DNA from: Macrostomum lignano
Taxonomy: Eukaryota
DNA: 64,000 bases
Direction of reading: 5' to 3'
Assembly: GCA_002269645.1 (NCBI GenBank)
Contig: NIVC01000690.1
Span: 310,001-374,000 of the forward strand
How positions within the stretch are numbered: the first letter of the stretch is position 1; the number at the start of each line of letters is the position of its first letter. Positions 1-64,000 of the stretch are shown in pieces. The notes beneath the pieces are model-generated. The model searched no databases, was not told the origin of the DNA, and saw only the letters and a program-made list of their open reading frames with translations. The position numbers and the translations under genes are program-made.

Positions 1-640
1 GCAGCAGCAGAATAACTTATAACTAATGCAACTTATGCAAATATATTTTGAAATTTGAAATTTGCTGAACAGAGTGTGCTTTCTGACCTTTCTCCTTTGA
101 ATTAGTGTAGAGCAGACATAATCAATTTCTCTATAAAAGTTAACAATATGGTTACGCAATAAAAATTGAGTACTGTGCAATGCTTTCACACTCAACGCTG
201 TGACGCAATTCAATTGAGTGTCTTGTGTATTGTGATGCAATCTATTTTAGAATCAGAATTCAACCAGTCAGTTTTTCTGCTAGCATTCTTATAATGCATT
301 TCGATGCTTGACCTTTGCAAAAAAGCATGTTTTTCGAATATTTAATCCCTTTAGCATCGAGCAATTTCTTAGCCACGATGCATGTACCGTCACGGAAAAA
401 TTTCTGATCGAATGGTGCAAGTTCGAATAAAATCGGTTGAGCCGTTTTTGCTAAAATCGATCACACACACACACACACACACATACCGACAGACCATTTT
501 TAGTATATGGAACGTCGTCACATACACACAAAAAAGTTTTAGCATTAAGAGAGATAATAATAATTTTAAGATGTACAGCGGTAACCTATGTGCGCGAATA
601 TGCAGTAACAATAAAATGTACAAACCTTACCATTGTTTAG

Positions 641-845
641 GCCGCAAACATTCGTAACGAACTTTACGGCTGCGGTTCCGCTAGATCTTTGGTCCAATCG
701 ACTGTGCTGGCTGATTCTCTGTTCGCGTTTTCTGCAAACCCGTGCCAGTCTGACGTACAGGCCCCAAGGTCTTCGACTACAATTAATCCGCTGGCAAGAA
801 TCGACCAACTAACTAGCAATCCGGTCGGTCTAGAATCACTTGCTG
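641..845 (+). CDS. Candidate coding exon of an unknown gene, spliced in phase to the exon at 1057
   Basis: Acceptor TTGTTTAG|641, open frame AANIRNELYGCGS...LESLA, donor G|GTATGT at 846 (phase 1); the next acceptor TTCACAG|1057 is also phase 1. Confidence 0.45.
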
Positions 846-1056
846 GTATGTGAATAAATCTATTTGTTGAAAAAACGAAAATATTTTTTTATATGCAGTC
901 ACGCCATTAAGAATGCGCTCGTTGTTAATTATTAATTGGCATTCATGAAGATGTAGTGTAAGGTTGGTTCAAAGATTCAAGGCGGTAAAATACGCTCGTA
1001 ATAGGTCTTGAGTACGCATATATATATCGATCACATAACACGATTTCTGTTCACAG

Positions 1057-1243
1057 GGGCAATTCGGACTCTGGCTCGAATGGAAGCCAGCACTCAAGCC
1101 AAAATCAATCGGCTGCAAACGTCGATCGACGATCTTCGATCACTCATTATAACGAATTTGGGCTCTAGCATTGGTCCGAGAACTCAACAGAGCCAGCAAC
1201 CGAAGAATCATCCATGTGCAGCGTCCGTGGATGAAGTGAACAG
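1057..1243 (+). CDS. Non-Penelope exon segment (coiled-coil-like) fused in frame to the Penelope ORF
   Basis: AIRTLARMEASTQAKINRLQTSIDDLRSLI...HPCAASVDEVNR has no RT motifs; Penelope-type sequence starts at about LQVPLQFAID (1244). Confidence 0.45.
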
Positions 1244-2432
1244 ACTTCAAGTTCCTCTGCAGTTTGCTATTGATCTGGCCGCTGACTATGTCTATGGGCA
1301 TGCCCCTCCAAAATTCCCAAAAAGTACTTTCAAAAAACTTATGAACTTTGCCACCTCTGGTCTGTTCCTTTTTAATGATAAGTACTACCGCCAAACCGAT
1401 GGCTGCGCGATGGGTAGCCCCCTTGCGCCCACTCTTGCCAACATTTGTATGACTCATTGGGAGAAAGAGTGGATGACCCTGCAATGTGCTCCTAGATTCT
1501 ACAAGCGCTACGTTGATGACACCTTTGCCATTTTCAAAGGGGGATCGGATCATGAAGAGTTTCTTGCTGCTCTGAAATCCACTCACAAAAACATCCAATT
1601 CACGGTTGAAGTTGTTGACAAGAAACTCCCTTTCCTTGATGTTGACGTTGACATCCACAGTAATTCGGTTTCCACTAAAGTTTACCGCAAGCCCACTTTC
1701 ACGAACTTGATGCTTAATTTTGGAGCTGTGTGTCCCAGACAGTGGAAAGTTGGCCTGATTCGTTGTTTGTTGCACAGGGCCTACACGGTTTGCAGCTCTT
1801 GGACCAATTTCAACATTGAAGTTAACAATCTCACCAAAATTCTGAGAATGAATCAATTTCCCAAGAATGTCATTTGGAGTGAAATCAATAGATTTATCTC
1901 TAATAAAATGACGAACAAACCGAGTTTTGCTTCTGATAAGGATGTGGTAAAAACTTGCCCGACCATGGTCTTGCCTTTCTGTGGCAACTGCTCTAACCTG
2001 TTGAAGAAGAAAATTGAGAAAAGCTTCCGTAAATTCTTTAACACGCCTATTAAGATTGTTTTCCGCACTACTAAGGTTGGCCAATACGTTAGTAGACTGA
2101 AATCCCATGTTCCTCTTGCTCTGGCGGCAGGTGTTGGGTATAAGTTCTCTTGTTCTGTTGACCAGAACATTACCTATATAGGTAAAACTAAAAGGCACCT
2201 GTACACCAGAGTCAGAGAGCATTGGTTGAAAAGGTCGGCTATCCAAGACCACCTGCTCAGTTGCAACAGTTGTTGCGAAATTGAGCAAACTCAGCAGTTT
2301 AAAATTATTGATCGGTGTAGAACTGATTTTAGGCTCAACATACTTGAATCCATGTACATTAAAGACCAAAAACCTAATCTGAATATTCAGCTCTCCCATA
2401 GTGGTGCGGGCCATTTGCTCAAGGTATTCTAA
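1244..2432 (+). CDS. Penelope-type reverse transcriptase (C-terminal part) plus GIY-YIG endonuclease
   Basis: GCAMGSPLAPTLAN, YKRYVDDTF, LPFLDV, KVYRKPT, then YIGKTKRHLYTRVREH and LNILESMYIKDQKPNLN; stop TAA at 2430-2432. Confidence 0.92.
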
Positions 2433-2571
2433 GTAAAGGCACAAGTCTGAACAATGTACTTGCAATCTATGCTTAACATTTTTGGAAAATTCTGCCCATG
2501 ACATGCCCTTTGGACTGTACAGTTAACATTTGTTCACTTATAAAGTTGTTGTGTGAGTTAAAATACACCAG

Positions 2572-2610
2572 ACCCTGAAGATGGCCATTGTTGGTCCGAA
2601 ACGCGTCGGT
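2572..2610 (+). ncRNA. Minimal type I hammerhead ribozyme (PLE-associated)
   Basis: ACC-CTGAAGA-T-GGCCA-ttgt-TGGTC-C-GAAA-CGCG-TC-GGT: conserved core, 5-bp stem II, palindromic ACGCGT stem III, 3-bp stem I; predicted cleavage after C2607. Confidence 0.85.
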
Positions 2611-3129
2611 AGAAAGAATTAATTGTAATCTATGTTGATTTTAACTTTTCTATTACAATTGTTTGGTATTATAAAATCTCAGAGGCTACTACTACAAGTA
2701 GGATAATAAGGACTATTAGCTCTATCGAAATTTCTTCTGAGTTTCGATCACAGAATTAGGACAGATGGTGTGAGCCATCTTGGAGACAGATTCGATCATG
2801 GAATTTCTGTCTGAATTGTCACAGAATTTTTTAGCGGGTTTAGAGCCTAATTAAAATTATAGCCTAAAAATTAGTTTTGTGATTATTTTGCATTACCGAG
2901 TTTTAAGACAAAAATTATAAAATGGGTAAAGTTTAAGCGTAAATTGTAAAATTTTAGACTTTTAAATATATAGGTGTGTGAATAATAAAAAAGCAACTAT
3001 TAAATTTGAGCACATTTGGCCAGAGTCAGTAGGCATAGCGTTACTTTCCCAAATAAATTTTCCAGAATGTAAGCGCGTCTTCAAATAGCAACTGAGTAAC
3101 AGCCGCGTGCACTCTGCCTGAAGACCCCA

Positions 3130-3290
3130 AGTGACGTCAGTTCTAAAAATATAACGAGTCACGAGGTCTTGCGCGCATTGGGACTCTGCCTAGAGGCTTT
3201 GAGTGACGTCAGTTCTAAAAATAGAACGAGTCACGAGATCGTGTGCAATGGGCCAGAGGTGAATCACGCGCTATAAATACGACCCCTCTC
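3130..3290 (+). promoter_or_regulatory. LTR-like promoter: tandem 36-bp enhancer-like repeat with CRE palindromes plus TATA box
   Basis: GTGACGTCAGTTCTAAAAATAnAACGAGTCACGAG at 3131 and 3203; TATAAATA at 3272. Confidence 0.5.
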
Positions 3291-3682
3291 CCCCTTGTTT
3301 CCGTCAAGGAGTCTGTTGTTCCTCGAGCTCCCGAGACTGAGTGTCAGCCCGTCTGTGTGTGTTAATTTCTCCTTTATTGGTCTGTCTGAGACCCTATTAA
3401 AACAAACCCCAAGCCTAACTCAGCCCTCCCTGTACCAAACAAGCCCGGCAGGTGCTGCTGACGAGACGCCTTGTATGTTGAACTGCAAATCTGCACCCGG
3501 TGCTGAGTTCGTTGACTTCGTTATTTCGTTCCGACGGGAAGCTCACCTCATCGAAGGCCGAGACCTGAAGGAACTGGTGGCAGCACTACCTACGCTACTA
3601 AGAGTTAAGAAGACTTCTCAAGAAGAAGAGGCCCGAGACTTGGGGCGATCTCATCTCAAATCCTTCAGGTACAGATGAGAGG

Positions 3683-4700
3683 CCGATTAAGCCTATTTGC
3701 GAGCCTATTACCAGTTTAGCCAACCCGATTAAATTAGAGGCAGTCAAAGACTTTGGAAAGACAGCAGCGGGTCCAGACGGTCTTGGGGTAGAAACTATTA
3801 AGCAAGTAGATAGGAAAGTTTTAACGTATTTATTTAATGGCATTATGGCTTGTGGTACAACACCAGCCTCTTTCAAACACTCTAGAACAATACGTACTTA
3901 TTCCAAAAGTAGACAAACCAGCATCACCAGCAGAATTTAGACCGCTTTCCATAGGCAACCTTATTTGTAGAACTTTCCATAAGATCTTAGCTAGACGGCT
4001 CGCTGCAGAGGTCAGTATTAGTAGTGTCCAGAGAGGCTTCAAACTAGGTTTAGACGGGGTTGGCGCGAATCATTTCCTAATTGAAAACCTTCTAGCGGAG
4101 GCCAGAGCTGGTAACTCACCTCTGTTTTTGGCCTTCCTAGACCTAAAAAAGCCTTTGATTCGGTCAACCACCCTACTTTAATTAGAGCAGCTAGAAGAGT
4201 TGGTATACCTGAAATATTAATTAAATATCTAGATAATCTATATACTAACAATACTACTGATATTTTTGGTGCTACTACCAAGTTAGGAAGGGGAGTCAAA
4301 CAAGGCGAACCTTTGTCACCTATTCTATTTAATTTTGTTATAGATGAAGTACTTGGCACACTCGACCTGCACATAGCCTTTCCAATTGCTCAAGAGAGAG
4401 TTAACTCTGCAGCATTTGCTGATGATATGGCTATCTGCGCGTCGACTGAAGCCGGACTGAATAATCATCTAAAAACTTTTGAAGAGGCCCTTGCTCCAAC
4501 GGGGCTTGAAGTTAACATCAAGAAAAGTGCTACTATCTCGATCTTGTGGGACGGGAAAAATAAAAGATGGCTTAATAATCAAGATAAAATTTTTAAAATC
4601 TATAATCAGGAACTTCCTAGAATCGGCCTTCAAAACAGTTACAAATACCTGGGTATCGAACTCAATGCCAAAGGGCAACGTCACTTTGCTACCCGGGCTT
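3683..4700 (+). pseudogene. Non-LTR retrotransposon RT relic (R2/NeSL-like), frameshifted and truncated
   Basis: Across frames: AAGPDG, LIPK, FRPLSIGN, QRGF, FLDLKKAFDSV, GVKQGEPLSPILFNFVID, AFADDM, YKYLG. Confidence 0.88.
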
Positions 4701-4724
4701 ACGAAGGAGCCTGGAGTGGTTTAC

Positions 4725-5690
4725 GAGATGTACCTGCAGTTGAAGAAAGAGTCGCTGTCTAGCAGAGAAGCATGTTGTGTTTATTATTAGTGAGGTCGCA
4801 ACAGCTAAAAATCGAGTTCAATTTCGATTCTGCTTACGGCCTTGCCGGTGACGGTAAAATGATCTCCTCAATTCTTGCCTTTTTAATCAAGTCCGTCGGC
4901 GCATCCTATTAGGATTTTGTCGGTCTATTTCCTCTTAACTGCTTGACCGCTCTGAAATTATGCAGCATGGCCAAGGAAGTGACTGCGGCTGTCACAAGTG
5001 GATTAGAAATTGTTGTATTGTCCTGTGACAACTCCTCTGTCAACAGTAAGTTTTACTTAATGTCATCTGTACCGGAACATGGGCTGTCTATGCGACATCT
5101 GTGTGTCGATCGGAAAGAAATCTTGCTGATGGACACTACTCACAACATTAAAAATGTGTATAACAACTTTCAGAGACGAGATGTATTTCACTGTTCAGTA
5201 TTCGACAATGGTAGCAACTTTGTGGCCAGGTTGTGATGTTGAGGCTGTTTTTGAAATTGAAAGAGGTCAATCGTCAAAGATTGCCCTCCGTCTGACGGAG
5301 GTTTTACTATTACTAATATCGAGAGAACTAGTGCTTTACTGGCCGCAGCTTTGTTTGATGACACAATAGTTACTGCACTCAGACAAAGAGCACGGAGGTA
5401 GACAGTGAAAGACAGTTCGGAAAGTACAGGCAGATGTCCGGCGGATTGTATTTCATCAGTGCAAAGGTCATCAGCCCGAGTATACACTTTGAATGATTTC
5501 ATTGCTTAAGCACTCAGAAATAGACTTGCTACGCTTAATGAAGTCTTTCATGGAGGATGTTGAGCAGGACACTGACGTTAGTCTAAGAACAACAGAAATA
5601 TTTGCCGATGTGTCAGATGAGCCATGCATGACCTTGCGCAGAAACGATATGGGCTGTTTGAACGTGATGTTACACATAGCAGGTTACCCT
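4725..5690 (+). pseudogene. P-element-superfamily (THAP9-like) transposase relic
   Basis: LAFLIKSVG, IVVLSCDNSSVN, MDTTHNIKNVYNNF (D-x2-H motif), ERTSALLAAALF, LHIAGY; stops and frameshifts. Confidence 0.65.
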
Positions 5691-5934
5691 TAAAAATCCA
5701 GGTGATTCCGCGCAGGCAATGAGCTCAGGCAATTCCGCGCAAGCCGAAACCTAAACCGAAACCTGTAGTCTACACAGTGGAGTTACGTCATGCTGTTCGC
5801 CACAGAATATTGCGCCGAACCGACACAATACTCCGAGTTTCAGTAGCAGGTTGCTAAGCAGAAAGCAAAAACAGGAACCTAAGAAAGGTACCCGCTTGCT
5901 TGCAATGCACTGCTGAGTGTTTACTTTTGAAGCC

Positions 5935-6200
5935 CAGTGCGTCGTGAAAATTTGGTCGCAGCTCAGCTAGCCGACCCCGCACTAAGCTACGTTAGGAATC
6001 TGATTGAGTCTGACTTGCCGAAACAGAATTTTCAAGAAAGACTAGAATTGTCTCACGAGATTAGAAATCCGCTAGGTTACTTTGAACTCTAGGATAGAAG
6101 ACGGTGTTCTCAGAATAGACCTTACTTTAGGGCGGACCGAATCTAAAGTGGCGTTGCAAAAGTATTTAGATGGTGAAGTTTTTAGAAGTTTTAAGAAGTG
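5935..6200 (+). pseudogene. Possible Gypsy pol fragment (linker upstream of integrase)
   Basis: RENLVAAQLADPALSYVRNLIE...RIEDGVLR resembles the RNaseH-integrase linker; no catalytic motif present. Confidence 0.4.
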
Positions 6201-6432
6201 TATTAGAACTCCCACGACTCCAACTCCCTCTTCTCTTCTCTTTCTTCTCTTTCTTTCTACTGACTCCCTCCTCAATCTTGTATCATCTCTCTCCCATCTC
6301 CCAATGCACCCCAGCTCTCACTTTTCTTTTTCCGTATTCACCCTATCTGTCACTTCTCCCATTTCTCTAATATTTAGTATATAAAAATACAAATTTCGAA
6401 AGTTAATAAAATTTCTGTAATCATTTGCAGCA

Positions 6433-8475
6433 ATGACAAAAAACAAAAGAAATAAAACAGTGCCAGCGCAGCCGCGGACTGGAGTAAGAACCTTCGCAGC
6501 CCAGCAAGACCCTGCTGACTGGGCCACGGAGGTGGAGGCGGCGGAGGCAGCTCCGGCGGAGGCAGCGGCGGAGGCTCCGGCGGAGGCAGCGGCGGAGGCA
6601 GCGGAGGCAGCCGTCCGAAAGCGGGCGGGCCGCCGCTGGGCCCGCGTCAGGAAAAGAGAGAATTTAGTACGTGCATTTGCTGTCTAAATCATTTCTACAT
6701 TTATCTTTGCTGTCTAGATCTCAGATCCCAGATCTCAGATCTCAGATCTCAGATCCCAGATCTCAGATCCCAGATCTCATTCCAGATTTCAGGTTCCAGA
6801 TCCCAGATCCCAGAAGATCTCAGATTCTAGATCTGAGATCTCAGATCCCAGATTCCAGATCCCAGATCTCAGATCTCAGATTTCAGGTTCTAGATCCTAG
6901 ATCCCAGATCTCAGATTCCAGATGTCAGATCCCAGATCTCAGATTCCAGGTCCCAGATCTCAGATTCCAGATTTCAGGTTCCAGATCCCAGATCCCAGAT
7001 CTCAGATTCCAGATCTCAGATGTCAGACACAGACAGATTCTCAAGCTAGAATAAGTCACTCTGTGTACTGAGCTTTCAGATTGATGGACAGGCACTAGGA
7101 CATTAGACAGAATTAAGTTCAGCAACCTTATTTCTGTGTAAATATTAATTTATTTCCAGATGCAAACTGTCGCCCAACTGCAGCTGCTGCAGGCCCAGCT
7201 GCTGGGCCAGCTGGCTGGGTAAGATATTTTTTTAAGTATTGAATGCTAAATTGTATACTCCTAAATATGCAGTCTCATTTCTTCCATTTACGATTCCATT
7301 TACGAAATCGTAACTAAATCGGCTTCGCCTCGGCCCATCAACGCAGTCCTCAGTCTTGTATGTGGTCCAGATAAATCAGTCCATGGGGGTGATACCTTAT
7401 ACTTAGTGCTTCAGATCCTTCAGTGGATGCTTTACCCAATCATACCCTTGTAGTGTCTATGGTAGCAACCAGTAGGGGATACAATCCCGGGAGGCCCAAA
7501 TCGCGGGATTGACCACCGGGATCCCGATCCCGATTTTCAATAATTCAGTCATTCATTCTCGGGTAGTATTAGCATCTGCAGCTGAGCTATTGTCAGGGGA
7601 AAATCATAACCCAGTTGGCCTGCTTTGATTCATTATCTTTTAAACATATGCAGGCTAGTGAAAGAAGGCTATAGGGCTGCAGGGATCAAAACTGAAGCTG
7701 CTGGCAGATCTTAGGAGATTTCAGATTTTCAGGTGTAAAATTCAGAAGCCCCTCCCCCTCTATGCTTAAGACCTCATTAATTCTCAGCACTGTCAAACAC
7801 CTTTTAGAGGCCCAGCAGTTCCTTCAGTGGCTGCACTGGCTGGTCCCTCAGGTCCTTCAGTCGGTGCCCCCCCTTAGATCCTTCAGTGGCTGGTCCCTCA
7901 GATCCTTCTGTGGATGCCCTTTCAGAACCCAAAATCGAAAATCGAATATCGACACATTTCGTAGCTGTCTACTTAAATTAGCTGGTCAGAGAAGGCATCC
8001 CCGGATCTCCAGATTTCCTGATTCTCACATCCTTATCCCTGAATGTCATATCTTCCTATCTGATTCCCTCATGTTAATCTCAGAATAGCCTTATACGTAA
8101 CTATAGTTTATGTATAACGTCTCTGTGCATCAAAAGCTGAGCAGTTTAGAGTTAATAAGCAATTTACTATAAATGAAATAATCAACAGTTCTCAGAGTAA
8201 AACTTACACTTGTTCTCTGGTTCTAATGTTCTTGCTATCAGAGACCTTATTCACGTCCTATCCCCGCCCCACCCGAAATATCTTAATAAAACAAATTGCG
8301 CGCCTCACAAAAAACCTAAGATTGCGCCCTTTAAACTTTACAGGAATGCCGGCTACTCCGAACGCGGAGGGCGAGGCGGAGGGCGAAGTGGCAGAGGCGG
8401 AGGGCGAGGCGGCAGTTTCGGAGGGCGAGGCGGCAGAGGCGGCCGCCGTGGCGGAGGCCAAGTCGTCCATCATTG
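6433..8475 (+). CDS. Three-exon gene model (6433-6666, 7160-7218, 8344-8475) for a small Ala/Glu-rich, Q/L-rich, RGG-box protein
   Basis: Donors GTACGT (6667, phase 0), GTAAGA (7219, phase 2), GTTAGT (8476); acceptors TTTCCAG, CTTTACAG; phases place exon 3 in the ERGGRGGGRSGRGG frame. Confidence 0.5.
6712..7025. repeat. Heptamer-based satellite (CAGATCY/CAGATTC)n in intron 1 of the RGG gene model
   Basis: Direct reading of sequence. Confidence 0.95.
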
Positions 8476-8867
8476 GTTAGTTGCCAGATTACACCGGTTG
8501 TTTTTCAACACACAAGTTTATATTTTTTATTCAGACACATACATGTACAGTCCAGACACCTGTACAGACACACAGACAGACTGACTGACAGACAGAAAAA
8601 CACGGAGAATGACAGATAAACGGGCAGACAGACAGAGAGACAAAAGGGACAGACAGACAGACAGACAGGTGAGAAGAAATGTGAGGGAAGATCAATGAGA
8701 GAAGAATCCGAGGGACAAAGAAATGCTCAGGAGATTAGACAATATGGGGACTTCAAGCGGGTTTCGTGAGTCTATTGCTCGGAAATTAGTCAAGGCGGTT
8801 ATTTCGGGAAAGACAAAGTTGGGATTAGGAATTGGCGCCGAGGGTGGGTGTTTGGGAAGAGAGGGTG

Positions 8868-9243
8868 GGTGCACGGGGAGAGAGGGCGGACGCTTGGGAG
8901 CAGGGTTTATTTTGTGCGCTCCTAACAAGTAACTAGGAAGACTTTGAAAGATATGGGGGTAGAGAGAGACGCTTGAGTCGGGAAGGGTTTGTGAGCGGGA
9001 GGAAAATCAATATTATTCTGGATCCGAATAATAACGATTTTGGATTGTACGAGGATCTACACTATCTTGTTCTTTCTCTACCTTCATTCATTTCCAGCCT
9101 TGCAACTAGCTCGCACGTCGGTGCATGGGGAGAGAGGGCGAAGGCTCGGGAGCAGGGTTTATTTTGTACGCTCCTAACAAGGAACTAGGAAGATTGCTGA
9201 AAGAGCTGGGGTTAGAGAGGGGCGCTTGAATAGGGAAGGGTTT
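8868..9243. repeat. Diverged ~123-bp direct repeat (8868-8990 and 9120-9243)
   Basis: Both copies read GGTGCA.GGGGAGAGAGGGCG...GGGAGCAGGGTTTATTTTGT.CGCTCCTAACAAG.AACTAGGAAGA...GGGAAGGGTTT. Confidence 0.85.
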
Positions 9244-9555
9244 AATTAATATTCTCAGCCCTGGTCAAACGCGACAGCTACATTTTGAAAAGGGTTGGGG
9301 TAACTGCTATTTGCTGAGGCAGCGCAGCCCTCTAATCGATTTTGCGAATGTACAAGTTTCACGCGTGCTTTCCTTTCCGCTTTGACAACCCCAATCAACC
9401 AAGGAATTGTACCTCCGCTTGTACACCGTGCGTTCTTGTTTGCTAACTACGTCCTGGAAACTTTCATTTCCACACTAGCCAGCTGCATAAAAGCAAAAAA
9501 AACATTAAACACACTACACACACTTTCGATTGTAATATACTATTGAAATCCCAGC

Positions 9556-10412
9556 ATGGCTATGTCTAAAGAGAAACAAAGACGCATCTCAGACGTTGTG
9601 GAGATGACCACATTGTTATTAAAAAAAGATCGATCGCTGCTGGGAGCTCGCCTCTGAGACTTTCCCAATGAAGAGCTGATGAGGCTTCAAGCAAGCTTGC
9701 AAAAGTTAAAGGGTCTGCCAGACAAGCGGAAGAGCGTATCGGAGAAGAAAGAAGAGAATAGACAAGAGGAAACCGTAATTGAAAAAATAAAGGAAAAATT
9801 GGAGGATATCGAAGATCGCGGCGTGCGAGTCAGTCTACAGTCACTAATCTCTTCGATGAATTTCGTCGGAGAAAAGTTGTTTGATTTGTCGAGAACATCG
9901 ATTATCGAGGGCACCAAGCAAGTGATAGTTGGCATTGACAATGTGTGAATACTTAAGGAGATCTTACAATTCAAGTTCGGAAGAAGAGTCAACTATTTAG
10001 GTTCAAAGTTTGGTATGGACGAACGCGAGCTAGCTCGTGTGTTTGACGTAACCATTCGGAAAGTGAGTGATTATGTGAAGTATTACCGGCTGTGCCTGGA
10101 GTTCCCGGGGCTGATCTTCTGGGGTTATTCGATGGGGCGTGTGTTGAACTATAGCGCTCCAATCCGCTGCCACCGACACCAGATTTGACCAGCTGCTGAG
10201 AATGCAGCACGAAAGTGTTGCCTTTTTACAATGGAAGGTGAATTTGAAAAGACAATCCAAGCCTGGTTCGAAGACGGTAAGTAATTGCTTCACATATTTA
10301 ATTCTATCAAATTTAAATTTATAATTCTTAAAACGTTGCTTTTATTTTTTCAGAGGCCAACGAGGAAGATGATGAAGATGAGGACGAGGACAACAAAGTG
10401 AAGACGTGCTGA
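9556..10412 (+). pseudogene. Two-exon pseudogene of unknown family (9556-10276, 10354-10412)
   Basis: One frame from ATG 9556 with three in-frame TGA (9655, 9946, 10186); donor GTAAGT at 10277, acceptor TTTTCAG at 10353, phase 1 join gives acidic tail EANEEDDEDEDEDNKVKTC*. Confidence 0.5.
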
Positions 10413-11639
10413 CAGTGACAACACTCTAATATTTATTCAGGCATTTTATTGACAAGTCCTTTAGGTTATTGTTTGTTGTCTTAAGAGTTCATAAGTATTA
10501 ATATTTTCATAGTGTAGAGAGAAGTGGCAAGATACTACTTACCACTAGATACCACTAGAGGGGCGGGCAAGACAAGAAAGGCATGAGGAGGTCCGCCAAG
10601 GTTGTGTGTTCAGAATAGCGGAGTGTAACAGAAAGTGTACACTGGCATGGGAGAGGGATTCTTCTGAAACCGAGGTACCCAAGGCCAGCTGGGGAGACGA
10701 ATATTTGAACGTACTGGGCGCACATGATTTTTTCTAACGCGTTAGAGAAAATGTGCGTACATGATTTTTATAACACGTTAGAGAAAATTATGTGTGGTTT
10801 TTCCGAGACAGTCCAGAATAGCGTCAAGTTGTTTAGAGCCTACTTATAAGTAATATGACTATAAATTCTTACTTCAAGTAATAACACGATAAAATGTGGG
10901 ATATGTAGAGAGGATACTCTAGGTTTGTTAGATAACCTTCCTTCTAATATAAATTTAGAGCAACTTGTAGACAATTTTATAAGTACCACCAATTAATAAT
11001 TATTCTTGTTTTTGTTTATGTAAAACATTGTTATTCTATTTATGAGTTTTCTCAGCTAGCTATTGTTTTTTTGCCTCGCAAGATTCACATCAAGTAGGAA
11101 ATTTATTTCAGTTGAAGTGTTTTATCGGGTAAAATTTTACCTTAAATATGGCTTTAAAGTAGTTATTTTTCAGTCCACAATAATGGTATAAAAAATCCAC
11201 TGTCACATATAATACAAAGGTCTGCTTTCTTTCTTTTCTTTGTTTTAAGTGAAATTACCATCAACGATTGTTCCTTTCATGCAGAGCCAAACTCTTACTA
11301 GCTGTGTTTTGAACCAGTGACATTTAAGTGCTTGATTAATATTAGGGACATTGATGATATCAACGTCGGGCCAATATTTTCTCATGTACTCGCTGCATTC
11401 TAGTTTGCATTGGTACTTACTCTTGTAATTAGGCTCGTGTGCTTTGTAAAAAGAACCTGTAGAGACAACTGGAAACATTTTTTAGAGAAAATTTAATTTT
11501 TTTTCAAAGGGTAAGGACCCTGCTCTGAGGATTTAAAGTCTTAGGGATCTGGTAGCACGTTGCGGATTGAATGTGGGGAGAAGAATGCAGATTATTTTCT
11601 GATTGTTTCGAAGATGCTATGGGTGGATGTCAGTGGATG

Positions 11640-11945
11640 ATGTAGGACACTTGTTATGCTCTTATTCTGTCGTGGAGGAAGGAGGATAGGTTAGGAGGAT
11701 TATGTTTAAAGTTTTCGGAACAAGTGTGACCCCTTTTTTTCTGATTCAGGGATAATATGGATGGATTTAACAGGATTATGTTCGAAGTTTTCGGAGCAAG
11801 TAGGACACCTGTTATGCTCTGATTCTGTCAGGGATAATATGGATGGATTTAATGGGATTATGGAGGACGTTTTGTGAGCGAGTGCGACCCCCTTTTTTCT
11901 GATTCTGTCGGGGATAATATGGATGGATTTAATGGGATTATGGGA
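11640..11945. repeat. Imperfect tandem repeat with core GGGATAATATGGATGGATTTAA (3 clear copies)
   Basis: Core at about 11748, 11831 and 11911. Confidence 0.8.
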
Positions 11946-13032
11946 GACGTGAAAAATTTTGTCTCAAAAGCCCTCTCATGCATTCTACTCATAGCTACAA
12001 ACAACTCATTTTTAGTATATAGGAAAGGAAGGAAAGGAAATTCACGATACATTAAAAAAAGGTTATTAGTTGTTGTAGCTGTTGTCAACAGCTACGGAAA
12101 ACATTAACAAAACTAAACTTACCTTTCGATTTTATTTATTGTTTATGATAGAAGCAGGAGAGTTTTTAAGTTTTATTACAATACATTTAAAATTTAAGAC
12201 TTTTGTACCAGAAAAAATGTATCTAAGGTAGCACAACAGTTAAAATTTCAAATATAGAGTCGAATTTTTTTAAAAATAAGATACGGTACCAGTACCGGAA
12301 GTCGATACGGTATTGGTATATAATTTATCTTCGACTTCAATGACAATAAATATGACAGGAACTAAATGTGCTTCACCCCAAATGATACAAAAGATTACTA
12401 TGTTTTAATATTAGCACTGCTAGACTCAAACCGTGCCAAAAGATAAACAAGCCAATAAAAGAGACCATGAGTCCATGACGTATGAGAGTTACTTTAGGCC
12501 TGCAACTGCCGCACTAATGGACTGCCACATCGCTAACTTGCAGGCGGTTGAGCTTACCCTTCAGACTGCTGCTGATATTAGCAGCAGTGTGAGCTGCGAG
12601 CGCGTGCACACAAGGGGCCTTCACTGTGCATCTTAGTTTAGGCTATTGGCTAACCTAATATCGATTTGGCTTATGAGTGGCTCTCCAATACATTATCGCC
12701 AGCTTAATCGCTTAAATTCTACAATCCCAAAATGAGCTACTGATTTAAAGTACTATGATTACAGACGAAGAAGTATGGATGCTAATACTAAAATTATTAA
12801 AAAATCATTTCCACTGTTTTTATTTATGTTCAAATAAATAATTATTTTTACTCTTTCGATACTACTTTTCTAATACGTGTATTTTCATCGCTTAAACCTA
12901 ACAATCCTCTAATCTTAATAATAATCCTCATTACCATAATTTAACGTTTGTTCACTCATCAAATTCTAATTTCTGCTTTTCTGCATGTTCTGCTTTTTTT
13001 ACACGCACAATATTTACATTAAGATAATTTTT

Positions 13033-13096
13033 TGTCTAGCAGGATTCGAACCTCAAACCTTCTAATTTCGAGTCAGGCCCACTGGCCACTCGACCA
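13033..13096 (-). pseudogene. Degenerate tRNA-like sequence (tRNA pseudogene or SINE head)
   Basis: Minus strand TGGTCGAGTGG (A box) ... CTGACTCGAAATTAG (anticodon-like arm) ... GGTTCGAATCC (B box); acceptor stem does not pair. Confidence 0.5.
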
Positions 13097-13409
13097 ATTT
13101 TTAGCGGTGTCTATTTTTAGCACTCAGAGAATTCCCAGAATTCCCATCCGCGGGTGCACTCGACCAGCCCACCCTAGCCCACACGGTCACAGACCAATAG
13201 CAGCGTTCCTTGGCATATCTAGCTACTATCACTGTGCGCACTGTGTGGACTCTCAAGGATTAGCCTATGTGGGTCCACACGTGGACTCACTAGCTAGCCA
13301 CGTATTTTTTGTTTAGTGGATTGTCAGGCTAGCCCACGGCCATTAGGTGCCTCCGCCGTCCGAGCCTCTCCCCATGTGTCATTCTATTTTTAGACTAAGG
13401 GTTTCGCGG

Positions 13410-14385
13410 ACCCTGTGTCCCGAACCCTCCCTCACATGCAGCCGTGAGCGCACAAGCCCAAATTTGGCATGCTATTGTCACTAGTGGCTTGAGGCGACTG
13501 TCGGCGCTTCGTACAAGCTACTCTCCCCCCATGTTTAATCAATATCTGTTGTGCATCATTATCCGCAATTTTTGGGCTGCCGTTCCATGGTCAAGCCACG
13601 GAATGCCCAAACGCTCCACCTTCCGCATTTTGTATTAATGCATGCAGGCCGTTTGTCTGAATTTTTCCTCAGAACTTTTTTGACCGCAGGTCAGACTCGT
13701 TGAGAATTTTCTCCGAGAAAGCGCTCTAGCGCCGGTTAACAGCGAAGCAAAGCTCCTGAGCAGGTCTTGGTAGAGCAAAGCATCGCTAGAAGCAGCCGCA
13801 AGCTCCTGAGCAGGTCTTGGTAGAGCAAAGCATCGCTAGAAGCAGCCGCAAGCTCCTGAGCAGGTCTTGGTAGAGCATTGAAGCGGTCAAGCAGAAAGCA
13901 CGCTCCTAAGCAGGTTTTGGTAGAGCATTGCTAGTGCTATAGCTCTGATTTCCCAGCCTACTCTATTGGCAGGAAATCAGTGGGCTGAAGCCACTCTGCT
14001 ATTGTCTATTCGCGACACAGGCACGAATAAGAGTTAGAGTGAGTGTGCAGTCGCAGCACTCGTGCGCGATTCTAAGAAATATCTGTCAGTTTTATGTAGG
14101 CCTAGAGTCTATTGCTGCCGCAGGCGCATAGACCTATTTCATTGCCGCCCATCTGCGCGAGACTTAGCTGTTAGGTTAGTAGGAGTTAGGAGTCCTCTGA
14201 GAGCTTAACTCAGACACGACCAAGCGCGGACAATTGTCAGTGCCAGGACTGCGCCGCTCAGGCCATTTGCTACCATTGAGTCCTGTCACTTGGACATTGA
14301 AATATCTAAGACTAGTTGTTCTAGCGTTATTTATTTGCGTGGAACCCAATAAGACCCCTTCATTGCGGATCCTACGGTTCCCACG
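13410..14385 (+). mobile_element. Probable 5' LTR of an LTR retrotransposon (start uncertain)
   Basis: Contains four 50-bp tandem units (13751, 13801, 13851, ~13900); ends ...GGTTCCCACG directly before a reconstructable tRNA-Leu-like PBS. Confidence 0.45.
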
Positions 14386-14390
14386 CTGGT

Positions 14391-14509
14391 TGTAGCACTA
14401 CCAATTTTAGATTTCTCCCCAGTCTCAGCCCCCGCAAGAGTGTTCGCTAAGGTTGTCTGGGACGACAGCAGTCCACCTAGACTGAGCAAACAAAAGCTCA
14501 GTTACTACA
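14391..14509. mobile_element. 119-bp solo-LTR-like insertion
   Basis: TGTAG...CTACA termini flanked by a perfect 5-bp TSD CTGGT (14386-14390, 14510-14514). Confidence 0.75.
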
Positions 14510-14526
14510 CTGGTAATAGTGGTGGG

Positions 14527-17500
14527 CAGGGGCGGACCGAGGGGAAGGGGGGACAAGGGGGCCATGCCCCCCCCCTCAGCTCCGCCAAAAAAATCCTCAG
14601 ATGTATTGGTATCATGCAAAGTACATGTAAAACATTGGGGCCATCCAATTATAACTTAAGTTATATAGTGGTTATACAAGATGTAAAATAAAATTCAATT
14701 TAGTTGCTGTATGGCGGATGTATGGCCAGTGCACTGGGTAGAAGGGGGCAGGTCCTTCTATATTTGAATTGACCATATGAATATAGTCAACCGTAGTTCC
14801 GAAGTTCTAAAGTCCCCAACCCTGTCCCCTCCTGGTCTCCCGCAACATAAGACGGGAAAGAGTTAGTATTTAAACCTGCCAAGCATTTTCAAGAGGGCAT
14901 TATCAACATTTTATTAGATAAATGTACACAGCAGAATGTACACATACCCTCGTCCCATCCCCCTACCCTAGCCTTCCCTTCCCTCGAAGCCGGGACCCGG
15001 GGGTGCGCACCCACCCCTAAATACATTATTTAGGCTGCCCTCACCCTGCATTTAGAGGCACATTTCATTTTCATAAGGCACGCCATTACGCCTTCCACAT
15101 TATCACATATACAACGATTGTTTAGACTTCGTCTTCAATACATGTGTTTAACTTATTGTTGTCAATGACAATGTCTGCACGGATCGATTCGTTCTTCCCG
15201 CGTGAGGCAGAGACTTCGCACTGATGACTCCACTTCTGGCCAGGAACCAAAGGAGCCGGTTGAGTCAAGCAGTTGTCAGCAAGCGGTCAGCAAGCAGTCA
15301 GCAAGCAATGGTTCAACAAATGAGATAAGTCAACATAAAGAACTGGTTGAGGAGCCGGCAGTGCCTGCAGCACCCGGCACTCCTACTATTCTGCAATGTG
15401 ACCCCCCCATGTGACGATTTTGGACACGCGTTTGACCTACTGCGTGGCCCCAATTCTGTTGCCCTGGCCAGCCTCAGCTCGAAGGATCTGGTCAACCTGG
15501 TAGACAACTACTGGAAGCCTGACTGCGACACTTACGTCTTCCCAGCAACACAAAAGGGAAAATATCTGCGTCGACCCACTGGCTACCACTTCAAAACCTA
15601 CACTTGGCTGGCTTTCTCTGAAAAGCATCGGGGCTTGTTCTGCCGCTACTGCGTTGTCTTTGGACCAACATCTGTCCGAAGCATCCCAGTGGGTACCCTC
15701 ACAAGTTCCGCAAGTTTGACAAGCTAGTTGGTGACACCAGTGCATACCTGGTCAACCACAATGCCCTACTAATGCATCGCGAGTCGGAGAGAAAGTACAA
15801 GGCAGTGCAAGTGACGGCTAAGGATCCGGACATGAAATTTACATCCCTGCTTAACTCCGAAGCCGAGCGCCAGCGCAAGGCCAATCGACTGAAGCTCATC
15901 CAGATCGTCGATGCCGTCAAATTTCTGGCCAGCAACGGTCTGCCCTTCCGGGGTCATCGTGACGATGGTCCTGTCGATTTGAAGGATCCAGTGATGAACG
16001 AAGGTGTTTCCGTGCTCTGATTAAGTACTTGGCGAATTGTGGCAATGTGGTTCTGAAGGATCACATTGAAACCTGCTCTTCCAACGCGACGTACTTGTTA
16101 AAGAGAACCCAGAATGCTCTCATTGACTGCCTCAAGCAGTGCATCGTGGACAGAATCGTTGCGGATGCTCGAGAGGCTGTCTACTTTTCAATCATTGCTG
16201 ACGAGACCACGGACTGCTCCAACCATGAGCAGATCGCATTCTGCCTGCGGTTCTTTTCTACCCGGCGCCAACAAATTTCTGAGATGTTCGTTGGCTTCGA
16301 GCTCGCTCCTGATCTCAGGGGCAAAGCACTTGCCGCTCAGATTGTCTCCTTCATCCGAGGACTTGGACTGCAGCTGCAACATCTTGTTGACCAAGGCTAC
16401 GATGGTGCGTCAGCAATGGCTGGTGAATTCAATGGTGTCCAGAAGTTTGTTCGCGAGGAAGCCCCACTGGCAGCATATGTGCACTGCAGTTGTCACTGCC
16501 TCAATCTTGCTCTGGCAAAGTGCGCTCGTGTTCTCGAGATTGAAACTATCATCACTGCCATCAACGAGATTGCCGAGTTCTTCAACGACTCTCCAAAGCG
16601 CGCAGCTGTCCTTAAGCGTCATATTGAAGCCGTGTATCTGACGGCGTCGCACACGCGTCTGCAGAAGTATTGCGAAACGAGATGGGTGCAGCGTCACAAT
16701 TCAGTGGCCATTTTTGCGGAGCTGCTTGATGCAGTTTCGCCTGCTCTGGAGGAGATCAGCCACTGGCCTGCCGATCAAAATGAATACCTGGCTCGCTGTC
16801 ACCTTAAGACCCTTAAGGACTCATCCTTCTATCTTCCCTTCGTCGTTCTGCGCAAGGTTCTCGCAATCACCTCACCAGTGGCTGTTGCGCTACAGGATTC
16901 TTCGATTGATTTTCTGAAGTGCATTGCGTCATTGCGCAGCTGGACGACGATGTGTATCGCCGCTGGTTCGAGGAGGCTGAGAGGCTGTTTGGTGAAGACA
17001 TCACGATGCTGCAACTGTGTGGCCGACAGCGCAATCGCAACAATGTCCCCGCGGAGACTGCGGCTGTCTTCTACCGCCGCGCAGTCTTCTGCACCTACAT
17101 TGACGTCTATGCACCAGCCTCAAGAGTCGATTTGTGTCGCATGAAGCACAGGTTCTGCAACTGTGTGCTGTTGTGCCTAAGTTCAGTGTCACCTACAGCT
17201 TTGAGCAGATATGTGGCGCCGTTGAACTCTATGGCGCATTCCTCAGTGACGTCTATGCTGTTGAAGGTGAATACCTTCTGTGGGCTCGCAAGTGGAAGGA
17301 GGCCCAGTCGCAAGGCTTCAACCTGCCTGGAACAGCCACTGCTGCATTGGTCGACATTGGCAATGACCCAAACTACCGCAACATGCGCACACTGCTGCAA
17401 ATCTTTGCTACAATCCCGGTGACCACTGCCACATGCGAACGGGCCTTCAGTCACCTCCGTCTTTTGAAGACGTACCTTCGCTCAACGATGGCGGAGGAGA

Positions 17501-17979
17501 TACTGTCTGGGCTCTCCATAGCCCACATCCACCGTAGCATTGACATCCCCAGTGAGGAAGTTGTGGAGCGATATGCCAGGCAGAATCGCCGCCTTGATCG
17601 TTGACAATTGACACAGCTATTGTTGTGTAGTTTACTAGTCATGTAGTCCCGCTGCGTGAGTGCTTTAAGCTGTTAAAGTATACGATGTACATGTACAGTT
17701 GCGGGCGTGGGAGAAATGGCTAATTTCTACGGAATTGACAAATCTTTTTCAATAAATCAAGCCTCTATACGTCAAGAATGTCATCAAACCAAACAAGGCG
17801 ACTTGCTTGTTCATTACTAAGTACAGAAACATCATAAGTAGGTGTGAATTTTATGTAAGGAAGCCGATGTAGCATGTACAAAAGAATGGGCTTAGGATAC
17901 TGGTACCCTAATTACAGCTCTGGCCTGACCAGACGTGAGGCTTGCCCCCTCCCTCGGTAAAATCCTGGGTCCGCCCCTG
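14527..17979 (+). mobile_element. Full-length hAT DNA transposon
   Basis: 12-bp TIR CAGGGGCGGACC / GGTCCGCCCCTG and perfect 8-bp TSD GTGGTGGG (14519-14526, 17980-17987). Confidence 0.95.
15171..17604 (+). pseudogene. hAT transposase (TTF zinc finger, DUF4371/ZMYM1-like, hAT dimerisation domain), frameshifted
   Basis: WLAFSEKHRGLFCRYC, LPFRGHRDD, FSIIADETTD, QGYDGASAMAG, YVHCSCHCLNL, ETRWVQRH, IPVTTATCERAFSHLRLLKTYLRSTM, split over at least five ORFs. Confidence 0.93.
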
Positions 17980-18098
17980 GTGGTGGGATTCCAAGGCCTA
18001 CCGGACCACCTCCCCTCTCCCAGGGCAACCCAACGAAATTGCCACACTTCACTATTCATGCCCTATTCATGTCGTGCGAATTTATAAACACTTTAGAT

Positions 18099-18165
18099 CA
18101 GACGTCGGCAAACTTTTTTACCTCAAGGGCCAGATAAGGGATCCAGCTCATGGCTGCGGGCCAGG
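18099..18165 (+). mobile_element. Degenerate left end of the hAT MITE family also seen at 37437
   Basis: CAGACGTCGGCAAACTTTTTTACCTCAAGGGCCAGAT...CCAGCTCATG matches 37437 onward. Confidence 0.7.
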
Positions 18166-18950
18166 TGAGAGACAGTAAGATGCAGTAGAAAATGAAAAAT
18201 GAGAGGGCAGAGGATGGGATGAGAAAAGAAATGAGATAAGATAGGAGTGGGGTTTGAGGGACGAGAAGATGAGCAGAGGAGAGTAGGGAGTAAAGGAGAG
18301 GGGAGAGGATACAAGAAAGGAGACAAGAGAAAGAGAGTTGAGAAGACAAACCCTGAGCAGGCTGGATTGCAATAGTGAAGTGCTGACCCCTGGTTTAAAT
18401 GACAACGGGTGACATTCTTTTGTGGTGTCCTAATCATTTATTCACCGTGTCGTTCCACCTTTCTGGTGCATTTACTGTTTTTGTCTTGTGTACCTCTTTT
18501 GCGTGACGTCAAATACACGTAACAACTTGCTACTCTATTTGGGGCAGAATTACGCCCCCCCTTTTTCAGTAAGTCTGTACTTCGTTGCTTTACAAAACCA
18601 TGAGGAATGAGTTCTATGTCGTAGATATCAACTTGTCGGTGGAGACGTGCCAATGTGTTTCCAATAGGCAGGATATATTAGGGAAACGGAAACTTAGGTA
18701 TCGTTAATCAGTACTGATCTTGAGTGCACAAAAAGTCTATATGTCAATCATCTCCATTGCAGTTCGTCCTATAGATATGAACAGAAATGATCCAAATATT
18801 CAGGCTCAGTCAGATGAACGCTGGCTGTATATGTGAGAATACATGAAAGAATACTGCAAAGGTGTTAAAAGAAAAGCTGACACCAGCGCACTATCTGTTG
18901 TTGAGCAGGTTTAGCGACTGCGACGTCGCCGTCTGTATGGGACTACTGCT

Positions 18951-19070
18951 GGAGATGGTGCCGGCGATGCAGTCATAGACGACCAAGGCGCTGCTGGAGA
19001 TGGTGCCGGCGATGCTGTCGTAGACAACCAAGGCGCTGCTAGAGATGGGTGTTGGCGATGCAGTCGTAGC
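18951..19070. repeat. 45-bp tandem repeat, 3 copies
   Basis: Units at 18951, 18996, 19041. Confidence 0.9.
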
Positions 19071-19074
19071 CTGG

Positions 19075-19900
19075 ATTTGTGTGCTGATCCGGTTCACTCG
19101 CCCGGAATTGTGTGCTGATCTAGTTCACTTGCCCAGAATTTAGCCTGGATTTGTGTGCTGATCTGGTTCACTGGCCCGGAATTTAGCCCGGATTTGTGTG
19201 CTGATCCGGTTCACTCGCCAAGAATTGTGTGCTGACAGGAGCGTTGCCAACAGGGGGGGGGGAAGGGGGGACGTGTCCCCTCCAGTAAAAGATCTGGGGG
19301 GGACATGCCAATGCTTTGTCCCCCCCACCACCACCACCTAGTGGCCTGTTGTGAAAATCAATAATTTTTGCTGCATGGTGAGAAAATAGCGCCTGCGGCG
19401 CTAAAATTAGTGACTGTGGCGCTAAAATGGTGGCTGCAGCGCTAAAATGGCATCTGTGGTGCTAAAATGAGTGCCTGCGGTGCTAAAATGGCGCCTGCGG
19501 TGCTAAAATGGCGCAAAAATGAGTGCATGTGGCGCTAAAATGATACCTACAGTGTTAAAATGAGTGCTAACAACACCAATTCTGAAAATACTGTACATGA
19601 TGAAATTTTGTCGTGTACATGTACATGTAGAATTCTTGGCTTTGTCCCCCCGACCATAAAATCCATGGCAACACGCCTGTGTGCTAATCCAGTTTATTTG
19701 CCCAGAATTGTATGCTGATTCGGATCACTTGACCGGAATTTAGCCCAGATTCGTGTGCTGACATGGTTCACTCGCCCGGAATTGTGTGCTGATCCAGTTC
19801 ACTCGCCTGGAATTTAGCCCAGATTCGTGTGCTGATCCAGTTCACTCACCCATAATTGTGTGCTGATCTGGTTCACTCGCCCGGAATTCACCCAGAATTG
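19075..19900. repeat. Satellite with core GTGTGCTGATCCGGTTCACTCGCCCGGAATT, split by a MITE
   Basis: Copies on both sides of 19236-19679. Confidence 0.9.
19236..19679. mobile_element. Non-autonomous hAT-type MITE
   Basis: Imperfect TIR CAGGAGCGTTGCCA / TGGCAACACGCCTG; TSD TGTGCTGA / TGTGCTAA (7 of 8); internal GCGCTAAAATG repeats. Confidence 0.8.
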
Positions 19901-20109
19901 TCACCTGAATTTTTTAGAGATCCGGGTCTATTTTCTAGAATTTTCTTTTCAATCTGGAAATTTCGCCCAGATTCTGTTAACTTTCATTACAGATCCGGAA
20001 TTTCCACCTGGATCTAATTGCATTACTGGAATAGGAAAAAATTCTGGGTGAACGCAAAAAATTCTGGCAAAATTCCAGGTGAAAAGTTCAGCAGGCTGGT
20101 TGCTGATGC

Positions 20110-21035
20110 CATCTAGCACAAACTTAGTCGCAAGCTTCGAGTTCCCAATGCAACATGCTGGAACTCAATGTACGATAGCATCCAATAGCTCAGCGACTTT
20201 TTAGAAGTTGGCATGTGCAATAAAATTAACAAAATTCTGTAAGACATGTCCACGCCACTGCAACCATTTTAACAGGATGAGGCAAGACTCCTGAAGGAGT
20301 ATTACACTATAATGGCGCCTGTTGCCATCGCTTTTAATATTCTTCAAGGTGAAAACAATATCTACCTCGGCATGCTGTTGCCTACTATCTCGAGCGCCAT
20401 TTCCAGGCTGGACGATATTAATAGTCATTTGCAGCTAGATTTTTGCGGAGGGCTCATCAATTGTCTGCAAGATGGCCTCCGTCACTGCTTTGCGTCTGCA
20501 TTTACCAATGCAGAGTGTCTGCTGGCTGCTATATTCCACCCACAATTTCGGCTTACCTGGCTTCATAAATATAATTTGGCCAAGGTCGCTTCTGTTTGTC
20601 GTTTGATGGAGGATGCTGTGGTGAAGGAGCTTCATTCTATGTTGAATGAATTAGATTCTAGCAGCATCTTCTATCAATATGACAGTCAGCAGTTCTTACT
20701 AGCGGCAGTGACCTCCTCGACAGTGTCAGCCACCCATAGCAGAGCATGTCCAGTGGAGCATCACGACAAAAAAGTGCCACAAAGATTGTCACTGACTGGT
20801 TAGACGGCGCATAGTGGCCAACTGATGGCGTTTCTGAGAGCGCCTTTAATGGCGTACCAGAGCTGCAACAGCTCTTTGTGCACTTTATTACTGGCGTGCC
20901 ATTGAGCGCAGCAGTTGAGCGTGCCTTCTCCATGGTGAAGGACGTGCATCGAGCAAAGCGTGCGCCTCTTGCTGATGCGACTCTAAACCATCTTGTGCTA
21001 CTTCGTGGCAAATATGCATTTGGTGTGACTAACTG
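20110..21035 (+). pseudogene. Second hAT transposase relic (C-terminal half, Ac-type)
   Basis: VPNATCWNSMYD, MAPVAIAFNILQGE, AAIFHPQFRLTW, VPLSAAVERAFS...LNHLVLLR. Confidence 0.85.
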
Positions 21036-21968
21036 ATTGTTATCACGCAGCAGCACTGCAGCAGTAGCCGACTAATAGTAGACAGACTAAGACTGCTACT
21101 GCTGGACTGTTTGTTCTAATAAGTAAAAAGGTTGTCAAACCCCAAGGTTTTTTGTACAGAATGAAAATTGAGGCACCAAACTGTCAATCAATAGTACTAA
21201 TATTTAGCAAAAGTGCAAAACTTTCACCAAAGTACAATTATACTAAGGTTAAAAGTATAGTATAATAGGATCATGTGTTTTTTACTTTTCTAATTTAAAA
21301 TAAGTTAAGCATCATATAAGAATGACAGAATGAAGGAATTTATATTTGTAACAACTAAAAACATTTGACAGAATAACAACTCTAGTAAAATACAAAAAGG
21401 ATTAATTGGACGATCTTTAGGCATTGCTGTGGTGTAAACTTAACGGATAATGATTACTTTTCATTGTAACGGTTTGATATTGCTTTAGTTTTGTATTGGT
21501 AAATATTCCAGACTCATGTTCAAATGAATTTTCTATGAAGATTGAGTCTTGTCAAGTATTCCTCCTTTATCTTGTTGTTTCTTTTGCTTATATTTTTGTT
21601 CAATCTGAAATCCAAAAACAAAACACATTTAAAGATACAAAGCACATTTTTTCAATTTCTGGCAAATTTTCTAACAGTTTTTGATAATTCACTCTAATGA
21701 TGCATGCAAAAGTAATAAAAAGTATATACACTAGCGTGTAGGGTAAAAACTCATCAACCGAACAAGGGATCTTCAAAACCGAACATGCAACTTGTCACGT
21801 TATTGGCGTAGAGGCTATGACCCTTAGAAGGGCCGTTTTACGAGAGTTGTCGTAAGTCGTAGTCCCAAAATGAATTGACGTCAATTCTTGCAAAGCGGAT
21901 TGTGTAGCCCCACCGGTCAAGAGATAAAGTCCATCTTTTGATTCTTATCAATAAAACCAGTTTGAAGC

Positions 21969-23637
21969 GGGTCTACGACGTTTGCCTGCGGGACGTTTGC
22001 CAGCCGACGTTTGCCTGCGGGACGTTTGCCAGCCGACATTTGCCAGCCGACGTTTGCCAGCCGACGTTTGCCAGCGGGACGTTTGCCAGCCGAAGTTTGC
22101 CTGCCGGACGTTTGCCTGCGGGACGTTTGCCAGCCGACGTTTGCCAGCCGACGTTTGCCAGCCGACATTTGCCAGCCGACATTTGCCAGCGGGACGTTTG
22201 CCAGTCGGACGTTTGTCAGCCGACGTTTGCCAGCCGACGTTTGCCTGCCGGACGTTTGCCAGCCGACGTTTGCCTGCCGGAAGTTTGCCAGCCAAAATTT
22301 GCTAGCCAATATAAAGCCAGTCAGTGAAAAATTTGATACTGAAACATTCGCAGTTTAGCGGTTTGACAAAAAACATTTTTACTCCAACTTTCTGACGGTT
22401 ATTCGCATATATACAAGTTTGAAAGCAAAATCTATAAATTATGCAATTTATGCAAAATCTATATAAATTATGCAATTTATATAGATTTACATCTAATATC
22501 CAGTTTAACAACGATTTTCTTTGAATGTGAAAATATTGTTTACTTTTGACAATTGTGTATCGTTTTCCCAGTTTGAGATGTTTGATTTTTGATGTGCGAA
22601 AGAAGACGCGCAGATTACAACGGGAATCTCCAGCGATTAAGTTATGAGGCAAACAAAAAGAGCTGCTGAGCGGTAATTCTGGCTCATATATTTCTCAGTT
22701 CATTGGGAGATCTAAAAGTAAGCAAATTGATTCCAATTCTGTTGTATTACTACTCAAGTAAGCCAGGAAACCGCGATCTCAACGTACATGTGTAGACGAG
22801 TCTAATGCGGTACGTTTTTATAGTAAGCTATATAGCTGAATAGCCAGACAAGCCGCCAGTAGCAAGCTAGTAGAATAGCAAGCGCTAGACACTACGTATG
22901 CAAAGCTTAGTCATGCCAAGGACTACTAAAGTAGAAGTACGCAGCACTCGAAATCTATGAAAAATGTTTTGAAGGCCATAGGGAGATAGGAAGTTTTCAT
23001 CTTTTCAGCACAACAATTGTTATTGCTTTCATACGAGGCAAACCCAATGTTCATCTTTTGATATGTTGTGCCAAAATCGTTGTTAAACTAGATATTAGAC
23101 GTTAGACTGATGAACTGCATAATTTATATATTTTGCTTTCAAACTTGTATATATGCGAATAACCGTCAAAAAGTTGGAGTAAAAACGGTTTTTGTCAAAC
23201 CGCTAAACTGCGAATATTTCAGTATCAAATTTTTCACTGACTGGCTTTATATTGGCTAGCAAATTTTGGCTGGCAAACTTCCGGCAGGCAAACGTCGGCT
23301 GGAAAACGTCGGCTGGCAAACGTCCGGCAGGCAAACGTCCGGCAGGCAAACGTCCGGCAGGCAAACTTCGGCTGGCAAACGTCCCGCTGGCAAACGTCGG
23401 CTGGCAAACGTCGGCTGGCAAATGTCGGCTGGCAAACGTCCCGCAGGCAAACGTCCCGCAGGCAAACGTCCCGCAGGCAAACGTCGGCTGGCAAACGTCC
23501 GGCAGGCAAACTTCGGCTGGCAAACGTCCCACTGGCAAACGTCGGCTGGCAAACGTCGGCTGGCAAATGTCGGCTGGCAAACGTCCCGCAGGCAAACGTC
23601 GGCTGGCAAACGTCCCGCAGGCAAACGTCGCTATCCC
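21969..23637. mobile_element. Foldback/MULE-type non-autonomous element with ~550-bp modular TIRs
   Basis: Perfect 9-bp TSD GTTTGAAGC (21960-21968, 23638-23646); arms GGG-N4-CGACGTTTGCC; inverted tandem arrays (21976-22295 vs 23265-23630) plus inverted unique blocks (about 22295-22520 vs 23075-23265). Confidence 0.9.
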
Positions 23638-23646
23638 GTTTGAAGC

Positions 23647-24365
23647 TCAAGGTCGAATGAAATCGTGTATAAATACAAGCAAAAATCCGAGCTGAAACCT
23701 CAGACTCGGAGCAGCCTTAAGAGATCTTAGGCTTAGCCAGAGCTACTAAGCAAGGCTATATCTCTGAGAGAGACAAACACCAATTGGTAAGCCTTAGTTA
23801 GAGTCTTTGTTATTTGAGTCTTTGTTATTCGATTATTGAGAGCTGTGTCATTGCCGGCCGTTACTGATCAGTCGAATTATTGAGTTTGAGGCCTCCCTAT
23901 TCCTAAGGGATTGGATAGGATCTGCGGACCGATTCCGATACTCTTAGTCGATTATATAGTGATTGATTGATTTGGTACCCTAGAGTAACCGATAGGAGCA
24001 CACGACTCCGATTCCGTTATTTCTAGAAGACGCCCTTTCGGAGGACCTAGTTATCGTTATAGAGTTAACTTGTTATTAGGGCGCATCTCTGCACTCGAGG
24101 AACATATCGATTTCTGCACTCGAGGAATATATTGATTTCTGCACTCGAGGAATATATTGATTTCTGCACTCGAGGAATATATTGATTTCTGCACTCGAGG
24201 AATATATTGATTTCTGCACTCGAGGAATATATTGACGTCGACGGACTAAGTTAAAAAGCTCTCATATTCTGCCGATTCAAGAAGACTACTCCGGAGGAAA
24301 AAGATTTGAAGAGACGAGCTCGGAAAACCTGCCCGACAAAGAAGAGGAGCCCGCATCAGTAAGTG
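23647..24365 (+). promoter_or_regulatory. LTR-like promoter/leader cassette with TATA box and two splice donors
   Basis: TATAAATACAAG at 23668; G|GTAAGCCTTA at 23787; A|GTAAGT at 24359; no ORF. Confidence 0.45.
24086..24235. repeat. 25-bp tandem repeat, 6 copies (TTTCTGCACTCGAGGAATATATTGA)
   Basis: Head-to-tail units with no spacers. Confidence 0.95.
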
Positions 24366-25779
24366 AACACTGAACTTTGTTCCCAGGCTTGAGGTCTGGA
24401 AGTGGGAGTTCGTGCGTTTAGACACTAGGTTTAATTCTCTCTCTTTTCTTTCTCACTCTCTCTTTCCCTCCTTCTAGTCTAGTGTGCTAAAGCGAACTCT
24501 TCAATGGCCTAGGTGATAACAAGACTTAGAGCTAGCCTATGCCTAGTTTAAAAGCTGGCCTGTAGTGAGGAAATTTTAGGCCTACCAATGTAAGAGTCAA
24601 CCTACTTGAGCTGTGGGATTTCAAACCAGCCAATGGAAAACCAGACCGCGATTTTTACTCTTTGGATGACTAACGTGAATTCTCACATTCACATGCCACA
24701 GCCAGGTTCCATATTCTTATTTTCGTGCAGAACTAGGACCATTGCGCGTACTCGTCGACCTAGGCCTCATCAATAGAACCAATGGCGGCGCGGGGGGGGG
24801 GCAGATCGAGGGGTGACCACCCTCCTACCCCCTGGGGGTGACCACACTACCATTCCTCCGTGGGGTGCATGACCCACCATTAGTTTTTTTTTAGTACGAG
24901 CTCGTTGTGCGCGTTTTTCTGAATACATGGTTGACTCAGGTGCTGGGACACACAGTGACAGTTAGAGAAGGAATCAGCCTGTTTGATGAAGATATTTATA
25001 GCGACTCCCAAGTTCTCTGTTTCTGTGTCTGAGTGAAAATGCTGACCTAGGCCAGACTCAGCTCATTCTGAATGCATGGTGGACTCAGGTGCTGGGACAC
25101 ACAGAGGCAGTTAGAGAAGGAATCAGCCTGTTTTAAGAACTTTAAATTCATTTTGAGTCTAGGGCCTAGTCAAATGACTGAGGCCTTAGTTTTGGTTTTA
25201 TCTACAATCGATATTTTCAAAAGAAGTATAATATGCTTCAAAACTGGTAGTCGGCCAACAAAAAGCAGGGGAACATGTTGGCGGGGCTTTTCGCATTTTT
25301 CAGGTAGGCCGATGTCAGAGTCATTTTAGTTTGTCATGGGCAACTCATTTCTTTTTAGACCTGTGCCATACGCCGTAGACAATCAACATGTGGGCCAAAT
25401 TGAGCCGACTTGTCTAGGTGCGAAAAATTGGTTGGGCAGAATGTTTTCGTTAAGGACTGTCTATTAGTCCAGTTTTACATCGAACCAAAATTAAAATTCG
25501 CGCATTACAAGTTCGTAGGATTCGGTTCAGATTCCAAGCACGATTTTTCGCACCAGTCAATCGTATTGTGCAGAATCCCTGGGCCATACTCCATCTGAGG
25601 TAATACTCAAATTGATCGGCCCATCTTTATCTGTTTGTTGACGTTTGACTGTTGCGCAAACTTCAGTTCGTTTTCGCACTTTGTGGAGAGCTTTGAATCG
25701 ATTCATCCAAGTGTTAAGCATGCTAGACCAAACGAAGCGTCAGAAACTTAATCTCGGATGGAAGCTCCTAGAAGCTCCT

Positions 25780-26110
25780 AGATGGAGAGAAAGCAGCGGA
25801 TGGAGAGAAAGCAGCGGATGGAGAGAAAGCAGCGGATGGAGAGGAAGGGGCGGATGGAGAGGAAGGGGCGGATGGAGAGGAAGGGGCGGATGGAGAGGAA
25901 GGGGCGGATGGAGAGGAAGGGGCGGATGGAGAGGAAGGGCGGATGGAGAGGAAGGGGCGGATGGAGAGGAAGGGGCGGATGGAGAGGAAGGGGCGGATGG
26001 AGAGGAAGGGGCGGATGGAGAGGAAGGGGCGGATGGAGAGGAAGGGGCGGATGGAGAGGAAGGGGCGGATGGATAGGAAGGGGCGGATGGAGAGGAAGCG
26101 GCGGATGGAG
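25780..26110. repeat. 18-bp minisatellite (GATGGAGAGGAAGGGGCG)n
   Basis: Direct reading; source of the MERKGR/WRGRGG pseudo-ORFs. Confidence 0.95.
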
Positions 26111-26499
26111 AGGATAGTGGATAGAGAGAAAGGATCCGCTGTCTCTCCTAGTCTCAGTGTCTATCTATATGTAGCTATTCTGCACCTTCAGATTCAAGCA
26201 TCAAAATCCTTTGGCTGATCTAATATTTGGATCCAGAAAACTGTGAAAGGTGAGTGGGCGCAAAACAAATGGTGCAGTTGGCAAAGGAAGTGAAGAGAGA
26301 GAGAAAGAGAGAGGAAAAAGAGAGTGAGATAGATGTGCCCAGAGTGAGAGATTGATCATGCCCATTGCATATAGTGTAGAATGTTCTACCTCCAGTAAGA
26401 AGACATAAAAGTGTTAATGTACTACTCACACATTTTATTTAGTAGTAAATTGAAGAGCATGAATAAAGGTATGCTTTGAACTATAAGTATATTCGGACT

Positions 26500-27320
26500 A
26501 ACCAATAGGAAGAGAGAGACCTCGAGCATGCTAATTTTAGAAATCACCCAATCACGTGCGACCAACAACTGTCAATTCAAACCCCACCTTCAAGTCATCA
26601 TTTGGTTTGCACTCGGGTTGCACCCGGATGAACCAATCAAAGTCTACCAGCTACGGTAACCAATCATGCGCCTTTACAGTGGACTAGTTGCGCAACTTTC
26701 TACCCTGTCATGCTTGACAGCCACCGAATCGTGACCCTTTGACATTTGCGAAGACAGTGATGTACGACCTCGATAGAGGTCTGAACGCCTATAAATACAA
26801 GTGGTCCGGAACGGACTCAGAGCCAACGATTCCTCCGGAAGAAGAGCTCTGAAGAGGAAGCCACTACAGGACTTCCTACAGAAGACTCGTCGAGTTCTTG
26901 CGGTAAGCCTTACTCATTTGCGCCTGTGTTTTGAGACGTCTCGTTGGAGTTTACTTTGAGTCTGTTGAGACTCCTGAGTCTGTTTAGACTCTACTGGTTG
27001 CAGTCTCCAGAAGGACTGCCCCTGATAGATCTTAGAAGACTATCAGTGGTTTCCGGAGCTATACCTAGAGTGCATAGAGGCACTGCTAGAAGGAGTAGGC
27101 TTATATAAAACTGCAGTTTGGCGCAGGGTACCCATTGTTAATTTGGAAGCTTCTTATTGGTCCGAACGACAGATACCGGCCGGCAAAAGAAGAAAAGAGA
27201 AACTCGGACCAGAACTACAAGTCGAGTCGAATTCAGGCCTGAACTACAGATCGAGATCTACACGAGCTCTACGAAGGACTCAAAGAAGGAGAGATATCTC
27301 ATAAGAAGTCAAGGTAATTG
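26500..27320 (+). promoter_or_regulatory. Second LTR-like promoter/leader cassette
   Basis: Several CCAAT boxes, TATAAATACAAG at 26790, G|GTAAGCCTTA at 26903, AG|GTAATT at 27314; no ORF. Confidence 0.45.
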
Positions 27321-28124
27321 AATACTTTCGTTTGAATTACTGGGTTGCCTAGCTAAAGAGCTGGAAGTGATTGTTCCTTGATTATCGAAGTCAGGTAATA
27401 AGGAACACATCAATAGATCTGCATGTTCGCGCATCTAAAGTTCAAAAACTGAACGAAGAGGAAAAAATAGGCCTTACGCAGGCGTAAAGAGCTTTTCGCG
27501 CGCCGTCATTGGTTAGCCTAGTTTATTGCGCAGCCATGAGGATTGGCTGTTCCTGGCTGCTTTTCTTGGCGCAACCAATTAGCTATCATGGAATGTGTTC
27601 CCATAGGTCTTGAACCTCTGGCATTGGATCCAATGATATGTACGAGCCATATAAAGTTTAAGAATGATTGCCCTTAATTACTTTAAACTTTGATTTTCAA
27701 AGCTCTTCAATAGCATATTACATCTGCAACATCTTTTGGAGATCGGACATCCGGATATCAGCAGCTTTCGTGAAACTTGAATATTTTTTCTAATTATTGG
27801 TTTTCTATTCATATAGACGTAGTCTAGGTCAAATAACATAATATCTCATTAGGTCTAACTTAATTTTATTAGCTTATAAACTCAAATAGCGAATTAGGAT
27901 CTTATAAGTCTAGTGATATTGTAGTGATCAAATATTCTAGCTGTATCAAATATTCTAGCTGTGCTCCAGGGATACTTGGCTAACCTAGTTAATATTTATT
28001 ACTGTGTAGGCTAGCGCATATACTTTGTATATAAACAAAATTTAGGCGAAGACTAGGCCGAATAGGTTTTTATAGTGGATAGTTGTTTTAGTTTTACAAG
28101 GTCTAAAATAACAGAGAGACAGGT

Positions 28125-30214
28125 ATGGCAGCAATTAGAAGCAGGAAGGAGAGAGTCCAAGCTGCAGTGGACAGCGTGATAGAAAGAATTCGCACTGGCA
28201 GAGTGCAATTATCGAGAAATTGCTCAAAAATTTTCCGTTCCTACCACCACCGTTTATGACAGAGCTCGCAGGCTGATGAACGGGCTGACGGTGACGGAAA
28301 AAAAATACTGCCAAGCGGTATTTGACGCAGGCCGAGGAGCGAGTCTTCTGCGATGCAATCAAGCAGGCAGCTCGACAGCAGGTGCCCATCACGAGGAAGA
28401 AGCTGCTCGAAATGGCAAGTGAGACCGTCCGCAACATTGGCGCTTCTAAAGAGGAGCGCTGCGGTTTGCGCGACGCCACCAAGGTAGGCCACAGTTTAAT
28501 ATCATATGAATCCTGCTTAATCTCAAACAAATCTCACTCTTAATTCTCAACCGCATGTCTATCTCTCAATCAGCACCTGTCTATCTCTCAATCAGCACCT
28601 GTCTATCTCTCAATCAGTCGCCAGTCTGTCTCCTCTCTATCAGCCGCCCGTCTATCTCTTTATCAGCCGCCCGTCAATCTCTTTATCAGCTGCCTGTCTG
28701 TCTCCTCTCTATCAGCGGCCTGTCTGTCTCCTCTCTATCAGCAGCCTGTCTGTCTCCTTTCTATCAGCCGCCCGTCTATCTCTTTATCAGCCGCCCGTCC
28801 ATCTCTTTATCAGCCACTCGTCCATCTCTTCATCAGCAGCCTGTCTGTCTCCTCTCTATCAGCGGCCTGTCTGTCTCCTCTCTATCAGCCGCCCGTCCAT
28901 CTCTTTATCAGCCGCTCGTCCATCTCTTTATCAGCCGCCCGTCCATCTCTTCATCAGCAGCCTGTCTGTCTCCTCTCTATCAGCGGCCTGTCTGTCTCCT
29001 CTCTATCAGCCACCCGTCCATCTCTTTATTAGCCGCCCGTCCATCTTTTCATCAGCAGCCTGTCTGTCTCCTCTCTATCAGCGGCCTGTCTGTCTCCTCT
29101 CTATCAGCCGCCCGTCTATCTCTTGTGACGAAATTGCGGTGCCGCAAGGATTGAAGTCTCACGCTGTGCTGGCAGAGAAAGGAATGGTAAACGTGGTGCA
29201 GAAGGTCCACGGCAGTGACCGGAAGCACACCACAGTTTTAATTTTTGTTCAATGCTCAGGTTCTCTATTGCCACCCCGCTTTGTTTTTTCCAGGAAAGAC
29301 GCAGCCTCGAATGGATTGTTTTCCTATTGATTGTCATTATTCTTTTTCTCCTAACGGGTGGATGAACACCGCTGGGTTTGAGGAATTTGTTAAAAAAACA
29401 TTCATGCCCTATCTAGAACAAAAGCGAATTCGCCGTCCTGTTGTCCTTTTCACAGATTTGCACGGCTCCAGATTTTCGCTGGAAGCTCTGGAGTACCTGA
29501 GGCAACAGAAGGTTGTACTGTACGGGCTGGTGCCGAACGCAACGCACGTCATGCAGCCTCTGGACCTCGCTGTTTTTCGCCCAGTAAAGATGGGATGGCG
29601 CGAGCTTCTCGCCGACAGGTCCCGGAGTGCTGCGATTGGAGACTCTGTCACCAGGCTGCGATTCGTGGAAATGCTCCGCGAGGTCCTGGCAGAGCGGGCT
29701 ACTTCGCAGAACATTATGGCTGGCTTCTTGAAAAGTGGAATTTTTCCGCGGAACCCTGATGCTTTAGCGTATGACAAGCTCTGCAAGCGGCAAGACCCGG
29801 CTCCCGCGCAGCAGGCAACAGGTGAGAATTGTGAATGCGTGCTAAAAGCCAGCAACACCGCCCCCACCTCTAGCCTTCCACAGAAAAATTTTAAATCAAC
29901 AAAGTGCCAAACAGCCTCAGGCTCTGTGGAGCGCTGCTTTGAGGATGTTCTTGGCGCCGCTAAGCTTCACGACTTGCAAACGAAGCCAGCGACGACCGAC
30001 AATGATCGTGCACTGCAGCAGCTGCTGCTGCGTCTGACCGGACAAATGAACTGCCAACAAATCAGTGACGAGCACGTGAGCTCCGACCAGCAGAGCACTG
30101 ACAGCGAGGACCAGATCGAGAGCAGCCCACTGCATCATCCCTCTCTTGATGAGGAGACCGTCGAGGCGGTTGAACCACAGAGTGAGGATTCGCTCGATGC
30201 AGAGAGGCAGTCAG
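28125..30214 (+). pseudogene. pogo-superfamily (Fot/Passer-like) DD35D transposase, frameshifted and interrupted by a minisatellite
   Basis: HTH YREIAQKFSVPTTTVYDR, second HTH LTQAEERVFCDAIK, then CDE, GWMNTAGF, TDLHGS and QPLD with 35 residues between the last two Asp. Confidence 0.9.
28555..29120. repeat. CT-rich minisatellite (CTATCAGC-based) inside the pogo transposase
   Basis: Direct reading. Confidence 0.95.
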
Positions 30215-30319
30215 GTGAGTAATCGGTAAATTTTAAGAATTTAAATTTAAATTAACGTATAGTATACAAGTACAAATTAACGTAACCGTAAATCACATTG
30301 TATACTACTTTGAGACCAT

Positions 30320-30900
30320 CTTCCCTCTCTCCCCTCTCCTTTTTCCCCTCTCCTCTCCCCTCTCCTCTCTCCTCTCCCCTCTCCTCCCACCCTCTCTTCT
30401 CTCCTCGATCTTCCCCTCTTCTCTCTCCTCTCTTCCCCTATTTCTCCTCTCCTCTCTCCCCTCTCCTCTCCTCTCTCCCCTCTCACCTCTACTCTCTTCT
30501 CTCTTCTCTCCCCTCTCCTCTCCTCTCTCCTCTCTCCTCTCCCCTCTCCTCCCACCCTCTTTTCTCTCCTCGATCTTCCCCTCTTCTCTCTCCTCTCTCC
30601 CCCTATTTCTCCTCTTTCCCCTCTCCTCTCCCCTCTCCACTCTCCTCTCCTCTCTCCCCTCTCTCCTCTACTCTCTTCTCTCTTCTCTCCCCTCTTCTTG
30701 ATCTCTCCCCTCTTCTCTCTCTCCCCTTCTTCTCCCCTCTCCTCTCCCTTCTCCCCCTCCTCTCCCTTCTCCCTCTCCTCCCCTTCTCCTCTCTCCTTTC
30801 CCTTCTGCCCTCTCCGCTCCCTTCTCCCCTCTCCTCTCCCTGCTCCCCTCCCCTCTCGTCTCATTTTCTCTCTCTCCATTCTCCTCTCTCATCTCCTGCC
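30320..30900. repeat. CT-rich low-complexity tract within the 800-nt intron 30215-31014
   Basis: Direct reading. Confidence 0.95.
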
Positions 30901-31014
30901 TATGTTCTAGATTTTATATCTGGTCATTAACCTAAAAGTTTGTCGACCCCATGATTAATATATTTTTTCTTCATGATTGCTAAATTTGAGCTACAAAATA
31001 TTTTTTCCGTTCAG

Positions 31015-32124
31015 GTGCCTTTTGCTCAATAAAGTCAGTATCACCCACAGCTCGAGAAACAGCCGAGTCGATCGCGTTCCCGATAAAGCGGAACCGGACT
31101 CCAGTTTCCGGCAAGAAAAGGAGAACATCCGTTTATCAGGACATTCCTCATCCTAACTTAACTAGCCGCTCTACCTTAGCCTTTTTCAGACTAAGACAGC
31201 AAAAGCGCCAGGCTGCTCTCGACGCCAAGGCCGCACGGCAGACTGCTCGGAAGCTTCGGGCGCAGCAGCGTCAGCGTCAAGGTTCCCGGCGACTGCAGTC
31301 GAAGCAGACGGTCGCATCTGAGCAACCGGTCGCCCAATCTGCCGTGCTGGACATGTCTCCCGCTTTAGGTCGGCTTGAGAGCAAGACGAAATCGTTGAAT
31401 TGCTTCTTAGGTAAGGCCGATTCTTTAGGAAATTGTTTTTTTTGACTCCGTCGGGCAGGTGCTCAGTTCCGAAGGCATCAATGCCGACGCCGACAGACTT
31501 CGATCAGACAGCTGCGCTTTCCTAGAGCAAAACGCCTATGTAAATGGTGAGAGTATCGTTAACTTTTTGGAAATGCCACTTAATGACTATTCACAAAATA
31601 TGAAACGTTCAAGTACCTATGCTGATCATCTTATTATCGTTGCATTAGCTAATTTCTTAGACAGGCCTTTTCAGATTTACCAGCCTGACCGTCCGGAGCC
31701 GGTAGTCATCATGCCAGAGGATCGCCACCCAGAAGGGCAACCAATCAAGCTGGCGCACATCCCAGAGCTGCACTATCTGCCGATGCTGCCGCTACCTCTG
31801 CCGGAGCTAAGTGTTGACTGCTGGGTGCTGGTTGCCGTGCAGGCAACTTGCAGAGGACGAAAAGCTTGGCAGCATTACCCGTGTCGAGTCATTCAACTCC
31901 AGGGCGATGGCCAAGTCATTGTCTCTGCCTGCACTCAGTGGGTGACAAACTGGATGGCTGGAGGTCAAAAGCCATTCATCTTCCCGGCCAAGAGCGACGA
32001 GTTCAGCGCACTGGTGAGTGAGGTCGCAGTTTTACCCAATCCCCATTTTCCTACGGGAAGGAATCCTGGATTCCTCTGGACCCGTGATCAGCTCATGAAT
32101 GCTCGCAGCCGCCTTATTCACTGA
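31015..32124 (+). CDS. Exon encoding basic linker, OTU-family cysteine protease domain and a C-terminal beta-rich domain; one +1 frameshift in a T8 run (31436-31443)
   Basis: Acceptor TTCCGTTCAG|31015; frame open to KADSLGNCFF, continuing DSVGQVL...YSQNMKRSSTYADHLIIVALANFL...IKLAHIPELHY after removing one T. Confidence 0.75.
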
Positions 32125-32424
32125 GTTGATCACTAGGCCTAGAAATTACGTCCCCATCGTTCTATCACATTTTATGAATTTTATGAACTCAAATGACCAT
32201 TCACTGCTCATTTAATTTCCTGCATTGCTCAACAATTGCCTCATTGCCTAACCTTCAAATCATAATGAATGCTAACTTCACTTTGACATTGCTTCTATTA
32301 AACATCACCATGCACAAGACTTTCATCAAAAGTTTAAAATCTAAAAAAACAAATAACTTACAAGTATTGCTTGCCTATTTTTCTTTAGCACATTCGCACT
32401 AAAATGACTGCTCACTGACTCAAG

Positions 32425-32810
32425 CTCTCTTATCTATATTTTCTCTCATCTCCTCTGTCATCTCGCTCTCTTCTCACCCTCTCTTGTCGCTTCTCTCTTC
32501 TCTCCCTTATCATCTCCCCTCTCATCCCTCTATCCACTCTCCTCTCTACCATCATCTCCTCTCTCCCCTCCCTCTCCGCTCTCATTTCCTTTCTCATCTT
32601 CCCTATCTCCTCTCTCCAATCTCCCATATCCTCTCCCTTCTCCCCTCTCCTCTCTCATCTCTTTTTTCCCTCCTTTCTCATCTTCCGGCCTCTCTCCCTT
32701 CTCCATTTTAACCTATCCTCTCACCCCCTTTTTCATCTTCTTTCTTCCCTCTCCCTTCCTCTTTATTCTCTTTCATCTCCGCCTATCATCTCTCAGCTCC
32801 CCTCTCCCAG
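32425..32810. repeat. CT-rich low-complexity tract
   Basis: Direct reading. Confidence 0.9.
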
Positions 32811-35800
32811 CTTTGCACTGTACTCAAAATTGAAAAACAAAAAAATTACAAGCATTGCTTGCCTATTTTGCTTCAGCACATTCGCACTAAAAATTACTGC
32901 ACACTGATTGCTCATTAACTTTCCTTGTCTTGATACATGCTATAATACAAATCTTAATATGTCTATAAATCTTAATATTGGTGACTTTTGACTTGGTGAC
33001 TCAGCAACAAGCATTTCCAACGCACATTAATTTAAATTTGGGTCAAAAGCCTATAATCAACAATGGGAAAACATACGAGCTAGATATAGTAGGTTTTAAT
33101 AAGCCTTTAAATTTCTTATGGAACTGTAATAATTTTACTTGTAATCCCAATAGAAACATTATACGTTCTTATACAAAACCATTGGATTTATTTTATGTGC
33201 CTGACTAATGTCAGAATTTTTTATAATTAAAGATGAACTTAAACTGATAGTGTGGAAGATATGCTTGCTGCTGCGGCAGGGAAGGGCCTCCTTCTCAGTT
33301 AACAAAAGCCCCTGCTAACGAAGCCAAGGAAGAAAGGTGACAATTAAAAAAATTAAAAATGCAACTGTCACTTTTTGAGTCACGACGAGAAGGAATTGAG
33401 CAATATCCTGGAAGCTATCAATGTCAAAAGGCCTAGCTTCTATCCAATTAAGAATGACAATACATGTAGTTACGTTTTTGTAGTGCCTTATAGGCTTAAT
33501 CATTGGCCAGCAATTTTAGTCATTTCAAATATTCTGAAGCATAAAAACAAACTCAATAAAGTTTGAGTGCATTTGAGTCTAATCTTAATATCTTTTGGCA
33601 TATTAATTACTGTGGAATATTTAAGGATGAGCTATTCTTGCTGGGATTATAATTATGTATTGCATATATGTATGTAGCATTTGCTTTTTGTATTTCTATT
33701 TTGCGTATACATGTACGAGCCTATATCTCTAGTTGGCCTCTGCGAGTTTGGCGCCTATAGTCTGTATACAATATTGCAAATATGTAAGTCAAGTCAGTAT
33801 TATAGCCTGGCTGCCAGGAGTTGGGGGCAAGAGGGAGCTGCGCCCCCACCCCCCAGGCTGGTAAAAGTATATAGCGCCCCATTGCCAGTGGGCTTGGCTC
33901 CCCCCCTCTCTTGCCACCAAGCTTGCTTATCTGCCCAATTAGCAATCCTGGCTATGCCCTTGTATTAAGTCCTTTACTCTATTATACTGCACACATATCT
34001 TAAACCTATAAAAAGGGTTAGCCGATTGCCTACCATTGATTGGGCCTATGTGGCTTAGTTTCGCACTCTCTTCAAAGATCTTCTTGAGCCTATATACATT
34101 AAGTTTAGACCTAGCCCTAGAGAAATGTTGGATTATGGCCTTTTTTGCAATGTGTATGTGTACAAAATGTATACAATACAAGTATTCAATATGTATACTA
34201 AGGGGCACAAGCGCACCCAATGAGCCTTTTTTAGGGAGGGTTTAGCGGCCCCATCTTGCTGGTTGTATCAAGGGGCCCAGTGATGACTCAGTGCTCAGAG
34301 TCATTAGACTCTGCTGACTCAGAATGAGGTGATTGTTTTCAACAAAATTTTAAGAACTTACAGCATTTTTCTCTGCATATTGGATTCATCTACTTGAAGT
34401 AGAAACATATGAGTATGGTAAGAAAAAAAGAAACAGAATATTTGCAGAATTTGTTTGCAGAAAAATGGACTTTTTTTACTATTTCTTGAATTTTTCGCTT
34501 TTTCTTCTTTAATGTTTAAAAATGACCAATAATATAGCAAGAAGAGCAGTAGACAAAACTAGTAGTACCTTGATTTTTTTTAAATCATGGTATAATGGTG
34601 AAATACAGGCAAATTTAGGAAGCGAAGGTCCCTTTGAAGAAATCTGAAATGAACAAAATATGAGGTCTGTTTAAAAAAAAACAGAATTTTTTACCTTTAT
34701 GAATGATTGCTTAATTAAAAAGTCTAAAATACATAGAAAAAATATAACTTTTTATCAATTTAGCATGAAAGAGTTCAAATAAATTGCAAAAAAGTAAAAA
34801 ATGACAATTTTTCTGTTCAATGGGGGGTACTATATTCAAATGCAGATAAACAATATTTTTCAGAATCTATCTATGCAAAAGTTATAACTTTTAGAAAGAG
34901 TATGAACTAATCTTTACAATGATATATATTTTAGAAAAAACAAACAAGAAATAAAAAAGTTATTCGTGTTCAAACACAAAAACCAAATGTCAGATACCCT
35001 GTTTGGTTTGAAGATACCCTAGAATCATCGTTCGGTTTTGATATAAAAACATCAATAACTTTCTTTCTACTTGTGCAATCAAGTAAAGCAAACATTCATT
35101 TGAAAGAAAAAATGTTTTAAACAACTTTGGGGTAGTTTCATTTCATTACATATAAAACTTTCTTTCCTATCTATGAGAGAATGTCAAAAAATGACACTTT
35201 CATGTTCGGTTGATGAGATCTTACCCTAGCACTTTTATTTTGAGGAATATCTCAAGTCTCAAGTCTAAGTCTAAACAAGGGGCGGAGTTAGGGGCTGCTT
35301 TTCTTCCCAAAATAGCTTGATAAAACAAGCATAATTGCGCCCTTAAAAACTTAAGTTTGCACCTCCTAAATGATTTTCTGCCCTCTACACGCATTTTATG
35401 CACTTTCTAACTTAAAAATTGTTGCCCCTAGAGTTGGACTGCCTTCCAAAATGAAATTCTAGATTTTACACTTCTTTAGACCAATGCATCTTATCTGGTT
35501 TTTACAAAAAGAAATGTTTAAACAATTTTAATTGGTTGTTTTTTTAAATTAGAAAGGACCAGTAATAGAAGTACCGGAAGTTACTTTTTAAAAAATTACC
35601 AGTACCAAAACAAGTGCTAGAAGTTACTTTCCTTGGAACTGGAAGTTACTTAACCAGAAGTTACTTTTTCAGAGTAACTTGCCCAACACTGCTAGTCCTG
35701 GACCTAGGTCCTAGGTCTCTAAAACTTGAAATGCATTTACTTTTACTAATTGACAGCCTTAGGCCTAGCCTTTGGCTTTGGGTTTTATCTATTAGTTAAT

Positions 35801-37436
35801 AAGACAAATTTAGTATAGGCCTATAAGATTGAATTGAAACTATTAATATTACTATTTGACATAGTATTATACTATCAAATTTTTATTAATATAGGCTAGT
35901 ATTAGGCCTAATAACAGGTGCAGATACAGAAAGTTTTTGTGAGAAAGGCCAAGCTATAGCTAGTATAGGCCTAGTCCCTATGCAATGCAATAATGCCAAT
36001 AATATATATATTTTTGTCTTAGACAAACTGTGGAAGCTTGTCAAGTTTATATATAAATTTAAGGCATTAAAATATTATACTTATTATACTATAATTACAA
36101 AACTTACCTTTTCCTTAGATACTTGTCTTAGACAAACTGCGGAAGCTTGTCAAGAAGTTTATATATAATTATAAGACAATAACATATTACACATATGACA
36201 CTATAATTACAAAACTTACCTTTTCCTTAGTTACTTGCTGTTTCCAAAATTCGATATTTTTATAAAATATCTAGGATAGGCCTAGCTAGAAGATAGGAGA
36301 AGATTTAGAAGATAGGCTTCTATAGTAACTAACTAGTAGGCCAAACTAAGGTTTACAATTTCAATCCGTGACTGAACTGAACCTGAGGCCTGAGCTTGAA
36401 GAGGTTCTCTAATAGAGAAGTGGAGGCCTTAATAAATAGGTCGTTAGGTCGAACGGGTTCGGAAGTTTTTGCTTGGGGTTCACTGGTTCAGGGTTGTGAG
36501 CTAGTAAGATAGGGCAGCTTTAGAAAAAGACGGTTTCCCGAATGGCACGATCGTTATTTGCCCGGTACTGTGCAAATACTGCCGGTGTTATTTGCCTAAT
36601 AATAAATACCTGATTAAATAGTTATATTTTCATAATGAGTTACTTTATAAATTACTTTATGTTACTTTAGTAACTGTAGGGTAGGCGTTTGTTCTACATG
36701 TTTATACGCTTGTTATTAATTAATTATGCAAAGTACAAGTGTCTACCCTTGGTGCGTACCAAGCAGCAGCTTTGCTAGTTCGCCAGGTGGCCGTGGATTA
36801 ATTCCAGGGAGGGTAAGAAAGCAGCGGTCTGTAGACTCTTCGTTGGGGTTACTTGTGTCCAAACGGTCTTTAGACACCGAAGTCTATAATTAACTGCAAG
36901 TCGATAAACCAATGAACATATAGCGTGATCGAAGCTGCCACGCCCTGCATGCACGGTACTGCAGGTATAAAAAATACTCAGGGGTGTCGAAACCAGAGGG
37001 GCATGGGGGCTGGAGCCCCCCCCCCACTTTTTAGCATGATCCTGCAAGTGCCCTTTTTGAATTTTAAACAAGTGTTGGCCGGTTTTATGGGCTTTAGCTT
37101 TTCTCGAGTTTCGGGAGCAAGGGTACAAGCAGGAGCGAGAGGACACCGTTGCTATCCACACCCTAGAGGAGATTAATGTAAATGTAAGAAAAAAGAATGT
37201 ACAGTGGCCAGTGGGTAGTATGGGTTTGCACATAGCTTGTGCTCCTTTCCTCAAATGCCTTAATTGCTTCCAATTCTTTCTCTGCCCCCATCACCGCCTG
37301 CATGGTTTGTATATCTATATAGGTGCCATCAACCCTCAATCGGTTATGTGGGCATTATAAATAGTTTATATTGCATGTTCTCAATCCCATTCCATTACAG
37401 TTTTTTCTAATGTGCCTAAGCCTAGAGCTTTTAGTG

Positions 37437-37848
37437 CAGGGGTCGGCAAACTTTTAACCTCAAGGGCCAGATTGAGAACCCAGCTCATGACTGCCCTTCT
37501 GGGTCCGCTTCGCTGCCATGCAGCCGCTGGGCCCCCTAAGAAGCGGGCCCAGGAGTCCTGATGACTGCGGGCCAGAGGAGGGAGAGAGGGTAAGGAATAG
37601 AAAAGAGAAATACGAGCATTTAGGAGAAAGGAGAGGCGAATGAATAATGGTTTAGAGAGTATATGAGATGATCGAGAGATGAAATATGAGAGAGAGGAGA
37701 AGGGAGATGAATTAGGAGAGGAGAGAGGAGGGAAGGGAGAAGAGAATGGAGAGGAAAAGGGAGATGAGAGGAGAGGAAAGAGGTGAGCAGCTAAGAGAGG
37801 TGAGGAGATGAGAGGAGAAGAGAGAGGTGAGGAGATGAGAGGAGAGAG

Positions 37849-37919
<71 letters not shown>

Positions 37920-38262
37920 AGGTCACGGCGTGTTAATTTTTTTAATAAAGGCTACCGGTTTCAAGCCTCTAGGCTCTTCGTCGGGCCAAAAAATTCCAAA
38001 TTCGTCAGGAGAGCGGAGAGGAGAGAGGAGATAAAAGAGATGAGGAGATGAGAGGAGAGGAGAGAGGAGAGGAGAGGACAAGAGAGAATATGAGATGTGA
38101 GATGTGAGATGTGAGATGTGAGATATGAGAGAGAAGAGATCTAAGAAGAGACACAAATAGAGTGGGCTGGATTGCTATATTGTGTAGATTCAAAGGACCT
38201 AAGGGCCCGATAGAGAGACTTGCGGGCCACATGTGGCCGACCTGGAAGTTTGCGGACCCCTA
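37437..38262. mobile_element. hAT (Charlie-like) MITE with internal GA microsatellite
   Basis: TIR CAGGGGTCGGCAAACTT / AAGTTTGCGGACCCCTA; TSD TTTTAGTG / TTTTAGTA (7 of 8). Confidence 0.8.
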
Positions 38263-39865
38263 TTTTAGTATTTAGCCTTTTTAATTTGGCGTCTCTGATC
38301 GAAATCCAAAGCTGAATTAAACCGCTGCTGGCGCTGCAACCAAAATCACTAAAATGCCGTCAGCTAAAACAATAGAGGCAGCGCCAAGAGGAACTGAAGG
38401 AGGCAATTGCCAAGAGATCCAGAAAATTTCTAATCTTGCCCTTGCAGTTTCCCGTTCTTCCATTTGAGTAGTCCTTGATCATTGAATAATAGCGTCGGAA
38501 CTTCGAGACGTCTCTTCGATTTGATTTTCGATTGAGTGGGCGGTGCGTGCGAGACGAACCAAAAACGCAGAAAAGGAATAATTACAATTAGCCATAACTT
38601 AACCTTAATGCAAATACATGTACAGTATATAACATGTAATTGGCCCGTATATACTGCAGGCCGGGTTATTGTAGCATTAAAAAGGGGGATTAGCATAGTT
38701 CCATGAGCAAGACTAACGGCTGGTCCAGATTCTGTAAGAGGCCAAAATGACACGATTTCTCCGGGACCTGTAACAAGGAGCACAATTAAAACACGAACTT
38801 CCAACGGGTGGACCAAACCCTTTAACAACAATCAAGTTGACAGTGTTAGCCCCCACTAACGCTTTTTTAGTTTCCCACTAATTTGCAAATTGAAGAAGAA
38901 AAAATCTACGAAAAAGACGAACTCAGTATCAAGTATGGACTTTGGCTACACATGGCCCGCGTACAGCAATTCAACGTCGGCGATATCGGCCGACGTTTCC
39001 GATGCACCAACGACGTCGGTAAATTGATGTACTGTAAAAGTATTACTATATACTAGCAAACTAGCTTGGACCCGTTGACCTTATTCTTTCTAACAATTAA
39101 ACAATTAGGTAAATCTGGCTGTCTGTTTAATAGCAAGAAATCCCAGTTGTACATACGAGCGTATGTAGCCATGGCAACTCTGGGGATCCCATCGTTAAAC
39201 ACCGCCAGTCCCTTAAAAGTCCCCCAGTCGCCAGGGCCGGATCACCATGGGGGTATTCCGAATACCCTAAATCGACGACCCCCTCCGTTATTCACTAAAT
39301 ATATCTCGACATCTAGTGGTCGAAAAATAACATTTGAAAGGTCTTTTTTGAGTGGCTTTAAGGCATAAAGCCGCATGCATAGTGTTATAGGTAAGTTATA
39401 TCTGGAATATTGAAGAGCAGCTCTTCATGGATTACTGCACCTGCACCTGTTCAATTCATTTTCTGTGCGTGCTGAATCCATAAGAGGAAGCTTTGCTAGT
39501 CGGTTCATTTTTTTACTGAATAATTGGCTCCCTCTGGCCAAAAAGCAGTTCTCAAAAGACACAATAGACCAATGGCTTATGTGTGCCACTTAAGATGAAA
39601 TCGGATATTGCCGATTTATGCACACTTCAGCAACGGACCAATATATTTTGATCGAAGGCCAGTCCTACCTGACAACTGAATGAGCACTGCTGCACCTTCA
39701 ACTGTGCTAATTGATGCATGAACCCTATGATTGACTGACTGGTGCATTCAATGCTTTAGACTTAAAACTGGTCGTCCCAAGTGAATGATATAGAGTTTTT
39801 CCCATAATTCCAACTTTTGCCACCTCCTGACCCGACAAAGAGACGGGGAAGGGCCGCTAATAACT

Positions 39866-40735
<870 letters not shown>

Positions 40736-41290
40736 GTATCTAATTTAACGCACTTATTCTTCCCAGATTCTAAAGTGTTTGCTAAAGTCTGCTTTCTATG
40801 TTGTGAAATTTAGAGATGGTGGAGAAAATGATTTTTATTAAATTGTAAACTGTAGGAAGTTTTTAGTCTGTGGACTACCTACCCACAAACAACCCATTTT
40901 TAGTATACAGGAAGTGCTTGTTTTCCTACGTGAACTGTCTCGTCTTTAGACTTAAGCCATATTGACACTCATACATCAAATCACAGCCCCCTCTCTCTGG
41001 ATTGACGCAAACTAAACAACATTCAGCAAAAATTCATGCCTGGCATGAATCGCCTATCTATGCATAGTCCGCATAGATTTTGTAAAGAAAATAACTGGAG
41101 CGAGCGCACGTTGATTTTTATTTAGCAGCCGATGGAATAGGCGATCTGGAGAGCGGGGAGCTTGCTCATAGTTGTTCGGAATAGTCGTTCACACAAAAAC
41201 CAGTTCAACCGAAACAATTCTGTTTTGTTAAAGTGCTATATGTAGATCAGCTGTAGAGCGTGAGAGAAAGAGACAGACAGACAGACAGAC

Positions 41291-41337
<47 letters not shown>

Positions 41338-41379
41338 TGCAGAGACTCTCAACAGTGCAAGATATTCGCAAATCAGAGA

Positions 41380-42670
41380 CACCGAGGAAGCGCCGAAGTG
41401 CGTTCGAATCCGTGGGTGTCGGCCAGTCAGTGATTATTTGGATCTTCTTCTGGAGAGGTTTTATTCCTTCAGGAGTCACGCGATGGCCAAGGAAATCTAC
41501 CTCGGACTGAAAGAATTCGCACTTCTTCAAATGAACCTGTAGGCCGTGTGTTCTTAGGCGGTCCAAAACTTGTTCCAAATGCGAGTGGTGGTCCTCACGA
41601 GTCTTTGAGAATATCAGGACATCATCGATGTAAGAGATGACGAATGACAGTCCGTGAAAAACAGAGTCGATGAAGCGTTGAAATGTTTGTGCTGCATTCC
41701 TCAGGCCGAAGGGCATGCGTGTGTACTCGAACAATCCAAATGGTGTGGTGATAGCGGTTTTGCAAATATCCTCTTCGGCGACTGGAATTTGATGAAAGGC
41801 GCGAACAAGGTCTAACTTTGAAAACACAGTGCTTCCGTGTAGGTACCGGGTGAATGTTTGAATGTGTGGAACCGGATAGTTGTCCGGCTTTGTTCGTTTG
41901 TTCAATTCGCGATAGTCACCGCACGGACGCCAGCCAGCTCCCTTGGGTGCCATGTGGAGGGGTGACGCCCAAGCGCTTGAGGAAGGTCTGAGGTAGCCAG
42001 CATCGATTAGCTGCTGAAACTCCTGCTTTGCAGCCTGTAGTTTTGCAGGGTGCAGTTGCCGGGGTCGCAAGTGAATCGGTTGTCCACCACCAGTGTCTAG
42101 CCGGTGAACAGTGTCATGCTTGACCTCTGAAGCTGGCGGAAGGGCTCCGCCTTCAACGAAAGAAAAACAATCTGCAAACTTTGTCAACAGCGTACTTGTC
42201 CGAGAATCCAGGTTGGGTGGCAGTTCTACCGACACAGTAACCGGGCCACAATGAACATTTGAAATTGACAAGGTAACAGTAGACAGTCCTGTTTCTGAGT
42301 CTCGAACGTGTTTGCGCTGACAATCGACAACTAACCCATGGTGAGCCAAGAAATCGTAACCAATGATGGGTTTCACCACTGACGCCACGAGGAAGGTCCA
42401 CTGGAAGGCGCGACGCAAACCGCGGATTGAGACATCCAGTAGGACCGACCCGCGAACTGGTATGGCGGCTCCGGTGGCAGTAATTAAACGAACGTTTGTA
42501 TCTTGAACGAGTGCGTTAACAAGGTGAGGTGGAACAATAGAAACCGAGGCTCCGGTATCCACAAGAAACTTGCTGTAGGTATTGTTGATTTTAACATCTA
42601 ACTCCAAACAGGTGGTCGATGGTATCTCGGCACTGCGCACCGCGACCTCGGTCGCAGTGCGATTTAGTTT
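41380..42670 (-). CDS. pol: Gypsy Pol (aspartic protease plus RT), truncated; -1 frame relative to gag
   Basis: [68 protein letters not shown]. Confidence 0.95.
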
Positions 42671-42673
42671 TCC
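42637..42673 (-). other. -1 programmed ribosomal frameshift signal
   Basis: G GAA AAC (42673-42667), 6-nt spacer TAAATC, 10-bp hairpin GCACTGCGAC-CGAG-GTCGCGGTGC. Confidence 0.75.
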
Positions 42674-43569
42674 GGCTGTCGAGAAGGTGATGATGAACGC
42701 GACTGAGATGGCGTTTTTTCATTGGGATGCAGCACTCGGATCGGACGCGAGCTGTCCTTGGGAAACTGGCACCACGGGCGACACGACCGAGCACGGCGTC
42801 CATAGTAGAGGTGTGAGCGGCAAACGACGGGGCGTTGGCCAGGCTTAAATGGGTCTGTTCCAGTGGGCTTACCAGGTGCTTGTCGGCGTGGAGCTTGCTC
42901 AAAGCGCTGTTGGGGTGTCCGATCTGCACCGGCCTGCTGAATTGGGCAAACTGTCGCTGGCGATGGAGAGCTAAGGCCTCTGACGACCAACATCGAGTCA
43001 GCAATCTCGGAAATTTGCTGGGATGACTGCTGTTGGAATCCCGACAGTGCGATACGAAGGTCCTGTGGAAGACAGCGCATCAGAGTGGCCTTGAGGAGTT
43101 CCTCGTCGGGCTGTATCTGGCACTGCTCCATCTTGCTCCGGAGTTTGCGCATGAAGATTGATGGCTTGTCTCCTCCGAGGTCCGAGACTTGCAATACTTC
43201 CGAAACCTTCTCCTGCTTGGACTTTTGCAGAGTCGATGTAATTGCTGTTTTCAGTTGTTCGTACTGTTTTGGAGTCTGAGCGGACAAGTGCAGAGCCGCG
43301 ATATCCTCCGGTAGATGAGAGACTAGGTGGTAAAATTTGGCGGTCTCGTTGGTCACCCTGTTGAGCATAAACTGGGCCTCCAGCGTGAGGAACCATGCTT
43401 CCGGGTTGTTGCGATAGAAGATTGGCAGCTTCAGGTGGGCCAGGGAGACTGAAGCGGTGTCGGCGGCGTTTCCTACTGCATGTGTAACCACTGGTGCGGC
43501 CGAACTTGGTGCGGCTTGCGTGGTTGTAGGTGGTGTAGGAGCGGAATTGTTGCTTGCACTGTCCGTCAT
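42664..43569 (-). CDS. gag: Gypsy Gag
   Basis: [36 protein letters not shown], zinc-knuckle-like [18 protein letters not shown]; intact 301 aa. Confidence 0.9.
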
Positions 43570-44660
43570 TGGATTTGTCTTCTGTGAGTGTTGAGTATGC
43601 GAGTAATATCTTTCGCCGCCTCACCGGACCAATTTGTAGTGAAACTACAACTTAACTTAGATTCGAATTGGAATATATTTTATGAGTTAACGACGAGAAG
43701 GCTTGGGGCGAGAAACTTAACTGCGAGAAAGAACTGTAAAAGGAATTTAGTCTATGGTAATTTATGACAAACTGAGTTGCAAATAAAAAGTACAACAAAA
43801 TACCCATAACGCTTTTATCCCTCATGGTGTATGCCCGTATTATCCCATAGGCTTAATTGTACCCACTGGAATTTCAATAGCAGCTTCAGTATATGAGCTT
43901 GAGTAGCAATGCATTGAATTCGCAGTTAATTCTATAACCTAAACTATAATTTTACCATTGCTCCAACCCGAAGCCTGGAAGCATTCAGCAATCGCGAGTA
44001 GTAGGGGAAGAGCAGAAGACGAATTCAGAGTAAAAGTAAATACACCCGATGACCTGGCAGTGACAGCGAGAGTGAGTTGTTACTGGCTATAGATACGGGC
44101 TTACTCCTCGCATAGCAGTGCCTGTGCAGGCTTCCATTTCCTCCTCCCTAAATAAACAATTCCGTATCTTTAGCAGCGGATAATGAGAAACTGTAACCCG
44201 GGCCCTCGGCCTTTAGGATAGGTGATGAAGCCTGAACGACTAGCCCCAATGCAGTTAGGGAAACTGGATCGAGTTTTAGGCGATCTAGTCTAGAGCAATC
44301 GGAATTAAATTAAATTTTGCTTCGCTTCGACTATAGCGCATTTCGAATTCCTTCACCATTCGCGGGTCCAAGAGATCGTGTTTTAATTTTCCAACGACTA
44401 TTTATGGGCATTTTGATATCGATATTTTGCATCGGTTTCTATATGCAATCAACTTCGTTTCTATATTCATCGGAAAGTTATTTCTAATCAGAATGAGGCA
44501 TTAGTACTCGCGTACTTAAGTGTGCTCACGGACATTGGTTTGTGTGAGCTGTTATAACTCAGGCGACCTTGTTTCCCCTGCCCTGAAGTTTGCTGATCCC
44601 AGCACTGAAGCGCATTTAACCTTGCCAAGAGTCCTTTGCTATTAGATGTGGCTACCCCTG

Positions 44661-45610
44661 CCTGAAGTGTCTACCATTACCCTGAAGTGTCTACCATTAC
44701 CCTGAAGTGTCTACCATTACCCTGAAGTGTATACCATTACCCTGAAGTGTCTACCATTACCCTGAAGTGTCTACCATTACCCTGAAGTGTCTACCATTAC
44801 CCTGAAGTGTCTACCATTACCCTGAAGTGTCTACCATTACCCTGAAGTGTCTACCATTACCCTGAAGTGTCTACCATTACCCTGAAGTGTCTACCATTAC
44901 CCTGAAGTGTCTACCATTACCCTGAAGTGTCTACCATTACCTTGAAGTGTCTACCTCTGCACTAAAGTGTCTATCCTTGCCGTTGAATGTTTTTCCTTGT
45001 CCTGAAGTGTCTACCCTTGGCCTGAAGTGTCTCTCATTGCCCTGAAGTATCTCTCTTTGCCCTGAAGTGTCTTTCTTCGCCCTGAAGCGTCTCATTGCCC
45101 TGAAGTGTTTACCCTTGTCCTGAAGTGTATACGCGTGCCCTGAAGTGTCTTCCCTTGCACTGAAGTGTCTTCCCTTGCACTGAAGTGTCTTCCCTTGCCC
45201 TGAATTGTCTCTCATTGCCCTGAAGTGTCTCTCATTGCCCTGAAGTGCCTCTTTTTGCCCTGAAGTGTCTTCCATTTGCCCTGAAGTATCTTCCTTTTCC
45301 CTGAAGTGTCTCTTTTTGCCCTGAAGTGTCTTCCTTTGCCCTGAGGTGTCTCTCATTGCCCTGAAGTGTCTCTCATTGCCCTGAAGTGCCTCTTTTTGCC
45401 CTGAAGTGTCTTCCATTTGCCCTGAAGTATCTTCCTTTTCCCTGAAGTGTCTCTCTTTGCCCTGAGGTGTCTTTCTTCGCCCTGAAGTGTCTCTCTTTGC
45501 CCTGAGGTGTCTTTCTTCGCCCTGAAGTGTCTCTCATTGCACTGGAGTGTCTCTTTGCCTTGAAGTGTCTATACAATTACCCTGAAGTGTCTACCCTTGC
45601 CTTGAAGTCT
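44661..45610. repeat. ~20-bp minisatellite (CCTGAAGTGTCTACCATTAC)n, homogeneous to ~44940 then divergent
   Basis: Direct reading. Confidence 0.95.
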
Positions 45611-46995
45611 CTACGGATACATTTGATCATTTCATTTCTGCAGCAAATATTTGTGAGTCATGGCACTCAAATAAACAAATATTCCAAAGTTCCGAAGGGA
45701 TTTACTTCATTGCACAAAACAGAAAAATACACACAAATATATTTTATATTTCTTTCAGGGCAAAAGGCGCAAAACACAAACTTTAAATGGCGTCTTTTCA
45801 TGTGCAGAATATTGAATATTATTGAAGACAAATTTAACAGTATTTTAGACATTTTATTCAAAGAATTCATAAAGCTTCTAAAATAGGAAATTATACGAAA
45901 AAATATCAGTTACTTCTTAGACAGAAATCCAAAGACAAAACGTAAATTAGGTGTTGCACAGGTGCAGTAGTATTGGTTCAATGACAACACAAATGCACGG
46001 AGAACAAGCCACTTTTAACATCTTTTAATAGGAACGGTCAAAAATAGATTTTTTTGCAGTAAATTTTGTTAAATCGAAGCGATTTTTATAAGATTCAACA
46101 ACAACGGGGAAGAGAAAATATCTGTCAATCACTAAGTTCTCTGTAAACTGGCAAAAGATGCAACGGCAAGATTCGCCGTCAGTTTTCTGGCGAATGTAAA
46201 ATCATCAGCCAAGTTAATCGTGAAGCCAACCAAATTTGAGAATTGTTATTTGAAAGCTGTAGATTCGGTCTTGCCCAATAGACATCAGCACAAAGAAGGA
46301 CGTCATTGCAAGATCAAATCTACAGCTGACAAATGGCAATTCTCGACTTGGTTGGCCCACAGATTCTATATAGTTACGCTAAGATGGGCCACTCCCCCCC
46401 TTTCTGCATGAAGGCACTTTGTCTATGGTTGGACTCGTCGATTCTAGACAGTAAGCAAAGGGACAGCTTTTGGGTTGGTCTAACTTGGCTGGCAGAAGCA
46501 ACACTTGTGCAAGACCATAGACAATTTAAAGTAGAAGGACGCCTCAAATACGTAACATATTACCAACCGAATTTACGGCAAAATTACTTTTGCTGCTAAT
46601 GGCAACCTACGGAGGGGTTTGGCTAACGGTGAATCCCCAAATTGATGCTTAATTAGGCCCGCCAACCGTAGATTGGAAAAGACACCAGAACCACCCTTCA
46701 GGGAACAGCTAGTGAGACACTGCTCACTAGTGGGGTGACGTCCATTCTCCGGCTACCCGCGTGGCTCCTGATCCTCAGGCAGTGAGGCATCTTCTAATGG
46801 TTCTAATATGTTTCCAGGTGTAATCTTTCTATTAAAATAATTGTCTTGAAGGAACTTGCAATGACAACATTCTTATGCATGCAATCACGCTAATGCATTG
46901 TTGCCGCAGAAATCAGGACTTTCTTGAGAGTGTAAATATAGCGTCCAGTTCTAGCGAGTACTTTAGCTGTTGTGACTTTTCCGTCTACCCACTCT

Positions 46996-47099
46996 CTATC
47001 TGGGCTGCTCGCGCATGACAGTCAGGTAGTGACCGGTCGAACCGGGTGGCAATCTGAGGTAGCCACGAGAGCTGGTCGGTGGTTGCTGCTGATGAGCCC

Positions 47100-47142
<43 letters not shown>

Positions 47143-49084
47143 ATAGTACAGCTGCTGAGACGGCGGAGTGTCGACGTTGTAGCTGCGACTTCGCTGACTC
47201 ATCGGAGAAGCCCGACCGCCAGACGGTGGCCGGTAGTCCGAGCGGTCTGTCTCAAATCTCTTCAACCGACCGTGCAGGTGTTGCTGCGTCTGCAACTGCG
47301 GTTGCTCATCCTGCTCGTCCACTTTCAAGAACTCGTTGAAAATAGCATTGGTGCGCTCGTCAATGCTGTAGTCGCGTTGAAGACGCGTACTTTGACGCCG
47401 CTGCGGCTGCTGCTGGTGCATTTCACCTTGGTTGAAAAATTTATCAAAGACCGCAGCCTTGCTGTCACCGCTATCGTCTAGATGTGCTTCGATTTCCATT
47501 CGGAGCTGCTCTTCTTCGTTGTCAAGCTCCAGAGGATGATGGCGCGGCTGCGGCTGCGGCTGCGGCTGCGGGCTGAACCGGCGTCGGTCCTCGCTGAACT
47601 TCCGTCGTCTGGCTGACGCTCTGGAATCCGGCGGCACTGCCGGGTCAGCCTGGGTCACGATTAGCGTTGGCGACCTCTGGCACTGCTGCTGCCGCTTGGC
47701 CTGCTGCAGCACCTGCTGCTGGCTTTTCACCAGGGCGGGCTTCGCTGGCAGGGACCTCTGCCGCTGCTGCTGCTGCTGCAGGTGCTGCGGTGACAGCGAG
47801 ACGGCTCCTGGTGGCAGCAGTGGCGAGTTCTGCTTCTCAACCAGCGGATGCTGGCACAACTGGCTTTGCTGAGGGGTCTGCCTAGGCGACGACGATAGTC
47901 GAAGAGAATGCTGGCCGATCAAAACGGCTGGCAGGGTTTTTCCGACTCCGACGACGCCGCTAGCGCCTTGAGACTCCACGCTCTTGTAGCCGGAGTCCCG
48001 CTGCATCTGCTGCAGCTTCCGGCTGCCGCTGCTGGAACCGCCGCCGCCTCCGCCGCCGCCTGCGCCGCCACCAGTTGAGTCCGTGTGCGAGTCGGCGCCA
48101 GTTGATGACTCAAAACTAGTCGTAGTGTTGTGACCTGGCCCGCTAGAGTTGGACCGCGAGGTCGGCTCCACCTCCGGATCGGTTGTCGCCGTCTCGAAGC
48201 TGTCCAGACTCGTCTCGCCGCTCGCGTTGGCCTTCTGGCTGCGCCGAGCGAGGCCGGCCTGCCGAAAGTGCTGACGTCGCGTCTCGGTCTCCGGTGCGAT
48301 CGCGGCCTCCGGTGCTACAGCTGCTGGCTCGCCGCCGCCGGCCGCCGCTTCGAAGCTGCAGCGCAGGCGCCAGAGTTGTCGAGGATCGCGTCCTGTTGTG
48401 TCAGACACCGCAGCAACCAGTGGAAGCCGCATTCGATGGTGATGCAGCTGCTGCTGCTGCTGCCAGCCGACGCCCAACGGCCCCGGAGGAGCCTCCTGGT
48501 AGTAAACTGGCAAGTAGCGCCGCTGCTGAGCAAAATAGCTGCCCGCTCCGATGAGCTCGTCATCGGGGATCTCGTCCAGCATTAGCTGATTATCCTGGAC
48601 CTCCTCCAGACTGCCAGTGTCGTTATATCGCACTACACTTGGCGGACTGTCACGCCGCTCCTTGGCGTTGGGATTCTCGATGCACTCAGCGTCGAAACTG
48701 AACGCCTTTCGGCTGTTTGGTGAATTACTGGGCGCGGCCAGCAGCGACGCAGAAGGATGACGGCCAGCTTGCTGCTGCTGCTGCTGCTGCTGTGGAGAAG
48801 ACAAAGACGCAGTTCGCTCCGAAGTGGCTCTCGGTACGCCAGCTCGACGACTTCGACCAACGACGACGTTGTACTGCTCGGTCGACGGTCCGGGATGAAG
48901 CGGCAGCGGCGAAGTCGACGTCGACGACATGTTGGCGACCAGGGTTGGGGTCGGCGTCGGCGTCTGGGTAGGCGTCGGAGTCGATGTCGGACGCTGATGC
49001 GGCGCCGGAAGCTGCTCTGCGACGCCGCGCGACGGAACTCGAGGCGACAGCCGATAATGCGGCTGCGACAACTGCTGGCGAGCG
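46996..49084 (-). CDS. CBARP: Large terminal exon of a CBARP/BARP-like protein (voltage-gated Ca channel beta-subunit-associated regulator)
   Basis: Ordered motifs RQLWRLRCSFE, RKLQQMQRDSGYKSVE and QRDYSIDERTNAIFNEFL match remembered vertebrate CBARP motifs RDLWSLRASLE, RRLLQMDSGYASIE, RRDYSIDEKTDALFHEFL; acceptor CTTGCATCAG|49084, phase 2. Symbol is by recalled similarity only. Confidence 0.65.
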
Positions 49085-49151
49085 CTGATGCAAGGGTTCA
49101 AAAATTTCAAATAAATGATTGATTGTTTTACATTTACACTATTTTAATCGG

Positions 49152-49483
49152 GAGCACTAGAGGCGCCAGCACCAGAGGCGCCAGCACCAGAGGCGCCAGC
49201 ACCAGAGGCGCCAGCACCAGAGGCGCCAGCACCAGAGGCGCCAGCACCAGAGGCGCCAGCACCAGAGGCGCCAGCACCAGAGGCGCCAGCACCAGAGGCG
49301 CCAGCAACAGAGGCGCCAGCACCAGAGGCGCCAGCACCAGAGGCGCCAGCACCAGAGGCGCCAGCACCAGAGGCGCAAGCACCAGAGGCGCCAGCACCAG
49401 AGGCGCCAGCACCAGAGGCGCCAGCACCAGAGGCGCCAGCACCAGAGGCGCCAGCACCAGAGGCGCCAGCACCAGAGGCGCCT
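49152..49483. repeat. 15-bp minisatellite (ACCAGAGGCGCCAGC)n
   Basis: Direct reading; intronic. Confidence 0.97.
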
Positions 49484-50019
49484 GCACATAGGGGGAGGGG
49501 CACCATAGTTTTTGGCAGGCCCATTGACGGAGTCGTGCCCGCACCCTCACTTACCCCACTGGCTACGCCCCTAGCCAAAGTTATAACTAAAGTACAGAAT
49601 GTACGGAATTAGCCGCAACACTTTTGGCTGATGAAGACTCGCAGATTTTGTTTGAGCTTTGCTGCCTGTTTACCTTTGTCAGAAAACTTCTGTCCGTTTG
49701 TACGGAGAAAGCAGAATGAAAGCGCAAACATAAAAGTGAGAATGAAGTCTGAAATAGGCGGGGAAGCTTGGCATCTGAGCGGAATTATGGCCACTGTTTG
49801 TTCAGATTGCGTTGGGAAATTTCCTTTGACAAAACTTTCCCTCGTGTTTACTATGACACGCAATGCCAGTTGGGAAGCAGGGATTGCTACAAGAGGAAGT
49901 GGCGGATGTGATTGAGAAATAGTCGAGTGAGTGGGCCGGGAATTGAAACAAAGGCAGAATAAACAATGAGCTTCCTGCTTCGGGTGAAAAAGTTTTGAAT
50001 GATGCCTAAGAGGGTGAGC

Positions 50020-50610
50020 TAGTCTGAGAGAGATAGAGGGTGAGATAATGTGAGATAAGATGAGAGATTGAGGGTGAGATAGGGAGAAAGATAAGGGTGA
50101 GATAAGATAGGTGATAAGGGTAAGATAAGGTGAGAGATAGCGGGTGAGACAAGATGAGAGACAGGGTGAGATAAGGTGAGAGATAAAGGGTGAGATAAGG
50201 TGAGAGATAGCGGGTGAGACAAGATGAGAGACAGGGTGAGATAAGGTGAGAGATAAAGGGTGAGATAAGATGAGAGATAGCGGGTGAGACAAGATGAGAG
50301 ACAGGGTGAGATAAGGTGAGAGATAAAGGGTGAGATAAGGTGAGAGATAAAGGGTGAGATAAGGTGAGAGATAAAGGGTGAGATAAGGTGAGAGATGGAG
50401 AGAGATAAAGGGTCAGATATCGTAGAGGGTGGGATAAGGTAAGAGATAGATGGTGAGATAGAGAGAAAGGTAGTGGGTAAGAGAGCGAGAGATAAGGGTG
50501 AGATAAGATAAGAGACAGGTTGAGATAAGATGAGATAGAGGGTGAGATAAGGTGAGATATAAAGGGTGAGATAAGGTGAGAGAGTGAGAGATAGAGGTTG
50601 AGCTAGGGTA
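50020..50610. repeat. GA-rich satellite (GGTGAGATAA-based)
   Basis: Direct reading; intronic. Confidence 0.9.
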
Positions 50611-50856
50611 AGAGAGAGGGTCAGAATGTGTTGACAGACGGCTCCAATACATTTTATTCGATATTGTACTCAACGCTGGGCCATAATGAAGTAGAAGAAC
50701 AGAGAGAATCGAAGACTCAAAGGAGACTAAAACGCACATTAAAGGTCAAATAATAACTGCACTAAAAGCCAATGCATCTGGCTATACTAAAAGGTTTTTT
50801 CGAAAAAAAGGCGCTGCATTTAGTCAGTCCATATGCAGCATTGCAAATGCGCTCAC

Positions 50857-50950
50857 TCTGATGCAGAAGTGCTGGCTAAAGAGTTCTCCATCAGGGAGGC
50901 TGTTAACTCCATGGCAACGGCAGTTTGATAATGCTGCTGTTTTTTCGATT
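50857..50950 (-). CDS. Internal exon of the CBARP-like gene (94 nt, phase 1 to 2)
   Basis: TTTTTTCAG acceptor, GTGAGC donor, open frame ESKKQQHYQTAVAMELTASLMENSLASTSASD. Confidence 0.7.
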
Positions 50951-51261
50951 CTGAAAAAATTGGCAATGAATAATTGCAGATAAATAATGCAGTTTCTATG
51001 CAAAAGCGTGAAGTAGATCATTAGATTGAATAGGGTTGGTTCGAAATAAAGATGAGATGCATTAGCAGTTCATGGCTCATTCAGTGATGCCAATATCTGA
51101 CAATTGCACTATGATCTGGGGTGAAATTTTTCATAATATGGGTGAGACTTTTCATGATTCGGAGTGAGGTTTTTTAAGATTTGGGGTGAGATTTAACATA
51201 ATTTATATACTGATACTGTTGCTTGGCGAGCTTTTGCTGGCTGGTGGTGACCTTTAACTGG

Positions 51262-54200
51262 GGAGAGATAGAATGAGAATAGAATAAAATAGAATCAGAT
51301 CAGAATCAGATTGAGAGAGATAGAATGGGGAGAGATAGATTGGGTGAGATAGAATGGGGAGAGATAGATTGGGTGAGATAGAATGGGGAGAGATAGAATG
51401 GGGAGAGATAGAATGAAGAGAAATAGAATGGGGAGAGATAGAATGAAGAGAGATAGAATGTGGAGAGATAGAAAGAAGAGAGATAGAATGGGGAGAGATA
51501 GAATGAAGAGAGATAGAATGTGGAGAGATAGAATGGAGAGAGATAGAATGGGGAGAGATAGAATGGAGAGAAATAGAATGGGGAGAGATAGAATGAGAAT
51601 AGAATAAGATAGAATCAGATCAGAATCAGATTGAGAGAGATAGAATGGGGAGAGATAGATTGGGTGAGATAGAATGGGGAGAGATAGATTGGGTGAGATA
51701 GAATGGGGAGAGATAGAATGGGGAGAGATAGAATGAAGAGAAATAGAATGGGGAGAGATAGAATGAAGAGAGATAGAATGTGGAGAGATAGAAAGAAGAG
51801 AGATAGAATGGGGAGAGATAGAATGAAGAGAGATAGAATGTGGAGAGATAGAATGGAGAGAGATAGAATGGGGAGAGATAGAATGGAGAGAAATAGAATG
51901 GGGAGAGATAGAATGTAGAGAGATAGAATGGGAGAGATAGAATGCGGATCGAGATAGAATGAAGAGAGATAGAATGTGGAGAGATAGAATGGAGAGAGAT
52001 AGAATGGGGAGAGATAGAATAGGAGAAATAGAATGGGAGAGATCGAATGCGGAGAGATAGAATTAAGAGAGATAGAATGGGGACAGATAGACTGGAGAGA
52101 GATAGAATGGGGAGAGATAGGATGGAGAGAGATAGAATGCGGAGAGATAGAATTAAGAGAGATAGAATGAGGAGAGATAGAATGGAGAGAGATAGAATGA
52201 AGAGAGATAGAATCAGATCAGAATCAGATTGAGTGAGATAGAATGGGGAGAGATAGATTGGGTGAGATAGAATGGGGAGAGATAGAATGTGGAGAGATAG
52301 AATGGAGAGAGATAGAATGGGGAGAGATAGAATGAAGAGAGATAGAATGGGGAGGAGATAGAATGGAGAGAGATAGAATGCGGAGAGATAGAATTAAGAG
52401 AGATAGAATGGGGAGAGATAAAATGGGAGAGATAGAATGGGAGAGATAGAATGAAGAGAGATAGAATGGGGAGAGATAGAATGGAGAGAGATAGAATGAA
52501 GAGAGATAGAATGTGGAGAGATAGAATGGAGAGAGATAGAATGGGGAGAGATAGAATAGGAGAAATAGAATAGGAGAGATAGAATGCGGAGAGATAGAAT
52601 TAGGAGAGATAGAATGGGGAGAGATAGAATAGGAGAAATAGAATGGGAGAGATAGAATGCGGAGAGATAGAATTAAGAGAGATAGAATGGGGAGAGATAG
52701 AATGGAGAGAGATAGAATGGGGAGAGATAGAATAGGAGAAATAGAATGGGGAGAGATAGAATGGGGAGAGATAGAATGAAGAGAGATAGAATGTGGAGAG
52801 ATAGAATGGAGAGAGATAGAATGGGGAGAGATAGAATTAAGAGAGATAGAATGGGGAGAGATAGAATGGAGAGAGATAGAATGGGGAGAGATAGAATGGA
52901 GAGAGATAGAATGGGGAGAGATAGAATGAAGAGAGATAGAATGTGGAGAGATAGAATGAAGAGAGATATAATGGGGAGAGATAGAATGAAGAGAGATAGA
53001 ATGGGGAGAGATAGAATGGAGAGAGATAGAATGGGGAGAGATAGAATGGAGAGAAATAGAATGGGGAGAGATAGAATGTAGAGAGATAGAATGGGAGAGA
53101 TAGAATGGAGAGAGATAGAATGAATGGGAGAGATAGAATGGAGAAAGATAGAATGGGGAGAGATAGAATAGGAGAAATAGAATGGGAGAGATAGAATGCG
53201 GAGAGATAGAATTAAGAGAGATAGAATGGGGAGAGATAGAATGGAGAGAGATAGAATGGGGAGAGATAGGATGGAGAGAGATAGAATGCGGAGAGATAGA
53301 ATTAAGAGAGATAGAATGAGGAGAGATAGAATGGAGAGAGATAGAATGAAGAGAGATAGAATCAGATCAGAATCAGATTGAGTGAGATAGAATGGGGAGA
53401 GATAGATTGGGTGAGATAGAATGGGGAGAGATAGAATGTGGAGAGATAGAATGGAGAGAGATAGAATGGGGAGAGATAGAATGAAGAGAGATAGAATGGG
53501 GAGAGATAGAATGGAGAGAGATAGAATGCGGAGAGATAGAATTAAGAGAGATAGAATGGGGAGAGATAAAATGGGAGAGATAGAATGGGAGAGATAGAAT
53601 GAAGAGAGATAGAATGGGGAGAGATAGAATGGAGAGAGATAGAATGAAGAGAGATAGAATGTGGAGAGATAGAATGGAGAGAGATAGAATGGGGAGAGAT
53701 AGAATAGGAGAAATAGAATAGGAGAGATAGAATGCGGAGAGATAGAATTAGGAGAGATAGAATGGGGAGAGATAGAATAGGAGAAATAGAATGGGAGAGA
53801 TAGAATGCGGAGAGATAGAATTAAGAGAGATAGAATGGGGAGAGATAGAATGGAGAGAGATAGAATGGGGAGAGATAGAATAGGAGAAATAGAATGGGGA
53901 GAGATAGAATGGGGAGAGATAGAATGAAGAGAGATAGAATGTGGAGAGATAGAATGGAGAGAGATAGAATGGGGAGAGATAGAATGGAGAGAGATAGAAT
54001 GGGGAGAGATAGAATGGAGAGAGAGATAGAATGAATGGAGAGATAGAATGGGAGAGATAGAATGAAGAGAGATAGAATGTGGAGAGATAGAATGAAGAGA
54101 GATATAATGGGGAGAGATAGAATGAAGAGAGATAGAATGGGGAGAGATAGAATGGAGAGAGATAGAATGGGGAGAGATAGAATGTAGGGAGATAGAATGG

Positions 54201-55700
54201 GAGAGATAGAATGCGGATCGAGAGAATTAAGAGAGATAGAATGGGGAGAGATAGAATGGAGAGAGATAGAATGGGGAGAGATAGAATGGAGATAGATAGA
54301 ATGGGGAGAGATAGAATGGGAGAGATAGAATGGGAGAGATAGAATGAAGAGAGATAGAATGGGAGAGATAGAATGCAGAGAGATAGAATTAAGAGAGATA
54401 GAATGGGGAGAGACAGAATGGAGAGAGATAGAATGTGGAAAGATAGAATGGAGAGAGATAGAATGGGGAGAGATAGAATAGGAGAAATAGAATGGGAGAG
54501 ATAGAATGCTTAGAGATAGAATTAAGAGAAATAGAATGGGGAGAGATAGAATGTGGAAAGATAGAATGGAGAGAGATAGAATGGGGAGAGATAGAATAGG
54601 AGAAATAGAATGGGGAGAGATAGAATGGGGAGAGATAGAATGAAGAGAGATAGAGTGTGGAGAGATAGAATTAAGAGAGATAGAATGGGGAGAGATAGAA
54701 TGGAGAGAGATAGAATGGGGAGAGATAGAATGGAGAGAGATAGAATGCGGAGAGATAGAATTAAGAGAGATAGAATGGGGAGAGATAGAATGGAGAGAGA
54801 TAGAATGGGGAGAGATAGAATGGAGATAGATAGAATGGGGAGAGATAGAATGAAGAGAGATAGAATGTGGAGAGATAGAATGAAGAGAGATATAATGGGG
54901 AGAGATAGAATGAAGAGAGATAGAATGGGGAGAGATAGAATGGAGAGAGATAGAATGGGGAGAGATAGAATGTAGGGAGATAGAATGGGAGAGATAGAAT
55001 GCGGATCGAGATAGAATTAAGAGAGATAGAATGGGGAGAGATAGAATGGAGAGAGATAGAATGGGGAGAGATAGAATGGAGAGAGATAGAATGGGGAGAG
55101 ATAGAATGGGAGAGATAGAATGGGAGAGATAGAATGAAGAGAGATAGAATGGGGAGAGACAGAATGGAGAGAGATAGAATGTGGAAAGATAGAATGGAGA
55201 GAGATAGAATGGGGAGAGATAGAATAGGAGAAATAGAATGGGAGAGATAGAATGCGGAGAGATAGAATTAAGAGAAATAGAATGGGGAGAGATAGAATGA
55301 AAAGAGATAGAATGTGGAGAGATAGAATGGAGAGAGATAGAATGGGGAGAGATAGAATAGGAGAAATAGAATGGGAGAGATAGAATGCGGAGAGATAGAA
55401 TGGAGAGATAGAATGGAGAGAGATAGAATAGGAGAAATAGAATGGGAGAGATAGAATGCGGAGAGATAGAATGAAGAGAGATAGAATGGGGAGAGATAGA
55501 ATGAAGAGAGATAGAGTGGGGAGAGATAGAATGAAGAGAGATAGAATGGGGAGAGATAGAATGAAGAGAGATAGAATGGGGAGAGATAGAATTAAGAGAG
55601 ATAGAATGTGGAGAGATAGAATGAAGAGAGATAGAATGGGGAGAGATAGAATGAAGAGAGATAGAATGGGGAGAGATAGAATGGGGAGAGACAGAATGGC
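51262..55700. repeat. 4.4-kb 15-bp minisatellite (AGATAGAATGGGGAG)n with higher-order duplications
   Basis: Direct reading; marker blocks recur at offsets 320 and 1149. Confidence 0.98.
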
Positions 55701-55814
55701 AGAGAAAGAACAGGAGAGATAGAACGTGAAAGGTTAGAACGGGATGCGAATGGGGATACAAAACTACAACAAATGATAACCACCGAGAAAACTACGGCAC
55801 AATGGGTGACTCAC

Positions 55815-55930
55815 CCATAGAGTTTTTAAACTGAGCCACAATGTCGTCTATTGGCATTTCGTCGTCGCAGTCAGGCTGGTCGGCGCCCTCCTGCCGGTCT
55901 TCGCTTTCATCCCAGGCTGCCGTTGGCGAC
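55815..55930 (-). CDS. Internal exon of the CBARP-like gene (116 nt, phase 2 to 1)
   Basis: CGCCCACAG acceptor, GTGAGT donor, only one open frame: SPTAAWDESEDRQEGADQPDCDDEMPIDDIVAQFKNSM. Confidence 0.75.
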
Positions 55931-55964
55931 CTGTGGGCGAGTGGGAAATGTTGAAGGCAAAAAG

Positions 55965-56580
55965 GGAGAGGATGGGGAAGGGATAGGATGGGGAAGGGAG
56001 AGGATGGGGAAGGGATAGGATAGGGAAGGGATAGCATGGGGAAGGGAGAGGATGGGGAAGAGATAGCATGGGGAAGGGAGAGGATGGGGAAGAGATAGCA
56101 TGGGGAAGGGAGAGGATGGGGAAGAGATAGCATGGGGAAGGGAGAGGATGGGGAAGAGATAGCATGGGGAAGGGAGAGGATGGGGAAGAGATAGCATGGG
56201 GAAGGGATAGCATGGGGAAGGGATAGCATGGGGAAGGGATAGCATGGGGAAGAGATAGCATGGGGAAGGGATAGCATGGGGAAGGGATAGCATGGGGAAG
56301 GGATAGCATGGGGAAGGGATAGCATGGGGAAGGGATAGCATGGGGAAGAGATAGCATGGGGAAGAGATAGCATGGGGAAGAGATAGCATGGGAATAGATA
56401 GCATGGGGAAGAGATAGCATGGGAATAGATAGCATGGGGAAGGGATAGCATTGGGAAGAGATAGCATGGGAATAGATAGCATGGGAAGAGATAGCATGGG
56501 GAAGGGATAGCATGGGGAAGGGATAGCATGGGGAATAGATAGCGTGGGAAGAGATAGCATGAAGAGGGAGAGAATGGGGA
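55965..56580. repeat. 16-bp minisatellite (GGGAAGGGATAGCATG)n
   Basis: Direct reading; lies about 35 nt from the acceptor of the 55930 exon. Confidence 0.95.
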
Positions 56581-57179
56581 AGGATAAAAACACGAGCTGT
56601 CAGCATGAAGCAATAAGAGATTGAATTATCCAGAGAATTCATCGTCAAGGAAGAGAAAAAAAATCTAAAAAAGCATCTGCGGCTTAATCAATAATGCAAC
56701 ATTACTTGTACGAGTATGTGTTTACTATTTTTTGAGCACAGCTACTCTTGAGTCTTCTCTCTCGGAATTAAAATTTCTCTGCAGGCTAACAGGTGCTGTT
56801 TTACTAATTCATGACCGCCACGAAAGTACAGTGAATAATTTTTTTCAAGAGAGTGAATAGCGCTTTTTTAATTATTTCATTTAAATCGGGCCATACGCAA
56901 TTCAACAAACTGGTTTCAAATAAAAAAAACATTTTTTGTTTTTTCCTTTTAATTTCGTATCAATTTGATTACAAAAACCAACATCAAAGAGACTGAAAAA
57001 TCTAAACTGTCAATTTGGTCTTTATCCTTAGAAAGGGAAACGTAATTCTAATTATAATTTTATCAAAGCTTTTTGTGCAACAGTTTGATTGCTGAAATTT
57101 GTCCCAGCTAAATAAGATGGTTTTCTAGGCTGGGGCATGGCCCTTTGTCTGTTCAAAAACATGATCCTTTATATACCTA

Positions 57180-57500
57180 ACGCATGATCTTTCATGTACC
57201 TATCACATGATCCTTCATGTACATATCACACGATCCTTTATATACCTATCACATGATCCTTCATGTACCTATCACATGATCCTTCATGTACCTATCACAT
57301 TATCCTTCATGTACCTATCACATGATCCTTCATGTACTTATCACATGATCCTTCATGTACATATCACATGATACTTCATGTACTTATCACATGATCCTTC
57401 ATGTACATATCACATTATCCTTCATGTACCTATCACATGATCCTTCATGTACATATCACATGATCCTTTATGTACATATCACATGATCCTTTATATACGT
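57180..57500. repeat. 23-bp minisatellite (TCACATGATCCTTCATGTACCTA)n
   Basis: Direct reading. Confidence 0.95.
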
Positions 57501-57655
57501 CTTACATTATCCTTCCATGTACTTATCAAATTTGTACCGAACACATAATCTTAGTACACCTAGCACATGATTTTTCATGTCCGGCACATGATCCTATATT
57601 TCTATCACACTTTCAGGGTAGCAAGGTGAACCCATTTGAGCCATATAAAACTCAC

Positions 57656-57755
57656 CCTCTTCTCAGAGGTTCAGCGGCTGAGCAGTAGTCTGAGTCCAGC
57701 TCGTGCGGTATGGCCATAGAACTCTCGAAATTATAGTTCAAGCTGCTCTTTCGTC
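57656..57755 (-). CDS. Internal exon of the CBARP-like gene (100 nt, phase 1 to 2)
   Basis: TTCTTGTCCCAATTCAG acceptor, GTGAGT donor, open frame EKSSLNYNFESSMAIPHELDSDYCSAAEPLRRG. Confidence 0.7.
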
Positions 57756-58144
57756 TGAATTGGGACAAGAATTCACAGTTTTGTAAATGAGTTACTAAAA
57801 ATTTTTAGCGACTTGGATCTGTGGAACTGGAACTCTGGCCTCTCCCCGGCAAAAAGCCTTCCACAGCCCCCTGATCCGGTTACAAGGACACTGACTATGA
57901 GATGTTGTCTGTCTGCCTCTTCCTTGCGACTTTGCGCCACTGTCTGTGTTACGTTGGTTATTTGAACAGATTTTTTTTTCAAAGTTTTCAGATCAAATAA
58001 CATTTTACCATCGGCAATGAAGGAATGAATAAACATGAAGGTTAATTAATTACTTTAAATCAAGGTGACGAAAGTCAACCCGCAGGTTTAATTACGTTCG
58101 TATATAAAAGAATGGTCTTGACAACCATAAAAGCCGCATGGGGA

Positions 58145-58560
58145 ATTTCCGAGATGTCAAGGCTCATGGGGGAATTGTTGAGATGTCAAGGCTCATAGGG
58201 GAATTGCTGAGATGTCAAGGCTCATAGGGGAATTGCTGAGATGTCAAGGCTCATAGGGGAATTGCTGAGATGTCAAGGCTCATGGGGGAATTGCTGAGAT
58301 GTCAAGGCTCATGGGGGAATTGCTGAGATGTCAAGGCTCATGGGGGAATTGCTGAGATGTCAAGGCTCATAGGGGAATTGCTGAGATGTCAAGGCTCATG
58401 GGGGAATTGCTGAGATGTCAAGGCTCATGGGGGAATTGCTGAGATGTCAAGGCTCATGGGGGAGTTGCTGAGATTTCAAGGCTCATGGGGGAATTGTTAA
58501 GATGTCAAGGCTCATGGTGTGAATTGCTGAGATGTCAAGCATACGGGGGAATTGCTGAGA
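58145..58560. repeat. 29-bp minisatellite (GAATTGCTGAGATGTCAAGGCTCATRGGG)n
   Basis: Direct reading. Confidence 0.95.
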
Positions 58561-59286
58561 TGAAAATGTGTTGAAGAGCTCCTTGGGGGTTGCTCAGAAT
58601 CTTTGATGCCGAAATCCTGGGCTATGTGGATAGCTGGCTTACAGGGGGGAAGGTTTTTTCTTTAAACACCATTTTCCTTAAAGTCTCAATAGTGACTGTA
58701 AAGGGTCAAAACATATGTGTATTTTACTTCATTTCAAAAATTCCCATTCCTTTCTTTTTCGCCTCCCCAAACGGGGGGGGGCGCTGATTGCTAGTCCATA
58801 TACTAAAAATGGTTTTTCGGGATCTATCTAGTTGAAATATACTAATTATTTTTCAAACGTTCATTTAAGAAACTCATATGAACCTGATGAAGATAGAACG
58901 CATGCAGCATATTTAGTTATTGCAACTAAAAATAGTTTATAAACATACAGTAAACTAAGCAAGGTAGGAGCGCCAAAAATAAGCGCACCGTTGTGCATTA
59001 TTAATTGCTGATTTCCATGGTATATGGTTAGTCACACGCAACTTATAGGCTAAAGATTATTTTCCAACTAAAATGTGATCAGAGTCCACTGCAGTTATTG
59101 ATATTGTTATGAACATTTAGATACAACTGGTCACGTATTAATAATCTTTTTTTTCATTGCTAGGCGGATACAAGCCAGTGATGGATGGAGGTCGGAGAGA
59201 ATTCTGTGACATTCTGATAAACAGATTAATGACTGATGGTCGAGCTGGGGACTGGGGTCCAGGGCTTCTGATTTTTCATGCTAGTG

Positions 59287-61022
59287 GACTGAGATGAGAG
59301 TGAACTGAGATGAGAGTGAACTGAGATGAGAGTGAACTGAGATGAGAGTGAACTGAGATGAGAGTGAACTGAGATGAGAGTGAATTGAGATGAGAGTGAA
59401 CTGAGCGAGAGTAAACAGAGATAAGAGTGAACTGAGCGTGAGTGAACAGAGATGAGAGTGAACTGAGATAAGAGTGAACTGAGATGAGAGTGAACTGAGA
59501 TAAGAGTGAACTGAGATGAGAGTGAACTGAGCGAGAGTAAACAGAGATGAGAGTGAACAGAGATGAGAGTGAACTGAGATAAGAGTGAACAGAGATGAGA
59601 GTGAACTGAGATAAGAGTGAACTGAGATGAGAGTGAACTGAGATAAGAGTGAACAGAGATGAGAGTGAACTGAGATAAGAGTGAACAGAGATGAGAGTGA
59701 ACTGAGATGAGAGTGAACTGAGATGAGAGTGAATTGAGATGAGAGTGAACTGAGCGAGAGTAAACAGAGATAAGAGTGAACTGAGCGTGAGTGAACAGAG
59801 ATGAGAGTGAACTGAGATAAGAGTGAACTGAGATGAGAGTGAACTGAGCGAGAGTAAACAGAGATGAGAGTGAACAGAGATGAGAGTGAACTGAGATAAG
59901 AGTGAACAGAGATGAGAGTGAACTGAGATAAGAGTGAACTGAGATGAGAGTGAACTGAGATAAGAGTGAACAGAGATGAGAGTGAACTGAGATAAGAGTG
60001 AACAGAGATGAGAGTGAACTGAGATAAGAGTGAACTGAGATGAGAGTGAACTGGGATAAGAGTGAACAGAGATGAGAGTGAACTGAGATAAGAGTGAACT
60101 GAGATGAGAGTGAACTGAGCGAGAGTAAACAGAGATGAGAGTGAACAGAGATGAGAGTGAACTGAGATAAGAGTGAACAGAGATGAGAGTGAACTGAGAT
60201 AAGAGTGAACTGAGATGAGAGTGAACTGAGATAAGAGTGAACAGAGATGAGAGTGAACTGAGATAAGAGTGAACAGAGATGAGAGTGAACTGAGATGAGA
60301 GTGAACTGAGATGAGAGTGAATTGAGATGAGAGTGAACTGAGCGAGAGTAAACAGAGATAAGAGTGAACTGAGCGTGAGTGAACAGAGATGAGAGTGAAC
60401 TGAGATAAGAGTGAACTGAGATGAGAGTGAACTGAGCGAGAGTAAACAGAGATGAGAGTGAACAGAGATGAGAGTGAACTGAGATAAGAGTGAACAGAGA
60501 TGAGAGTGAACTGAGATAAGAGTGAACTGAGATGAGAGTGAACTGAGATAAGAGTGAACAGAGATGAGAGTGAACTGAGATAAGAGTGAACAGAGATGAG
60601 AGTGAACTGAGATAAGAGTGAACTGAGATGAGAGTGAACTGGGATAAGAGTGAACAGAGATGAGAGTGAACTGAGATAAGAGTGAACAGAGATGAGAGTG
60701 AACTGAGATAAGAGTGAACAGAGATGAGAGTGAACTGAGATAAGAGTGAACAGAGATGAGAGTGAACTGAGATAAGAGTGAACTGAGATGAGAGTGAACT
60801 GAGATAAGAGTGAACAGAGATGAGAGTGAACTGAGATAAGAGTGAACAGAGATGAGAGTGAACTGAGATAAGAGTGAACAGAGATGAGAGTGAACTGAGA
60901 TAAGAGTGAACAGAGATGAGAGTGAACTGAGATAAGAGTGAACAGAGATGAGAGTGAACTGAGATAAGAGTAAACAGAGATGAGAGTAAACAGAGATGAG
61001 AGTGAACAAAGATGAGAGTGAA
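59287..61022. repeat. 16-bp minisatellite (GAGATGAGAGTGAACT)n, 1.7 kb
   Basis: Direct reading; 588-bp internal duplication. Confidence 0.98.
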
Positions 61023-61599
61023 CTAACTAAATGAAATTGTTTCCTGTGACGCAGTTCGGTCAGCACTAAATGAAAATGTATAAATATAGTCTCCGGGAGA
61101 TGATTACAGACGAGAATGCAGTGCGGCAGAGAGGATAAATAGGGGGGGGGGGCATTTGGGAAGAGGGGAACGCCTTAGCCCAGGGTTGCTCTCACGGGGC
61201 GAAGCAGATGGTCGCATTAGTCGTCTAAGTCCGGCTCTCTGCTTTCTAGTTCTGAAACTGGACCAGCCTCATTTTGAGTTGAGTCAGCAGCGAGCTGAGC
61301 TCCCCATATATCCAACTGCCGCATCGGAGTCATGAATAATTCAGCCCCCCCTCCATCTCCGCATGCGAATGACCAGCGGGACGCCAAGCGCCCAGCTTTT
61401 GGTCGTTAAATTTTGGGCGGGAGAAACGGATGACGAGGAAAATAAAGACAGATTGAGTGCTCGGTCGAGCTGCGGCGAAGGGGGGCGGGGCGAGGACAGG
61501 AACTCGAATTTGTTGTTATGGCAATTTGAATGAAGAGAGAGGATTGTGGGAATAAAGGGATTATTGAGATGATGAGCAGCCTTCTGGGTATTGCTCATT

Positions 61600-62580
61600 T
61601 GTGAGGATGAGGATTTTGAGTATAGGGATTAAAAGGATCAGAATTTTTGAGGATGGGAATTATGAGGATGAGGATTGTGAGGATGAGGTCTGTGAGGATC
61701 AGGATTGAGTGTGAGGATTATGGGGATGAGGATTATGAAGACGAGGATTTTATAAGGGTGAGGATCATGACGATGAGGATTATGGGGATGAGGATTATGA
61801 AGATGAGGATCATGAGGATGAGGATTATGGGGATGAGGTTTATGAGGATGAGGATTATGAGGATGAGGATTATGAGGATGAGGATTATGAGGATGAGGAT
61901 CATGAGGATGAGGATTATGGGGATGAGGATTATGAGGATGAGGATTATGAGGATGAGGATTATGAGGATGAGGATTATGAGGATGAGGATTATGAGGATG
62001 AGGATTATGAGGATGAGGATTATGAGGATGAGGATCATGAGGATGAGGATTATGGGGATGAGGATTATGAGGATGAGGATCATGAGGATGAGGATTATGG
62101 GGATGAGGTTTATGAGGATGAGGATTACGAGGATGAGGATTATGAGTGTGAGGATTATGGGGATGAGGATTATGGGGATGAGGATTACGAGGATGAGGAT
62201 CATGAGGATGAGGATTATGGGGATGAGGATTATGGGGATGAGGATTATGGGGATGAGGATTATGAGGATGAGGATTATGGGGATGAGGATTATGAGGATG
62301 AGGATCATGAGGATGAGGATTATGGGGATGAGGTTTATGAGGATGAGGATTATGAGGATGAGGATTATGGGGATGAGGATCATTAGGATGAGGATTATGA
62401 GGATGAGGATTATGAGGATGAGGATCATGAGGATGAGGATTATGGGGATGAGGTTTATGAGGATGAGGAGAATGAGGATGAGGATTATGGGGATGAGGAT
62501 CATGAGGATGAGGATTATGAGTGTGAGGATTATGGGGATGAGGATTATGAGGATGAGGAATTTGAGGACGAGGATGATCA
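61600..62580. repeat. 15-bp minisatellite (GAGGATGAGGATTAT)n
   Basis: Direct reading. Confidence 0.97.
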
Positions 62581-63289
62581 GAATAAGGTCCAAGAAAATT
62601 AATATCGTGAGAAGAAGGATGATGTAACATGGAATTTAGGGAGTTATATGTCAGGGCAGCAGGTTCTATAAGCGGATGTTTCTGACACAGGAAGGTAACA
62701 CCCGCAGGCTCTGCCCCCGAAAAAATTCAATTAGGAACTGGCAAGAGCAAGGATTTTTAATCTGTCTCCTGTTTCTCTTCTCTGCCCCTCCGGCACTGAA
62801 AAGAAAGACAAATATTTGAATTTCGTGCCGGGTGGAGTCACGGTTGGAGTACAGAGGCAGCCAATTGACGTCACAGGATATTCTTTGTCTCTTTTCCCTC
62901 TGCTCAGCTTGGCAACCCTGCCATCTCGGCCGGGCTTGCCTGTTAATGCTTGTGTCACAATGGCTGTGCCAGGCCGAGAACAGAAAAGGCGCCCTGTGGC
63001 AGCTTGGAAAGTGCATCAAATTTGTGGCCACGTGATTTTTGACTGCTTATTTTTTTGTCAGTTTGGATTGTTCAGAGCGCATCGAGGGTAGAAAGAGATG
63101 GATGCGGGATTGAGACGGGGGATTAAAGTACAACGGATCAAATCGAATGCGTGCCATTATTTTCATTGGAAAATGTTTGTTTTTTTAATTTTTTAACAGA
63201 TTTATGATCGTAAAAATTTATTGTGTCGGATTGAGACAGCATTGGACACTGCCGGAGTGAAGGTGCTATCGATAGAGTGACAGTGAAAG

Positions 63290-63970
63290 AGTGACAGTTC
63301 TGGAGTGATAGTGGCAGAGTGGCGGTGGGAAAGTGACAGTAGGAGAATGACAGTGAGAGAGTGACAGTGGGAGAATGACAGTGAGAGAGTGACAGTGGGA
63401 GAGTGACAGTGGGAGAGTGACAGTGGGAGAGTGACAGTCCTGTCCGGGAGTGACAGTCCTGGAGTGACAGTCCTGTCCGAGAGTGACAGTCCTGTCCGAG
63501 AGTGACAGTCCTGTCCGAGAGTGACAGTCCTGTCCGAGAGTGACAGTCCTGTCCGAGAGTGACAGTCCTGTCCGAGAGTGACAGTCCTGTCCGAGAGTGA
63601 CAGTCCTGTCCGAGAGTGACAGTCCTGTCCGAGAGTGACAGTCCTGTCCGAGAGTGACAGTCCTGTCCGAGAGTGACAGTCCTGTCCGAGAGTGACAGTC
63701 CTGTCCGAGAGTGACAGTCCTGTCCGAGAGTGACAGTCCTGTCCGAGAGTGACAGTCCTGTCCGAGAGTGACAGTCCTGTCCGAGAGTGACAGTCCTGTC
63801 CGAGAGTGACAGTCCTGTCCGAGAGTGACAGTCCTGTCCGAGAGTGACAGTCCTGTCCGAGAGTGACAGTCCTGTCCGAGAGTGACAGTCCTGTCCGAGA
63901 GTGACAGTCCTGTCCGAGAGTGACAGTCCTGTCCGAGAGTGACAGTCCTGTCCGAGAGTGACAGTCCTGG
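63290..63970. repeat. 19-bp minisatellite (GAGAGTGACAGTCCTGTCC)n with degenerate left part
   Basis: Direct reading. Confidence 0.97.
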
Positions 63971-64000
63971 AGTGATAGTGCTAATGCGGTCACTAGAATG

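Follow-up and report, generated by a model that had tools for sequence, protein, structure and literature searches.

The 64-kb stretch of DNA analysed here (named the window) contains, between positions 28125 and 32124 of the forward strand, what is very probably a defective genomic copy of a cut-and-paste DNA transposon belonging to the pogo superfamily (DD35D, DDE_1). The ancestral gene would have specified one protein of roughly 900-970 amino acids, comprising in order a psq-type and a Tc5/CENP-B-type HTH, a DDE_1 core, a long acidic linker, a conserved motif with a basic segment, an OTU domain and a C-terminal domain of about 100 residues. The central claim of a preliminary description of this DNA, namely that the transposase is fused to an OTU domain internal to the element and not merely neighbouring it, is supported by the comparisons given below, and the coordinates, splice phases, T8 run and Cys and His codons reported there all agree with the sequence.

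Exon 1 (28125-28483, +), delimited by three-frame translation and tblastn, begins with an ATG directly read at 28125 and encodes the N-terminal DNA-binding region, being a psq-like HTH and then the beginning of a Tc5/CENP-B-type HTH. It is 57% identical (tblastn) to residues 59-117 of the protein encoded by an independent related contig, L001 (associated run accession SRR30276804; approximately 50% protein identity to the window). The HTH_psq profile proposed as a check gave only a weak match to the window copy (15.1 bits, below the Pfam cut-off of 20.4), in which the Tc5 domain is moreover shortened by a deletion; the L001 counterpart passes HTH_Tnp_Tc5 at 30.3 bits. The DDE_1 catalytic core and the acidic linker which follows it occupy 29124-30214 (+), and are assigned by Pfam DDE_1 (40.9 bits in the corrected translation, cut-off 22) and by homology to L001, to which the core is 70% identical in amino acid sequence over 217 codons. 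All three catalytic Asp are kept in the window copy (codons at 29127, 29455 and 29563), and the codon positions confirm the DD35D assignment, with 35 residues from the second to the third catalytic residue, the latter being Asp.

The DDE ORF (29245-30222) ends TCA G|GTGAGT, where 30214 is the last exon base (phase 1); two codons past the donor a TAA stop follows at 30220. Beyond it lies a putative second intron of 800 nt in phase 1 (30215-31014, +; GTGAGT ... TTTTTTCCGTTCAG), delimited by its sequence and by homology breakpoints, whose acceptor TTTTTTCCGTTCAG|G makes 31015 the first exon base; the downstream frame opens 22 nt ahead of that acceptor. Donor, acceptor, phases and the 800 nt between them are as previously described, and splicing of 30215-31014 is plausible given the consensus sites and the positions where homology stops and restarts.

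The frame joined at this acceptor runs for 142 stop-free codons to KADSLGNCFF. This stretch, absent from the ORF track and earlier given as about 140 codons, is homologous to the independent L001 protein (tblastn). Its first part (31015-31403, +), corresponding to L001 residues 593-732, carries the conserved motif RRTSVYQDIPHPNLTSRSTLAFFR (31119-31190) and then a basic segment that is probably helical or NLS-like. The motif (TSVYQxIPHxNLTSRSTLxFFR) is nearly invariant between window and L001, whereas the linker around it shares only 34-39% identity. At the T8 run (31436-31443), dropping one T joins the 142-codon frame to the ORF 31459-32124; L001 reads TGT TTC TTT GAG where the window has TGT TTT TTT T GAC, which bears out the proposal that T7 was the original state.

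The OTU cysteine-protease domain (31404-31790, +) is assigned by Pfam, PDB sequence matches, and AlphaFold with Foldseek. Once the extra T is removed, the OTU profile (PF02338) matches at 30.5 bits (gathering cut-off 23.3), so that HMMER recovers both OTU and DDE_1 above their Pfam cut-offs in the corrected translation, as had been proposed for checking; the same region of L001 scores 32.8 bits without correction. The candidate catalytic Cys (codon 31434, GNCFF) and His (codon 31771, LHY) sit in motifs matched to PDB chains of OTUD5 and wMelOTU. In an alignment of 11 related OTU domains every sequence has the Cys and almost every one the His; both are present in L001. OTU proteases usually show the spacing D-G-N-C, with the third catalytic residue being either an Asp or Asn two positions past the His or an acidic residue that precedes the Cys. 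Two positions after the His, the window has Leu and L001 has Met, and the related OTU clade is variable there too; an Asp upstream of the Cys lies at -5 in the window and is absent from L001 (RYGNC). The D-x3-N-C earlier given as the OTU catalytic arrangement thus differs from the usual spacing, and its Asp is lacking in L001.

An AlphaFold2 model reached a pLDDT of about 90-97 over residues 1-150, and the top PDB matches retrieved with it by Foldseek were all OTU deubiquitinases (OTUD5/DUBA, Otu2, wMelOTU, OTUD3 and OTUD1; E = 3e-8 to 1e-6), with a probability of 1.00, target TM-scores of 0.6-0.84 and 14-20% identity in the structural alignments. The domain is thus modelled with the OTU fold of solved deubiquitinases, and its enzymatic activity is predicted only; the OTU assignment from the GNCFF Cys and the distal LHY His is upheld by the profile score and by the predicted fold. 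The nearest OTU relatives outside the DDE_1-OTU family occur in unrelated architectures, and the domain is no closer to that of the Ginger-like protein P0020 (36.6 bits) than to that of the non-transposon protein P0003 (55 bits). Short OTU fragments (P0004-P0030) were considered as extra family members and rejected, since they belong to a general WGDH...HY.SL.P clade of OTU proteins. The corrected OTU part had no match in a word-indexed protein collection, from which the proteins of the source genome are absent.

The C-terminal domain of about 100 residues (31813-32124, +; CWVLVAV...YPCRVI...KPFIFP..D...TGR..GFLW; TGA stop at 32122-32124) shares one ORF with the OTU core. In L001 the corresponding C-terminal segment (P0002) shows 52-54% identity to it and ends at the same position. 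Pfam and PHROGs scans with this domain gave no credible match, and its structure models, both alone and within the larger model, had pLDDT values (35-55) too low for use. Its suggested likeness to the end of other pogo proteins was seen by eye in P0032 and is not significant: BLASTP returned nothing, and hhalign aligned the PFIFP..D..P..TGR motif at E = 0.14. The C-terminal module of P0032 found no match in the word-indexed protein search, hence no profile could be built from it.

L001 carries, collinear with the window, an ORF with the Tc5 HTH, a 644-codon ORF (P0001) in which DDE_1 and OTU are uninterrupted, and the C-terminal domain. Its repaired product of 969 amino acids (DDE_1 47.5 bits, OTU 32.8 bits, HTH_Tnp_Tc5 30.3 bits) aligns with the window in five collinear tblastn blocks from 28301 to 32106. 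The in-frame fusion of a pogo DD35D transposase to OTU is therefore found in the same order in an independent contig, and the placement of the OTU inside the element agrees with the collinear domain order and with the ORF shared by the OTU core and the C-terminal domain. Identity between window and L001 at codon positions 1/2/3 is 0.62/0.74/0.43 for OTU, 0.68/0.67/0.42 for the C-terminal domain and 0.74/0.85/0.41 for DDE_1, with a nonsynonymous difference of 0.19-0.33 and a synonymous difference of about 0.7-0.8. This pattern of divergence implies that the OTU and C-terminal domains were under protein-level constraint (purifying selection) together with the transposase. The preliminary description had proposed that transposase copies lacking the downstream exon would speak against the fusion; the sole other copy, L001, has both OTU and C-terminal domain. 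There is no second copy within the 64-kb window, and searches of metagenome contigs (with OTU-side and DDE-side patterns) and of viral contigs found none further. L001 being the only related contig across all collections searched, multi-copy, mobile behaviour is not demonstrated.

The window copy carries frameshifts near 28205, in the A8 run 28298-28305, in the T6 run 29284-29289 and in the T8 run, three of the four thus falling in homopolymer runs, and some of them may be homopolymer errors of the assembly. Those upstream in the transposase (28205, A8 and T6) and a loss of 69 codons had been missed previously. That loss, corresponding to L001 residues 118-186, lies past the Tc5 HTH and ahead of the first catalytic Asp. 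It coincides with an intron 1 remnant and minisatellite (28484-29123, +), which opens with AAG|GTAGGC and lacks any acceptor usable in phase; the array itself spans 28547-29124, with periods of 23, 26 and 121 (Tandem Repeats Finder). L001 homology breaks off exactly at 28483 and restarts exactly at 29124. A clean intron at 28484-29123 was considered and rejected, as the sole nearby CAG is out of phase and the 69 codons are gone regardless. The window copy is accordingly a pseudogene, which cannot make the fusion protein. Its death was recent, since about 850 corrected codons contain no in-frame stop. L001 is also defective, having one nonsense codon, one frameshift and a second catalytic Asp changed to Asn.

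The gene in the source lineage would carry at least two spliceosomal introns, one after the K codon ending at 28483 and one between 30214 and 31015, both later filled with C/T-rich tandem arrays. Both departures from L001 (28483/4 and 30214/5) begin AG|GTRAG, a sequence of which AGGTRAG occurs 22 times on the + strand of the 64 kb (per-site about 3.4e-4). The continuity of L001, which may derive from RNA or from DNA, does not prove splicing at these points. It is unlikely, with some weight retained, that 30215-31014 instead arose when repeat-rich DNA later entered a continuous ORF or expanded there, as at 28484-29123, and was never spliced; the fusion would in that case still be real. The continuous ORF of L001 has no intron at either site, the array at 28484-29123 wiped out coding sequence and lacks a working acceptor, the window linker is about 43 residues shorter than that of L001 at the point of 30215-31014, and expanding minisatellites are abundant in the source genome. 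The segment is, however, bounded by a perfect CAG|GTGAGT and by a polypyrimidine tract with CAG|G, and its CT-rich array (30324-30897) lies between unique, AT-rich flanks of about 110 nt each. Excising it brings back both frame and homology, the latter restarting two codons past the acceptor at 31015, and the other breakpoint likewise begins with a donor-like AAG|GTAGG. A spliced intron thus remains the preferred reading of 30215-31014.

The TA-flanked terminal inverted repeats expected to bound the element were not found around the window copy by three methods. No inverted repeat longer than 10-14 nt connects the flanks, and among 34,944 TA-TA pairs none reached 11 complementary bases in 12, or 17 in 24. 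A 10-nt match between TAGTGATCAA (27922) and TTGATCACTA (32126) was rejected as a terminal repeat, being at chance level (E = 4.2). These missing repeats concern one decayed copy, the ends of which may be eroded or lie beyond the searched range.

POGK, POGZ and the TIGD genes are domesticated transposases. By analogy, the locus could be a pseudogene or badly assembled copy of a host gene, namely a domesticated pogo transposase that acquired an OTU, with L001 as the spliced mRNA of a homologue in another species. This would fit the absent terminal repeats, the presence of introns, the single copy in 64 kb, the extreme rarity of relatives in databases and the long-term purifying selection; the three frameshifts in homopolymer runs could be assembly errors, and the second catalytic residue of L001 is Asn, like that of domesticated POGK (DN35D; PMC7386202). 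Against it, both copies bear disabling lesions: the window copy has the 69-codon deletion, which is no homopolymer artefact, and L001 the nonsense codon and the frameshift. The locus furthermore lies in surroundings crowded with dead transposable elements, and all three catalytic Asp are kept in the window copy. Domestication is on this balance quite improbable, and a decayed transposon copy is the reading retained. Chance adjacency would mean that an OTU gene or OTU-bearing element with no relation to the dead pogo transposase happens to follow it, the junction being in frame by coincidence. In its favour, an arbitrary donor-acceptor pair is frame-compatible one time in three, transposon fragments form a patchwork across the window, and the closest OTU relatives outside the DDE_1-OTU family have unrelated architectures. 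It is nevertheless extremely improbable: DDE_1, linker motif, OTU and C-terminal domain recur in this order in L001, where no interruption separates DDE_1 from OTU within their ORF, protein identity is about 50% and synonymous divergence is saturated, and the TSVYQxIPHxNLTSRSTLxFFR motif is present in both copies.

The pogo superfamily, part of the IS630-Tc1-mariner group, includes the DD35D Passer and Fot-like families and their relatives Tigger and pogoR (Gao et al. 2020, PMC7386202). The window element shares with it the DDE_1 core, the third residue Asp, the 35-residue last spacing and the N-terminal psq and Tc5/CENP-B-type HTHs; it differs in having an OTU and a conserved C-terminal domain behind the catalytic core, and in that no terminal repeats or TA duplications were located for the window copy. 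The relatives P0032-P0035 (28-31% identity) are ordinary psq + Tc5 + DDE_1 transposases, none of the four having an OTU, and the pogo surveys searched make no mention of OTU, protease or ubiquitin. Ginger1 DNA transposons of invertebrates, often with 1-4 introns (Bao, Kapitonov and Jurka 2010, PMC2836005), similarly join a cut-and-paste DDE transposase and a C-terminal OTU (or Ulp1) cysteine protease in one protein, an architecture of the type seen in the OTU relative P0020 (rve + OTU); their transposase is Gypsy-integrase-like (rve), in contrast to the DDE_1/pogo enzyme here. Some Helitron/Helentron elements carry deubiquitinase domains of the OTU or VTD type (Erven et al. 2022, PMC9741609). 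They are alike in bearing a papain-fold deubiquitinase domain on a transposon protein (OTU activity being predicted only in the present case), and differ in being rolling-circle elements with a Rep/helicase protein and no DDE transposase. The same fold and the GNCFF Cys and HY His motifs are shared with cellular and viral OTUs (OTUD5/DUBA, OTUD3, OTUD1, yeast Otu2, Wolbachia wMelOTU and nairovirus vOTU), from which the present domain differs by its 14-20% identity, by Leu (window) or Met (L001) instead of Asp/Asn two after the His, and by being embedded in a transposase. The novelty assigned earlier to an OTU on a pogo transposase consequently stands in part: as far as found, the literature holds none for pogo, whereas OTU fusions to transposases were already known in Ginger1 and OTU domains in Helitrons.

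With regard to function, the HTH pair would bind the element ends and the DDE core would excise and reinsert the element. The tethered OTU would strip ubiquitin or a ubiquitin-like modifier from the transposase, from chromatin or from repair factors acting where the element transposes, and would thereby stabilise the transposase or shape repair, by analogy with proposals for the Ginger1 OTU/Ulp1 and Helitron deubiquitinase domains. Helitron VTD domains cleave ubiquitin and NEDD8 probes and have been suggested to shield proteins needed for transposition from degradation, and no OTU domain from a transposon has ever been assayed (PMC9741609). An anti-silencing or turnover role of the OTU is a hypothesis here. 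It is tentatively conceivable, if doubtful, that a recently active pogo lineage possessed a tethered OTU deubiquitinase required for transposition. Such an OTU might, for instance, keep the transposase from being degraded in a ubiquitin-dependent manner, or alter the ubiquitin marks that chromatin or repair factors carry at the site of excision.

For annotation purposes the locus is an ordinary dead transposon copy. IS630-Tc1-mariner-pogo elements are generally small, and transposition of one of them, Passer, was assayed earlier in cultured cells; a consensus element might permit a direct test of the function of a transposon-borne OTU. Deubiquitinase or Ulp1-type protease domains have been acquired by transposon classes unrelated to one another, namely Helitrons, Ginger1 and Mutator-like elements, and also by herpesviruses. 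If the proposed requirement is true, the present element would be a third case, besides Helitrons and Ginger1, in which a eukaryotic DNA transposon independently recruited a deubiquitinase. It would also be the first such case within the IS630-Tc1-mariner-pogo group, to which a pogo-type example would extend the pattern of acquisition. Such repeated acquisitions suggest that mobile DNA and its host generally meet, in conflict or in cooperation, over ubiquitin signalling.

The locus at 28125-32124 (+ strand) is supported as a defunct pogo-type transposon copy, in whose protein the transposase was followed by an OTU domain and by another domain at the C-terminus. The gene, being opened by an ATG at 28125 on the + strand, is readable only as pieces, namely psq-like and Tc5-like HTH segments (28125-28483, with two frameshifts), a tandem array (28547-29124), the DDE_1 core with an acidic linker (29124-30214, with one frameshift in a T6 run), a CT-rich segment (30215-31014), an open stretch of 142 codons (31015-31442), a T8 run (31436-31443) and an ORF at 31459-32124, all on the + strand. 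The donor reads TCA G|GTGAGT, with the final exon base (phase 1) at 30214, and the acceptor reads TTCCGTTCAG|G, the next exon beginning at 31015, which leaves 800 nt between the two. The codons for the OTU Cys and His are located at 31434 and 31771, respectively, and the last two catalytic Asp of the transposase are 35 residues apart; these positions, lengths and spacing all agree with the preliminary description. C/T-rich tandem arrays of ≈575 bp occur twice inside the element (28547-29124 and 30324-30897), each of them following shortly after a GT that resembles a donor site; the former (periods of 23, 26 and 121 bp) gives a spurious 199-aa ORF, and the latter spurious ORFs of 200-210 aa on both strands.

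Following obvious frame corrections, the transposase part matches Pfam DDE_1 with 40.9 bits (cut-off 22 bits), and the downstream part, translated with one T removed, matches Pfam OTU with 30.5 bits (cut-off 23.3 bits), as had been expected of the corrected translation. In a PDB sequence search, the GNCFF loop of the element aligns with the equivalent loop (GSCFF) of wMelOTU, a Wolbachia deubiquitinase, and the element's LAHIPELHY strand with the VSYHRNIHY strand of OTUD5. An AlphaFold2 model, generated from an alignment of 12 sequences, has a pLDDT of ~90-97 over residues 1-150 (the OTU part), and the PDB structures that match it best all belong to the OTU deubiquitinases (OTUD5/DUBA, Otu2, wMelOTU, OTUD3 and OTUD1), with a probability of 1.00 and target TM-scores of up to 0.84. 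Based on the Pfam match, the loop and strand alignments and this confident model with its OTU structure matches, the predicted assignment of the downstream part as an OTU domain is considered solid. Of the catalytic residues of the OTU, the Cys and the His are the ones that could be assigned. The D-x3-N-C motif previously put forward as the OTU catalytic arrangement has an unusual spacing and is not conserved in L001, a related contig representing the second copy.

When ORF 31459-32124 was searched exhaustively with HMMER against 1.84 billion representative proteins, only two close relatives came up, P0001 (644 aa, with 49% identity in the OTU region) and P0002 (77 aa, with 54% identity in the C-terminal domain), both located on L001, a single 3191-bp contig assembled from run SRR30276804. 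DDE_1 and OTU both lie within P0001, in one unbroken ORF; a Tc5 HTH ORF is found upstream, the sole separation being one nonsense codon (TAA, versus CAA in the window), and P0002 is found downstream, past a one-base frameshift. The repaired L001 product of 969 aa contains HTH_Tnp_Tc5, DDE_1 and OTU, all above the Pfam cut-offs, and aligns by tblastn with the window in five collinear blocks (28301-28483, 29124-29303, 29275-30162, 31020-31442 and 31438-32106), the two proteins ending at the same position. Since the OTU core shares one ORF with the C-terminal domain in the window and with DDE_1 in L001, the ancestral protein held all these parts. The in-frame pogo transposase-OTU fusion of the preliminary description, with OTU inside the element, is supported by the same parts occurring in the same order in L001. 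One related contig keeps the DDE_1-OTU fusion, and no further relatives were found in protein, metagenome or viral collections, nor a second copy within the window. The evidence base consists of two defective copies.

The 800-nt segment at 30215-31014 is quite probably an intron. Its 5' end is a perfect CAG|GTGAGT, and at its 3' end a pyrimidine tract precedes CAG|G; a stop is encountered at most two codons past the donor, the downstream frame opens 22 nt ahead of the acceptor, and homology to L001 picks up again two codons past the acceptor. The second point at which the window and L001 depart from each other (28483/28484) likewise starts with AAG|GTAGG, and AGGTRAG occurs only 22 times on the + strand of the 64-kb window. 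The alternative, by which repeat-rich DNA was inserted into a continuous ORF, is rather unlikely. Were the segment indeed an intron, two introns would have been present in the lineage of the window, the first of which would later have been truncated along with part of the next exon, and L001 would then represent either a transcript after splicing or a relative that has no introns.

The window and L001 were also aligned codon by codon. Identities at codon positions 1/2/3 are 0.74/0.85/0.41 for DDE_1 (nonsynonymous difference 0.19), 0.62/0.74/0.43 for OTU (0.33) and 0.68/0.67/0.42 for the C-terminal domain (0.32); for the linkers, in which codon position identity is not informative, the nonsynonymous difference is 0.45-0.47. 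Synonymous sites are saturated between the copies (proportion different ~0.7-0.8). Given the excess of third-position change, the OTU and C-terminal domains bear the signature of purifying selection, and both were retained as protein during divergence of the two lineages. Within an otherwise fast-evolving linker, a motif of 24 residues, RRTSVYQDIPHPNLTSRSTLAFFR (31119-31190), has hardly changed between the two copies. It is followed by a basic segment and is loosely like PCNA-binding (PIP-box-like) motifs, the canonical spacing of which it does not match.

The C-terminal domain is conserved in both copies, which are 52-54% identical there; a Pfam scan assigned it to no family, and structure modelling yielded no usable model. 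Its previously noted likeness to the ends of other pogo-like proteins is visible by eye in P0032, an ordinary pogo transposase of 757 aa (psq, Tc5 and DDE_1) with the C-terminal module FVIFKY...FFPGQI...FWKWP..D...PP...SRG, and is not significant (no BLASTP alignment; hhalign E = 0.14). P0033 and P0035, also ordinary pogo transposases, terminate in weak PHD-like fingers. A C-terminal link to other pogo proteins is thus a reasonable lead, not a result.

The window copy cannot make the protein. Residues 118-186 of L001, which start where the Tc5 HTH ends and stop shortly ahead of the first catalytic Asp, are without counterpart in the window, where the place of these 69 lost codons is occupied by 28484-29123, mostly a 23/26/121-bp minisatellite. 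The window copy furthermore has four frameshifts. The 2560 coding bases of the element contain only four homopolymer runs of at least 6 nt, three of which harbor a frameshift (A8 at 28298-28305, T6 at 29284-29289 and T8 at 31436-31443; the fourth run is at 29392-29398), and the ~850 corrected codons include no in-frame stop. For these reasons, either the copy is young and slippage has introduced indels into it, or the assembly has the wrong homopolymer length at some of the indels; the homopolymer pattern suits length errors of long-read assembly and real slippage mutations equally well. The 69-codon loss is not a homopolymer-type artefact.

Bounding by TA-flanked terminal inverted repeats, as envisaged earlier, was not recovered, as three methods detected neither such repeats nor TA-flanked ends around the element. 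Both copies have short tandem repeats ahead of the start codon, at a distance of ~150-200 bp: in L001 (1-135) a 19-20 bp unit is present ≈7 times, and in the window (27916-27962) an 18-bp unit 2.7 times. The units are unrelated in sequence, and these repeats might be subterminal transposase-binding repeats. That the locus is a domesticated gene instead of a transposon copy is unlikely, considering that both known copies are disabled, that all three catalytic Asp are kept in the window copy, and that Penelope-like, hAT, LTR and non-LTR debris surrounds it. Chance adjacency of the transposase and OTU is excluded by L001, unless this contig is a chimeric assembly.

The window DNA is animal-like, with many minisatellites and dead transposable elements, including a Penelope-like ORF with RVT_1 and a weak GIY-YIG (1008-2432, +), a reverse-transcriptase (RVT_1) fragment (4313-4762, +), a frameshifted hAT transposase with DUF4371 and a hAT dimerisation domain (16029-17604, +), and an LTR-retrotransposon gag (DUF7041), protease and reverse transcriptase (41228-43569, -). 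A 75-bp direct repeat (32345-32418 and 32833-32907, 89% identical) brackets another CT-rich array, a short way 3' of the element's stop codon, and may with it constitute a separate small repeat-carrying element. The 704-codon Gln/Ser/Pro-rich ORF at 46996-49110 (-), which has no Pfam match, could be a large host-gene exon or low-complexity sequence open by chance, while the long ORFs at 49134-50292, 53821-56648, 59276-61066, 61638-62630 and 63202-63993 (up to 646 aa) are translated minisatellites only. At 50-56 kb, GC skew reaches extreme values of up to 0.95.

Of the 30 OTU relatives, P0001 alone joins OTU to DDE_1; P0020 is Ginger1-like (rve and OTU), P0006 has no OTU domain at all, and the rest of those examined have either no partner domains or immune-like ones. 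The closest OTU relatives outside transposons (among P0009, P0011, P0013, P0019 and P0023) have the immune-like partners Mab-21, or HEPN_DZIP3 with a STAND NTPase (Pfam), and by eye others of these display a kinase-like region, a GTPase-like region or TPR-like repeats. Two large surveys of pogo diversity make no mention of OTU, protease or ubiquitin, and a full-text literature search found no report of OTU combined with pogo, Tigger or DDE_1. The cut-and-paste transposase of Ginger1 elements can end in OTU or, alternatively, in Ulp1, and Helitrons also carry OTU domains (PMC2836005). According to PMC9741609, activity has been demonstrated for the VTD deubiquitinase domains of Helitrons, and transposon OTU domains had not been assayed. 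Transposon-encoded deubiquitinase fusions are already known, and the pogo-type transposase-OTU protein, as deduced from its sequence, would represent a further variant.
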